Part shown: positions 1-64,000 of the stretch, piece after piece
How the letters are laid out: each line of letters opens with the position of its first letter
How positions within the stretch are numbered: position 1 is the stretch's first letter
NCBI GenBank assembly: GCA_002269645.1
Contig: NIVC01002077.1
Location: 124,001-188,000, forward strand
DNA from: Macrostomum lignano
Lineage: Eukaryota
Length of the DNA: 64,000 nucleotides
Direction of reading: 5' to 3'
Notes under the pieces: generated by a model
The model's database searches: none
Seen by the model: only the letters and a program-made list of their open reading frames with translations
What the model was told of the DNA's origin: nothing
Made by a program: the position numbers and the translations under genes

Positions 1-100
1 CGCCTGACGCGAAATCGCCGTCCTCGTCTTCTTCGCCGCCCTCCACCTCCTCGACCAGGCGCTCGTCCAGGCCGGAGTCCAAGCGGCTGGCCATCGTCAT
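1..100 (-). CDS. 5' coding end of an unidentified gene, truncated by the window start (MTMASRLDSGLDERLVEEVEGGEEDEDGDFASG...)
   Basis: ATG at 100 on the minus strand opens a GC3-rich acidic frame that runs off position 1. It has the same codon style as the other exons. Family not recognised. Confidence 0.6.
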   Translation of the reverse strand, partial: MTMASRLDSGLDERLVEEVEGGEEDEDGDFASG

Positions 101-1669
101 CCGATGATTTGAAGGGCCTACTCTAGATCTGCGCTGATAGGTGGCTGCACTGGAACTGAGACTCTCTGGCGCTCTCCCAATCTTGCAATCCCACTTGGCG
201 AACTACTGCTGACAGGAGGAAGCCATAAAGCAATGCAAGCAATAAGCAATAAGCAATAAGCAATAAGCAACAAATTAATAATGTAATGAGTACAAAATAC
301 ATTCAAGTAATCACTAATTCTATAAATTTTTAATTAAAAGACCTGTTCCCGATTCTTGTGTTTTTTAGGGTCGATATTTGAGTCCTGTGGGAATCCAATT
401 TTTCTCGGGATCCCGAGATTGGGATCCCATCTGACCTCTATCCACAAGCTATTATTTTTAGCAGTACAGTTGACATACAAGACATCACATTAAATTTGGT
501 CTTATTTAATGGCAGTGGGAATGAGCGATTATAGTATTAAAGCAATTAATAGATATGGCACTAACTTATACCATAAACCAATTATTTGCCTTAATGTAAA
601 GTTTCTTTGACCAAGGTCGACTTTATCTAACCATATTGCAATAAAGTCAGTCAGTCTTAATTAACTTTTGTTCTATGATATTCTCAATAGATTATTTGTT
701 ATTGACATGATTAATGACTTTCTATACAAGCCTAGCTTGTCAATTCATTTCTAGTCAGGCTACTTGAGAGAAATTTTACAGAAGCATATAAATATATGTT
801 GTCCTTACTTTCATTCACAATATATTCAATGCAATTGTCATATAAGTGGGATACCAAATAAAAGTAAGGGTGACTTTATTCTAAGAATTGCAAATGCAAT
901 ATAAGTCTATCAACTTGTTCCATTGATCAACCATACCAATTCATTAATAGCAATATTATATATTTTTAAAGTGCAAGTTACATTACCTTATTAATGTTTT
1001 ACAAGAAAATTGCCAAAAAAGTTGTGTGCCATATGCACTAAAGATCTTAATTTTTGTCATGATTATGCACTAAGTGCATCAGGGACCTTAGAACAACTTT
1101 GGTGGCAGCATAAGGACTAGGCAGAGGCTAAGAATTAGGGCTTTTATAGGACAGAGCCAAGAGGCCTTGCACAAATATGCACTTTTGCAATGTGCACTAA
1201 GAAAAGACAATTATAAAAAAGTATTTTAAAGAATTTTTTTGCTGAAAATTAAAAAAAGAATAATTTTTTAGGGCGCAAAATTAAAAATTGTTTTTATCAT
1301 CCCTTGTTTTGTGAATCTGTATTGATAGTGTTGCATGCATGTAGCATATTTTACATAAAGTCACTTTATTTGATCCTAATATATATATAGATATGCCATA
1401 GATCTAAGCTGAAAATTCTCCATTGTCATATACACTGGGATATATGCTAATGTATACTGAAAAATGGCAAGTACCCTTGTTATATGCCAAGAAATCTTGG
1501 CATACATGTCACCTTCCAAACTATAGTCAATGAGATAAACAGCTATATGTAGTCAAGAAAGAAGGTAAAGAAATAGAAAAATTAACTAATGAGACTAGGC
1601 CTAAAGAGAGGGGCATAAAGAAGATTCAAATTCTTGCTATTTATTGATTTTTGTTAGATTCCTAATCAT

Positions 1670-1839
1670 ACATGCGCAACCTTGGGATTCACCTGGCCAT
1701 TTCTATTGGCAACACACACATGTAAGTCGCTATTGGTTGAGAGCAGTCACGTGACTACTATTCTGTCCAATAGCGACTTACATGTGTGTGTTGCCAATAG
1801 AAATGGCCAGGTGAATTCCTAGGTTGCGCCTAAGCATGT
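1670..1839. mobile_element. Hairpin MITE-like element with ~65-bp inverted arms and a 10-bp target-site duplication
   Basis: Arms 1674-1736 and 1767-1829 are reverse complements with 2 mismatches. TCCTAATCAT flanks both sides (1660-1669, 1840-1849). Termini are ACATG...CATGT. The loop contains the palindrome AGTCACGTGACT (1745-1756). Confidence 0.75.
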
Positions 1840-3593
1840 TCCTAATCATGGTTGGCAGACATCCAGTAGCATCTCAAAGAATTCCTCTAGAAAAAGGTGT
1901 AGGCCTACTATAGGGCCAACTTATAAAATCTAAATATACTAAATCTCTAAGTATATTTTCTAACATTATGTATTAAATTGGATCCTTTGAATAGACCTAA
2001 GCGCAAGCAACTAAGTGAGGCCTATTAGACTCAACTTATTCATAGTTTATTTGTTTATTTCCAGTTGTTTTTTCATCAGAAATGAACTTTAGCACAAATT
2101 CAAGTTTAGCAAATAATTCTTGAATGTTGCCACAAAGGCTTATTCTCTAACTTGCTTAAGTATAAAGTTAGGCCTTATATATACCAGAATTCTCTTATCA
2201 AAAAGAGATTATCCAAAAGTATAGGTTAAACATTTTGTGCATTTTATTTGTAGTCTTTTTAAAAAGAAGCCTAGCCTTAAACTAATAAAACTGCCTACAG
2301 ACCCTAGGTTGTGGCACACTTGTCTCTCTGACCCTAGCCATGCTTCATTGGCCAACCATGCAATGGCACCATGGCCAGGCCTGCACTTTCACTCTAATGG
2401 ATTGCCTCATTAGTCATTGCTGACTTGTAGGCGCTTGAGCTGACCCTTCATGCTGCTGCTGCCTACCCCTCCCACTTATTCTGCAAGTGCATATGTGCAA
2501 AGGGCTTTCCTTTTGCATCTTAATATATATATATATCTAGGGTTTTATTTTTTGCAAGAGACAAGGTGCAAAATCACACCTTATGCTCTCTTTTATGATG
2601 CAATTTTAAGGCTCAAAGTGCAATTTCTCTTTTTTCTTATTTTAAGGCAGTGTGAATGTGGCTTCAATGGAAAAAGAGGCTATAAGACTGCATATAAACT
2701 GCACATACTTTTCAATTTCAGAGTTGCAATTTTAAAATTTAGGGTGCATATACACACTGCGCACAAAAATAAACCCAGTATATATCTTGTAGTAGATTAC
2801 AGAAGTGTAGGGCCTATCCCAAAATATAATTTAAGGTTGTAAATAGAGGTTCCAAATCTTAGACATTTTATAATCCTAGGATCCTAGACAAAAAATTGAC
2901 CTAATCCTAGGATCCTGGGCCAATCCTAGGATTAAACAAACAAATTTATGGGAAACTTTCCATTGTCAACAAAATAAATTTCTTAACCAATTTGAGCATC
3001 ATTTGGGTTTTTACTTTCTATTTCTTGGCTTTCTTGTCTTTGTCCAATGTTTATTATTTATATATAATTGTACATATATACTAAACTATACCTTTTCCCT
3101 TTAGATTAAGATATATATGCTGCACTGGTGTCTATTTCTGCCTTTAAATATAGACTACCTCATATATATACACAGAGACTCAGATAGAGGCTCAGATCCA
3201 ATCCTTATACTACTTCCTTTTTGCCTCCTTTCCTCTCTTTTAACTACACCTGCACCCCACAAAGGGGCTCAAGCCAGTAGGTCTAATGTTCAGGCCATTG
3301 CCAATAGATAGTTGGACTAGAGTCTAGACTAGACCCTTATTTAATGTTAGTCTAGTGACTATGACTAGTAGTGCTTGATATAGTTGACTGATAATCCTAG
3401 GCCTAGGCCTACTATCCTTTTTTTGTAACTGCAAAAATTCTTTTAAAACTATTAATTAAGTGCTAGGCCTAACTGCAAGACAAAAAATATTCACTTTTGC
3501 AGTGTGAATTCCAATCCTGTGTTTACCGGGATCCCATACCCCTAATCCTGGTATCTTGAACACTAACAAAAAGCTGGGATCCTGGGATTGGGA

Positions 3594-4459
3594 ACAAGTA
3601 TAACTTTGGCTGTCAATTTTTCCGTTAAATTTTCCATTAGGCCTAACTATTCTGTCAACTATTCCGTCAACTTTTCGTGTTAGTAGGATAAATAACTTTA
3701 TCTGTCAACTTTTCCATTAACTTTTCCCTTAAGTATTCCATTAACTTTTCTGCTAACTATTCCGTCAAGTATTCCAATAATTTTTTTGTTAACTCTTCCA
3801 TCAACATTTTTGTTTACTATCCGTTAACTTTTCCGCCAAATATCTCATCACTTTTCCGTTAAATAATCCATCAACATTTATGCAAGTCTGTAAAATATAT
3901 TCTATCAAATTTTTTGTGTACTCTGAATGGAAAGTATTAATTTTTTGCATAAGTGCAGTTTCCTTAGTAATATTTTAGGGCCTATACATGCTTTAAATTT
4001 GTTGAGAGTATACACATGTACATGTATAAATTCTAAATAAAAAACACACAAAAATTTCCAGCGCGACGTGTTCCAGAATTTAATTGGTATTGCTGCACTA
4101 CCTGCACTACAACATCTGCACTTGTTTATTGATTTATTTTTGTGAAATGAAGCGCTGGTAGTAGAGAAAATGGAAAAAATTAAAGATGTATGTTGTTACT
4201 AACGCTGGCTTGTTTCTTTATCGATATATATAAGCATGCAAACACAATAAATGATCAAAGAGCTACTCGCATGATGATCCTATTTGAGAAAGTCACATAT
4301 GTGTTTTTTCAGAACAATAACTTGTTGACGGAAAATTTGACAGAATACTTGACGGAAAAGTTGACGGAATACTTGACGGAAAAGTTGACGGAATACTTGA
4401 TGGAAAAGTTGATGAAAAAGTTAATGGAAAAGTTGACAGCCAACCAAAGTTATACTCGT
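3594..4459. mobile_element. Non-autonomous DNA transposon (866 bp) with TIRs, subterminal tandem repeats and an 8-bp TSD
   Basis: Left end ACAAGTATAACTTTGGCTGTCAATTTTTCC; right end (reverse complement) ACGAGTATAACTTTGGTTGGCTGTCAACTTTTCC. GATTGGGA flanks both sides (3586-3593, 4460-4467). TTTTCCGTCAA-type subrepeats occur in opposite orientations at 3610-3880 and 4320-4440. Confidence 0.8.
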
Positions 4460-6254
4460 GATTGGGACCCCTTAGTTGTGAATTTTTAAGTAAGGAATAA
4501 CACTGCTAACAACAGTTTATAAAATATAAAATTCATATTATGCTAAAATCATGCTAAAATGCTAAAATCAAAATTAGCATTGTCTTTCTTATCAATTAGT
4601 TGCTTGGATCAAATGGCTAGAATAGAAGCTAGACCCTAGCCATAGGCCCTAGTCATAGGGCCTACTCATACTCATACATAGATGGGCAATGGAAGAAAGG
4701 CGCTAGATCTAGATGGAAATATAATAAAAAGCTAGGGCCTATATATTTTTCTTTAACGCACATCAATAATATTTTTAAAAAAGAAAAGGATTGCGAATTT
4801 GCATCCTGGATTCAATTTAAGACTCAGGATGTGAGTGCATGTGCATGTGCACCGCGATTTTCCTCCCTAATATATGATAATAAATTGCACAAAAACAGCG
4901 AATACAAGTAGATTTTTCTCAATAGAGAGCCATCGCTAAAACGATTAAATCTTAACCTAAAAAATGAAAACTCTATCTTCTTGTTATAAAATTAGTGTCC
5001 GAGTGCTTCCTGAGTAACAGAGTTTTCTTTCAACAAAATTTCTGATATTCATCGCAGAAAATATATTTAAAATCGTCGTTAATTAACCAAACAAAAAACA
5101 ATCAAGTAATTTTTTATGTTACTAAATACTTTTAGTGTTGTATTTCTATATTAACAAATTAAAGTTATAATTGTTATAAGTAGTAAATTTATCTAATGCT
5201 TGTTTTGCTATTTTTAAACGTCATATGTGATGTGTTAAAATTTGCTAAAATCGACAAAAAATTCGTGGAAAAGGGTCTGTGTGACGGCTACAACTCTATT
5301 CAAATCGAGAGGGATCTTTCTCGGTTCGTTCGGTCTCGTGAAATCATCGGGGTTTGCTGGATTTGCTACTTTTGAAGTTTAATCAAAAGAATGGTAGTTT
5401 AGTTTCAGACAAGTTGTTTTTTATAGCAATTCAATAACAAGTCGCATAATATTGCCTGACAAGTTACAACCTAAACTGTATTAACATACTGTAAGCCTAT
5501 GCTATGCTGTAATATGCATGTATGTAGATTATATATACACCAAAGTTGGGAAACTAAAAAGCAACAGCGTAAACGAAAGCCCAATTTGATCAGGTTAGCG
5601 CTTCTCCAGCTAAAGCTCTGCCACCATATGACCCGTCTGATCTAGTTTTAAGGACAATATGAGCTAGATCCCAAATCAACAACACTGCCCCCCGCCCCCT
5701 GAGTTGGGGATTCTCGACAGGCCACATAAGCAATAAACACAACACATGTACATGTACATGTACTCTTCGTATTTCAGTCTCAACATAAGCTGCTGCGTAA
5801 GTATTGGATTTGAAAAAAATGTCATACAAAAAACTAACAAACATTTTATTTAAGCGTAAAGTGTTTCTAAGTGTAGAAAAGCACACTAAATCGGCAGTAG
5901 TTATGGAGCAATTTTATTTTCTATTTCTACTAAAAACAACACAAAATCTGCAAGAAATTCTGAAATAAAAAAACAAGAATTAGTTATAAATTTAGAAATT
6001 TAATTAGAGCTAAAATCGCACGAGCCTCGAACTGAAAAAGCCAAATAGCGAGTGCATAATATGCAAAAGCAATACAGCCATACAACATACTAGCAAGCCG
6101 TTGAGTCACCTGCTGTCCTGCTGTCAATTTTTCAATAAGCTTGAATCAGTATGAAATATGTTGAAAAAATCATTGAAAAATCACTGGGCTGGTATAAAAG
6201 TCAGACCGCAGCATCTGTTTTTAAAAGCGTCATCCGTGATTACCCAAATTGATA

Positions 6255-9200
6255 TTAATCTTTCTTGGCGTCGGCGCCGCCTTGGCGACCACGGAATCCG
6301 GCCATGGAGTCGAAGACGCCAAAGAAGTTCAGCAGCTTGTAAGAGACGCTGACTGGCACCATCCTGAAAGGGGGGGGCAGCGGAATTTGCGGTGCCAGGC
6401 GGTGCGAAAGTCAGCTGTGCACTCTGTATGAGTGCCTGCTCTGGAGTCAGCGATATGGGCGGGATTGCCTGCCTCCTCGTATTGGTTCGCAGCAGGGCCC
6501 AAAGCCCTCTGAAAGCTAAATAACTGCGACGACTACAACTCTACTTGAGGCCGACGAGCTGGGGCCGACGATCGGTAGGTGGCGTCTCAGCAACTGAGGA
6601 TCTGGGAGGCTGGACCAGCAACTGAGGATCTGGAAGGCTGGCCCAGTAACTGACACTCTGGGAGGCTGGCCTAGCAACTGAGGATCTGGGAGCCTGGCCC
6701 AGCAACTGACACTCTGGGAGGCTGGCCGAGCAACTGACACTCTGGGAGGCTGGCCCAGCAACTGAGGATCTGGGAAGCTGGCCCAGAAACTGACACGCTG
6801 GGAGGCTGGCCCAGCAACTGAGGATTTGGGAGGCTGGCCCAGCAACTGACACGCTGGGAGGCTGGTTTCACATCCAGACGATACAATCAGAGAGCGCACT
6901 GTGATCTAAGCAGACCCCGGACTCACTTGTGAATGATATTGGTATAATAGAGCAGCCGCGGCAGCACCAGCAGCTCCTGGTTGGTAAGGATTGCTTGCAC
7001 CATCTTGTCAATCACATAGTCGGGATCCATCACGGGCAGCAGCCGAGGGAAGCGGCTGACCACGCCATCGAACATGCCGGTGTTAATGTAGTAGGGGCAC
7101 ACGCAGGTGGTGCGCACCCCGCCGTTGCCGCGGGAGGCCAGCTCGAATTTCAATGATTCGTCGAAGCCAACCGCGGCAAACTTGCTGGCACAGTAGTCAG
7201 AGAGGCTGGGCACCCCGAGCTGTGGAGTGAGCATGGTTGGCGAGCATTGGTCAGTGCTGGTCAGGGACTGAGGGATCGGGGTGGCCACTGAAGGATGGGG
7301 GGCTGAGGTGGTGGTGGCAGCCACTGAAGGATTGGGGAGGGGCTGAGGTGGCGGTGGCAGCCACTAAAAGACCAGGGGGGGGGGCTGAGGTGGCGGTGGC
7401 AGCCACTGAAGGATCAGGGGGGGGGCTGAGGTGGCGGTGGCAGCCACTGAAGGATCAGGGGGGCTGAGGTGGCGGTGGCAGTCACTGAAGGATCAGGGGG
7501 GGGGGCTGAGGTGGCGGTGGCAGTCACTGAAGGATAAGGGGGGCTGAGGTGGCGGTGGCAGTCACTGAAGGATCAGGGGGGGGCTGAGGTGGCGGTGGCA
7601 GTCACTGAAGGATCAGGGGGGCTGAGGTGGCGGTGGCAGCCACTGAAGGATCAGGGGGGGGGCTGAGGTGGCGGTGGCAGTCACTGAAGGATCAGGGGGG
7701 GGCTGAGGTGGCGGTGGCAGCTACTGAAGGATCAGGGGGGGGGCTGAGGTGGCGGTGGCAGCCACTGAATGATCAGGGAAGGCTGAGGTGGCGGTGGCAG
7801 TCACTGAAGGATCAGGGGGGGGGGCTGAGGTGGCGGTGGCAGCCACTGAAGGATCGGGGGGGTGAGGTGGCGGTGGCAGCTACTGAAGGATCAGGGGGGG
7901 GGCTGAGGTGGCGGTGGCAGCCACTAAAAGACCAGGGGGGGGGGGCTGAGGTGGCGGTGGCAGCCACTGAAGGATCGGGGGGGTGAGGTGGCGGTGGCAG
8001 CCATTGAAGGATCAGGTGGGGGGGGCTGAGGTGGCGGTGGCAGTCACTGAAGGATCAGGGGGGGGGCTGAGGTGGCGGTGGCAGCCACTGAAGGATCAGG
8101 GGGGGGGCTGAGGTGGCGGTGGCAGCTACTGAAGGATCAGGGGGGGGGCTGAGGTGGCGGTGGCAGTCACTGAAGGATCAGGGGGGGCTGAGGTGGCGGT
8201 GGCAGCCACTGAAGGATTGGGGGGCTGGGCAATGCTGGTCTCACCTGGCCGGCGCCCGAGGCCACGGTGACAATGTGGCCGCAGTTCCGCTCGATCATGC
8301 CGGGCAGCAGAGCTTTGCAAAGCCAGAAATGAGCCTCGATGTTCACCGCCATGGTTCGCCGAATCATGGCGTCCGGACAGTCTAGAAACGGTCGGCCAGT
8401 GACGACGCCGGCGTTGTTGACGAGAATGTCGACGCGCTGGCCGAAGTCGGCAAGCAGGCGCTCGCAGGTGGCGTAGATGGCCTCGCGCGAGCTCAGGTCG
8501 CATTGGTACGCCTGCACTTTTGGCGAGCCGGCCGAGCGGCACTCGGCGGCCACGTCGTCAACGCCGGTCGAGATGTCGATGAGGACGAGGCGGCAGCCGA
8601 GGCCGGACAGTCGGATGGCCAGTAGACGGCCGAGGCCGCTGGCTGATAACGGTTCCAGAGATGTTGTGTTTTATGTGTGATATTTAATCGCCTACTTAAG
8701 AGTAGCAATATAATGATATGCAAAAATATTACAAACTGATAGTTACATAAAAATCGACCAGCAGACAGAGTAGTGAACTCAGATGCTATGGTCTTTCGCG
8801 AGTTGGAATATCCGTTTTGAAATTTACATGTAAAACTTTTGAAAGTGAAATTGTTATACTTTCGATACATATCGGAAGAAAATACTAGCAGTTTTTCTAT
8901 ACTTCGATACATATCGGAAGGAAACACTAGTAGATTTACTATACTTTCGATACATATCGGAAGAAAATACTAGCAGATTTTTTATACTTTTGATACATAT
9001 CGGAAGAAAAAACTACTCGTATATAGTAAATCTATAATGTTTTTGAGACATATCGTAAGAAACTACTAGTAGATATATATCATACTTTCGATACATATCG
9101 GCAGGAAATACTATAAAGTAGATATATTTTACTTTCGATACATATCTGAAAGAAAATACGGTAGATTAGAACAATAACAAAGAAACTTTTAGATATGGCA

Positions 9201-9448
9201 GCTAAATTTTGAAGCCGGCACAGGCTAAATTGAAAGGAGCTACTATGAGTAGGCAGTTAATCAGATTGAAAAGTACGAGAAAATCACCAGTAAAACCGCC
9301 GCTTACCAGCGCCAGTAACCACGGCTGTCTGGCCGGAGATGTTTTTGCTGCGCCAGGAGGCTGGGGTGAAATTGTTGTAGGCGCTCTTGGCAATGTCAGC
9401 TACAATCTGGCAGAGCAGACAGACCACTTCAGTTAAGATTGCGAGCAT
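6255..9448 (-). CDS. Short-chain dehydrogenase/reductase, SDR16C family (RDH10/SDR16C5/HSD17B11-like), 4 exons, 313 aa
   Basis: Exons 9448-9307, 8642-8245, 7219-6927, 6363-6255; all GT-AG; phases 1,0,2; 942 nt. Motifs: N-terminal hydrophobic anchor, TGAASGLG, LVNNAGV, VASGAG, YCASKFA, VCPYYINTGMF. Confidence 0.92.
6580..6870. repeat. 28-bp minisatellite (~10 copies) in SDR intron 3
   Basis: Unit CAGCAACTGAGGATCTGGGAGGCTGGCC and variants. Confidence 0.9.
7280..8225. repeat. ~39-bp minisatellite (~24 copies, variable G-run) in SDR intron 2
   Basis: Unit G(n)CTGAGGTGGCGGTGGCAGCCACTGAAGGATCA. Confidence 0.95.
8860..9150. repeat. ~42-bp tandem repeat with CGATACATATCG palindromic core (SDR intron 1)
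   Basis: About 7 copies of CTTTCGATACATATCGGAAGAAAATACTAG...; same family as 10560-10925. Confidence 0.85.
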
Positions 9449-9647
9449 TTTCGCAACGTTTGGAACTGAAACAGCGAGATATTCGCATTATCTACTGTAA
9501 GTAGTCCGTAGCAGCTATTTTATTCAGATCAATAAATTCTTCAAAAAAGTATGAAAATTAATTGCAGCTTACAGAAAAAATAAAGATTTGCCACTTCGTA
9601 CATTTTCTGTGTGATAATAAATGCTGCTTAAATATTCAGTATTCCAT

Positions 9648-9653
9648 TTTTAT
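9648..9653 (-). promoter_or_regulatory. Putative poly(A) signal (AATAAA) of TMEM242
   Basis: TTTATT on the plus strand, downstream of the TMEM242 stop and about 200 bp upstream of the SDR ATG. Confidence 0.5.
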
Positions 9654-9769
9654 TCTACATGAAAAAAATCTTTATGCACAAGACAGAGGGCAAGCTGGTT
9701 TATAAAACCTGAATGATCAGTATAACAAACAAACAGGCATGAAGGGACAGCTGAAAAGACTGTTAAACA

Positions 9770-10055
9770 TACAGGTGAAACACACATGCGAAACACACAT
9801 GCGAAACACACAGAGGTGAAACACACAGGTGAAACACACAGGTGAAACACACACAGGTGAAACACACACAGGTGAAACACACACAGGTGAAACACACCCA
9901 GGTGAAACACACACAGGTGAAACACACACAGGTGAAACACACACAGGTGAAACACACACAGGTGAAACACACACAGGTGAAACACACACAGGTAAAACAC
10001 ACACAGGTGAAACACACACAGGTGAAACACACACAGGTAAAACACACAGGTAAAA
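9770..10055. repeat. 15-bp minisatellite between the TMEM242 stop and its poly(A) signal
   Basis: Unit CAGGTGAAACACACA, about 19 copies. Confidence 0.95.
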
Positions 10056-10104
10056 CACAAATAAAACACAAAGTCGCACAGGTGGTACAGTACTCGCAGC
10101 TCAG

Positions 10105-11053
10105 CTATCTGTCCCCAGTCCGCCCAGCCCTGGCATCCTCGCTCAGCAGAAAGTCCACCAGCTCCCGAACAGTTTTGAAGTCCCGCCGACCGCCGCTCGG
10201 CGAAGCGGGCGACGCCGGAACGCGCAGATCGGCGAGGCTGCGAACTCCAGCCAGGGCAAGGGAGGCGGCAGTGACGACCGAGACGCCAACAAATGCGGCG
10301 GCGCTGCCCCAGCCGAGGGCGCGCAGCGCCAGGCGAGTCCCGTCGGCGCCGTGTCGAAGGCTGGCACCGGCGCTGCCGCTAGCGGAAGCTTCGGCGGCTT
10401 CCCTGCGCCGGGACAAAGCGACCGTGGCGCCGAAACCGGCGCCGGCTGAGGTGAGCGCCGTGCCGACGAGCAGCAGGGCGGGCGCAACTCCTGGCCGGTG
10501 CTCGTCGTTGCCAAGCGGGTCCGACTGAAGTTCGAATTGCGAGAGAAAGCGAATTACTAGTAGATTTTTTATACTTTCGATACATATCGGAGGGAAATAC
10601 TAGCAGATTTTTTATACTTTCGATACATATCGGAGGGAAATACTAGTAGATTTATTATACTATCGATACATATCGGAAGGAAATACTAGTAGATTAATTA
10701 TACTATCAGAGGGAAATAGTAGTAGATTTATTTTACTTTCGATACATATCGAATGGAAATACTGGTAGATTTATTATACTATCGATACATATCGGAGGGA
10801 ATTACTAGTAGATTTATTATACTATCGATACATATCGGAAAAGAAATACTAGTAGATTCATTATATTTCTAATTGGAAAATAATTCTAGCACAGTAAAGT
10901 TACAGTATTTTTGATACATATCGGAAAGGCATAAACATTTTCTAGCATTTTATTAAGCTAAAAGATAAAATAATGTAAAAAAGGCATTTTTTTTCAAATA
11001 TGTTAAAAGATATGCACTCTAAAACTAACATTCGCAAATGAAAATAGCGCCAT
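10105..11053 (-). CDS. TMEM242: TMEM242 (DUF1358) mitochondrial membrane protein, 2 exons, 147 aa
   Basis: Exon 1 11053-11030 (MALFSFAN|gttagt); exon 2 10524-10105 (cttcag|SDPLG...); phase 0. It contains the family signature LALRALGWGS, two hydrophobic segments and a C-terminal GRRDFKTVRELVDFL. Confidence 0.88.
10560..10925. repeat. ~43-bp tandem repeat with CGATACATATCG core (TMEM242 intron)
   Basis: About 7 cores; same family as 8860-9150. Confidence 0.85.
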
Positions 11054-11184
11054 TTATTTTCAACAGTTAATCAGTCAAACCAAAGGCGAACACTTCACTT
11101 GTTGATGAGAAGTACACATATCCCGAATAGAACGCAATTCTTTAATAATAAAAATGCTGTATTACATAGATTGGACTGGGATGG

Positions 11185-11710
11185 TGTACACTGGGCTGAG
11201 GTTGGTGGCGGGGGGAAGCTGAGTGTACACTGGGCTAGAATTGGTGGTGGGGAGAGGTTGAGTGTACACTGGGCTGGGGTGGTGGCGGCGGGGAGTGGTT
11301 GAGTGTACACTGGGCTGGGGTGGTGGCGTCGGGGAGAAGCTGAGTGTACACTGGGCTGGGGTGGTGGCGGCGGGGAGAAGCTGAGTGTACACTGGGCTGG
11401 GGTGGTGGCGGCGGGGAGAAGCTGAGTGTACACTGGGCTGGGGTGGTGGCGGCGGGGAGAAGCTGAGTGTACGCTGGGCTGGGGTGGTGGCGGCGGGGAG
11501 AAGCTGAGTGTACACTGGGCTGGGGTGGAGGTGGGGAGAGGCTGAGTGTACACTGGGCTTGGGGTGGTGGTGGGGAGAGGCTGAGTGTACACTAGGCTGG
11601 GGTGGAGGTGGGGAAAGGCTGAGTGTACACTGGGCTGAGGTGGTGGCGGGGAGAGGCTGGGTGTACACTGGGCTGGAGTGGTGGCGGGGAGAGGCTGGGT
11701 TTACACTGGG
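11185..11710. repeat. 41-bp minisatellite (~13 copies) downstream of the TRMT10C-like stop
   Basis: Unit GCTGAGTGTACACTGGGCTGGGGTGGTGGCGGCGGGGAGAA. Confidence 0.95.
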
Positions 11711-11739
11711 CAATGGGCGCAGCAGTGCATAAAGAGTAC

Positions 11740-12356
11740 TCAGACCAAGCCGGCATCGAAGTTTGGGTCACGCCTGGCTGTCAGCCGGTTCAAGATGATT
11801 CGCCAATCTTGCTGCGCACCATGGGAGATGCGCATGGCTAGCAGAACTCTGGCGAGGACCTCCAGGTCGGGCCGCACCGTTTTGGGCAAGGCGTCAAGCG
11901 GCAGGCGAACACAGAGGGCGCCGGAGCGGACGGCCTGACGGGCCAAGGTCCGGTTCAGACCGCTGGTCCGATTGACAACGCAGGGCAGCACGTAGACAGC
12001 GTCGGGCCTCCAGCAGGTCAGTAGCTTCATCGCGTCCGGGGAGATGAAAATCAGAGCGCGGCCAGGCGGGGCCATCTCGCGCCAAGGACGCGATGTTCGA
12101 ACAAATTCTGTGGCTGGCGGCGGCGGCGACTGCAGCGCGCCGTCGAGACGGCGCTGGAGTCGGCCGTGTGGCGACAGGCCGCAGAGGGTCGGGAGGAACG
12201 GCAGGCCGTGCCGGCGGTTGCAGCGGAGGAGGCGGCGGAGCTGCGTGCCGACCTGGGAGCGGGGGTGGTGAGGATGGGGAGACTCGAAAACTGATTGGCA
12301 GCTGCTTCTGGGAGTGCTGGCAAGTGGAAGGAAAGAAGTCAGACAGACAGCCAGGC

Positions 12357-12392
<36 letters not shown>

Positions 12393-12430
12393 GGACAGGC
12401 ACAGGCAGGCAGGCAGGCAGACAGGCAGGC

Positions 12431-12479
<49 letters not shown>

Positions 12480-12506
12480 GGCAGGCAGGCAGATAGGCAG
12501 GCAGGC

Positions 12507-12579
<73 letters not shown>

Positions 12580-12624
12580 GGCAGGCAGGCAGACAGAGAC
12601 AGTCAGGCAGACAGACAGACAGGC

Positions 12625-12656
<32 letters not shown>

Positions 12657-12658
12657 AC

Positions 12659-12689
<31 letters not shown>

Positions 12690-12738
12690 GGCAGGCAGGC
12701 AGACAGAGACAGACAGACAGACAGACAGACAGGCAGGC

Positions 12739-12775
<37 letters not shown>

Positions 12776-12798
12776 GGCAGGCAGATAGGCAGGCAGGC

Positions 12799-12842
<44 letters not shown>

Positions 12843-12918
12843 GGACAGACAGACAGGCAGGCAGACAGGCAGGCAGGCAGAAAGACAGGCAGGCAGACAG
12901 ACAGACAGTCAGGCAGGC

Positions 12919-12971
<53 letters not shown>

Positions 12972-13088
12972 GGCAGGCAGGCAGACAGAGACAGTCAGGC
13001 AGACAGACAGACAGACAGGCAGGCAGACAGGCAGGCAGACAGGCAGACAGACAGACAGACAGACAGACAGACAGGCAGGCAGAAAGAA

Positions 13089-13123
<35 letters not shown>

Positions 13124-13416
13124 AAAACAGTCAGGCAGACACACAGACAGACAGGCAGGCAGACAGGCAGACAGGCAGGCAGGCAGACAGACAGACAGAC
13201 AGAAAGACAGTCAGGCAGACAGACAGACAGACAGAAAGACAGTCAGGCAGACACACAGACAGACAGACAGACAGGCAGGCAGACAGGCAGGCAGACAGGC
13301 AGGCAGGCAGACAGACAGACAGACAGACAGAAAGACAGTCAGGCAGACAGACAGACAGACAGAAAGACAGTCAGGCAGACACACAGACAGACAGACAGAC
13401 AGACAGGCAGGCAGGC

Positions 13417-13465
<49 letters not shown>

Positions 13466-15824
13466 GGCAGGCAGACAGACAGACTCATGCTACTCACGCT
13501 GAAGACATCCGCATAGCTAAGCTGCTCCTCCCAGGATGCGTCCAACAGCAGCGGCGGGCGCTCCTGCCAGTCCTTGGGCGTCTCCAAGCTGGACGACTCG
13601 GCCTCTTCGCCGACAGCGGCATCGGCGTCGTCCTCGTCGTGGCTATGGCGAATCGATCGCAGATTGTTTAGCAGCTCCAGACTGTCCGTAGCCGATAGTG
13701 CCTCGTGCCAGGCGTCCTCGTCGAACCGGTTGAGATCGGGGGCGACCTCTTGCAGCGGCGGCGAGTTGCAGATCATGGCCTGCGCCTGCGAAGTGTTAGC
13801 GTTTTATCACGAACTTTGCGGACACGAGCTCTGCTGGAATTGAATCCTGACCTTGACTGAACTCTGAATGCTGATTTTGACCTGAACTCTGAATCCTGAC
13901 CTTGACTGAACCCTGAATGCTGACCTTGATCTGAACTCTAAATCCTGACCTTAAATGAACCATGAATCCTAACTTTAAAATAAACCCTGAATCCTGACCT
14001 TAAATGAACCCTGAATCCTAACTTTAAAAAAAACACTGAATCCTGACCTTAAATGAACCCTGAATCCTAACTTTAAAATAAACCCTGAATCCTGACCTTA
14101 AATGAACCCTGAAACCTGACCTTAAATGAACCCCGAATCCTAACTTTAAAATAAACCCTGAAACCTGATCTTAAATGAACTTTTAAACCTGACCTTAAAT
14201 AAACCTTGAAACCTGACATTAAATGAACCCTGAAACCTGACCTTAAACAAACCTTTAATCTTGATCTTAAATGAACCCTGAATCCTGATCTTAAATGAAC
14301 CCTGAATCCTGACCTTAAATGAACCTTGAAACCTGACCTTAAATGAACCCTGAAACATGACTTTAAATGAACCCTGAAACCTGACCTTAAATAAACCCTG
14401 AAACGTGACCTCAAATAAACCTTGAATCCTGACTTTAAAGTCACAGAATTTCACCTGGATTGCCAGCACGCTGCTAATCAATGCCTGTCGGCGCTCCGCC
14501 TCCGGCCGGCTCATGTCCAGGGCGGCGGGGCAGACGCAGTCGAGCAGCGGCGACAGAATTCGCAGCATCCGCAGCCGGGCATTGGCGTTGGCTTTGTCCC
14601 GGCTGCTCTGCCACTGACGGCGCCAGACTTGACAACAACATTTCCACTGGCGCCCGAGTAGCGGCGCCTTTGCTGACAAGCGCTGAAACAGAAAATATGA
14701 GGCTGAAGTTTTTTTTTCCTTGAGCAGATTTAGAGTAGGAAAAAAGCAATTCAATCATTCTATCCAACGCCGATCTCTTGATATGGGTTGCCGGATTTGG
14801 TGCTAGGGATCGCTGATTCGAGTGCTAGGGAACGCTGATCCAGTTGCTAGGGAATGCTGATTCAGTTGCTAGGGAATGCTGATTCAGTTGCTAAGGAATG
14901 CTGATTCAGTTGCAAGGGAATGCTGATTCAGTTGCTAAGGAATGCTGATTCAGTTGCTAGGGAATGCTGATTCAGTTGCTAGGGAATGCTGATTCAGGTG
15001 CTAGAGAATACTGATTCAGGTGCTAAGGGTCGCTGATTCAGGTGCTAAGGGTCGCTGATTCAGGTGCTAAGGGTCGCTGATTCAGGTGATAAGGGTCGCT
15101 GATTCAGGTGATAAGGGCCGCTGATTCAGGTGATAAGGGCCGCTGATTCAGGTGATAAGGGCCACTGATTCAGGTGATAAGGGCCGCTGATTCAGGTGAT
15201 AAGGGCCGCTGATTCAGGTGATAAGGGCCGCTGATTCAGGTGATAAGGGCCACTGATTCAGGTGATAAGGGCCACTGATTCAGGTGATAAGGGCCGCTGA
15301 TTCAGGTGATAAGGGCCACTGATTCAGGTGATAAGGGCCGCTGATTCAGGTGATAAGGGCCGCTGATTCAGGTGATAAGGGCCACTGATTCAGGTGATAA
15401 GGGCCGCTGATTCAGGTGATAAGGGCCGCTGATTCAGGTGATAAGGGCCGCTGATTCAGGTGATAAGGGCCACTGATTCAGGTGATAAGGGTCGCTGATT
15501 CAGGTGCTAGGGAATGCTGATTCAGGTGTTTAAGGAGTGCTGATTCAGGTGCTAAGGAGTGCTGATTCAGGTGCTAAGGAGTGCTGATTCAGGTGCTAAG
15601 GAATGCTGATTCACGTGCTAAAGAATGCTGATTCAGGTGCTAGGGAATGCTGATTCAGGTGCTAAGGCTCGCTGATTCATCAGGTGCTAAGGCTCGCTGA
15701 TTCAGGTGATACGGGTCGCTGATTTGGTGCTAAGGAGTGCTGATTCAGGTGCTAAGGGGCGCTGATTCAGGTGATAAGTCGCTTTAAGCAGCTTTAAAAT
15801 GATTAACAGAACTGACTTGAACAT
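11740..15824 (-). CDS. TRMT10C: TRMT10C/MRPP1-like (mitochondrial RNase P protein 1, Trm10 SPOUT domain), divergent; 5' end needs a +1 correction or a downstream start
   Basis: Firm exons: 14682-14455, 13785-13498, 12252-11740; the two junctions between them are phase 0, GT-AG. The spliced segment [20 protein letters not shown]|[19 protein letters not shown]...LIFISPDA...[10 protein letters not shown]...RLPLD aligns to TRMT10C (PLVFDMAY...SQL...NRR..PF...YLTADS...VYVIGSFVD...LPLD). Probable exon 1 is 15824-15817 (ATGTTCAA|gtcagt). An alternative start is 14568 (MLRILSPLL). Confidence 0.78.
12338..13485. repeat. Compound (CAGA)n/(CAGG)n microsatellite, i.e. TCTG/CCTG on the sense strand of a TRMT10C-like intron
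   Basis: About 1.15 kb tetranucleotide tract. Confidence 0.97.
13845..14440. repeat. 24-bp minisatellite in a TRMT10C-like intron
   Basis: Unit AAATGAACCCTGAATCCTGACCTT, about 24 copies. Confidence 0.93.
14800..15780. repeat. 22-bp minisatellite (~44 copies), probably filling TRMT10C-like intron 1
   Basis: Unit GCTGATTCAGGTGATAAGGGCC and variants. Confidence 0.95.
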
Positions 15825-15930
15825 TAGTTTAACGTCTTCACATTATGAAACTTGGAATTAGTAAGACAGTGGTAAGATAAGCAAGGAAGTCAGCAAGAGC
15901 GCGTGTAAACTTATAATCAGCCATATGCGA

Positions 15931-15936
15931 TTTATT
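15931..15936 (-). promoter_or_regulatory. Putative poly(A) signal (AATAAA) of the aminotransferase-like gene
   Basis: About 90 bp after the stop at 16028 and about 107 bp before the candidate TRMT10C-like ATG at 15824. Confidence 0.55.
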
Positions 15937-16027
15937 TATGTAAAAATGCACTAACATAGTGCTTATAAGTACTACTGACACGAATTATGAAGCAAAAAAT
16001 CCTACGATGCTACTATGTAAAAGTAGT

Positions 16028-18387
16028 TTATTCTGCGTATCGTTCCAGCAAGCTCCGATGAAAGGCAATCAGACGATTCAATCGTTCGAGTAGAACTTGT
16101 TCCGAGCATTTGATGCTGATGCTCCGCCCTCTCCTCCGCTACCCCCTCCGCCCTCTCCTCCGCTACCCCCTCCGCCCTCTCCTCCGCTACCCCCTCCGCT
16201 ACCCCCTCCGCCCTCTACTCCGCTACCCCCTCCGCCCTCTCCTCCGCTACCCCCTCCGCCCTCTACTCCGCTACCCCCTCCGCCCTCTCCTCCGCTACCC
16301 CATCCGCCCTCTCCTCCGCTACCCCCTCCGCCCTCTACTCCGCTACCCCCTCCACCCTCTCCTCCGCTACCCAGTCTCTTCAGCTACTCATGGCCGTCAT
16401 TGGCATCGCTGGCACGCAGATAAAAATCGCAAACCTAACAAAGAAGCCTCCGTCCGCAAGGCGCGGCTTGAGGCCAAAGTGGCTCCCTGGAAGCAGCCAG
16501 TTGTGGCAGTCTTTATCGGCAACAACTTGCAGAGCAGCCCGGCAATAGGCGGCATCGGCAGGCTCGGCGGCGGAGACACTTCTCAGCCAGCCAGCCGGCG
16601 GTCCGGCCATCATCGGGCAGATTCGACCGCCTGCGCTAGGCATCGGCGCCAAAATTGCCGCGCCAGATTCGAGCAGGGCGCGCCCAGTCAGGGCGGCTTT
16701 TCGTCGAAGCGAACCAGCGGCGGCTGCCAACTCGACGGCAAAGCCAGCGTGCGACGGACTGTCCGGACCGGGCGGGGTCGACACGGACATGGCTAGGGCG
16801 GCCTGGCCGAGCACAGGCGGACAGGAGGTACAGGACAGCACAGCCAGCAGCGCCGCCTTGGCAGTCGGGTGCAAATTTAGCAGCTCGCAGAAACCAGCGC
16901 GAAGTCCGGGATCGCCGCCACCGCACAGACCTGACGGTGGCGCGCAGGTTTCAAGTTGTAAGCCGCCTGTCCGCTATTCTCATCTGCCTGTCCATCACCC
17001 TCAACTGCCTGTCCACTACCCTCATCCGCCTGTCCGCTATTCTCATCTGCCTGTCCATCACCCTCAACTGCCTGTCCGCTACCCTCATCTGCCTGTCCGC
17101 TACCCCCATCTGCCTGTCCGCTACCCTCATCTGCCTGTCCGCTACCCTCATCCGCCTGTCCGCTATTCTCATCTGCCTGTCCATCACCCTCAACTGCCTG
17201 TCCGCTACCCTCATCTGCCTGTCCGCTACCCCCATCTACCTGTCCGCTACCCTCATCTGCCTGTCCGCTACCCTCATCCGCCTGTCCGCTACCTTAATCG
17301 CTTGTACCTTCGCTAAGCGAGGTCACCGAGGCGACTTCAAGCGGCGGCAGGTCGGGCCGCGCCGCCTGCTGCTCAAGGACCAATTGGCGAAATCCGACGA
17401 ACTGCTGCTCGTTGTAGAACTGGGCGAACTGCAGAGTCTCGTCGGAAATCACAAACAGTCGGCGACGGCGAGCAAAATCGGCGGCGAGCTGCAGGGAGGC
17501 AGCCGTCAGCAGCTGGCCGGTGGGGCGGCCGGGGTTCAGCAGCACCAGAATGCGCGGCTCACCGCCTGCCTCCACAGCTGACTGAAAGCGAATGCGGATG
17601 TGATTTGCACAACACAATACTACTTACTGAGTAGTTAAAGCCTTAAAGTGGCGCAGAGATCCCTTAGTAACAGACGGTGACAGGGGCGCCAGGGGCTCCA
17701 CGGGTGCGAAAGAGTGACCGACTACAGGGATATGCCAGACGGTGACAGGGACTACACAGGGATGCCAGACGGTGACAGGGACTACACAGGGATGCCAGGT
17801 GACAGGGACTACAGGGATGCCAGAAGGTGACAGGGACGAACACGACTGACCCGATAGGCGGCCTCTAGCTCGGTCTCGGCCAGCTGCCAGCCAGCAGTCG
17901 GTGGCGCGGTCAGCCTGTACGGTACCGGCAGGACGCCGACCTGATGGGCGAAGGCGGCGTACATTGACCGGCCTGGCGCCGGAATCAGCGCCGCCGCCGG
18001 TTTCGATTGTCTGCGACCGAAGCCTTCGAGTAGCAGGCGGACGGCTTCGGCGGAGCCGCAGGTCACCATGACGTCATCGACTTGGCTGGCGCCGCCGTCG
18101 CGCCTAGCGAGAAAATCGGCGCACAGCTGCCTGACGGCGAACTGGCCGCCAGTGTGCGTGTAGGAGCCCAGGCTGGCGCCGGGGAACTCAGCTAGCAGGC
18201 GTTTGGCCATAGCGACAACATCGGCCGGGTAGCAACCAGCGCCCGACCTGGCCAGCAAGCCCGGGTCCAGCATCAGGGCCAGGACCTGTCTCAGATAAGT
18301 CAGCGGCTTTGACTCGCCCTTATCTGCCTGTTGACTCTGGCCAGCCAAACTGGCAGACTCAACTGATGCCGCCATTTTGTTCAACAG
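16028..18387 (-). CDS. Alanine aminotransferase (GPT/ALT)-like class I PLP-fold protein, highly divergent, catalytic Lys replaced by Glu
   Basis: Exons 18387(or ATG 18375)-17851, 17581-17308, 16930-16435, 16115-16028; phases 0,1,2; about 460 aa from ATG 18375. It is collinear with ALT1: KPLTYLRQVLAL, LGSYT, RRDGG, LNPGRPTGQ, ISDETLQ, SLSEG...GLRAG, CPPVLGQA, LLPGSHFG, C-terminal LERLNRLIAFHRSLLERYAE. The last intron boundaries are less certain. Confidence 0.82.
16120..16372. repeat. 24-bp minisatellite in the last intron of the ALT-like gene
   Basis: Unit CCGCCCTCTCCTCCGCTACCCCCT, about 10 copies. Confidence 0.93.
16965..17292. repeat. 21-bp minisatellite in an ALT-like intron
   Basis: Unit CCGCTACCCTCATCTGCCTGT, about 15 copies. 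Confidence 0.93.
17670..17835. repeat. ~30-bp minisatellite in an ALT-like intron
   Basis: GGTGACAGGGACTACACAGGGATGCCAGAC, about 5 copies. Confidence 0.85.
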
Positions 18388-18660
18388 CTGACAAGCTTTT
18401 TCTAACTATAGCTGTGCTTCTGGAAACTTTTAAATGTTAAAATGACAAAAGTAACAAGGGGCGCCCACTGCAAGTGGACTTACTAAATAAGCTAAGATAA
18501 GGCCAGAAGTGATCTGAGGTCAAAGACCGGCTGACCTTTATTTATGTCAATGCTACAATAAATACAGAGTGGTGTTAAGCTTGTTTATTCCAATACTTTG
18601 CTCTAGACATTACAAACCAGTTTGAACTAGTTCTGTGACTTTTATCTCTTGCCGACTTAC

Positions 18661-18687
18661 CAGATCCAGGGTCTGAGAATTATGCAG
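18661..18687 (-). CDS. Probable small upstream exon of the ALT-like gene ((LHNSQ)TLDL)
   Basis: A perfect GTAAGT donor lies at 18660-18655 and joins in phase 0 to the acceptor at 18388. The product TLDLLLNKMAASVESASLAG resembles ALT1 TLDGMNPRVRRVEYAVRG. The acceptor may be at 18688 or 18673. The start codon is unresolved. Confidence 0.45.
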
Positions 18688-18894
18688 CTTTCAAAATTCA
18701 GAAGAACTTCGTTAAGAAAGATAATGCTGACAGACTTCAACCAGCATTGAAGTTGAAGTCTGTCTATAGAGACTCATAAACCATAAGCTCAAAATAGCAA
18801 ACTGGGGTTGGTCTGATGAGTTATTACTTTGTCTGTTAATGACCTTGGTGAATCTGCAGCTACAGTGTCAGTCTGGTTGTATTGACAACTGGAA

Positions 18895-19320
18895 TCCTGG
18901 AATCCCTGTTCCCTCTATAGCACCCTTGGAATTCCTGTTCCCTTTAAATCACCTCTGGAATCCCTGTTCTCTATAGCACCCTTGGAATCCCTATTCCCTT
19001 AAAATCAACCTTGAAATCCCTGTTCCCTCTATAGCACCCTTGGAATCCCTGTTCCCTTTAAATCACCTCTAGAATCCATGTTCCTTTTAAATCACCTCTG
19101 GAATTCCTGTTCCCTGTATAGCACCCCAGGAATCCCTGTTCTCTATAGCAACCCCTGGAATCCTATTCTTTCTATAGCACTCCTAGAATCCCTATTCCCT
19201 TAAAATCAACACTTGAAATCCCTGTTCTTTTTATGGTATCCCTAGAATATATGTTCCCTTTATAGCATCCCTAGACTAGAATCTCTGTTCTCTCTATAGC
19301 ACCCTGGGAATCCCTGTTTC
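18895..19320. repeat. Degenerate ~29-bp tandem repeat
   Basis: GGAATCCCTGTTCCCTCTATAGCACCCTT-like units. Confidence 0.85.
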
Positions 19321-22140
19321 CTCTATAGTAAAAGGTATTCTAAAATTTTGACTTTGATTTTAATTTTCCAAATTTTAGAATCTTCAAGTGCATATGTTGA
19401 TTTTGATTTTGATATAAAATACACTTTTGGAACATCTCTACTCTAATATACTTAGAACCCCCAAAAGAGATTTTTATATTGTGATTATCTCTATTTAGCA
19501 TATACTAGCATATCCCTAAAGCAAATCCCTTTGTGTGGTAATTAGCCAAGATGCATAAATGGCTTGTATTTCAGCTTTGGCATACTATGCTATCTCTTAT
19601 TTCAGGAATATTTGTTTGACTTCTATACTTGGTAGAACTAGTTATTCATATACTTAGCAATGCTGGGACCTATCTTATTTAAGGCTATCATAAACTATAA
19701 TTTATAAAGATATAACATACATGTGCTACAAAATTACTTTTTGTTTTCTAAAAATGAACATTTAAAAGGGATGAAGCTTTAATAATAAATGGAATTTCTA
19801 ATCTGCAAATTATATTTTACCCTAAAATTTCAATAAATAAATACCAATAGCTTATTACTATTGTCATTATTATTCTGTTTTGAAAATAAAGTAGTTAATG
19901 GCTATTTAAGAAGTCCTACTTAAGTTTTCCACTCCCAAATCTTACATATATGCCAGAAAATTCTATTATACAATTAACTTGAAAAAATGGTTGGCATAAA
20001 GTATTTAGCATATAGAACAATCTGCTAGAAAATTGCACCATAGAGCCAGCATATGGTATGGCATAGCTATTGGTATATTTTTGATAATGTCTTGTATATA
20101 TATCATGAGTAAATTTGTTTTTTGGCATAAATTTGATTTTATGGTGTAGGCCAGTAGGGGGTCATTTTAAAGAAAAAAATATCATACTTAATAGTTTTAT
20201 GAGTGCAGCTAGAGTAAAAATTTTAAATTTAAGAATGATAATAAATTTTAACATAGACTGTTAAAGGTAAAAAATGCATATGTTTTCATTACTTATGCTT
20301 GCAGCTTGTCTTGTCTTATCTAAATTTTTTATCTTGGGACTTGGGACTTAAAATTATATTGAGAATAAAATTTTTATATTGAGAATAAATTTTTAGCCTA
20401 ATATTGGTAATAATATAATGTCTCATTGTTTCAATTTCAACTTCGTTTTTTATGTTTTGCTAAATAAAATACTCATTATGATGCTCTTTTTTTAAGCTCC
20501 ACTATTCTAGGCCTATCCGAACTATCAATATACAATTATACACATATTGTTTTAAGGTTATTTGTTAGTGATAGCATAGTAGAACTTTGAAAAAAGAAAC
20601 TATGATAACCTTAACCTTTCTCGGTCATATAACCTATATTACAGTTTATAATATTATATGTAACCTATCATGGCCATGGATATGGTCACTAATAAAAAAC
20701 AAAAAAATAGTTGCTCAATTATTTTTCGCTTGACAAATTTATATACAATAAATAATATTGGATAAAGGATCATATAAAAAAACAATAGGCTAGACCAAGG
20801 ATCACAATACATAAACAAAATAAGGCCTAGCAGTCAAAGAAAAAAAAATTTTAAAGATCAAAAACAGAATGCCAAAATGCATACAATATCGAGCAACAGC
20901 AATCATTCAAATGAATTTCAAAAGGCAAGTTCTAACGTTTCTTAGGAAATTATATAATTGAACGTAATATTTACTGCCGTGCATTTTTAACTACAATTAA
21001 TAATAAATACTTCAAAAGGCTTTTATATGAAATAAAGTGCAAAAATTGAATTAAAATAAATAATTCTTATAGTTTAAAAAAGTTTTCAAACGCATTTTAC
21101 TAAACATAATTTCGTTTTGTTACTGAGGTTGTGAAGCCTTTAATTTATTGCATACACACTTGTGGACTCCACTCTTTTAGTTTGGGCAAGTATAATAAAA
21201 TTTTGAAAATAAATGTACACAGCAGTGTAATAGTGTACAAAGTGGCTAGCTTGTTGCTAAGTAAGCACTACACAATATTTTTGTTCGGCTTTCCAAACTT
21301 AAACTATTGTCGTCTTTATTTATTAGAAATAAATATCTCCGTGTCAAAATCCCGTGAATTCGTTCGTTTTATATTTTATATCTCGAGTTTGTTCCTTCTT
21401 TCCATCATTTAGCCTTAATAGGCCCCTATTTCTAATGCTCGTTTCAATTTTTGTTGGACACTCACAAAAAATTAATTAGTGAATAGGCCTAGCCTACTAT
21501 ATCCTTTAGTTTAGTTTTAAATTTAAAAAATAAATTCAAGTTTTTGATTGGTTCAATTTTTGGACAATGTTCAAGGACTAGGCCTACTACTACCTTGACT
21601 TTTAATTAAAGGGCCTTACTTTACTAAGGTAGTAAGGAACTAAGTTGCCCTTGATCATCTTCGTGCTTTTTACTATTAGTATTAGGCCAAAACCTGTGTA
21701 ATGTTTTCTGTGTAGGCCTAAGGATAGGTAGGCCTAGGTGCTTATTTTCAAAATTTATATTATATTACACATAATTTTGACTTTTTGTCACACTCTTTAG
21801 TTATTTGTTTTAGTCTATTTAATTAACCTGGTCTTGCTTTTATATCAAGCTAGAGCTAGAATAAAGGTGGCCCCTTAGTGCAAAGTCTATTTATTTATTG
21901 ACTAGGCCTAGGCCTAGGCCTACTCTAACATACTAAAGCTGATTCAAGGCATATCCAAAGAAAAAAATAATTGAAGTTGTGTTAATTGAATAATTGCATT
22001 TGCATTTTTCATTTTGAGATATAATTTATCTTAGCTAATTTAAAAATTTTTAATAGGTCCTAAGCCTATGTTATAATATTAGGACCTAGGCCTAGAAATA
22101 AAACCTTTAACCGTTAGACCCATGGCCATAGACCCTAGCC

Positions 22141-22876
22141 AAATGCAATCCACTTCAATAACAGCCAATTTGGTAACAACCACTTTGGTAACAGAAAATG
22201 ACCATTTTGGTTACAGCCATTTAGGTAACAAAAATAGCCACTTCAATATCAATAACAAGGCATATTTACAACTATTAATACTTTAATTTTTATAGTAATT
22301 AAGTTTAGCAATAATCAGTTTAATAATTAACATCTCAAATATCTGATTGCTACGTATAGTTAAATTTTCTAGTTAAACTATATTATAATTCATTTAAACT
22401 TATATAGGCAGTAGACTTATTAGCTGCAAACATTTTGAAGACAAAGAAAATTAAGCAAAGCATTGCATACATTGAAATTTAAAGTTTAAAATAATTAATA
22501 AGGAAAAAGTAAATTCTGTAATTTTAAGTTGCTTTTTGCTAACTAGATCAGAGTTTCCAATATACATTGTACATAATATTTGGTTAATTACAGGATGTCT
22601 CTGTGTATGTATCTGACTGACTTATCAAAAAATTAAAATAGATTAGTTAAAACACTTTTAAACAAGTTAAAAACATGTAGGTACATATGTGTTTTGTCAT
22701 TTTTTCTTTAAAGTTTGTTTGCGTATTCTGTTGAAGCATCAAATAATATATTTTATTATTCTCACTTGTAACTTAACCAAAGTGGCTGTTACCAAAATGG
22801 CTATTACCAACATGGTCATTTTTTATTATCAAAGTGGCTATTATCAAAATGGCTATTATTGAAATGGACTGTTACC
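22141..22876. mobile_element. Degenerate MITE-like element with ~90-bp inverted ends and a candidate 8-bp TSD
   Basis: 22146-22230 aligns to the reverse complement of about 22780-22871 (CCATTTTGGTAACAGCCAC-type subrepeats). CCCTAGCC sits symmetrically at 22133-22140 and 22877-22884. The outer 5 bp are mismatched. Confidence 0.6.
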
Positions 22877-25777
22877 CCCTAGCCTAGGTTTATTTAAATT
22901 AAGGCTAGGCAATAAGGCCTAAGCTTAAAATATAGTATAACTTTTCCAATTGTCGATTTTGAAAATAACTATTTTGATAATAGATCTTAAATAATATGCT
23001 ATAATATTAAAAATTAGAAATTCTGTTTAAGGATAGTAGATAATTGATAGAATATAGAAGTATATTTATTGCATAAGAAAATTCTATATCTTGATATATA
23101 TAGGCCTATAAGTCTTGCATTTTGAGTTGCTAGCTATTTAAAAAGAAATAATTATAAAATGCCCTATTTAGTCTATTTAGCTTCAGTAGATATAAATACA
23201 TTGTAAAAAATGAATAATAAGTAAGAGAGTTTTGGCTTTAAGGTATATTATATAAGAAACTATATATCATTGTATATAATTAATATAGCATAGTCATAGA
23301 TTCAGCAAAGGATAAAGTAGAATATAATCATCAGTATAATAAAGGTGAAAACACACTTCACCTTGGATGAAAATAGAAAATTTGGATAAGTTAGTCATTT
23401 TGGTAATAGGAGATGCCTTATAACATATTATTAAGGCCTATATATTATATGTTTATAGTTCTTTTGTTAAAAATATATTTTATATTTCAAAAATTTTGTT
23501 TAAAGATTGATACATATATGTGTATATAAGTAATATAAACAAAATGAAATGAAATACTACTTTACCATTGTAATAAACCTTTAAACTCTTAGGTTTCATA
23601 TTAGACCTACTTAGGATTGGCAAAATAATTTTCTACTTGAAAACACAATGGCTATCACCAAAAAAGTTTTTTTATTATCAAAATTACTTTGTTTGTCACT
23701 AAAGTGACTATAGTCCCTATGACCATAAAATAAGTCATTTTGACAAAAAGTCATTTTAGTAAAATATATTTTGGTAAAATATAATTTTACCAACAGATAT
23801 CTCAGTGAAAAGCTTTTAATACAATATAAGCATTTTGTTGTAATGCAATAAAGTTAATAACAACCAAAGTGGGATGATACAGTTTTATGTAGAAAAATAA
23901 AGTGGATTTATAGAACAAGTGCAATAGCCATAGGCATATAGATATATAAGAATATAAGTATAACAGTATAAGTATATAGGAAGAAGGAATAGGTTAATAG
24001 TAAAGTTGGAGAGCAAGTTTGAATTTAAGCTTAGACTATTATTTGATTAAAGAAATGAAATGTGCAAAGCATATATATGAATAATGTACTAATATACTAA
24101 TATAGAATATATAATGATAAGTGAACTGTTCTAGGTATTGCATAGCATAAGTCATAATGTGCCAACTAAATTCACTATTTATTTATCAAAAAATGAATTA
24201 ATATTATCTTATGTAGTATTTTGCTTGTATATAATTTTCCTTTTGATTTGAATATCACTAAAATGTTATAAAGCTAAAAGTTAATATAGAGAATTTGTTG
24301 AATCATTTGTGGGTTGCAAACTTTAAGACACACAAAGAAAGCAAAAATGTGACTCTACTCTAAGTCACCAACTGCGTGCACTTTTATTTGTAGCTAAGTT
24401 GAAGGTTAAAGCAATGTATATATATAGGCAGGCTAACATAGCAATATACATTTTTTCTAAGAGTGAGGGAGGGGACACTGATTAATTTGAAGTCATAGAT
24501 AAGCATATATTAAAATATACATTGAAATCACTTTTTGCCACAATTAAATATTGAAATATCATCACAAAATCATCAATGCCAAAAAATACACTACAAAGAT
24601 ATGTTTTTTTTTCAGGTAACCCTAATTTATTCACTTGCATATTTTAAAGTACATTTAACAAGCTATATTAGAGATGCATTTTATTTATAATTACAAATAA
24701 AAATTTGATGCAAACCTTATTAGTTATATTATATTGCAGAATATATTGGCAATTTATCATTTTATTACATTATATTTATTTCATCATTTTTCTATTAATA
24801 TCAATTGATAAAATTTTAAATAGTACTATTTAGATAATTATTCCTTTAAGTAAGCTCTAACATTTGTTACTTATACCTATTTATTAGGCCTTATACAAAA
24901 AATAAGCAATTAGCAATCTTAATAATATTCTTGATTATACAGTCTATACCTAGGTTTAAGTATGCAAATACAAGATTATAAATGTTTGCAAAACTATAAA
25001 ATTTATCTCAAGGGCAAAATGAAGAATCTAGCACATGACTATGAGCTAGAAGGAAAAAAGAGGTGAATAGAGAAGAGAGGAGAGGAAAAATGGTAGAATG
25101 CGCAAGAGAAGGGAGATGGGAGAAGGGAGGGAAAAGAATAAGAAGGAAGAGGTGAGAAAGGAGAGAGAAAAGGAAGAGGAGAGAGGGAGAAGAGAGAGTA
25201 GAAAGGAAAAAGTGGAGAGGAAAGAAGAGAAGAGAGAAGGCTAAGAGAGCCAAAAAGAGCCACAAACTGTAGAGAGGCGAGATGGCTATTATGAAGTTTC
25301 AAGGGACCCAATGGCTAGATAGAGAGGCCTAGTAGGCTGCATATGGCCTAAATGGGCTAGAGTTTGCTAACTCCTGTTATAAGACAACTAGCTAGTAGAG
25401 GATAAGATATGATCCCAATATTGATCTTATTTTTAACTTCTATATCTGCTTATTAAATGTCCTTGAAGGTAGAAAAAATAGTATGCAGTAAAACAAAAGT
25501 TAAGCACTTAGCTTTTTTATAGAGCCCATTTGCATAGAATTAAAAATATTATATTGATATTGATTAATATCCAAGTAAGAAAATGATCGAATTATATAAA
25601 AATGTTTTCTTTTTTTGAAACCTACACTTTAGTTAACATTGAAAGCAACTGCAGTCAAATTTAGAATTAAAAATCCAATCGAATGCTGGGTTGAGTCAAG
25701 CATTGTTAAATAATCATGTCATATTACTTATCATCATTTATTCCAGTAATCTATTTAGTGCATTGAGCTGCATCTCT

Positions 25778-26245
25778 ATGACAATTAAGTACGCAAAGTC
25801 GGATGATGCTTCCGACAATCAGCAGCAGCAGCAGCGGACGCAGCATCCAGATCAGCAGCAACAGCAACAACAACAGTCAGCTGAAGATGCTGATAGCAGC
25901 AGCCAGCCTTCAACATCGTCGTCTGTGCCGCCACAGCAGCAGCCGCAAGCGCCCCCTATTGGACCCGAGGCCATCACTGTTATAACTGGTGATTACAGTC
26001 TTCTGTCTGCCTGTCTGTCTGTGTCTGTCTGACTGACTGTCTGTCTGCCTGTGTCTGTCTGACTGTCCGTATGCCTTTCTGTCTGTCTGTCTGTCTGTCT
26101 GTCTGTGTCTGTCTGTCTGCATGCCTGTCTGTCTGACTGTCCGTATGCCTGTCTGTCTGCCTGTCTGTCTGTCTGTGTCTGTCTGTCTGCATGCCTGTCT
26201 GTCTGTCTCTCTGTATGCCTGTCTGTCTGTCTGCCTGTCTGTGTA

Positions 26246-26276
<31 letters not shown>

Positions 26277-26307
26277 GCCTGTCTGTCTGTCTGTCTGTCC
26301 GTTTGCC

Positions 26308-26358
<51 letters not shown>

Positions 26359-26401
26359 GTCTGTCTGTCTGCATGCCTGTCTGTCTGCCTCTCTGTATGC
26401 C

Positions 26402-26470
<69 letters not shown>

Positions 26471-29400
26471 GCCTGTCTGTGTATCTGTCTATTGAATTTT
26501 CTATTAAAAATCGGTATACGAGCTATGTTGCTTTTTGATGCATGTCGGTAACACAAATTACATTAAATTCAAATACTGCCCACTATTGTCGATCCGCTCA
26601 ATCTAGGCGAAGTTGCCTCGCCGACAGAAGCCGCCGACGGCGATGCTGGAGACGGTGGCGGAGGAGGCGGCGGCGCGGATCCGAACTCCACCGGTGTTGC
26701 CCCATCGACTACCACCGACACCGCAGCGACGATGACAGCGACGACGAGTCCCGCCGAAGCCGGCACGTCGGCTGCGGCGTCGGCGGCCTCAGTGGTGGTG
26801 ACTCGCGAATCGCTGCTAGTTGATAACGGCGACCCGAAGTTCCCAGCCGAGGAGCTGGCCCGCCTGGAGGAGATGATCGGTCGCAACCGCTGGGTGGTGC
26901 CGGTGCTGCCGGACGCCGAACTCGAGCACCTTCTGCTGGCCTCCATCAACCTGATGCGCTTTGACTTGGACGAACAATCGCCCTCCTGTCAGCGCTTCAT
27001 CCGCGACGGCTTGGTTCTCTCTTTCAATAAGATCTTCACCGACGAGGCTGTCAATTCTTGGAAATTCGAGATACAAAAGTACATTCTGGACTCTGCTAAG
27101 CTTCTACTGCAGATGATTGTGCTGAGACTGGACAGAGACAATCCCTACCTTCTCGAATTGCTGTTTCTGGTGCTCAACCCGGAGACGAAGTTTCATATTT
27201 TCAACGGCCAGCGATCGCCGTTGCTGCCGCAGCCTGCAGCAGCCGTGTCGCCCTCTGCCGCCGCCACCATCGCGGCAGCCACCGCAGCCGCCTCTGCTGG
27301 CGGTCCGCCTCCTGTGTTTGCCGTCCCCAGGGAGAATAAGAGTCCAATGCACTGGCTGGTGGATCTGGTCAACTGCTTCGGCAGATTGGGGGGCTTTCAG
27401 GTACTGGCTTGCCTATTGTTCTATGTCTGTTCCCCGTCCTTCATCCCCTCCCGATCCTTCATCCCCTCCCTGATCCTTTATCCCCTCCCCGATCCTTCAT
27501 CCCCTCCCTGATCCTTTATCCCTTCCCCGATCCTTCATCCCCTCCCCGATCCTTTATCCCCTCCCCGATCCTTCATCCCCTCCCCGATCCTTCATCCCCT
27601 CATCATCCTTCATCCCCTCCCCCATCCTTCATCCCCTCCCCCATTCTTCACCCCCTCACCCATCCTTCATCCCCTCCCCCATCCTTCATCCCCTCCCCCA
27701 TCCTTCATCCCCTCCCCCATACTTCATCCCCTCCCCCATCCTTCATCCCCTCCCCCATCCTTCATCCCCTCCCCGATCCTTCATCCCCTCATCATCCTTC
27801 ATCCCCTCCCCCATTCTTCACCCCCTCACCCATCCTTCATCCCCTCCCCCATCCTTCATCCCCTCCCCCATCCTTCATCCCCTCCCCATACTTCATCCCC
27901 TCCCCCATCCTTCATCCCCTCCCCCATACTTCATCACCTTCCTGATCCTTCATCCCCTCCCCCATCCTTCATCCCCTCATCATACGTCATCCCCTCCCCG
28001 ATTCCTTACCCCCGATCCTTCACCAAATCGCCCAGCTTCTACACTTACAATGTACTCACCGACTTGTTGTACTCTGCCGCAGGCGCTGGCTCGCCGATTT
28101 GAGCAACGTGACACTCTCAACGTGACAATCATCGCCAGTTTGTTGCGCCCTTTTGGCGCCAGCGCCGAAGTCCTGGCGCCGTCCACCGTGAGCACCTATT
28201 TCGTGCCTCTACTGCCAGTAGTGCAGGGCTTCCTCAATCGGCTGAGCGACGCCGATCTCAAACGGGAGAGCAAATCTGACAAGCACGACTGTCTTAGTGG
28301 CATCGTGCGCTGCCTTCAGTGCCTGCTAATTCGCCTGCCGGACCAGGAGGAGACCACCAGAAATCTGGAGGAGCTGAGGCTCAAAATGATTCTGCGCGTA
28401 CTGCAATTGTCTTCGTTTAATGGCAAAATGAAGGCGCTTAACGAATTGAACAAAGCTATAACCTCTGTTAGCTATTATCAGCACAGGTACGTTATGACTC
28501 TCATTTTGCTCATCCTCGCAGATCCTCATTATTTGTGTCTGCAGATCCTCATGATTTGTGTCTGCAGATCCTCATGATTTGTGTCTGCAGATCCTCATGA
28601 TTTGTGTCTGCAGATCCTCATGATTTGTCTGCAGATCCTCATGATTTGTGTCTGCAGACCCTCATGATTTGTGTCTGCAGATCCTCATGATTTGTGTCTG
28701 CAGATCCTCATGATTTGTGTCTGCAGACCCTCATGATTTGTGTCTGCAGATCCTCGTGATTTGTGTCTGCAGATCCTCATGATTTGTGTCTGCAGATCCT
28801 CATGATTTGTCTGCAGATCCTCATGATTTGTGTCTGCAGACCCTCATGATTTGTGTCTGCAGATCCTCATGATTTGTGTCTGCAGATCCTCATGATTTGT
28901 GTCTGCAGATCCTCATGATTTGTGTCTGCAGATCCTCATGATTTGTGTCTGCAGATCCTCATGATTTGTGTCCGCAGATCCTCATGATTTGTCTGCAGAT
29001 CCTCATGATTTGTGTCTGCAGATCCTCGTGATTTGTGTCTGCAGATCCTCATGATTTGTGTCTGCAGATCCTCATGATTTGTGTCTGCAGACCCTCATAA
29101 TTTGTGTCTGCAGATCCTCATGATTTGTGTCTGCAGATCCTCATGATTTGTGTCTGCAGATCCTCATGATTTGTCTGCAGATCCTCATGATTTGTGTCTG
29201 CAGATCCTCGTGATTTGTGTCTGCAGATCCTCATGATTTGTGTCTGCAGATCCTCATGATTTGTCTGCAGATCCTCATGATTTGTGTCTGCAAATTTTCA
29301 TGATTTGTGTCTGCAGACCCTCATGATTTGTGTCCGCAGATCCTCATGATTTGTCTGCAGATCCTCATGATTTGTGTCTGCAGATCCTCGTGATTTGTGT

Positions 29401-32400
29401 CTGCAGATCCTCATGATTTGTGTCTGCAGATCCTCATGATTTGTGTCTGCAGACCCTCATAATTTGTGTCTGCAGATCCTCATGATTTGTGTCTGCAGAT
29501 CCTCATGATTTGTGTCCGCAGACCCTCATGATTTGTCTGCAGATCCTCATGATTTGTCTGCAGACCCTCATGATTTGTGTCTGCAGATCCTCATGATTTG
29601 TCTGCAGATCCTCATGATTTGTGTCTGCAAATTTTCATGATTTGTGTCTGCAGACCCTCATGATTTGTGTCTGCAAATGTTCATGATTTGTTTTCAGATC
29701 CTCATGATTTGTATTTACGGATTCTCATGATTTGTGTCTGTAGATCCTCATGATTTGTGTCTGCAGATTCTCATAATTTATGTCTGCAGTTTCTCATACT
29801 GTGTCCTCAGATTGCTCGGAGTTGTGTCCGCAGTTTCTCGAGATTTGTGTCCTTAGATATTCAGAGAATCTGTTGCATTCCCGCCGCAGGCACCGCGACC
29901 CCGAAGGCTTCCTGACCCCGGAGAAAATTGCGGAATGGATCCAGCGCAACCAAGTGCTTTCTATTGTGCTCAAAGAGAATCTTCACCAGCCGCAATACGT
30001 TGAAAAGCTGGAGAAGCTAATCAGATTTATGATCAAGGAGAAGCAGCTGCCGGCAAGCGAACTGGACAAAATCTGGGACGCTCAGCGCGGCAAACACGAG
30101 GCCATTGTTAAGAATGTCCACGATCTGCTGGCCAAACTGGCCTGGGATTTCTCTGCGGATCAGCTGGATCATCTGTTCGTGTGCTTTCAAAATTCCTGGC
30201 GCAACGCCGAGAAAAAGGAGCGCGAGAAGCTGCTTGAACTGATTCGCCGACTAGCTGAGGATGATAAAGAGGGTGTGATGGCGCAGAAGGTTCTTGAGCT
30301 TCTATGGCAGCTGGCTCACAGTCCCGACTGCCCCATCGACATCATGGATCAGGCATTGAGCGCGCATATTAAGATATTGGACTACAGCTGTTCGCAGGTA
30401 AAAAGATCGGCTTTCGTGTTATTCTGAATGATACTACTTGTATTAAGTAGAGTTATTAGTGTTTTCCCACAATTTTATAGTAGATTGAATAAATGATGAC
30501 GTCATTGAATTTATAATTTTACTAACTAAACCATATGCCGCATTTAATGACAGGATCGGGAGCAACAGAAGCTGCAGTGGATCGATAGGACAGTTGCTGA
30601 GATGGACAAGGGCGACAAATGGATTTTGCCGGCGCTTAAGCATATTAGAGACATCTGCTGCTTATTTCATGAGGTCAGTGTATTTTGGATACAGTTTTAC
30701 ATCTTAAAGTACATGTGTACTTTTCAATAGTGTTTTTATTAAAACTCCGCATGCTGCTTTGCCCCATTTGCAGCCGCCGCACCAGCAATATCCTAAGAAT
30801 CAATCGCAAGGCTATAGAAATGACGTCATCAACAAGCTTAACAACACGCACAATATTTTGACCAGAGTGGCTACAAATCTGGTGCAGTACACGGAGAAGG
30901 CGTCTAAATTTGCTAAAGGTGCGTTTTGATTAGGTCTCGCATGGGAATGCTGTGATAAAGTATTTGTAGTTTTTATAATATTGGATGCTATGTAATTGAT
31001 GGGATTGTGTATGATATGGAATGCCAGGTAAATTTATGGGATTATGTATGATATGGGTTGCCAGGTAAATGATGGGATTGTGTATGATATGGAATGCCAG
31101 GTAAATTTATGGGATTATGTATGATATGGAATGCCAGGTAAATGATGGGATGGTGTATGATATGGGATGCCAGGATTATGTATGATATGGAATGCCAGGT
31201 AAATGATGGGATTATGTATGATATGGGATGCCAGGTAAATGATGGGATTGTGTATGATATGGGATGCCAGGTAAATGATGGGATTATGTATGATATGGGA
31301 TGCCAGGTAAATGATGGGATTGTGTATGATATGGGATGCCAAGGTAAATGATGGGATTATGTATGATATGGAATGCCAGGTAAATGATGGGATTATGTAT
31401 GATATGGGATGCCAAGGTAAATGATGGGATTATGTATGATATGGGATGCCAAGGTAAATGATGGGATTGTGTATGATATGGGATGCCAGGTAAATGATGG
31501 GATTATGTATGATATGGGATGCCAAGGTAAATGATGGGATTGTGTATGATATGGGATGCCAGGTAAATGATGGGATTATGTATGATATGGGATGCCAAGG
31601 TAAATGATGGGATTATGTATGATATGGGATTCCAGGTAAATGATGGGATTATGTATGATATGGGATGCCAGGTAAATGATGGGATCGTTAAACATTAATA
31701 TACTACGATATTGCTGCTAAAGTGCAGTAATATATGCGGTGAAACGCCATTAAATTGCACCGTATTCGCAGAGCACCCTGAGCACACTCAACTGGACGTG
31801 CTGCCGGACGATCGCTATAATCACGTGACCCACGTGTCCGAGCGGCTGAAATTCCTGAGATTCCTGCTCAAAGACGGCATGCTGTGGCTTGGAGAGGAGC
31901 AGGCTGTGCAGATCTGGAACTGCCTAGCGGTCAGCCCTGTGTACCCCACTGACAGGGAGACCTGCTTCAAGTGGTTCACTAAGGTGAGTTGTTTGTGGTC
32001 TCTGTTTCCGTGAGGCCAATACTATCGTAAAATGACAGCTGGGTGAACTGAAGCAGTTCAGAGTTAAGTGTCTTGCCCAAGGACACAAATTGTTTTGGGT
32101 GAGTCAAGAATCGAACCCCCGACCTTTCAATCGTGAGTCCGACGCTCTGACCACTAGGCTACAGCCCCCCTCAGATGAAAACTGTATATAAGATAATATA
32201 CCTGCCACACTGCCGCACCTTTGTTCCACCGCAGTTGATGGGCGACGAGCCGGACCTGAACCCGGAAATCATGCAGCAGTTCTTCGAGAATCACATCCTC
32301 CAGCTGGACCCTCGCCTAGTCACGGAGGCCGGCATCAACTGCTTTCAGAATTTCTTTCGGTCAACAAATCTTCGAGCGGAGAAGCTGCTAGTGCGGCACC

Positions 32401-35400
32401 ACAGCGCCTACATGGACGACATCAACATGATCGGCGGCGACTACCTGTGGCGCCTGGCTATTGAAGGCTCCGATTTAGTCGCCGACAAGGCTACAAACCT
32501 GCTCAAAGAAATGTACACTCATCTGGGACCGAAGCTCACCTCCAAGCTCGCGGTCATTCACGAGGACTTCATTCAGAGCTGCCTGGACCGGCTTCGAGCC
32601 GGATTCGACACCGTCAGCTGCGTCAAAGGCGACCCGGCGGCGGCTGCCAAAGTGGCCGAAGAGTGCGGCAAAATGGTCCGCGTGCTGCACGTCTTCCGCG
32701 AGTTCCTCAGCGAGACTGACGATCGCTTCGGCGAAGAGCGACAGCAACCGCGGCTGATGCACGCCTGGCGTGGCCACAGCTTCAGAGTCATACTGCGGCT
32801 GCAGACGGGACAGGTGAGGGCTGGCTGGGCTTCGGTTTGCATCTGAGCTCTGCTTGTAGAGTTGGTGATGCTGGGCTGTTTGCATCTGAGCTCTGCTTGT
32901 AGAGTTGGTGATGCTGGGCTGTTTGCATCTGAGCTCTGCTTGTAGAGTTGGTGATGCTGGGCTGTTTGCATCTGAGCTCTGCTTGTAGAGTTGGTAATGA
33001 CTGGTTGCAGAATCTGTCAGTTGGTAATGACTGGTTGCAGTATCTGTCAGTTGGTAATGAATGGTTGCAGTATCTGTCAGTTGGTAATGACTGGTTGCAG
33101 AATCTGTCAGTTGGTAATGACAGGTTGCAGAATCTGTCAGTTGGTAATGACTGGTTGCAGAATCTGTCAGTTGGTAATGACTGGTTGCAGAATCTGTCAG
33201 TTGGTAATGACTGGTTGCAGAATCTGTCAGTTGGTAATGACTGGTTGCAGAATCTATCAGTTGGTAATGACTGGTTGCAGAATCTGTCAGTTGGTAATGA
33301 CTGGTTGCAGAATCTGTCAGTTGGTAATGACTGGTTGCAGAATCTGTCAGTTGGTAATGACTGGTTGCAGAATCTGTCAGTTGGTAATGACTGGTTGCAG
33401 AATCTGTCAGTTGGTAATGACTGGTTGCAGAATCTGTCAGTTGGTAATGACTGGTTGCAGAATCTGTCAGTTGGTAATGACTGGTTGCAGAATCTGTCAG
33501 TTGGTAATGACTGGTTGCAGAATCTGTCAGTTGGTAATGACTGGTTGCAGAATTTGTCAGTTGGTAATGACTGGTTGCAGAATCTGTCAGTTGGTAATGA
33601 CTGGTTGCCCCCCGAACTGCCGCAGGCGGGCGGTCCGGGCCAGCCCCAGACGCACGTGTCGCCGCAGCCGCCGCACTCGCAGCACCCGAGACTGGCAGGC
33701 CAGCAGCAGCTCAGCAAAGCCGATCACGAGTACTGGGCCCACTCCAACGAGACCCTGGGCTATTACCGGCGCAGCGTGCTCAGAGAGATCGCCAGCCACC
33801 AGGCGGCGCCATTTCCCTGCCGCCTTGAGCTCTACTTCAATAACGAATGCCTGGAACCCGCCGAGACTGACAGACGCCTTCTGGTTGAGCTGGGCATCGG
33901 CAACCTGGCCATCCTCACTGGCAAACTGCTGCCAGCTGCCGCCGCCCAGCCGATACCTAACAACCTGGCCAGCTCACCCGATAGCAGCTCGGGCAGCTCC
34001 GTTGATGGCGGCTCGCCGAGGCAGCAGCAGCAGCAGGCGCAGGTGCAGCATCAGCAGCCGCATCTGCCTGGCCAGCAGCCGCCTCTCCTGCAGCAGCAGC
34101 AGCAGCAGCTGCTGGACGCTGTCCCGGCCGCTTCAGAGGCCTGCCTGCCTGGCGTCATCATGTCCGGCGAGCTGCACCCCGACCTGGCCAATTTTCTATT
34201 CTGCCTGGCCGACCTGGGCTCCGAGCTGGACTTGCCCAGCCTCAGGCAGGGTGTACGCGACCTGCTGGACCTCATGCCGCCGCACCATCGCCAGGTGCAG
34301 CTGCTCCGCTCGCTCTGCTGCGGAGATTCAACAGCCGACGCGTCAGCAGCGCCCGGTCAACTCCGAGACGCTCTGTTTGACAAAGCCGGCCCGAGTGAGC
34401 TGCTTTACAATGCCCAGATGCTGTACAGCCTGCTGTTCCCGGCCAGCGAGTCCGTCTGTCCGGACAGCCAGCTGCTGCTTGTGAAGTTTGTCGAACGCGG
34501 CGGTGTTGGCGTCATTCTAGCCGCGTTCACCAGCACGGACTACCTGACCAGGGCCGACCTGCCAACTCGAAAGCTCATCCACCTGTGGCTTGTCCGCCTG
34601 GCCAAGCTGCTGCTCACTGGCGTAGCCTTCGCCCTGCTCTACGCTCAACAGAGCGGCGACCCTCAGCTGCTGCCCAGTCAACTGGCTGACAGCGCCAGAG
34701 TCCTCATCAGCAGCATCCAGCACACTCCGCATCATCTGCGCGACTACCTGTTGAAACAGCACTGCTCCCGGGTGGCTCGCGACTCTGTTCGAAGCCTGTG
34801 CGAGTCCCGCCTGCTGCGCCAGGACCTGCCGGCTCTGGCCTCCACAGAGGCTGTGGCCGCGGTTGCCAGGCTGGCTTGGGCTAGCGCCGCTCACGCTGTC
34901 GAGCTGGCCTACAGGCCCTACGAGGAGGTGCACGCGGCTATGGAGAGGCTGGCCGCATCGGAACCGGATTTAGCCAGCTTGCAATCATTGCCCGATAGAG
35001 AATTGGCTGTGCTCAGTCTTGAGCTGTTGTCGCTGTGCCTGTCTGTAAGTGGCTAGCTATTTGTTCACTAATATATATCATACTTTGAAAAATGCGCTTT
35101 ATCAAGTAGCTTTCGATACATATCGGCTAGCATCAGTAAAAAACGATTTTTTGAACATTTTAATTATCTTTTTCAGAATTTTCATTAAAAATGTCACTTA
35201 ATTTATTAGTTTTCGATACATATCGGACAAAGCAGATATGTTGAAATTTCCAAAAATCTATTTCGTTTACTATAAGTACCACAGCAAGGATATTTAATTC
35301 AACCGATTCCAACTACTCTCCGCAGGTGAATTCGTCCGCGGTTGAGTCGCTATGCCGGGAGCGCTACTGGCAGTTGTTCATCACCGACGCTCTGATCCTT

Positions 35401-38400
35401 TGTCCCCTGCCCGAGGTTCGCGACAGCGCTCGCGAACAGTTCGCCATCATCGCCACCCGCTGCTCCCTGGAGACCCGGCCTCTGCTATTCTTTACCACTT
35501 TGCTGTTCACTCAGCTTAATAACTTGGTGAAACAGCACGAGCGGCAGAGTCTGGAATATTTTCTACTATTGGAAACGCTGCTATCGAATTATCACGAGCG
35601 CGGCTGTCAACTGGGCAACGCGGAGAAACTTCTGACCAATGAGATTGCCTGGCTTAAAGCTGTTAAAGAGGCCCAGGCACCGTGCGATGAAAATCTGCTG
35701 CAGGTGAGAATTCAATGAGGTAGTCAGGTGGTTAATGAGGTAGTCAGGTGTTCAGTAAGGTAGTCAGGTGTTCAGTAAGGTAGTCAGGTGTTCAGTAAGG
35801 TAGTCAGGTGTTCAGTAAGGTAGTCAGGTGTTCAGTAAGGTAGTCAGGTGTTCAGTAAGGTAGTCAGGTGTTCAGTAAGGTAGTCAGGTGTTCATATTAC
35901 AGTGCCAGTTAGCCGTTTAGCAACGAGAGCATATGAGGTGGCTCAGGTTAAAGACACATTCAAGACAGTACTAGTGGTATGCAGCTACAGTATCCAGCCG
36001 CCCCGCTGTCACCAGGGCCACCTTCGAGTCTGCAAGGAGCTGGTCCGGTTCGCGCGATCTCGCCGACGCTACCTGGGCAGCGAGCCGGGCGGACCCCAGC
36101 TGATCGTGGACCTAATCGAGGACTTCCTGTTCCCAGCCTCCAAGTTCATCCTGGACCAGTCTCTGGAACAGTCAACTGTGCCGCTGTGCCAGTCTCAGGC
36201 TGCATGCCAGGGTGCATTCGACCTGATCGTGGCTCTCTGCACCGACTGTCTGGAGAATCTGCAGTGCCTGACTGACCGGCTAGTGCGCATGTACTATTCT
36301 GACTCTGCCGCCATGCCGCCTTGCGAATGGGAATACCTGCCCCCGGTGAATGCCCGGCCGCCCGAGGGCTTCGTCGGTTTGAAGAATGCCGGCGCCACCT
36401 GCTACATGAACTCGGTCATCCAGCAGCTGTACATGATTCATCCCATACGGAATGCCATCCTGTCTGTGGATACCGGATGCGACTACCTCTTCTTGGAAGA
36501 GGACGAACAGCAACAGCAGCATCCGCCGTTGTTGTTTCAACAGCAACAGCAGCAGCAGCAACAGAAGCCGCAGCAGGCGGACTACAATGTCACTCTGCTG
36601 CAGCACATACAGGCGCTGTTTGGCCAGCTGGCCTGCTCCAAGCTGCAGTTCTACACGCCTCGGAGCTTCTGGAGCCACTTCCGGCTGTGGGGCGAACCGG
36701 TGAACCTGCGCGAGCAGCACGACGCTTTGGAGTTCTTCAACTGTCTGGTGGACAGCCTTGATGAGGCTATGAAGACGCTCGGACAGCCAAAAATTATTGA
36801 GAAGGTGAGCATGGGGTAGACAGACTCACTGCCAGGTAGACAGACTCACTTCCAGGTAGATAGACTCACTGCCAGGTAGACAGACTCACTGCCAGGTAGA
36901 CAGACTCACTGCCAGGTAGACAGACTCACTGCCAGGTAGACAGTCACTGCCAGGTAGACAGACTCACTTCCAGGTAGACAGACTCACCGTCAGGTAGACA
37001 GACTCACTGCCAGGTAGACAGACTCACTGTCAGGTAGACAGACTCACTGCCAGGTAGACAGACTCACTACCAGGTAGACAGACTCACTGTCAGTAGACAG
37101 ACTCACTGCCAGGTAGACAGACTCACTGTCAGTAGACAGACTCACTGTCAGGTAGACAGACTCACTGCCAGGTAGACAGACTCACTACCAGGTAGACAGA
37201 CTCACTGTCAGTAGACAGACTCACTGCCAGGTAGACAGTCACTGCCCAGGCACCACAGAAGGTCTGCTCACTTACAACCAACACCGCCCATTGTCAGGTT
37301 CTCGGTGGCACCTTCGCGGACCAGAAAATCTGCAAGGACTGTCCGCACCGCTACTCGCGCGAGGAACCGTTCACAACTCTCAACATCGACATTCGCAATC
37401 ACACCAACCTGTTCGAATCGCTTGAGCAATACGTGAAAGGCGACCTACTCGAGGGTGACAATGCCTACCTGTGCGAAAAGTGCAACAAGAAGGTTGACAC
37501 GGTGAAGCGGCTCTGCATCAAGAAGCTGCCCTCTATTCTGGCCATCCAGCTGAAGCGATTCGACTACGACTGGGAGAAGGACGTTGCCGTGAAGTTCAAC
37601 GACCATTTCGAGTTTCCCCGCCAGGTGGACATGGAGCCGTACACTGTGCGCGGCCTCGCCAAAATTGAAGGCGAAACCATCGAAGACGACGCCGACGATG
37701 CCTCGTCGAGCTCCGCCGAGGCGTCAACCGCCAATGCTGGCGAAGGCGGCGCCAATGTTGAAGCCTCAACGAAGTACCGCCTGGTTGGCGTGGTGGTGCA
37801 CAGCGGCCAGGCCACCGGCGGCCACTATTACGCCTACATCCTGCACCGCGGCCGCGACGGCGCCGAGAAGTGGTACAAATTCGACGATAATGACGTGTCC
37901 GAATACAAGCTCGAAGACGACGAGGAACTGAAGTCGCAGTGCTTCGGCGGACTGTACGTTGGCGAGGTGTACGATCACATGATCCGCAAGATGCAGATGC
38001 GCAAGCAGAACCGCTGGTGGAATGCCTACATTCTGTTCTACGAGAGGCTGGACTTTGCCACCTCCGAAGCGGTGGTCACCCTCACCAAATCCTTCAGCGA
38101 CCTCAGCCTCACCGAGCCGTCAACCACCCGCCTGCCCAGCTCCATCGATCGGATGGTCCGCCGACAGAACCTCATGTTCATGCACAATAAGGCCCAGTTC
38201 TCTCAGGAGTACTTCAGCTTCATCAAGACCCTCATCAGGGAGAATGCGCCCCGCCCTGCCGACCAGCAGCAGCAGATGGACGGCCACCTGGCCGAGGAGA
38301 TGTCAATCTGCTGTCTGAACCTCGCCGTCCGCTTCCTGTTCTCGGTCGGCCTCCGGGCCAAGAAGATTTTGCGCGGCCAGCCCAGCGACTGGCTCGAGAT

Positions 38401-38751
38401 CATCGCTGCTCACCTGCGCGTCTCAGCCAAGGTGCGCAACTACTTCGCTAAGGAGGCGTTCTTTGATCATCCCAATCGGATTAGCGAATACCTGCTCGAA
38501 TGCCCGGCCTCGGATGTTCGAGGCTTCTTTGCCCGCCTCATAGTTTGCACCGCCCACCTGAGCGCGGAGGATGGGCCCTGCCCAGACTGGGCGGTCCGCA
38601 ACCTGTACCAGGACCCGACTCCGCGCCCCTGTGCCGAGCTGCTGCTCTGGACGGTGCTGCAACTGCTCAGGCGGGAGGTCAGCGAGCACGGCCGCCATTT
38701 GCCGCAGTATTTCTACCTGTTCCACTGCTACTTGCGCGGCGGTGAGTCAAT

Positions 38752-38796
<45 letters not shown>

Positions 38797-41358
38797 GCCG
38801 GGCGTGTCCGAACGCCGCCTCCTGCTGAACCTGCGCGTGCCCTACTTCTTCCTGCTGCTCGTCACGGAGGAGGGCGGCATCTGCCCGCCGGTGAAGTATC
38901 AGTACGCCGAATTCGGCAAGCTGTTCTCCGTGGTGTCCATCCTCATCCGCTGCTACGACACTCTGCCGCAGTGCCAGACCATCGACCAGCGCCGGCCGGC
39001 CGAGCCCAACCCCTACCTGGACGAGCGCCTTGGCGGCCGGCCGCTCAGCGCCATGCCAGCAGACTTGGCCAACATGCTCTACAAGACGCCGCAGAACCGC
39101 ATCATCAAAAAGATGCTGGAGGACGGCAACGCATCTAATCCAGATGTTGTGTCGCTGATCCTGTTTCTGTCCTGGGAGAATTCCGTCTTCTCCCAGCTGG
39201 TCATCATTGAGATTATTTGGTTCATCAACTACACCTATTCCAATGAGCTGCGGCCTTTCCTAGATCTGCTGCTCGAATTCCTGCTCATTGAGGACAGCTG
39301 GCAGAAGCAGCGGATTCACAACGCCCTGCTGGGCCACCGCGACTCCGACGGCCTGTTCGACACCTTCAACACCTGCAAGGCGCACCAGCAGAAGCGAAGC
39401 TACCAGTGCTTCAAGCTGGTCACCCGCCTGCTCGAGCGCTGCCCAGCCGCCGAGGAGCTGCTCAGCAGCGATAACAACATGATGAAGCAGTACCGCCGGG
39501 CTGTGGACTGGCTCAACGATGAACTGGACAGGCGCCCGCCGTCTTATTACACCGCTACGGCTGCTGCCGCCGCCGCTGCCACCAGCAGCCCGACAGCCGC
39601 CGCCGCTGCAGCAGCCGCTGCCGCCGCAGTCTGTCAGGCCAGCAACGAGACCAGCTCAGGCTACTATATTGAGCGAACCAACTCGGCCAGGAGCACTCTG
39701 ACGCGGGCGGATAATTTCCTGCTGAAATTTGTGAGTTTTATTGTTGCCAACCGTATTAGTAGGGCCAGGGTCAGGCCATTTGTATCTTATATCTATCTGT
39801 CAATCTGTCGAGCAAGGTTCTCAATTTATCAATCAAAGTCTACCAATCAACACCAGTCAATCAATCAATCAAATCAATCAACACCAGTCAGTCAATCAAT
39901 CAAATCAATCAACACCAGTCAGTCAATCAATCAATCAAATCAATCAACACCAGTCAGTCAATCAATCAATCAGACCAATCAACACCAGTCAGTCAATCAA
40001 TCAATCAACACCAGTCAGTCAATCAATCAATCAACACCAGTCAGTCAATCAATCAATCAACACCAGTCAGTCAATCAATCAATCAACACCAGTCAATCAA
40101 TCAATCAATCAGATCAATCAACACCAGTCAGTCAATCAATCAAATCAATCAACACCAGTCAGTCAATCAATCAATCAGATCAATCAACACCAGTCAGTCA
40201 ATCAATCAAATCAATCAACACCAGTCAGTCAATCAATCAATCAGATCAATCAACACCAGTCAGTCAATCAATCAAATCAATCAACACCAGTCAGTCAGTC
40301 AATCAATCAATCAGATCAATCAACACCAGTCAGTCAATCAATCAGATCAATCAACACCAGTCAGTCAATCAATCAGACCAATCAACACCAGTCAGTCAAT
40401 CAATCAATCAGATCAATCAACACCAGTCAGTCAATCAATCAAATCAATCAACACCAGTCAGTCAATCAATCAGATCAATCAACACCAGTCAGTCAATCAA
40501 TCAATCAGATCAATCAACACCAGTCAGTCAATCAAATCAATCAACACCAGTCAGTCAATCAAATCAATCAACACCAGTCAGTCAATCAAATCAATCAACA
40601 CCAGTCAGTCAATCAAATCAATCAACACCAGTCAGTCAATCAAATCAATCAACACCAGTCAGTCAATCAGATCAATCAACACCAGTCAGTCAATCAATCA
40701 GATCAATCAATACCAGTCAATCAATCAATCAATCAAATCAATCAGCACCAGTCAATCAATCAATCAAATCAATCAGCACCAGTCAATCAATCAATCAATC
40801 AAATCAATCAACACCAGTCAGTCAATCAATCAGATCAATCAACACCAGTCAATCAATCAATCAATCAAATCAATCAACACCAGTCAGTCAATCAATCAGA
40901 TCAATCAACACCAGTCAATCAATCAATCAATCAAATCAATCAACACCAGTCAGTCAATCAATCAATCAGATCAATCAACACCAGTCAGTCAATCAATCAA
41001 CACCAGCCCATTAACCCAGTCAACTCAACCCATGCTTCAGAACCAAGACTCAGACGAGGCCACATCGCCCGAGGAGCCGCCGACTCCGCCGCCCCAGCAG
41101 CCGCAGCAGATGCAGCAGACTTCTACCCGGCACTACCGACCTCCAGCAGGCGTCAGTCAGCAGCAGGCGCCCGCGCCTCCACCGCCGCCTCCGCCTCCTC
41201 CAAGCGACGAAGCCTTCGACGTGGAGAGCGGCCGGGACTCGCCCTCGCCTCCGCCTGACTCCGAGCTGAAAAAGTCGGGCACAGCAAACACCGCCAATAC
41301 TACTGGTCCGGCCGATTCAACAGTAGTATCGTCAACAACCAGCACTTCAACCATGTGA
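25778..41358 (+). CDS. USP9X: USP9X/fat facets ubiquitin carboxyl-terminal hydrolase, 13 exons, about 2769 aa
   Basis: Exons 25778-25988, 26607-27400, 28083-28486, 29890-30397, 30554-30673, 30774-30918, 31772-31983, 32235-32813, 33626-35044, 35326-35703, 36016-36804, 37298-39730, 41041-41358. All GT-AG, phases consistent, 8310 nt. Motifs: [27 protein letters not shown], Cys box [18 protein letters not shown], His box [24 protein letters not shown]. Confidence 0.95.
26000..26490. repeat. (CTGT)n/(CTGC) microsatellite in USP9 intron 1
   Basis: Tetranucleotide tract, TCTG-type on the sense strand. Confidence 0.95.
27430..28020. repeat. ~19-bp pyrimidine-rich minisatellite in USP9 intron 2
   Basis: Unit ATCCTTCATCCCCTCCCCC. 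Confidence 0.93.
28510..29860. repeat. 23-bp minisatellite (~58 copies) in USP9 intron 3
   Basis: Unit ATCCTCATGATTTGTGTCTGCAG, with 21-bp variants. Confidence 0.97.
30995..31685. repeat. 36-bp minisatellite (~19 copies) in USP9 intron 6
   Basis: Unit ATGATGGGATTATGTATGATATGGGATGCCAGGTAA. Confidence 0.96.
32030..32170 (-). mobile_element. tRNA-derived SINE with a CORE-like central domain, antisense in USP9 intron 7
   Basis: Minus strand reads GGGGCTGTAGCCTAGTGGTCAGAGCG (A box)...GGTTCGATTC (B box)...GTGTCCTTGGGCAAGACACTTAACTCTGAACTGCTTCAGTTCACCCAGCTGT. This resembles the MIR/CORE consensus GTGACCTTGGGCAAGTCACTTAACCTCTCTGAGCCTCAGTTTCCTCATCTGT. Confidence 0.75.
32820..33605. repeat. Two adjacent minisatellites in USP9 intron 8: 43-bp (x4) then 30-bp (~20 copies)
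   Basis: GCTGGGCTGTTTGCATCTGAGCTCTGCTTGTAGAGTTGGTGAT, then TTGGTAATGACTGGTTGCAGAATCTGTCAG. Confidence 0.96.
35715..35892. repeat. 20-bp minisatellite in USP9 intron 10
   Basis: Unit GTAGTCAGGTGTTCAGTAAG, about 9 copies. Confidence 0.93.
36816..37247. repeat. 20-bp minisatellite in USP9 intron 11
   Basis: Unit GTAGACAGACTCACTGCCAG, about 22 copies. Confidence 0.95.
39825..41005. repeat. Compound (TCAA)n + ACACCAGTCAG repeat in USP9 intron 12
   Basis: About 1.2 kb; it produces the spurious QSINQS tail of ORF 37433-41014. Confidence 0.95.
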
Positions 41359-41407
41359 TTTCTTTCACCAGAGGATGCTTCTGACTGAAAAAAAGAATTC
41401 TTATTTC

Positions 41408-41413
41408 AATAAA
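41408..41413 (+). promoter_or_regulatory. Putative poly(A) signal of USP9
   Basis: AATAAA 50 bp after the stop codon. Confidence 0.6.
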
Positions 41414-43021
41414 CGCCGCCTTTGATGTCGCCGCCATTTCTCTATTTTGTCATTCTAATTATTTTATTGAGTAGCGAGATATAGCAGAGATGGAGTTTGG
41501 GGGGGTCAGTGGGTGCACAGTTTTTACTATTGAAATCCATTAGAATGATTGATTGACTGACCAGATCAGTTGGATGTCTGCCCGTCTTGGCTGCGCAGTG
41601 TTTCCTAAGTTATATTCACCAGTTTGTTCATAGCTATTGATATATATTTATGCATATATATGAATTCTATTTTTAAACCAGCTCTTCGCCCCCTGAACTC
41701 TGTCGCTCTGTTCCAAAACATGCCGTTTGTCTGAAAACATTTTTAATTGAATTTATTTTTCTCTCTATTCTGAGATTTCTATGATGATTTTGGTCTCTTA
41801 CAGTGTTGAGAAACACTTAACATATGCCGTGAAGATATGCTTATGCTCCTCATCTTGCACTATTCTTATCATCTAATTTGCTGAACTTGCTACTCACTTT
41901 CCTAGCGTTTTGTCAGTAGTAGTTAAAGCAAAAAACTATTTTTGTTGTTGCTGTTGTCAGATCTGGGCTTGGGAGAATTTGAGCACAATAACTGCGAGTT
42001 CCTGCCAGCACCCGGTTCGCTTTGCCTGTGGGGGGGCGGCTTTCTTTGCCATCCCACTGCAGCATCAAAACTGTTTCGCTGGGAAATATTTATCCCAAAA
42101 TCTTTGCCAGTTTTGCTTGTTGAGTTTATTTAACAAAATTCGAGATCAATATAAAATACTTAAAGCCTAAATTGCGCGCTTCTCCTTGTCCTGTACTTTC
42201 AATAACTTATTAACTAAAATCATAGTTCATAGCTAATTGCTTTGTTAATTACCCAGACCAGCTCGCATGCGCTTATATTCAGATTGGAGTCCCCGCTCCG
42301 TTGTGTCTCATTCTAATCGGCTTTTTCAATTATTAATTAATCAAATTTGATTCTATTCAAGTTGCTGATTCAGTAGAAATGGCAGGTTTGGCTCCCCGCA
42401 TCCCCACACATGTCTCGCTGTTGTCCCCAATTCTTTGCTTCGACTACAGATTCATAATCAGTTTTATTTATAAACCAATTCTGAGTTTCGATGAACATTT
42501 CTTTATTATTTATATACATAAATTAAATACGAATTTGCGTTCAAGCTACTTTCGCGAGTAGTTAGTTAGTGTTTATTGTATATTTACTGCCTAAACTATA
42601 AATATCCCCTTACAAGTCTGCTAAATTAACCAATGCGTATAAAATTCTGCACTGGAGACTTTCAGTTCACCCAACTGACCTGTTTGCTAATGTAGCTATT
42701 GATAGTTGTTAGCATCTTTTTCTTCAACTTCGCCGCGACTCCCTCGCACTCAAAAACTAAACCCCCCCCCCTGTCTCAGTCTGTCTTTTTTTCTGCTGTT
42801 GCTAACGATGCATCCGAGACAGACAGATCAGCTCCGCCTTAACAAGCCAGACCCCGTTTTCTCTTGCTTAACTGTTCGCGTCAACTCTTCTCTCTTTCTG
42901 CTATTAAAGTGATTGATTGTCATCGGTCGTCAGTTATGTGACACATTTTCACACAAAATATTTTATATGCAACTCTTTGTTAACGTGTTTCTTTTACTCT
43001 TTTTGTCTGAATGAGAGACAA

Positions 43022-43270
43022 GTCCCGTGATCCCAATCTCTAAGTCTGTGGGTCCCAGTACCATTAGTCCCGTGATCCCAATCTCCAAGTCTGTAGGTCC
43101 CAGTCCCATAGTCCCGTGATCCCAATCCCTAAGTCTGTAGGTCGCAGTCCCAGTCCCATTAGTCCCGTGATCCCAATCTCCCTAAATCTGTAGGTCCCAA
43201 TCTCATTAGTCCCGTGATCCCAATCTCCCTAAATCTGTAGGTCCCAATCCCATTAGTCCCGTGATCCCGA
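43022..43270. repeat. ~45-50-bp tandem repeat (AGTCCCGTGATCCCAATCTC core)
   Basis: About 5 copies. The core resembles the GAGATTGGGATCCC motif at about 415-428. Confidence 0.8.
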
Positions 43271-43964
43271 TCCAGTCGGGATCTCCACTGGGTGTCCAGT
43301 TTTTCCATGGCAACCAATCTGCAAGGCAGAAATTAATCAAGCAAGCCGCTGCAACAGGGGTATAAAAAAGTCGATTGCGCGGCACCCACGCAAAATCAAT
43401 TGGCTGTTTATGAAAAAATTGATTTCCATTGAGGCAGAACAGATTTCGGTAGTAGCAGACTCACTGCTCTGTATAAATATATTCACCCCAGGCCTCCTTA
43501 GCTATTCTGATGCCGCTCTCCAGAGTCTGCCAGTTCACTCCTGTGCTCAAAACTGCGCCCAGGTGGTTCCCCGTGAACTCAAGTGCCACTCGCGCCCTAC
43601 TCGAGGCGACATTGTTGAGTTGAGTATTGAGTAGTGAGAGCCTGGATTCCAATATGTATATATACGTGTGTGTGTGCTCAGCTCTCAAATTGTGTCTAGC
43701 AGGCATTGTGCCGCTGCCACCACCCCTCCCAGCTGCCTGCTGGCAAAACGAAAACCACACGGTGGGAAAATTAATTCTTTAGCAGAGACACCGGCGACTG
43801 ATGGAATAATTGGGACTGGCTTTTTTGTTCTACTATTTTACTGCTTCGATACGGCTTCTACGATACATATCGGCAGTTTCTAATGGAATTTTCTTCTAAC
43901 CATCTGCTCATCTCTTAGTCATATTTACAGTTATCTCCCCCCACTGTCTCACCCCTATTCCCAG

Positions 43965-44150
43965 TTCATCTCCCCCCACTGTCTCACCCCTATTCCCAGT
44001 TCATCTCCCCCCACTGTCTCACCCCTATTCCCAGTTCATCTCCCCCCACTGTCTCACCCCTATTCCCAGTTCATCTCCCCCCACTGTCTCACCCCTATTC
44101 CCAGTTCATCTCCCCCACTGTCTCACCCCTATTCCCAGTTCATCTCCCAC
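43965..44150. repeat. 35-bp minisatellite (~5 copies)
   Basis: Unit CTCCCCCCACTGTCTCACCCCTATTCCCAGTTCAT. Confidence 0.92.
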
Positions 44151-45024
44151 TCTCATCCTCTTCCCCAACCAACTGTGCGGGCGCAGTGAGCACACAAATC
44201 AATTTCATGGGCTTAAAGGCGGGTAGGCGAGAGAGAGGCCTGTTATAGTCTATGGCCGTAACCTGTCTGTTTCTATTGCTTCTCAAATAATGCAAATAGT
44301 TATGCATAACACTTTTGTATACATGAGATAGCTAAGGTAAAAATGCAGTTTTTGGTCCAACCAGAATTCATGCGGGAGGCATTGTGCAATGACAGTGAAT
44401 TTAATTGAAATGAGCTCGGCTTTTTTGTGCCCAATGCCGACTGCAGAGCTGTTCCCTCAGCTGTCTGTCTGTCAAGTGGGTATTGATAATTCTGGAAAAA
44501 AAGTTATATTGGTTTTTTCAATCCACCATATCGATACCTGGCTCTCTATTGTTCGTTTTAGACTTTATTATCGACTGGAAATATCTAATCGGGTAATGGT
44601 GGTAGCTCAGATCCTAATTAGTTCGTAGGGACCAGGGTAGCGTCAAAATTATCTGAAATATTTTATTGCATTTCCAGTTTTTTATGCAGGAGACCGTCCA
44701 ACCGCCAAATCCGTCAGATATTTCATAATTTACCCAAGGATGAATTAGTACTTGTAGAAGGATGTAACCTACTTAAGCCGTTCTGTTTTTGTAGTTGCCT
44801 AGTAATTATTGCATAATTACTGTTTATCTTGCGACCGCCGATATGTATCGAAAAGTAGCTTTAAAGAAAGCAGAAATTAACTAGCAGTTTTATATGCTTG
44901 TTTTGCCATTTATTTACAAATTGCTTTGCCATTTTCTACCCAATTCCAGCTGATGACGGCTTAGAAACCTGCATTTCCGTGTCTGTTATCAAACCCTGCC
45001 AATATTTTTAGAATCCCAAATCAA

Positions 45025-45094
45025 TTGCGGATTCGAACCCCAGAACTTCAACGCGACAGTCTGACGCATTATCCACTCGGCCACTGTAGCCCCG
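45025..45094 (-). mobile_element. tRNA-like SINE head or tRNA pseudogene fragment
   Basis: A box TGGCCGAGTGG and B box GGTTCGAATCC at tRNA-like spacing, but no acceptor-stem pairing. Confidence 0.55.
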
Positions 45095-45759
45095 CTTCAA
45101 TCACTGCGCTTGTACATGTATATCTTCTTTAATTTAAGAGGCATTAAATAAAGCACGAACGAAGCCTGCTGAGTCTGGGTCCTGTAGGCTAGAGAATCTC
45201 TCATTATTGAGCTGGCGGCTGGGTAACCCCCCCCCCTATCTGAGCACTCTTGAGCACGGAGCGCACAGGGCCGACTCAATCAGCTCAGCCGAACTTTGTT
45301 TGAGAGACAGGGGGAGATCCGGCAGCCCAATAACTCTTGATCTTCTCAACAGCCCCGTCGCTCCACTTGGCCTCCCCCCATTCCCGGCTCATATTCCCCA
45401 GCTCAGGCCTGCAGTATTACTCACTGCGCCACACAGGCCCTCAATTTTATATAATGCACCAGTGACCACCCGGCCTGTGGGCCCTGCAGAACCAACTCGA
45501 ATAGACGAGAATTGTGTCGAGGAGAATCTTCATGGGGCGAGAATCGTACATACATGCGCCTGAATCGAGTGCTCAAAATTGAGTATAAAGATGCGATCAA
45601 CTGCAAGGCTCTGCAAGGGAGACTCAATATTTGTCCGTGTCGTAGAAATATGAATAAATCGATTCCTGATGAGCTGATGCTGTGCATTATTGAGACTGGT
45701 TGCCAACGGGGATTTATAAATTTGCCTGCCTCTCCCAGCCTCCAGTCTTTATTTGTCCT

Positions 45760-47280
45760 TCTCTCCTATCTTTGTCCATCTCCCATTCTATCTTTGTCCA
45801 TCTCTCCCATTCTATCTTTGTCCATCTCCCGTTCTATCTTTGTCCATCTCTCCCATTCTATCTTTGTCCATCTCCCGTTCTATCTTTGTCCATCTCCCGT
45901 TCTATCTTTGTCCATCTCTCCCATTCTATCTTTGTCCATCTCCCGTTCTATCTTTGTCCATCTCCCGTTCTATCTTTGTCCATCTCTCCCATTCTATCTT
46001 TGTCCATCTCCCGTTCTATCTTTGCCCATCTCTCTCATTCTATCTTTGTCCATCTCCCGTTCTATCTTTGTCCATCTCCCGTTCTATCTTTGTCCATCTC
46101 TCCCATTCTATCTTTGTCCATCTCCCATTCTATCTTTGTCCATCTCTCCCATTCTATCTTTGTCCATCTCCCGTTCTATCTTTGTCCATCTCCCGTTCTA
46201 TCTTTGTCCATCTCCCGTTCTATCTTTGTCCATCTCTCCCATTCTATCTTTGTCCATCTCCCGTTCTATCTTTGTCCATCTCCCGTTCTATCTTTGTCCA
46301 TCTCTCCCATTCTATCTTTGTCCATCTCCCGTTCTATCTTTGTCCATCTCTCCCATTCTATCTTTGTCCATCTCCCGTTCTATCTTTGTCCATCTCTGCC
46401 GTTCTATCTTTGTGTCCATCTCTCCCATTCTATCTTTGTCCATCTCTCCCAGTCTATCTTCTTTGTGTCCATCTCTCCCGTTCTATCTTTGTCCATCTCC
46501 CGTTCTATCTTTGTCAATCTCCCGTTCTATCTTTGTCCATCTCCCGTTCTATCTTTGTCCATCTCTCTCATTCTATCTTTGTCTATCTCTCCCATTCTAT
46601 CTTTGTGTCCATCTCTCCCATTCTATCTTTGTCTATCTCTCCCATTCTATCTTTGTCCATCTCTCCCATTCTACCTTTGTCCATCTCCCGTTCTATCTTT
46701 GTCCATCTCTCCCAGTCTATCTTTGTCCATCTCTCCCATTCTATCTTTGTCCATTTCTCCCATTCTATCTTTGTCCATCTCTCCCGTTCTACCTTTGTCC
46801 ATCTCCCGTTCTATCTTTGTCCATCTCTCCCGTTCTATCTTTGTCCATCTCTCCCAGTCTATCTTTGTCCATCTCCCGTTCTATCTTTGTCCATCTCTCC
46901 CGTTCTATCTTTGTGTCCATCTCTCCCATTCTATCTTTGTCCATCTCTCCCAGTCTATCTTTGTCCATCTCCCGTTCTATCTTTGTCCATCTCCCGTTCT
47001 ATCTTTGTCTATCTCTCTCATTCTATCTTTGTCTATCTCTCCCATTCTATCTTTGTGTCCATCTCTCCCATTCTATCTTTGTCTATCTCTCCCATTCTAT
47101 CTTTGTCCATCTCCCGTTCTATCTTTGTCCATCTCTCTCATTCTATCTTTGTCTATCTCTCCCATTCTATCTTTGTCCATCTCTCCCATTCTATCTTTGT
47201 CTATCTCTCTCATTCTATCTTTGCCCACCTCTCCTATTCTATCTTTGTCCATCTCTCCCATTCTACGAGTATCTTTGTCC
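45760..47280. repeat. 22/24-bp pyrimidine-rich minisatellite (~65 copies)
   Basis: Unit TCTATCTTTGTCCATCTC(TC)CCGT. Confidence 0.96.
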
Positions 47281-47894
47281 ACCCCACACCGTGTATCCCC
47301 GCTTCTCCCTGCTCCCCTAAGTCTGACAGATCTCTTTTTAAATACCAGAATGAATATCAGGGCAACTCCACTGACAATGCCCTTGTACTGTTGGCTCCAG
47401 GCAGTTTCGGGGGCCGCTGAAGCAGCATTCTAGCATGATTGGATTAGCCAGTCATTGTGTTTCTTCTGCCTCCGCGCCATGGTGGGCATCTTGCATTCCC
47501 GGATGTGCGGGCATTATCAGCTATTTTGTGTTAAGACTCAATCAGCCCGACTTGTTCAACCTCTTGTTTCCATTGAAGCCTAATCAGAGCTTGATAACCT
47601 GTCAATCAACATCAATTAGATTAGTCCATTATCATTGTGTGCTAATTACTGATTACCATCAAATCTGGCTTTCAACTGCTGCTGACTCCTGCAGCAGGGG
47701 TTCCACAGAACTGGAGCCTGTCCTGCAGCTTCTGTCCTGATCGTCCTGAACCTTGGCTACTGTGCACCCCTCTCCATCCTCAATATCCAGCTCTCACTGT
47801 CTCTGTCTCCCTCTCACTCTCCCTGCTCCCGCTCACATACTCTGTCTCCTCTCGCCCTCTCTGTCTCCCTCCTATTCTCCCTGGCTCCCTCTCG

Positions 47895-48340
47895 CTCTCT
47901 CTGTCTCTCTCTCACTCTCTCTGTCTCCCTCTCACTCTCTCTGTCTCCCTCTCACTCTCTCTGTCTCCCTCTCACTCTCTCTGTCGCCCTCTCACTCTCT
48001 CTGTCGCCCTCTCACTCTCTCTGTCTCCCTCTCACTCTCTCTGTCTCCCTCTCACTCTCTCTGTCTCTCTCTCACTCTCTCTGTCTCTCTCTCACTCTCT
48101 CTGTCGCCCTCTCACTCTCTCTGTCGCCCTCTCACTCTCTCTGTCTCCCTCTCACTCTCTCTGTCTCCCTCTCACTCTCTCTGTCTACCTCTCACTCTCT
48201 CTGTCTCTCTCTCACTCTCTCTGTCTCCCTCTCACTCTCTCTGTCTCCCTCTCACTCTCTCTGTCTACCTCTCACTCTCTCTGTCTACCTCTCACTCTCT
48301 CTGTCTACCTCTCACTCTCTCTGTCTACCTCTCGCTCTCT
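47895..48340. repeat. 20-bp minisatellite
   Basis: Unit CTCTCTGTCTCCCTCTCACT. Confidence 0.95.
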
Positions 48341-49084
48341 CTGGCTCCCCCTCATTATTCCTAACTTCCTCTCACTCTCTTTGTCTCCCTCTCACTCCCA
48401 CTCTCCCTGCTCCCGCTCAATACTCTGTCTCCTCTAGCCCTCTCTGGCTCCCTCTCACTCACTCTCTCTGGTTTTCTCCCACTCTCTGTCTCCCTCTCAC
48501 CCCCTGTGTCTCTCATTCAAATCAAGCCCCCTAATAGTTTCCATTGCCGCAACAAAACAGACAATCGTTTTCACAGCCGCAAACGCAGCAGCACTAACAG
48601 GAGTGAATTGTTAGTGAAAGCCAAAAAAGTAAAGGTGTGAAAATTTGCTAGCTCAGAGTAGGAACTCTGAAGAGGCCCTCCAAGTGGCAGCCCAACCCCC
48701 CTGGCAGGTGGGGTGGGAGCTCCCAGGTCAGCTTTTGCAGGTGAGCTGGTGCGGGGTGTGGGGTGGTGGTTGTCTCGCTAGCGAAATTCATTTTTATTCA
48801 TGAGCCGCAAGGAGCGCCACTCCAGAGCGCCCAGCTTGGCCAGTCAGCCAGCCAAGCCCGGTTGCCAACCGCTCGCTTGTGACTTGGGAACTGCAGGAGG
48901 CAGCAGCTTCAGGCGTAGCTTAAAGGGGGGATTTGCCGCCTCTGCAGTTTAATGACATTCTTCCCACAACTGCTGGCGATTCTCTCCCCATGGTTTGCGG
49001 GTGAGAAAAAATCGTTTCTTTTTGTCCTTCTATAACTGGCTGCTGGTATATTATGCAAATTGTTTTCGCTGGGTACTGGCCCGC

Positions 49085-50270
49085 CTCCTGGGAGAGTCTG
49101 GCGCCTCCTGGGAGTCTGGCGCCTCCTGGGAGTCTGGCGCCTCCTGGGAGTCTGGCGCCTCCTGGGAGTCTGGCGCCTCCTGGGAGTCTGGCGCCTCCTG
49201 GGAGTCTGGCGCCTCCTGGGAGTCTGGCGCCTCCTGGGAGTCTGGCGCCTCCTGGGAGTCTGGCACCTGGGAGTCTGGCGCCTCCTGGGAGTCTGGCGCC
49301 TCCTGGGAGTCTGGCGCCTCCTGGGAGTCTGGCGCCTCCTGGGAGTCTGGCGCCTCCTGGGAGTCTGGCGCCTCCTGGGAGTCTGGCGCCTCCTGGGAGT
49401 CTGGCGCCTCCTGGGAGTCTGGCACCTGGGAGTCTGGCGCCTCCTGGGAGTCTGGCGCCTCCTGGGAGTCTGGCGCCTCCTGGGAGTCTGGCGCCTCCTG
49501 GGAGTCTGGCGCCTCCTGGGAGTCTGGCGCCTCCTGGGAGTCTGGCGCCTCCTGGGAGTCTGGCGCATCCTGGGAGTCTGGCGCCTCTCCTGGAAGTCTC
49601 ATGGCGCCTCCTGGGAGAGTCCGGAGTCTCCTGGCAGTCTCATCGCGCCTCCTGGGAGAGTCCGGAGCCTCCTGGAAGAGTCCGGAGTCTCCTGGCAGTC
49701 TCATCGCGCCTCCTGGGAGAGTCCGGAGCCTCCTGGAAGAGTCCGGAGTCTCCTAGGAGTCTCATGGCGCCTCCTGGGAGTCTGGCGCCTCTCCTGGAAG
49801 TCTCATGGCGCCTCCTGGGAGAGTCCGGAGCCTCCTGGAAGAGTCCGGAGTCTCCTAGGAGTCTCATCGCGCCTCCTGGGAGAGTCCGGAGCCTCCTGGA
49901 AGAGTCCGGAGTCTCCTAGGAGTCTCATGGCGCCTCCTGGGAGTCTGGCGCCTCTCCTGGAAGTCTCATGGCGCCTCCTGGGAGAGTCCGGAGCCTCCTG
50001 GAAGAGTCCGGAGTCTCCTAGGAGTCTCATGGCGCCTCCTGGGAGTCTGGCGCCTCTCCTGGGAGTCTCATGGCGCCTCCTGGGAGAGTCCGGAGCCTCC
50101 TGGAAGAGTCCGGAGTCTCCTGGGAGTCTCATCGCGCCTCCTGGGAGAGTCCGGAGCCTCCTAGAAGAGTCCGGAGTCTCCTGAGAGTCTCATGGCGCCT
50201 CCTGGGAGAGTCTGGTGCCTTCTGGAAGAGTCCGGAGTCTCCTGGGAGTCTCATCGCGCCTCCTGAGAGT
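49085..50270. repeat. 18-bp minisatellite grading into a higher-order repeat
   Basis: Unit GGGAGTCTGGCGCCTCCT; composite units appear after about 49590. Confidence 0.95.
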
Positions 50271-50689
50271 TTGGCATCTTTCTGAAGCCTTCTGGGTGTC
50301 TTCTTTGTCTAAATTCTGCAGTCCCGCAAGAGTTTAGACAAAGATTTCCACTTGAACAAAGACTACATTATTTCTGCGTCAAGCACAAGTAAACCAATCG
50401 TTTGCAGCACGTCAATCAAAGCAAATCCGTGGCAAATCATGGACCGCAGCTGGGCTGATCAGGGCTGGTTGTTCTGTCACTCAAACCCTGAGATTGATTC
50501 TGGTTTCTAATCCAGCTGAGCTCATTTTTCAATCCATTAAAAATGCCAGGGCTGTGGCTGCGACCGACAAGTTTGTTTCTGCAACTGAAAATAAAGTAAA
50601 AGCAAAACGTTAAAAATATGAATTTTTGATACCCATGCAGATCGGAGCGTCACAGCGTTTTGGATAGGGAACAGAGATAGAAAATAGAG

Positions 50690-51935
50690 AGGTAGATAGC
50701 TGGAGAGGAAGAGATCTCAGTGAGATAGAAATGGAGAGGTAGATATGCGGTAGAGATCTCAGTGAGATAGAAATAGAGAGGTAGATATGCGGTAGAGATC
50801 TCAGATAGATAGAAATAGAGAGGTAGATATGCGGTATCTCAGTGAGATAGAAATAGAGAGGTAGATATGCGGTAGAGATCTCAGATAGATAGAAATAGAG
50901 AGGTAGATATGCGGTATCTCAGTGAGATAGAAATGGAGAGGTAGATATGCGGTATCTCAGTGAGATAGAAATGGAGAGGTAGATATGCGGTAGAGATCTC
51001 AGTGAGATAGAAATAGAGAGGTAGATATGCGGTAGAGATCTCAGTGAGATAGAAATAGAGAGGTAGATATGCGGTAGAGATCTCAGATAGATAGAAATAG
51101 AGAGGTAGATATGCGGTATCTCAGTGAGATAGAAAAAGAGGGGTAGATATGCGGTAGAGATCTCAGATAGATAGAAATAGAGAGGTAGATATGCGGTATC
51201 TCAGTGAGATAGAAATAGAGAGGTAGATTTGCGGCAGAGATCTCAGTGAGATGGAAATATAGAGGTAGATATGCGGTAGAGATCTCAGTGAGATAGAAAT
51301 AGAGAGGTAGATATGCGGTATCTCAGTGAGATAGAAATAGAGAGGTAGATATGCGGTAGAGATCTCAGTGAGATAGAAATAGAGAGGTAGATATGCGGTA
51401 GAGATCTCAGTGAGATAGAAATAGAGAGGTAGATATGCGGTAGAGATCTCAGTGAGATGGAAATAGAGAGGTAGATATGCGGTAGAGATCTCAGTGAGAT
51501 GGAAATGGAGAGGTAGATATGCGGTAGAGATCTCAGTGAGATAGAAATAGAGAGGTAGATATGCGGTAGAGATCTCAGTGAGATAGAAATAGAGAGGTAG
51601 ATATGCGGTAGAGATCTCAGTGAGATAGAAATAGAGAGGTAGATATGCGGTAGAGATCTCAGATAGATAGAAATAGAGAGGTAGATATGCGGTAGAGATC
51701 TCAGTGAGATGGAAATGGAGAGGTAGATATGCGGTAGAGATCTCAGTGAGATGGAAATAGAGAGGAAGATATGCGGTAGAGATCTCAGATAGATAGAAAT
51801 AGAGAGGTAGATATGCGGTAGAGATCTCAGTGAGATAGAAATAGAGAGGTAGATATGCGGTAGACATCTCAGTGAGATAGAAATAGAGAAGTAGATATGC
51901 GGTAGAGATCTCAGATAGAAAGAAATGGAGAGGTA
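50690..51935. repeat. 42-bp minisatellite (36-bp variants), about 30 copies
   Basis: Unit GAGATAGAAATAGAGAGGTAGATATGCGGTAGAGATCTCAGT. Confidence 0.96.
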
Positions 51936-53334
51936 GATATGTGAGCAAGGTGACAATGCTGAGCAAGATCCATAAGAGAACAGAGATCATCGCAGCATAC
52001 TGGGGAACAAATTGCTTTTAACTGCAGGCCTGTGCGCTCAAGGTGTCAAAGAAGCAGCCACTCAGCTATGCGGATGCAGGATGCCAATTAATAAAAGGAA
52101 GCTGGACTGTATGAAGGAGCCGCACCTGGCCTGATGGCCGAGACTTCCTCAATATTTGGCTCTCAAAGTTTCCAGCTATTCATTCACCGATTAAACTTTG
52201 GGAGGAGGAGGAGGCGCGGTTTTAATTCACAATTTTCACACCTTCTCTCTTCCTCTTCTCTCCCCTCCTCTCTCGCTGCCGCGTTCCAAAACGAGAAGCT
52301 AAAAATAGACCGGCGGAGACGCGGAGCGAAGCCGGCAGACGTTGCGACTCCGCCGCGTGAGTCAGTCGGCTCTCCGGCGCTCTGGCGCTCGCCCAGAATG
52401 CGGGCGGGGCCACTCCAATCTGGAGTGGGTGCGCCATCGGGGCGCCGGGTCCGCGGCCAGGTGTAGAGAGGGTCCTTGAGGGATCGCGCGTTGTCGAGGC
52501 AGATTTTTTGTATGCATGCATTAGTTGAGGATCCAGGAATCTCTTTTTATAATATACTTCTCTTCCCATTCTTTCCTTAGTCCACAATGGGACCCCGGGG
52601 TTGCTCGCTGAGCACGGTGGGGGGTTGCAACCCCCCCCCCCTCCAGTCACTGTTTTCACCGCCGCGAATTTGACAGTGTTGCCAAGTTGCCCAAGTGAGT
52701 ATAGGGATCTGTCTCTAAGGTGGCGGCTTAAGGAAGGCTGAGCTGCCAAAGCCACTTATGCAGTCAGCAGAAGTGGGGCCAGGAGTGGCTGTAGTCAGGC
52801 AATAAGAAAAAGCAAGCAGTAAAAGTTACTGGCGCGGTGCCCTTCTTTTCTCAAGTGAGCCTTAATATGTGACAGCTCGCAAAATGACAGACTAATTGAC
52901 GAAATGAGTGTGAAAAAGGGGATGATATATATTTATACTATAATTTTAATGAGAGCAGGTACAGTGTGTATACTGTAGAGGGAGCTTGTTGAGTAAGACA
53001 GAGCAGTGCTCAAAGGGTTTAAGCTGTTTGCTTCATTCAGAGAGTCAAAAAGTGCGCAAAATATGCTATAGTAAAGGGCTTTGCTATGCGGTAACTTTGC
53101 ACTTTTGTACGCAAAATGTGTCTAAAGTTACTGTAAAAGGTGTCTCTAAGATTGCAATAAAATTGTGACAGCAGTCGATCACGTGCAGCTGCAGGTTTCT
53201 AAGAAAATTACATTTTAATTTGAAACTGAAGGCAATCATTTCACTGTACAGGCAGTATTAGGCTTGGGGATTTAAACATTGTGCTTCCATTTAAAGCGAA
53301 GGACCTCAACTGCAATCTAAAGGATTTACAGGAA

Positions 53335-55910
53335 ATGTCTATGAAGGGTCTAGAGGGAATCTCTATTAAGGATCTAGAGGGAATGTCTATTTAGGATCTA
53401 GATGGAATGTCTATTTAGGATCTAGAGGGAATGTCTATGTAGGATCTAGAGGGACTGTCTATTTAGTATCTAGAGGGAATGTCTATCAAGGATCTAAAGG
53501 GAATGTCTATTTATGATCTAGAGAGAATGTCTATCAATGATCTAGAGGGAATGTCTATGTAGGATCTAGAGGGACTGCCTATTTAGTATCTAGAGGGAAT
53601 GTCTATCAAGGATCTAGAGGGAATGTCTATTTATGATCTAGAGGGAATGTCTATGTAGGATCTAGAGGGACTGTCTATTTAGTATCTAGAGGGAATGTCT
53701 ATCAAGGATCTAGAGGGAATGTCTATCAATGATCTAGAGGGAAATTCTATGTAGGATCTAGAGGGACTGTCTATTTAGTATCTAGAGGGAATGTCTATCA
53801 AGGATCTAGAGGGAATGTCTATTTATGATCTAGAGAGAATGTCTATCAATGACCTAGAGGGAATGTCTATGTAGGATCTAGAGGGACTGTCTATTTAGTA
53901 TCTAGAGGGAATGTCTATCAAGGATCTAGAGGGAATGTCTATTTATGATCTAGAGAGAATGTCTATCAAGGATCTAGAGGGAATGTCTATTTATGATCTA
54001 GAGAGAATGTCTATCAAGGATCTAGAGGGAATATCTATCTGTGTTCTAGAGGGAATGTCTATTTATGATCTAGAGGGAATGTCTATCAAGGATATAGAGG
54101 GAATGTCTATTTAGTATCTAGAGGGAATGTCTATCAAGGATCTAGAGGGAATGTCTATTTAGTATCTAGAGGGAATGTCTATCAAGGATCTAGAGGGAAT
54201 GTCTATTTATGATCTAGAGGGAATGTCTATCAAGGATCTAGAGGGAATGTCTATTTATGATCTAGAGGGAATGTCTATTTAGTATCTAGAGGGAATGTCT
54301 ATCAAGGATCTAGAGGGAATGTCTATTTATGATCTAGAGGGAATGTCTATCAAGGATCTAGAGGGAATGTCTATTTATGATCTAGAGGGAATGTCTATTT
54401 AGTATCTAGAGGGAATGTCTATCAAGGATCTAGAGGGAATGTCTATTTAGTATCTAGAGGGAATGTCTATCAAGGATCTAGAGGGAATGTCTATCAAGGA
54501 TCTAGAGGGAATGTCTATTTATGATCTAGAGAGAATGTCTATCAAGGATCTAGAGGGAATATCTATCTGTGTTCTAGAGGGAATGTCTATTTAGTATCTA
54601 GAGGGAATGTCTATCAAGGATCTAGAGGGAATGTCTATTTAGTATCTATAGTATCTAGAGGGAATGTCTATCAAGGATCTAGAGGGAATGTCTATTTATG
54701 ATCTAGAGGGAATGTCTATCAAGGATCTAGAGGGAATGTCTATTTATGATCTAGAGGGAATGTCTATTTAGTATCTAGAGGGAATGTCTATCAAGGATCT
54801 AGAGGGAATGTCTATCAAGGATCTAGAGGGAATGTCTATCAAGGATCTAGAGGGAATGTCTATTTATGATCTAGAGGGAATGTCTATTTAGTATCTAGAG
54901 GGAATGTCTATCAAGGATCTAGAGGGAATGTCTATCAAGGATCTAGAGGGAATGTCTATTTATGATCTAGAGGGAATGTCTATTTAGTATCTAGAGGGAA
55001 TGTCTATCAAGGATCTAGAGGGAATGTCTATCAAGGATCTAGAGGGAATGTCTATCAAGGATCTAGAGGGAATGTCTATTTATGATCTAGAGGGAATGTC
55101 TATTTAGTATCTAGAGGGAATGTCTATCAAGGATCTAGAGGGAATGTCTATCAAGGATCTAGAGGGAATGTCTATTTATGATCTAGAGGGAATGTCTATT
55201 TAGTATCTAGAGGGAATGTCTATCAAGGATCTAGAGGGAATGTCTATTTAGTATCTAGAGGGAATGTCTATCAAGGATCTAGAGGGAATGTCTATTTATG
55301 ATCTAGAGAGAATGTCTATCAAGGATCTAGAGGTAATATCTATCTGTGTTCTAGAGGGAATGTCTATTTATGATCTAGAGGGAATGTCTATTTATGATCT
55401 AGAGGGAATGTCTATCAAGGATATAGAGGGAATGTCTATTTAGTATCTAGAGGGAATGTCTATCAAGGATCTAGAGGGAATGTCTATCAAGGATCTAGGG
55501 GGAATGTCTATTTATGATCTAGAGGGAATGTCTATCAAGGATCTAGAGGGAATGTCTATTTATGATCTAGAGGGAATGTCTATTTAGTATCTAGAGGGAA
55601 TGTCTATCAAGGATCTAGAGGGAATGTCTATCAAGGATCTAGAGGGAATGTCTATTTATGATCTAGAGGGAATGTCTATTTAGTATCTAGAGGGAATGTC
55701 TATCAAGGATCTAGAGGGAATGTCTATTTAGTATCTAGAGGGAATGTCTATCAAGGATCTAGAGGGAATGTCTATCAAGGATCTAGAGGGAATGTCTATC
55801 AAGGATCTAGAGGGAATGTCTATCAAGGATCTAGAGGGAATGTCTATTTAGTATCTAGAGGGAATGTCTATCAAGGATCTAGAGGGAATGTCTATCAAGG
55901 ATATAGGGAA
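53335..55910. repeat. 24-bp minisatellite, about 107 copies, three main variants
   Basis: Unit TCTAGAGGGAATGTCTAT + CAAGGA / TTATGA / TTAGTA. Confidence 0.97.
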
Positions 55911-56096
55911 AGTCTGTTTATATTTTTCTGATGCTGATTACACACAAGCGAGCGCGGATTTAAGACACATATCAGAGATAATTGCTCAGATCAAGCAATG
56001 TCATAAGGAGATCATTTCGAATACATCGAAAAACTTGTCGCTTTGTAACCATGGAAACCAACCAACGCCTTCACCTGCGCTGTCGTCAAGTCTTCA

Positions 56097-59000
56097 TCAC
56101 CAGACTCCCTGCCGGGCGCTCAAGATAAAACCGGGTGGCGGTTGATGGTGCTGATGGTACTGGTGGTACTGGGCGGGGTGGTGGTACTGCGGCTGCTGCA
56201 TCACGTGCTGGTGATGCTGGGTCAGAGCCGCAGCCGCAGCAGCCGCCGCTGCCTGCTGATGCTGATGCTGATGATGGTTATAGTGATGATGGGGATAGTG
56301 CGGGTGAGTCTGGGCAGCGGATGAGAAGTCCTGAGCAGCGGCAGCTGCGGCGGCGGCGGCTGCTGCGGCGGCTGCGGCTGCGGCGCTCGGGCCCTCGTCT
56401 CCAGCGTGTCCCGGATGCTCGAACTGATACTGATGAGGGTGCGACTGCTGCTGCAGCTGCTGCAGGTTGGGCTTGACATCGGATTTCAACGACTGACTCG
56501 AGCCGCCGCTGACGTTCGCGGACTCCTTGGCGGAGCCGTTGTGCACCTCGGAGGAGCTGTTCTTGTCCTTCGATGCGCGCTTGCACTTGTAGCGATGGTT
56601 CTGGAACCAGATTTTCACCTGCGCGGGCGGGCGAGTGGGAGAGCTGGTGTTTTGGATCCGCTCGTTCTAGATTTAGTTTCCGCCCCAATGATATATTTTT
56701 AGTTTCCGCCCTAATGATCTATTTTTAGTTTCCGCCCCTATATTCTAGTTTTAGTTTCCGCCCCAATGATCTATTTTTAGTTTCCGCCCCAATGATCTAT
56801 TTTTAGTTTCCGCCCCAATGATCTATTTTTAGTTTCCGCCCCAATGATCTATTTTTAGTTTCCGCCCCAATGATCTATTTTTAGTTTCCGCCCCTAGATC
56901 CTGTCTTTAGTTTCCGCCCCTAGATCCTGTCTTTAGTTTCCGCCCCTAGATCCTGTCTTTAGTTTCCGCCCCTAGATCCTGTCTTTAGTTTCGCGCAGCG
57001 GACCCCGCGCACCTGGGTAGGCGTCAGGTTGATCATCTGAGCCAGGTGCTCCCGCTCCGGTGCTGACAGGTACTTCTGCTTCTTGAACCGCCTCTCAAGC
57101 TCGAACACCTGCGCCTGGGTGAACAGCACTCGCCGTTTTCGTCGCTGAGACATCGAGAACTGCAGGCCGCCGCCGACTCCGCCTCCTTTGGATTGACCCC
57201 CGGCATGTTGGTGGTCGTAGGCCGCCGCCAGGCCGCCCGGGATGCCCATGGTCAGGGACGCCGGCACGGAGCCATAGCTCATGGACCCCGCTGCACCGCC
57301 GGCTGCCGAGCTCATCAGGCGGGACACTGTCAGGGGCGGGGGTTGCATGGTTTGAATAGCGGGACACTGTCAGGGGCGGGGGTTGCATGGTTTGGATAGC
57401 GGGACACTGTCAGGGGCGGGGTTGCATGGTTTGGATAGCGGGACACTGTCAGGGGCGGGGGTTGCATGGTTTGGATAGCGGGACACTGTCAGGGGCGGGG
57501 GTTGCATGGTTTGGATATCGGGACACTGTCAGGGGCGGGGGTTGCATGGTTTGAATAGCGGGACACTGTCAGGGGCGGGGGTTGCATGGTTTGGATAGCG
57601 GGACACTGTCAGGGGCGGGGGTTGCATGGTTTGGATAGCGGGACACTGTCAGGGGCGGGGGTTGCATGGTTTGGATAGCGGGACACTGTCAGGGGCGGGG
57701 GTTGCATGGTTTGGATAGCGGGACACTGTCAGGGGCGGGGGTTGCATGGTTTGGATAGCGGGACACTGTCAGGGGCGGGGGTTGCATGGTTTGGATAGCG
57801 GGACACTGTCAGGGGCGGGGGTTGCATGGTTTGGATAGCGGGACACTGTCAGGGGCGGGGGTTGCATGGTTTGGATAGCGGGACACTGTCAGGGGCGGGG
57901 GTTGCATGGTTTGGATAGCGGGACACTGTCAGGGGCGGGGGTTGCATGGTTTGGATAGCGGGACACTGTCAGGGGCGGGGGTTGCATGGTTTGGATAGCG
58001 GGACACTGTCAGGGGCGGGGGTTGCATGGTTTGGATAGCGGGACACTGTCAGGGGCGGGGGTTGCATGGTTTGGATAGCGGGCAGGATTTCCCATTGATG
58101 GAGGAAGCTGCTCGTGAGTCAGGAGTACGGAATGCGGGAAACACAGATCGATTCTGGGATGTGTCAGAGAGCTGAGAGAAAGGTCGTGTGTCAGGGAGGT
58201 GTTAGATGGGGTCAGTGGAGATCATAGAATCCTTGAGAAGCTCAGGGAGGGCGTCAGAGAGGAGCTCAGAGCGGAGGTCAGAGAGAAGCTGATAGAGGGG
58301 GTCAGAGAAGAGCTCAGAGGGGGTCAGAGAGGCCCTGATAGGGGGAGGTCAGAGAGGAGCTCAGAGAGGGGGGTCAGAGAAGAGCTCAGAGGGGGGTCAG
58401 AAAGGAGCTCAGAGCGGGGGTCAGAGAGGAGCTCAGAGGGGGTCAGAGAGGCCCTGATAGGGGGAGGTCAGAGAGGAGCTCAGAGAGGGGGGTCAGAGAA
58501 GAGCTCAGAGGGGGGATGAGAGAGGAGCTCAGAGGAGGGGGTCAGGGAGGAGCTCAGAGCGGGGGTCAGAGAGGAGCTCAGAGGGGGGTCACAGACCCAT
58601 CCTGAGGGGCAGGAGGTCACACAGCTCGCAGTCACGGGATGCAAGAATTAAGAAAGTCAGATTAAGAAAGTCAAGGCCAATTAACAAATTGGATTTAAAC
58701 AATTAGAAAATCCTATTTTATTGTCAAGCGAGTTGAATCTTTATTCTGGAATATTTTGGCACAGCAACCGATTCTCAATAATCGGATTTCACTCATTCCA
58801 GGGCAATCCGATGGTTTTAGAAAGCAGCATGGGGGTCAGCCGGCCTGCATGTAAATTTGATTCCGAGTCAAATTGCGCAAGTGGGTATAATAATGCGTTT
58901 GATGGTGAGAAGGTTTTGACTCAATTTGATCAATAATTTACTGCATCTTTTCTTAAATCAATTTGCACGATTCTCCTCTTCTGTAATAACCAAGTTAATA

Positions 59001-59798
59001 CGACCCAATTCTAAATTGCCCGCAACGCACCAAATACAGATTCAGAATGGCGTTTAACCAGTCATCAGAGTCAAAATGGCACCCATCGGATTCAAAATGG
59101 CACCCATCGGATTCAAAATGGCACCCATCGGATTCAAAATGGCACCCATCGGATTCAAAATGGCACCCATCGGATTCAACATCGCACCCATCGGATTCAA
59201 AATGGCACCCATTGGATTCAAAATGGCACCCATCGAATTCAACATCGCACCCATCGGATTCAAAATGGCACCCATCGGATTCAAAATCGCACCCATCGGA
59301 TTCAAAATCGCACCCATCGGATTCAAAATCGCACCCATCGGATTCAAAATGGCACCCAGCAGATTCAACCCCCCCCCCCTCGAACTCACTGGTGGCAAGT
59401 CTCGGATCCGAGGCCGAGACGCCGGCAGCGGCGGCCGCCTGCTGGTACCAGGAGCTCCCCAGCTGGTGTCGCGGGTCGGCCGCGTACGGCGAGTCCGTCA
59501 GGTCGCCGGGCGGGACGGAGCCGCCGCTATTGTAGTAGGGACTGGCTGCTGGCGCGGTGTACATCGCAGTGGCGGCAGCGGCAGCGGCGGCAGCTGTGGA
59601 AGCACCTGCGGGGCTTTGATCGTCGACCTTCGATGGAGGCTCCTCGACAGGCAGCGCAGCGGTGGCGCTGTTCAACAGAATGTCGCTGACGCGAAACGAC
59701 TGCTGCTGCTGGTGATGCTGATGCTGGTGCTGGTGCTGATGCTGGTGCTGATTGCTGATGCCGAGATCCCCGTTAATCTGCTGCTGCTGCTGCTGCAT
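56097..59798 (-). CDS. NKX2-1: NK2-class homeobox protein, Nkx2.1/2.4 (scarecrow) family, 3 exons, 414 aa
   Basis: Exons 59798-59390, 57326-57013, 56618-56097; phases 1,0; 1245 nt. TN/eh1 motif SFRVSDIL; DPRLATMSRLM. Homeodomain [44 protein letters not shown]|[14 protein letters not shown] with Tyr54. C-terminal ...RQGVW. Confidence 0.93.
56680..56990. repeat. 26-bp minisatellite (~12 copies) in Nkx2.1 intron 2
   Basis: Unit TTTAGTTTCCGCCCCAATGATCTATT and a CTAGATCCTGTC variant. Confidence 0.93.
57320..58081. repeat. 40-bp minisatellite (~19 copies) overlapping the Nkx2.1 exon 2 acceptor
   Basis: Unit GCGGGACACTGTCAGGGGCGGGGGTTGCATGGTTTGGATA. Confidence 0.97.
58225..58590. repeat. Degenerate ~22-bp GA-rich repeat in Nkx2.1 intron 1
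   Basis: GAGAGGAGCTCAGAGGGGGGTCA-like units. Confidence 0.85.
59065..59360. repeat. 21-bp minisatellite (~14 copies) in Nkx2.1 intron 1
   Basis: Unit GGATTCAAAATGGCACCCATC. Confidence 0.94.
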
Positions 59799-59924
59799 CC
59801 AACTGGTTTATTGCGAATAGCGGACCAGGACTGTAGATATAAATTTCTCTGAGCATAGACCTGCCAACTGGACTCACTGATTGCTGCCACTTCAAGGGTG
59901 TCGGGGGTGGAGTAGAGAATGGGG

Positions 59925-60015
59925 GCGCCCGCCCACCCCCCCTCCAGCCGCCCGACCAGTGAAGGCCGCCCTAGTGGCTCGGGTCGCAGCCAATGAGGCC
60001 AATGAGGGGGCGGTG
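59925..60015 (-). promoter_or_regulatory. Candidate Nkx2.1 proximal promoter elements (tandem CCAAT boxes and GC boxes)
   Basis: GCCAATGAGGCCAATGAGGGGCGG about 200 bp upstream of the ATG; motif-only evidence. Confidence 0.35.
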
Positions 60016-60109
60016 ACCAGAGAAATAGAATAGAGGGAGGGAATCGCGTCTTTATCTGTTTTGTGCTCAGAGCTCTTCTGATTTAACTGGCGCCCGACCT
60101 GAGAATGAG

Positions 60110-60862
60110 AGATGGATTTTGGCGTCATTTAAAAAATATTGGCGTCACTCAGATATAGATATTGGCGTCATTCGGGTATAGATATTGGCGTCATTCAGAT
60201 AGATATTGGCGTCATTCAGATATAGATATTGACGTCATTCAGATATACATGTAGATATAGGGCATCATTCAGATAGATATTTTCGTCATTCAGATGTAGA
60301 TATAGGGCATCATTCAGATAGATATTTTCGTCATTCAGATGTAGATATAGGGCATCATTCAGATAGATATTTTCGTCATTCAGATATAGATATTGGGCAT
60401 CATTCAGATATAGATATTTTCGTCATTCAGATATAGATATTTTCGTCATACAGATATAGATATTGGGCATCATTCAGATATAGATATTTTCGTCATACAG
60501 ATATAGATATTTTCGTCATTCAGATATAGATATTGACGTCATTCAGATATACATGTAGATATAGGGCATCATTCAGAATTCAGATAGATATTTTCGTCAT
60601 TCAGATGTAGATATAGGGCATCATTCAGATAGATATTTTCGTCATTCAGATGTAGATATAGGGCATCATTCAGATAGATATTTTCGTCATTCAGATATAG
60701 ATATTGGGCATCATTCAGATATAGATATTTTCGTCATTCAGATATAGATATTTTCGTCATACAGATATAGATATTGGGCATCATTCAGATATAGATATTT
60801 TCGTCATACAGATATAGATATTTTCGTCATTCAGATATAGATATTGACGTCATTCAGATATA
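60110..60862. repeat. ~23-bp minisatellite upstream of Nkx2.1
   Basis: Unit GTCATTCAGATATAGATATTTTC and variants. Confidence 0.93.
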
Positions 60863-61364
60863 CTCCTGGATACAAGATAGAGTCAGACATTGGCGCCGGC
60901 AAGACAGTGAGGGTTATCATATCTAGATAACCAAGCAGAACAATCAGTTAGGATTGATAAATGAATGGCATCTATCTGCCTCCTGGGGGGGGGGGTCAAA
61001 GCAATTGAGGAAGATACAGTCGCAGAGGCACAACTATATTGACGCTCCGAGCTCTTATTCTTATTGCTATTGCTACTGCAGTGTATAGAATGGCTAATAG
61101 CTAACAGCTAATCAGATAAAAAAAACGTGGAATCTACGAGTTACAACAAGGCCTTGCAAATGCTTCAACTCACCACATGTTGCTCGCATATAGAAGATCA
61201 GTATCGGATTGGTTAACAATAAATGGGGCCATTTATAGGTAAAGAAAGGCTCTCTCTAAGAGATATGCTGTAGGAAAGAAGGTCTATAGGACACGCATGG
61301 ACTGAGACGGGAGACGGGAGACGACAGTGGAGATTGAAGAGAGTTAAATAGATCAAGAAAAGAG

Positions 61365-62160
61365 AGATGGGAGAAGAGAGGAGAGGGAAGGTAAAGGAGG
61401 AGAAGAGAGGTAAGAGAGGAGAGGATAAGATAAGATTGGAGACGAGACGAGAAGAGACGAGAGGAGACGAGAAGAGACGAGAGGAGAGGAGAGGAGGGGA
61501 GAGGAGAGGAGAGGAAAGGAGAGGAGAGGAGACGAGAGGAAAAGAGAGGAGACGAGAGGAGACGAGAGGAGAGGAGAGGAGAGGAGAGGAGAAGAGAGGA
61601 GAGGATAGGAGAGGAGAGGAGAGGAGAGGAGACGAGAGGTAAGAGAGGAGAGGATAAGATAAGATTGGAGACGAGACGAGAAGAGACGAGACGAGACGAG
61701 AAGAGACGAGAGGAGAGGAGAGGAGACGAGAGGAGAGGAGAGGAGAGGAGAGGAGACGAGAGGAGAGGAGAGGAGAGGAGAGGAGACGAGACGAGACGAG
61801 ACGAGAGGAGAGGAGAGGAGAGGAGAGGAGAGGAGAGGAGAGGAGAGGAGAGGAGAGGAGGGGAGAGAAGAGAGGAGAGGAGAAGAGAGTAGAGGAGAGT
61901 AGAGGAGAGGAGAGGAGACGAGAGGAGAGGAGAGGAGAGGAGAGGAGAGGAGAGGAGAGGAGAGGAGAGGAGAGGAGAGGAGAGGAGATGAGAGGAGAGG
62001 AGAGGAGATGAGAGGAGAGGAGATGAGAGGAGAGGAGAGGAGAGGAGAGGAGAGGAGAGGAGATGAGAGGAGAGGAGAGGAGATGAGAGGAGAGGAGATG
62101 AGAGGAGAGGAGAGGAGAGGAGAGGAGAGGAGAGGAGAGGAGAGGAGAGGAGAGGAGAGG
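61365..62160. repeat. (GAGGA)n/(GACGA)n polypurine microsatellite
   Basis: Pentanucleotide tract. Confidence 0.96.
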
Positions 62161-63194
62161 TTAGGCTAGAGCAATCAAGTGCCTATAATTACATGAATTG
62201 GTTGCGCGATTTCGCAACCCGGCTGGCCAAATATTTGTCAGCTTTGCTCAATGACCGTTGAAAATCGAACACAGACGCAAACACAGTTCAATGTATGGTT
62301 CAGATCGGATGGGATTAGAGAACGGGTGTTTGCGGAAATGCTTTTTCTTGAGTTTGTTCGTTCATCTCATATCTGCTTAATGCAGTCCGCCTCGCATACA
62401 TAAGTAGCGTCTGCTTGCAGTCTCCAACTGGTTCGATATATAAAATGCTTGTTAGAAAACCGCCCCAAGGGCTTATAGCTCTGTATAGATAGATTGTGTG
62501 CACTGGAGACTGGGTCAGAAATTAATATTCAAACATCTGCAGATCACTTATTGATACGCGGCGCCAATAAGGATTTATTTATAGCCCAATAACTCGAAGG
62601 GCTTGGGGACAAATTCTATTACAGGAGTGATTGGACTAGAAACTTTCAATAAATTAATAACTATCTCAGGTAAGCTAATGCAGACACTTTGAAACTTTTC
62701 TCAAATTCCAAAACTTCGAGTTTTGCTTCGCTCCCCCCCCCCCAAGGCACAGCCGCCGGAACCAACGTCTCTATAGGGTTCCAATTTGTTTGAAGTGGGG
62801 ATCTCCCGGCACTTGGGCATCTGTCTGTCCTTCGAGCATATGCATAGTAATGAATAGATCCCATTCAATGCCCTATGCCATCTACCTGGCCAGGTGTTAA
62901 TGACTGACCAATATATATTGTGTCCCTATCTAAGATGAGCCGTCAACTGTGCGGTCTGTGTGACCTTTCTCTTGCGCGAACTTGAGCAGACAGTCAGATC
63001 TTGAACTTGCTCTCCCGATACAACTCTGGATCAATAACTGCACTGGCCCTTAAGGCCATCTGGTCATGTAGACGGGTTGGGTTCTGCATGCTTGCACCTC
63101 TGAGAGTGGCCCAGCCAGTGCGCTTTCGCTCCGCAGTGTGCCTGCCGCCGCATGGGAGACAGCGACTCCTCTTTGTTTTGTCCTTGCAATATCC

Positions 63195-63800
63195 ACTCTT
63201 CTTCTCCGCTCTTCTCCGCTCTTCTCCGCTCTTCTCCGCTCTTCTCCGCTAATCTCTCCCCTCTTCTCCGCTTATCTCCGCTCTTCTCCGCTTATCTCCG
63301 CTCTTCTCCGCTCTTCTCCGCTCTTCTCCGCTCTTATCTGCTCTTCTCCGCTTATCTCCGCTCTTCTCCGCTTATCTCCGCTCTTCTCCGCTCTTCTCCG
63401 CTCTTCTCCGCTCTTCTCATTGGAAGCTCTTTTCCTCTTCTCTGCTCGTCTCTCCTGCAATAGTTTTGCTTTCATGCCACTCGCCCTACATCTCTCCACG
63501 CTCGCCCTACATCTCTCCACGCTCGCCCTACATCTCTCCACGCTCGCCCTACATCTCTCCACGCTCGCCCTACATCTCTCCACACTCGCCCTACATCTCT
63601 CCACGCTCGCCTTACTACATCTCTCCATGCTCGCCCTACATCTCTCCACGCTCGCCCTACATCTCTCCACGCTCGCCCTACATCTCTCCATGCTCGCCCT
63701 ACATCTCTCCACGCTCGCCCTACATCTCTCCACGCTCGCCCTACATCTCTCCATGCTCGCCCTACATCTCTCCACGCTCGCCCTACATCTCTCCATGCTC
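63195..63800. repeat. 10-bp (CTCTTCTCCG)n tract followed by a 21-bp minisatellite (CGCCCTACATCTCTCCACGCT)
   Basis: 63195-63420 and 63478-63800. Confidence 0.94.
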
Positions 63801-64000
63801 ACAGCTGCTTGTTGGTTTCCTAATTTCAAAGACTCAAACGAAATATCTTGCTTTTAACAGAGTCAAGCTTAATTTCGTTGTGGCTCGTTACTCTGCAGAG
63901 AGAGCGCGTATTTTCATTCGTTCAAGAGGGTCACGTGACCTCCCCGCCGGCACCCTCCAGACCGGCTGGCTGTTTGCCTCCAGTGAAGAGAAGTCAGTCA

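Follow-up and report, generated by a model that had tools for sequence, protein, structure and literature searches.

On the minus strand of scaffold NIVC01002077.1 (Macrostomum lignano assembly Mlig_3_7), four unrelated genes follow one another head-to-tail, raising the question of whether they form one polycistronic unit resolved by spliced-leader (SL) trans-splicing, as the initial annotation had proposed. All coordinates refer to the 64,000-nt stretch that was analyzed (the window), which matches this scaffold at 100% identity, and the genes were labeled A to D in transcription order. Our results suggest, at a probability of about 0.75, that A–D belongs to the SL-resolved operons known from M. 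lignano. The proposal was right in kind, as indicated indirectly by the shared unit names, the partial CDSs, the acceptors, and the spacing, but it misplaced two of the three junctions.

The gene order was borne out by both the GenBank annotation and our own spliced models, which were identical to the GenBank proteins (Table 1). In the window ORF list, the plus-strand ORFs between genes A and D were solely repeat derived. No ORF of at least 80 aa was found in the flanks (approximately 6 and 7 kb; positions 1–5600 and 19,300–25,700), and the next gene upstream of the cluster lies on the plus strand, in divergent orientation. Neither the Rfam nor the tRNA scan of the window gave a match, and a scan for an SL RNA gene or SL-like sequence found none in the window. 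Two paralogous loci, L002 and L003, were used for comparison.

Table 1. Features of the A–D locus in the window, listed in the direction of transcription; a slash marks a splice boundary.
Feature	Position	Strand	Remarks
Possible 5′UTR intron of gene A	18420..18661	-	Candidate from motif scan; donor CTG/GTAAGT (intron start 18660), acceptor TTTCCAG (last G 18420)
Gene A, ALT2-like aminotransferase, 462 aa, PAA61052.1, Mlig033698g5	16028..18375	-	Exact GenBank match
Gene A exons	18375-17851, 17581-17308, 16930-16435, 16121-16028	-	First cistron; own ATG
AATAAA, likely poly(A) signal of gene A	15931..15936	-	Sole AWTAAA hexamer in A-to-B spacer
22-nt tandem repeat, 44 copies	14799..15778	-	Most of A-to-B spacer
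Predicted SL trans-splice acceptor of gene B, TTTCAG	14683..14688	-	Exon starts 14682; identical in three paralogues
Gene B, TRMT10C-like, 344 aa, PAA61051.1, Mlig033757g2, 5′-partial	11740..14682	-	Exact GenBank match
Gene B exons	14682-14455, 13785-13498, 12252-11740	-	No own ATG at start; SL AUG in frame
ATTAAA, candidate poly(A) signal of gene B	11141..11146	-	Alternatives AATAAA 11058-11053, 10954-10949
43-nt tandem repeat in B-to-C spacer	10551..10869	-	319 nt
Predicted SL trans-splice acceptor of gene C, CTTCAG	10525..10530	-	Exon starts 10524; identical in three paralogues
Gene C, TMEM242/DUF1358, 133 aa, single exon	10105..10524	-	Exact GenBank match; CDS 5′-partial from 10506
AATAAA, likely poly(A) signal of gene C	9519..9524	-	Kept in all three paralogues; base 9519 is 52 nt upstream of acceptor G 9466
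Predicted SL trans-splice acceptor of gene D, TTTCAG	9466..9471	-	Exon starts 9465, 17 nt before ATG 9448; identical in three paralogues
Gene D, SDR16C-type dehydrogenase, HSD17B11/13-like, 316 aa, PAA61049.1, Mlig033698g4	6255..9448	-	Exact GenBank match; last cistron
Gene D exons	9448-9307, 8642-8245, 7219-6927, 6363-6255	-
ATTAAA, first candidate poly(A) signal past gene D	5999..6004	-	AATAAA also at 5918, 5850

The identities initially given to the genes (ALT-like, TRMT10C-like, TMEM242, and SDR16C) hold on the PDB, Pfam, and homologue matches. Gene A aligned over its full length with human ALT2 (PDB 3IHJ; E 9e-48). In this alignment, STSKG was changed to SLSEG, NPGNPTGQ to NPGRPTGQ, and DEVYQ to DETLQ, and the PLP-binding Schiff-base lysine (S-x-S-K-G) and the PLP-contact residues were not found; gene A is a homologue, though probably no active transaminase, and its dN/dS was roughly 0.5. 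A Pfam search with the gene B protein itself stayed below thresholds, with nothing even at E 10, and the family was therefore assigned through PDB and distant homologues. The best PDB matches were human TRMT10C (E 1.6e-6, residues 152–316), and the TRM10-type SPOUT domain (Pfam tRNA_m1G_MT, PF01746) was present in 26 of 26 distant homologues. Judged from its sequence, gene B is a divergent TRMT10C-like protein. At the catalytic-Asp motif it reads LPCVVNRT, whereas D occupies that column in 21 of the 26 homologues and human TRMT10C reads IGSFVDKS; the catalytic aspartate of the (I/V)GG-x-V-D motif was thus not found in the alignment of gene B to its homologues. We take this aspartate to be D314 in the human protein. 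Gene C contains the DUF1358 domain with its conserved LALRALGWGS core (Pfam PF07096, E 2.4e-13), and its homologues carry the name TMEM242 in insects and vertebrates. The classical SDR motifs TGAASGLG (TGxxxGxG), NNAG, and YCASK (YxxxK) are present in gene D, whose closest matches were HSD17B13 (E 3.9e-60) and HSD17B11 (E 4.7e-59), with the next SDRs weaker by approximately 30 orders of magnitude. By these motifs and matches, gene D is a member of SDR16C (the HSD17B11/13 and DHRS3 group).

M. lignano has a single SL, with the acceptor motif [T/C]TNCAG, and approximately 15% of its genes (approximately 10,000 genes) are in operons, which show a modal repeat-adjusted spacing of approximately 100 bp, a threshold of 1 kb, and spacers inflated by repeats (PMC8629364). 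By the criteria of that study, A–D show same-strand adjacency with no opposite-strand gene between them. From stop codon to acceptor, the A-to-B, B-to-C, and C-to-D spacers measured 1345, 1215, and 639 nt, and approximately 365, 340, and 301 nt after repeats were removed, that is, below 1 kb with the 3′UTRs counted. The raw spacers of 1.2 to 1.3 kb are big enough to hold a promoter. The motif [T/C]TNCAG was found at 14683, 10525, and 9466 and was identical in the three paralogous loci. An acceptor alone is no proof of an operon, because approximately 60% of SL-trans-spliced M. lignano genes lie outside operons (PMC8629364).

At these acceptors, the predicted SL–exon junctions read …GCATG/CGCTTGTC for gene B (exon from 14682), …GCATG/TCGGACCC for gene C (exon from 10524), and …GCATG/TTCCAAAC for gene D (exon from 9465). 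The annotated CDS of gene B begins at 14688, 6 nt before the exon start, and the GenBank and UniProt models translate its acceptor TTTCAG as "FQ." The annotated CDSs of genes C and D, the latter also 5′-partial, start 18 and 8 nt after their exon starts. Since the frames of B, C, and D are open for 22, 31, and 10 codons further upstream, the annotated starts were set by the annotated transcript 5′ ends; owing to the offsets, these ends were used only as approximate markers and not as SL sites. In L002, the annotated CDS of gene D starts at the first in-frame codon past the acceptor AG.

The initial annotation had read the junctions from nearby poly(A)-type hexamers and ATGs. Its motifs are where it placed them (AATAAA 15936, ATTAAA 11146, ATGs 15824, 11053, and 9448, CTAATTCCAAG ending at 15851, and CTCGCTGTTTCAG ending at 9466), except that the AATAAA put at 9653 lies at 9654. 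This last hexamer (9654–9649, in the C-to-D spacer) reads AATAAG in L002, and AATAAA 15936 is kept in L002 and not in L003. On their own, poly(A) hexamers are weak evidence; one to three were observed per nonrepeat spacer (300–365 nt, approximately 32% GC) versus 0.6 to 0.7 expected. Of its SL sites, only the one at 9466, the predicted TTTCAG acceptor of gene D, was right. The sites proposed at 15850 and approximately 11097 were not supported, the predicted acceptors lying instead at 14683 and 10525, behind repeat-filled spacers. As genes B and C do not start at 15824 and 11053, the described hexamer-to-start spacing of 90 to 200 bp applies to the C-to-D junction only and fails at the A-to-B and B-to-C junctions.

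For the anatomy first described to be exact, gene B would start from ATG 15824 (acceptor 15851) and gene C from ATG 11053 (acceptor approximately 11097), with short first exons cis-spliced over the repeats to the GC-rich exons. After ATG 11053, GCGAAT/GTTAGT does join exon 10524 in frame to give MALFSFAN-SDPLGN, the area around 11053 is conserved among the paralogues, and some true donors in the A–D genes are nonconsensus. However, this candidate donor, the only one in phase, is GC in L003, and the ATG overlaps an AATAAA hexamer. The GenBank CDSs of gene B (at three loci) and gene C (from 10506) start at the GC-rich exon as 5′-partial, whereas a transcript with an ATG exon further upstream would yield a complete ORF. 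The ORF from ATG 15824 enters the 22-nt tandem repeat and ends there, its only in-phase GT being TCA/GTTCTG, and the block that holds AATAAA 15936 and ATG 15824 is nonhomologous in L003 even though gene B is intact there. In addition, a motif scan found no GT[AG]AG donor in the A-to-B or B-to-C spacer, and CTAATTCCAAG does not match [T/C]TNCAG. We therefore consider these upstream starts highly improbable.

The case for co-transcription rests on annotation names. In the published annotation, multigene precursor transcriptional units were divided only on the basis of SL reads or poly(A) evidence (PMC5730564), and a shared prefix denotes a shared transcriptional unit; for example, unit Mlig030697.1 holds Mlig030697.g1 and Mlig030697.g2. 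Genome-guided assemblers can fuse neighbors by read-through. The prefix Mlig033698 is common to genes A (g5) and D (g4), and at L003, genes A (Mlig004283g1) and B (Mlig004283g2) likewise share one. These shared prefixes indirectly support a polycistronic precursor. Gene B at the present locus carries another prefix, Mlig033757, which a single unit does not directly explain. The identifiers Mlig033698, 033757, 004283, and 009287 did not occur in the published full texts or supplementary tables searched. Exact-protein look-ups for gene B returned the genome assembly alone, and the protein-cluster members of A, B, C, and D came only from NCBI, UniRef, and MetaClust (genome-derived and UniRef entries). 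In homology searches for gene order, gene B gave M. lignano matches only, and TMEM242 gave insects, vertebrates, one TARA marine contig, and one vertebrate-like RNA contig with an unrelated neighbor.

The genes could instead be closely packed yet independently transcribed, each from its own promoter in the repeat-rich spacers, with B, C, and D trans-spliced merely to remove a short outron and the shared names produced by read-through or assembler fusion. The large nonoperonic share of SL-trans-spliced genes, the raw lengths of the A-to-B and B-to-C spacers, and the deviating prefix of gene B would all fit, as would the authors' own statement that transcriptional units are imperfect where intergenic regions are repeat rich (PMC8629364). 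Nevertheless, we regard independent transcription as unlikely. The nonrepeat sequence from stop codon to acceptor amounts to only approximately 300 to 365 nt with the whole 3′UTR included, and the conserved C-to-D AATAAA ends just 52 nt upstream of the gene D acceptor. Unlike conserved promoters, the spacers consist of variable tandem repeats; the 43-nt repeat spans 319 nt here versus 3.9 kb (90 copies) in L003. Moreover, the prefixes link A with D and A with B.

Under the operon reading, RNA polymerase II would start 5′ of gene A, and probably also of a short noncoding exon that ends at 18661, and would transcribe approximately 12.5 kb through all four genes. Both sites of the candidate 5′UTR intron of gene A are kept in L003, and such an intron would place a promoter, together with a noncoding first exon, upstream of 18661. 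The paralogue L002, in which the 5′ half of gene A is seemingly absent, was considered as a test of the dependence of B–D on the A promoter and rejected, because an LTR-retrotransposon-like gag-pol element fills L002 1–5400 and gene A exons 1 and 2 may sit past the fetched flank. Each upstream mRNA would be released by cleavage and polyadenylation after its AWTAAA signal, and the downstream cistrons would be capped by trans-splicing of the single 35-nt SL (…TTGCATG) onto [T/C]TNCAG, giving the predicted exon starts 14682, 10524, and 9465.

AUG forms the 3′ end of the SL (…CAATTTATTGCATG). In genes B and C, it lies in the frame of an ORF that is open throughout, and neither exon start has an ATG of its own; the SL AUG is thus most likely the start codon of both. 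The gene C product would then begin M-SDPLGN.... In gene B, the first 30 residues after an SL AUG start include seven basic and one acidic residue, and such a start would give an N terminus resembling a mitochondrial presequence. Translation of gene D would use the ATG of the gene itself, the SL AUG opening no more than a short upstream ORF, and the same would apply to gene A if that gene is trans-spliced. We tentatively propose, at somewhat less than even odds, that B and C depend fully on the SL AUG; for these two mitochondrial-type proteins, trans-splicing would then be needed for translatability beyond capping and would create the gene B presequence, and gene A may be kept mainly as a promoter-bearing head.

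In Caenorhabditis elegans, operons contain two to eight genes, most often spaced by approximately 100 bp. Common to the SL2-type operons of C. elegans and the present locus would be a polycistronic precursor in which upstream 3′-end formation is coupled to downstream SL trans-splicing. C. elegans has a specialized SL2 for downstream genes and compact spacers, whereas M. lignano has one SL (PMC8629364) and the A–D spacers hold up to 1 kb of tandem repeats; A–D would thus work like an SL2 operon without being of the SL2 type. Operons of parasitic flatworms, such as UbCRBP–enolase in trematodes (PMC12582326), come from the same phylum and have SLs ending in AUG, short intercistronic regions, and no specialized SL, but their gene content differs from that of A–D. 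Use of the 3′-terminal AUG of a flatworm SL as initiator Met has been demonstrated experimentally in Schistosoma mansoni (Cheng et al. 2006, J Biol Chem 281:733, as cited in PMC12582326 and PMC9851317). The S. mansoni SL likewise ends in AUG, and at the A–D locus we infer initiator use from the reading frames only. No statement on the SL AUG as initiator in M. lignano was found in the literature examined.

The closest counterparts are the SL operons of M. lignano itself (Wudarski et al. 2017, PMC5730564; Ustyantsev and Berezikov 2021, PMC8629364), which have the same 35-nt SL and [T/C]TNCAG at each downstream cistron. They likewise lie on one strand, with repeat-adjusted spacing below 1 kb, repeat-inflated spacers, and conserved housekeeping genes. 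Four-gene examples have been published (Fig. 2c; PMC5730564/PMC8629364), and A–D differs from them in kind by nothing. These papers do not describe the A–D locus individually, and its membership is implied solely by the GenBank names.

A–D is therefore ordinary for the M. lignano genome, with its thousands of documented SL operons, and of little import beyond annotation, as GenBank already carries the locus under names implying a shared unit. In this genome, an operon junction cannot be located from the closest ATG or poly(A) hexamer, since tandem repeats shift the true acceptor by up to approximately 1.2 kb downstream. Many "5′-partial" CDSs of M. lignano, those of genes B and C among them, may be complete after the SL AUG is added, and the A–D locus offers a compact test case for SL-AUG-dependent translation in an organism in which transgenesis works.

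The four minus-strand, head-to-tail genes of the cluster (A, ALT2-like; B, TRMT10C-like; C, TMEM242; D) were spliced by hand, and their translations were compared with the deposited proteins. All four gene models matched these proteins exactly. For gene B, human TRMT10C gave the best PDB matches (E 1.6e-6), all 26 of 26 distant relatives belonged to Pfam tRNA_m1G_MT, and a search with the model found a single protein, 'BOX15_Mlig033757g2, partial [Macrostomum lignano]', with 100% identity. The genomic locus of this protein, on NIVC01002077.1 (assembly GCA_002269645.1, Mlig_3_7), matches window 1740-24688 without a difference, on the opposite strand. Gene D was identified as SDR16C (HSD17B13/11 match, E about 1e-60).

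Features of the gene cluster and its surroundings (positions within the window; a slash marks the predicted junction)
Feature	Position	Strand	Structure	Details
Gene A	18375-16028	-	4 exons	462 aa; PAA61052.1, Mlig033698g5; aminotransferase class I/II; human ALT2, E 9e-48
A-to-B spacer			1345 nt, stop codon to acceptor	980 nt of 22-mer repeat; non-repeat about 365 nt
Gene B acceptor	14683	-	TTTCAG/CGC	predicted, motif match
Gene B	14682-11740	-	3 exons	344 aa, 5'-partial; PAA61051.1, Mlig033757g2
B-to-C spacer			1215 nt, stop codon to acceptor	528 nt of 41-mer (in 3'UTR) and 319 nt of 43-mer; non-repeat about 340 nt
Gene C acceptor	10525	-	CTTCAG/TCG	predicted, motif match
Gene C	10524-10105	-	1 exon	GenBank CDS from 10506, 133 aa; DUF1358/TMEM242
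C-to-D spacer			639 nt, stop codon to acceptor	293 nt of 15-mer; non-repeat about 300 nt
Donor-like site	9568-9572	-	GTAAG	C-to-D spacer, between two AATAAA
Gene D acceptor	9466	-	TTTCAG/TTCC	predicted, motif match
Gene D	9448-6255	-	4 exons	316 aa, 5'-partial; PAA61049.1, Mlig033698g4
Deubiquitinase gene	about 25700-41000	+	large, multi-exon	UCH domain, DUF3517
Homeobox gene	about 56100-59800	-	homeodomain split over 56959-57348 and 56097-56618	low-complexity stretches rich in Gln/His/Ala

The M. lignano trans-splice acceptor motif, [T/C]TNCAG (PMC8629364), directly abuts the first GC-rich coding exon of genes B, C and D, and the three sites do not differ among the paralogous loci L001, L002 and L003. 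The GenBank CDSs of these genes are all 5'-partial and start at 14688 (B), 10506 (C) and 9457 (D). Upstream of these starts the frames stay open for another 22, 31 and 10 codons, respectively, indicating that annotated transcript ends, rather than stop codons, fixed the starts. Under the published pipeline, a transcriptional unit is split internally only where SL reads or poly(A) evidence support it (PMC5730564). Relative to the exon starts, the annotated end is 6 nt upstream for gene B, 18 nt downstream for gene C and 8 nt downstream for gene D, so these ends served only as approximate markers. The L002 SDR CDS begins with PNVSKM, at the first in-frame codon past the AG. The "5'-partial" CDSs of genes B, C and D appear to be artefacts that SL trans-splicing introduced into the annotation. 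For gene B, both the GenBank model and the independent UniProt model A0A1I8HP06 begin with 'FQ', the translated TTTCAG acceptor (14683-14688).

When the M. lignano SL, CGGTCTCTTACTGCGAAGACTCAATTTATTGCATG (PMC8629364), was joined to 14682, its terminal ATG was in frame with the gene B ORF, in which no ATG precedes codon 41. Joined to 10524, the ATG was in frame with TMEM242 (M-SDPLGN…), and the gene C ORF was intact from the acceptor onward in all three paralogues. In Schistosoma, initiation at the SL AUG is established (Cheng et al. 2006, as cited in PMC12582326 and PMC9851317). From the reading frames, we infer that the SL AUG is probably the initiator for genes B and C. With this AUG, the first 30 residues of gene B include 7 basic and 1 acidic, and the predicted N-terminus looks like a mitochondrial presequence. 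For gene D, the SL AUG does not share the frame of the coding sequence and starts an upstream ORF of 11 codons.

The initial annotation had read the cluster as a four-gene SL operon, with gene B starting at ATG 15824 and gene C at ATG 11053. All of the motifs that it quoted were found, at most 1 nt away, and the operon interpretation was supported in kind; the two start codons were not. From ATG 15824, an ORF of 44 codons enters the 22-nt repeat and stops. The sole in-phase GT of this ORF is TCA/GTTCTG, and a motif scan found no GT[AG]AG donor in the A-to-B or B-to-C spacer. At L003, gene B is intact but unrelated sequence takes the place of the whole block that contains AATAAA 15936 and ATG 15824. 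ATG 11053 is the tail of AATAAATG, and its sole in-phase donor, GTTAGT, is GCTAGT at L003. One of the three predicted junctions lies where it had been placed and two were wrong in detail, and it is highly improbable that the original anatomy is exactly correct.

Each spacer, taken as 300-365 nt at roughly 32% GC, contained 1-3 poly(A) hexamers versus 0.6-0.7 expected, and by themselves these hexamers are weak evidence. In the C-to-D spacer, the AATAAA at 9524 is the one kept at all three loci, and its last base, 9519, is 52 nt before the G of the acceptor at 9466; the previously proposed hexamer at 9654 is AATAAG at L002. The donor-like GTAAG, upstream of the gene D acceptor, could give a minor cis-spliced C-D read-through isoform. 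The repeat-adjusted distance is below 1 kb, the published operon criterion (PMC8629364), at all three junctions. Spacers of published M. lignano operons are inflated by repeats (PMC8629364), as are all three here. In the L003 spacer the 43-mer has expanded to about 90 units (3.9 kb, L003 12849-16739), and this repeat family occurs in both the B-to-C spacer (10551-10869) and gene D intron 1 (8855-9159).

Across the window, GC varied from 25% to 63%, with exons at 55-65% and unique intergenic DNA at 25-36%. Almost every intron and spacer, and likewise the 3'UTRs, carried a different tandem repeat (high copy, periods of 4-48 nt, up to 2.6 kb). No ORF of at least 80 aa was found in the AT-rich flanks of the cluster (window 1-5600 and 19300-25700). 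The upstream neighbour, which begins near 25.7 kb on the plus strand, encodes a deubiquitinase of USP9X/24/34 type; it is divergent from the cluster and separated from it by an AT-rich gap of about 7 kb, also devoid of such ORFs. The cluster is therefore isolated, with gene A as its head. Upstream of gene A, a good donor (CTG/GTAAGT, 18660) and an acceptor (TTTCCAG, 18420) are both kept at L003, suggesting that the first exon of gene A may be non-coding and preceded by an ordinary promoter. This would match the 18% of published M. lignano operons that begin with a non-trans-spliced gene (PMC8629364).

Gene A lacks the PLP Schiff-base lysine (SLSEG for STSKG), has two further PLP-contact changes (NPGRPTGQ for NPGNPTGQ; DETLQ for DEVYQ), and differs from L003 at 7 synonymous and 10 nonsynonymous codons, suggesting that it is probably a decaying enzyme or a pseudoenzyme. 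The L003 annotation of gene A is exon-skipped (280 aa). At L002, only exons 3-4 fall inside the fetched locus, exons 1-2 lying outside; directly upstream of a remnant of intron 2, on the same strand, is a gag-pol ORF of LTR-retrotransposon type (L002 1-5400; 1489 aa, then 345 aa with integrase-like sequence), its family assigned by eye only. Gene B differs from L002 at 10 synonymous and no nonsynonymous codons and is under strong purifying selection; for gene D the counts are 6 and 1 against L002 and 14 and 3 against L003. The last exon of gene B (11740-12252, minus strand) reads LPCVVNRT, with Asn, as in both gene B paralogues, in the (I/V)GG-x-V-D column. This is the site of the proposed catalytic Asp, and 21 of the 26 relatives have D there. 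The gene B product may be a methyltransferase-inactive scaffold.

Evidence for co-transcription came from gene names. In Supplementary Fig. 5a of Wudarski et al., the transcriptional unit Mlig030697.1 holds the genes Mlig030697.g1 and.g2 (PMC5730564), indicating that a common prefix denotes genes split from a single transcriptional-unit cluster. Genes A and D share the prefix Mlig033698; the ALT-like gene of L003, Mlig004283g1, likewise shares its prefix with the TRM10-like gene there, Mlig004283g2. These prefixes point, indirectly but specifically, to precursors assembled from RNA-seq that extend across the cluster. A single unit does not explain the different prefix of gene B (Mlig033757), which may reflect duplicate CDS removal at GenBank submission. 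We consider it unlikely that the genes have independent promoters and are trans-spliced separately, and we assign a probability of about 0.75 to the cluster being an SL operon. SL operons are well known in M. lignano, and this locus was already annotated.

Follow-up and report, generated by a model that had tools for sequence, protein, structure and literature searches.

A Macrostomum lignano TRMT10C-like paralogue with natural substitutions in its SAM-binding loop and signs of purifying selection

TRMT10C (MRPP1) has two roles: it methylates tRNA, and it is the platform that holds tRNA during mitochondrial RNase P and RNase Z cleavage and CCA addition. To our knowledge, its methylation and platform roles have so far been separated only by engineered mutants. 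A locus in Macrostomum lignano raises the question of whether a Trm10-type protein can also be retained in nature once its cofactor pocket has been altered. We analyzed a stretch of 64,000 nucleotides (positions 124,001 to 188,000 of contig NIVC01002077.1, assembly GCA_002269645.1), referred to here as the window. Its composition is that of a eukaryotic mosaic, with GC-rich exons alternating with repeat-filled spacers. A first-pass annotation, made from the letters alone, had assigned positions 11740-12252 to a TRMT10C/MRPP1-like protein whose SAM-binding loop reads LPCVVN in place of IGSFVD. It had proposed that this protein is a methyltransferase-dead or re-specialised MRPP1, kept as a scaffold for mitochondrial RNase P/Z, in which methylation has been separated from tRNA processing.

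The interval is indeed coding, and its limits are exact: 11740-12252 on the minus strand is the terminal exon (exon 3), from CAG acceptor to TGA stop, of a three-exon M. lignano gene that occupies window positions 14688..11740 (Table 1). The joined translation of the three exons is 100% identical to NCBI protein BOX15_Mlig033757g2 (P0003, 344 aa, “hypothetical protein, partial”), whereas an exact look-up of an alternative model, P0004, across the contigs gave no match. Intron 2 measures 1245 nt in the window copy, compared with 479 and 513 nt in two other genomic copies. RNA-seq-based transcripts, divided at trans-splice and poly(A) sites that had been mapped experimentally, are the source of the GenBank annotation of this assembly (PMC5730564). 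Since our independently derived splice model reproduces the annotated junctions, and since that annotation is RNA-seq-derived, there is indirect evidence that the focal gene is transcribed and spliced. We found no literature on Mlig033757, or on Macrostomum in connection with TRMT10C.

Table 1. Features of the focal gene and its surroundings, in window coordinates.
Feature	Position	Strand	Description or basis
Acceptor-like TTTCAG at start of exon 1	14688-14683	-	Sequence
Exon 1	14455..14688	-	As annotated, 5'-partial CDS; encodes Arg/Lys-rich N-terminus; splice model matches P0003 in every residue
Intron 1	13786..14454	-	GT..AG, phase 0; mostly a 24-bp minisatellite (13841-14439)
Exon 2	13498..13785	-	TRMT10C-type N-domain motif, acidic linker, first SPOUT strand
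Asp160 codon, equivalent of ScTrm10 D100	13542-13540	-	In exon 2; alignment
Intron 2	12253..13497	-	GTGAGT..CAG, phase 0; (CAGA)n/(CTGT)n microsatellite (12340-13484) fills nearly all of it
Exon 3	11740..12252	-	Remainder of SPOUT methyltransferase-like domain; stop TGA 11742-11740; CAG acceptor adjoins 12252
Gln178 (CAG, in GTQL), human TRMT10C Q226, retained	12241..12243	-	Alignment
Pro264 (CCC), column of human TRMT10C G310 and hTRMT10A G206	11983..11985	-	Alignment
Asn268 (AAT), column of human TRMT10C D314	11971..11973	-	Alignment
Motif III L-P-L (human L336-P337-L338), retained	11896..11904	-	Alignment
Pro302 (CCC), column of human L351	11869..11871	-	Alignment less certain here
41-bp minisatellite, 13 copies	11184..11711	-	Just past the stop codon; probably in the 3' UTR
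ATTAAA, possible poly(A) signal	11146	-	Sequence

The annotated coding sequence is 5'-partial, with a frame that stays open right to the transcript's first base. The ATG that comes first in exon 1 (14641-14639) does not share this frame; one that does first appears at 14568-14566. The spliced leader of M. lignano ends in ATG (PMC8629364), and a leader joined at 14683/14682 (acceptor TTTCAG/CGC) would place this ATG in frame with the focal coding sequence. If the leader AUG is assumed to be the start, residues 1-38 carry a net charge of +9 and a single acidic residue. Only under this assumption would the Arg-rich N-terminus resemble a mitochondrial presequence, and its role in targeting is conjecture.

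Human TRMT10C was the best match in a phmmer search of the PDB (5nfj, E 1e-4; SpTrm10, E 5e-3), and hhalign matched residues 154-331 to a profile of 30 TRMT10C sequences with 99.4% probability (E 4e-21), with the loop in the same register. The focal protein has 65 representative matches at E<1e-3, and a MAFFT alignment of 64 representatives together with the worm's own paralogues reproduced the loop columns obtained by phmmer and hhalign. In these alignments L-P-C-V-V-N of the focal protein lies opposite VYVIGSFVDK of human TRMT10C, replacing G310 with Pro and D314 with Asn. The change from IGSFVD to LPCVVN is thus borne out by the codons themselves and by the three alignments, all three genomic copies of the gene carry the Pro and the Asn, and none of the three methods shifts the conserved Gly and Asp columns elsewhere. 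Across the 41 TRMT10C-clade sequences of this alignment, Gly occupies the G310 column in 41/41 and Asp the D314 column in 36/41, where the focal protein has Pro and Asn, respectively. The L351 column holds Leu in 38/41; the focal protein apparently has Pro there, in a region where the alignment is uncertain.

Other hallmarks of the family are present. According to the MAFFT alignment, Q226, N234-R235 (the N-R-R motif), P292-D293 (the SPD motif) and L336-P337-L338 are all kept, in agreement with the earlier reading that the upstream Gln (GTQL, with its CAG codon falling on Q226) and the fold motifs are retained. Two of the three active-site carboxylates are also preserved: the equivalent of D100 is D160 and that of E111 is Asp171, while the equivalent of D210/D314 is Asn268. 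Q226, D160, the acidic equivalent of E111, and motifs I and III are features that would be expected of an active enzyme as well. Sequence identity to human TRMT10C is 19-24%. Pfam PF01746 (tRNA_m1G_MT), the profile suggested for checking the assignment, leaves the focal protein undetected: neither exon 3 nor the full protein matched it even at E<=10, which shows the extent of the protein's divergence. Scanning both sequences against Pfam assigned no family to either; a precomputed tag on the focal protein, PF27710.1, is common to TRMT10C-like proteins.

Proline lacks an amide hydrogen and cannot donate a backbone hydrogen bond. In human TRMT10C, the backbone amide of G310 binds the SAM ribose, D314 contacts the methionyl group of SAM at 4 Å from the methyl carbon, and the L351 backbone contacts the adenine (PMC6102140). 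D314 and Q226 were reported to be strictly invariant in 150 orthologues, and either D314N or Q226A abolishes formation of both m1A9 and m1G9 (PMC6102140), while RNase P cleavage remains intact with D314N TRMT10C (PMC3526285). These reports match the SAM-pocket roles of G310 and D314, and the methylation deficiency of D314N, that the first-pass annotation had given. The cytosolic enzymes behave differently at the aspartate. In ScTrm10 and hTRMT10A, changing the same Asp to Asn or Ala costs only four- to five-fold and the variants complement in vivo; ScTrm10 tolerates the loss of single carboxylates (PMC5587797). At the glycine, hTRMT10A G206R, which falls in the Pro264 column, has no detectable SAM binding, and ScTrm10 G206A/G207A has a K1/2 for SAM raised to 78 µM but is still active at high SAM (PMC5587797). 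The Asp-to-Asn change by itself would therefore be weak evidence of inactivity. Because proline lacks the amide hydrogen and G206R eliminates SAM binding, a defective pocket is argued more strongly by the replacement of Gly with Pro. We infer that SAM binding, and hence m1R9 methylation, is lost or severely weakened in the focal protein.

The focal protein is predicted to adopt the SPOUT α/β fold of the Trm10 type. An AF2 model, which carries no ligand and was built from an alignment rich in TRMT10C sequences, has pLDDT values mostly >90 over SPOUT residues 155-335. Foldseek superposes this model on 5NFJ, SpTrm10 and TRMT10A, with TM scores of 0.78-0.82 and rmsd values of 2.5-3.3 Å against 5nfj, 4jwh and 4fmw (TM 0.80 for 5nfj). 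Its top matches are full-length human TRMT10C chains in RNase P/Z complexes, aligned over 278-356 columns (for 7onu_F, E 7e-15 over 278 columns). N-terminal to the SPOUT domain, a BLASTP alignment with the tandem TRMT10C paralogue described below extends as far as the N-domain motif, which reads PDCDKIFDKQWLELL in the paralogue, and the two motifs are collinear. In contrast to the SPOUT domain, the N-terminal part of the focal protein was not aligned by hhalign, and it is shorter than the TRMT10C N-domain, which comprises a two-helix bundle and a connector helix. N-domain homology thus rests on weaker evidence than SPOUT homology.

In a maximum-likelihood tree (LG+C20), the focal protein falls inside a clade (support 99/99) with TRMT10C/MRPP1-named proteins of human, hagfish, mussel, mite and springtail, adjoining two other M. 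lignano TRMT10C-type genes. No other branch of the tree is as long (2.22; median 0.53). This position within the TRMT10C clade is that of the best tree but is not statistically secure. AU tests did not reject a focal protein outside the clade (p 0.43), gave p 0.29 for a sister relationship to the tandem paralogue, and weakly disfavoured one to the TRMT10A-like gene (p 0.11); uniting the three TRMT10C-like genes of M. lignano in a single clade gave a fit as good as that of the free tree. No orthologue beyond M. lignano was found in protein collections, and a word-indexed homologue search with the focal protein matched only itself. Taken with the phmmer, hhalign and Foldseek matches, the best tree supports the original TRMT10C/MRPP1-like identification. 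The most economical reading of these data would be a lineage-specific TRMT10C duplicate that evolved fast and is now constrained.

How many Trm10-type genes the worm has bears directly on what the focal gene can be. We took a census by six-frame searches of the genome (764 Mb, 5269 contigs, the window contig being C2077) with the focal protein and with PF01746; the latter detects nine other Trm10 loci. A TRMT10A-like gene is present at two loci (best PDB match 4fmw, E 4e-44), and a second gene of cytosolic type, 10B-like, at three, with the motif VYVIGGFVDE. Canonical TRMT10C is found at four loci as an intronless gene of 399 codons with the loop VYIIGGLVD and with Q226 present; its alignment to human TRMT10C spans N-domain and methyltransferase domain alike (E 4e-18), and its adapter-region segment is uncharged and more hydrophobic. 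A second, degenerate TRMT10C paralogue, with the loop TYVLPGYAYR, follows every canonical copy at a distance of 1.2 kb downstream; its frames are broken in two of the four copies. The paralogue count called for by the earlier annotation thus overturns its view of this gene as the organism's MRPP1: the worm has another MRPP1, and the focal gene is an additional duplicate that has evolved fast. Since intact canonical TRMT10C is present in four copies, methylation has not been split from processing by a loss within a single gene.

The focal gene itself has three genomic copies, on C2077, C546 and C1159. The open reading frame, all four splice sites (GT/AG) and both loop substitutions are intact in 3/3 copies, one of which reads LPCAVN. 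We reject sequencing error at the Pro and Asn codons, as all three copies agree. The C2077 and C546 copies differ by 11 synonymous and 0 nonsynonymous changes (dS 0.039), and omega against the C1159 copy is 0.17, so that dN/dS ranges from 0 to 0.17 across copies. Synonymous differences number 19-20 against 7-8 nonsynonymous, where neutrality predicts 74% nonsynonymous (binomial P about 5e-7); this estimate comes from three close paralogous copies, and gene conversion could contribute to it. Introns are 80-90% identical between copies where alignable, compared with 96-99.7% for exons. For the canonical TRMT10C copies omega is 0.11, on few changes, a constraint comparable to that on the focal gene. 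Given the excess of silent changes, together with the intact frames and splice sites, we reject the pseudogene reading: dN/dS is not near 1, the annotation derives from RNA-seq-based transcripts, and the substitution pattern indicates that the focal gene is under purifying selection.

We compared the region that would have to dock on SDR5C1. Cryo-EM has shown that in human TRMT10C the segment immediately N-terminal to the SPOUT domain (residues 175-202), a hydrophobic adapter loop and helix, fixes the protein to the SDR5C1 tetramer; the tRNA is clasped by the basic connector helix and the N-domain, which also contact PRORP (PMC8437803). Using charge and hydropathy as sequence proxies for the adapter, we found that the 26 residues preceding the SPOUT domain of the focal protein carry a charge of -8, against a range of -5 to +5 in 34 clade members, and have a Kyte-Doolittle hydropathy of -1.45, below that of all 34. 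The 60 residues ahead of the SPOUT domain sum to a charge of -13, where the clade spans -1 to +9. That domain is, in turn, strongly basic, with a net charge of +13 (clade range -5 to +7) and a pI of 11.2. The K216/R217/K218 patch is absent from the focal protein in the alignment, and the spacing from the N-domain motif to the SPOUT domain, counted from the sequences, is ~30 residues as opposed to ~75 in human TRMT10C, acidic where the clade is basic. Because an acidic stretch replaces the hydrophobic adapter helix, canonical docking of the focal protein on SDR5C1 looks unlikely, and a role as RNase P/Z scaffold is doubtful. A Pfam search of the genome for PRORP gave sub-threshold single-exon matches only (32-34 bits, where the cut-off is 39); we read them as the last exon of a PRORP-like gene.

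On balance, and with considerable reservation, we think it probable that the focal protein is a pseudo-methyltransferase, deficient in cofactor binding, strongly basic, RNA-binding and probably located in mitochondria, that would work alongside a canonical TRMT10C responsible for methylation and SDR5C1/PRORP scaffolding without taking its place. TRMT10C would have duplicated within the lineage, and the focal copy would have evolved fast while keeping the SPOUT fold. Replacement of the SAM-ribose-holding Gly by Pro, of the SAM/substrate-facing Asp by Asn and, apparently, of a second backbone contact (L351) by Pro would have disrupted the pocket. Selection would then have kept the protein because it binds RNA, in a task that involves no catalysis and is probably mitochondrial, with methylation and canonical SDR5C1/PRORP scaffolding falling most likely to the intact canonical TRMT10C. 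The RNA binding, mitochondrial location and SDR5C1 independence of the focal protein are properties that we infer. An active, re-specialised enzyme, monomeric and SDR5C1-independent, whose SAM pocket has changed and which perhaps modifies a different RNA or position, would account for the preserved fold, Q226, N234-R235, P292-D293, LPL and the D100- and E111-equivalent carboxylates, for a basic domain suited to RNA binding, and for selection as strong as that on the canonical enzyme; the D210N variants of ScTrm10 and hTRMT10A, which lose only about five-fold and complement in vivo (PMC5587797), also speak for it. We nevertheless regard such an enzyme as rather unlikely. The glycine is invariant throughout the clade and its backbone NH contacts SAM through a bond that proline cannot donate, a substitution at the same column of hTRMT10A abolishes SAM binding (PMC5587797), and D314N eliminates activity in TRMT10C itself (PMC6102140, PMC3526285); the second SAM-contact position is apparently Pro as well, and PF01746 fails to recognise the domain.

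The scaffold put forward in the first-pass annotation, a methyltransferase-dead MRPP1 that still holds tRNA for mitochondrial RNase P/Z with SDR5C1 and PRORP, possibly sub-functionalised with respect to the canonical copy, survives in part. Its claims of derivation from TRMT10C, of a disrupted SAM pocket and of retention by selection agree with our results; its scaffolding claim runs up against the existence of a canonical copy and the replaced SDR5C1 anchor. Human D314N TRMT10C does support RNase P cleavage (PMC3526285), the focal protein is closest to TRMT10C, its N-domain motif is of TRMT10C type and collinear with that of the tandem paralogue, a PRORP-like gene is present in the genome, and the focal gene is under purifying selection. 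Still, a complete TRMT10C in four copies is able to do both jobs, the SDR5C1 adapter is replaced by a segment of charge -8 with the lowest hydropathy in the clade, the stretch from N-domain to SPOUT domain is much shorter than in human TRMT10C and acidic where the clade is basic, and the K216/R217/K218 patch is gone, so that we hold this role to be decidedly improbable. A decaying duplicate, whether a young pseudogene or functionless transcriptional noise, might be suspected from the longest branch in the tree, the failure to find an orthologue elsewhere in protein collections, the 5'-partial annotation and a sister-type tandem paralogue whose frames are broken in half of its copies; it seems very remote given a full open reading frame and four splice sites in every copy, the significant synonymous excess, and introns that diverge much faster than exons.

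The preferred pseudo-methyltransferase reading can be extended, speculatively and with a low chance of being right, to a TRMT10C platform split among paralogues, in which the canonical protein methylates and docks SDR5C1 and the focal protein serves as a dedicated non-catalytic mitochondrial RNA-binding factor. Such a factor could accompany the active enzyme as a partner or a regulator, by analogy with inactive RNA methyltransferase subunits, or act as an SDR5C1-independent tRNA chaperone. Were this the case, no earlier example would be known of a natural Trm10/SPOUT-class pseudo-enzyme that has a function of its own. The focal gene is of interest as a natural Trm10-type protein that is maintained by selection with a disrupted SAM pocket while an intact copy exists alongside. 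M. lignano is amenable to RNAi and transgenesis. With this gene one can therefore readily ask why a SPOUT fold is retained without cofactor binding, and how far the scaffold role depends on SDR5C1 docking. Its significance is tempered by the facts that pseudo-enzyme paralogues are common, that a normal copy is present and that our reading is sequence-based. Natural replacement of the “strictly invariant” Asp is also seen in MRPP1-annotated proteins of a mite and a springtail and is relevant to the dispute about what this residue does in catalysis.

Comparison with known systems places the focal protein among several partial parallels. With human TRMT10C (5NFJ, 7ONU) it shares the Trm10-type SPOUT domain, Q226, N234-R235, SPD and LPL, and a helical N-terminal extension that aligns structurally. 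Human TRMT10C differs in having G310, D314 and L351 where the focal protein has Pro, Asn and, apparently, Pro, a hydrophobic SDR5C1 adapter helix, a longer N-domain without an acidic linker, the K216-K218 patch and a far less basic SPOUT domain. The engineered D314N TRMT10C (Vilardo 2012; Oerum 2018) bears the same Asp-to-Asn change and is methylation-dead while supporting RNase P. However, its glycine is in place, as are its adapter helix and complete N-domain, whereas the change in the focal protein is natural, is accompanied by Gly to Pro and occurs in an extra paralogue. The closest precedents for the glycine are hTRMT10A G206R and ScTrm10 G206A/G207A, in which substitution of the first Gly of the I-G-G-x-V-D loop abolishes or strongly weakens SAM binding; these are Arg or Ala changes, pathological or engineered, in a cytosolic paralogue.

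Two natural cases parallel the aspartate change. In the MRPP1-annotated proteins of Euroglyphus maynei (OTF70647.1, GALVSK) and Orchesella cincta (ODM98415.1, GACVTK), the catalytic Asp is replaced by Ser and Thr, respectively, but both proteins keep the glycine and look full-length, unlike extra diverged duplicates. A counterpart within the same genome is the tandem paralogue (G000:C4702, L013 4458..5534), which shares with the focal protein the Y-V-L-P start of the loop, the lack of a PF01746 match and Pro at the L351 column. In contrast to the focal gene, the tandem paralogue is intronless, lies directly downstream of the canonical gene and is sister to it (support 99/92); it is also more degenerate, with Glu in place of Q226, Tyr in place of D314 and Gly in place of D293, and its adapter region is more hydrophobic.

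The annotated coding sequence of the focal gene, the three-exon TRMT10C-like BOX15_Mlig033757g2, is 5'-partial and, within window 14688-14566, begins at an acceptor-like TTTCAG; if no spliced leader is added, the earliest ATG, at 14641-14639, lies outside the reading frame. The 3' end of the M. lignano spliced leader is itself an ATG (PMC8629364). Joining of this leader at 14683|14682 would place the leader ATG in frame with the focal coding sequence, and translation from it would give the focal protein an Arg-rich, presequence-like N-terminus. The class I/II aminotransferase, focal and DUF1358 genes lie head-to-tail on one strand and may constitute a co-transcribed unit. As we read the naming scheme, the suffix g2 in the focal locus name suggests that the focal gene is the second to be split out of a single transcriptional unit. 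P0004 (145 aa) is either an isoform of the focal gene or another gene model for it. In P0004 the last 29 codons of exon 1 are skipped through an internal donor, GTCTGC, paired with an acceptor located 6 nt further in, and the model stops where exon 2 stops.

Each of the non-coding parts of the focal gene consists of a different tandem repeat. The window copy has an intron 2 of 1245 nt, longer than its counterparts of 479 and 513 nt in the two remaining copies. Unlike the focal gene, the canonical TRMT10C gene and its tandem paralogue contain no introns.

This tandem paralogue, a second degenerate TRMT10C, lies 1.2 kb downstream of each canonical copy. Its loop reads TYVLPGYAYR, with the Gly replaced by Pro and the Asp by Tyr; in addition, Glu stands in place of Q226 and Gly in place of D293. 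The frame is intact in two of the four copies, which when compared yield an omega of 0.24, and is disrupted past "...AIRF" in the other two. The canonical genes adjoining these frame-broken copies are 100% identical, and the breaks could represent either real decay or assembly indels.

A single exon of the PRORP-like gene, its last, was the only one to score, and its score lay below the Pfam cut-off. On its upstream side, the open frame holding this last exon continues into a long in-frame minisatellite of the TMSNTMSDT type.

Locations of neighbouring genes, tandem repeats and related loci
Feature	Location	Strand	Position or context
Aminotransferase exons (PF00155)	window 18405-17297	minus	upstream of focal gene
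22-bp unit x44	window 14799-15778		5' flank of focal gene
24-bp unit x25	window 13841-14439		fills intron 1
(CAGA)n x287	window 12340-13484		fills intron 2
41-bp unit x13	window 11184-11711		past focal stop codon
DUF1358 gene exons (PF07096)	window 10599-10105	minus	downstream of focal gene
Tandem degenerate paralogue, copy	L013 4458..5534 (G000:C4702)
Tandem degenerate paralogue, copy	L014 220..1296
Tandem degenerate paralogue, copy	L019 1107..1871
Tandem degenerate paralogue, copy	L020 6740..7642
Open frame with PRORP-like last exon	L021 1201..2388 (G000:C2710)	minus	runs upstream into minisatellite

The Asp of TRMT10C (D314) has been reported as strictly invariant (PMC6102140). Among the representative proteins, this column is naturally changed in several (P0020, P0012, P0019, P0025 and P0065), all of which retain the glycine. 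The residue is Ser in OTF70647.1 of the mite Euroglyphus maynei, a protein that bears the name mitochondrial RNase P protein 1-like; two related sequences also have Ser. The MRPP1 of the springtail Orchesella cincta (ODM98415.1) carries Thr, and a single unnamed representative sequence carries Glu.
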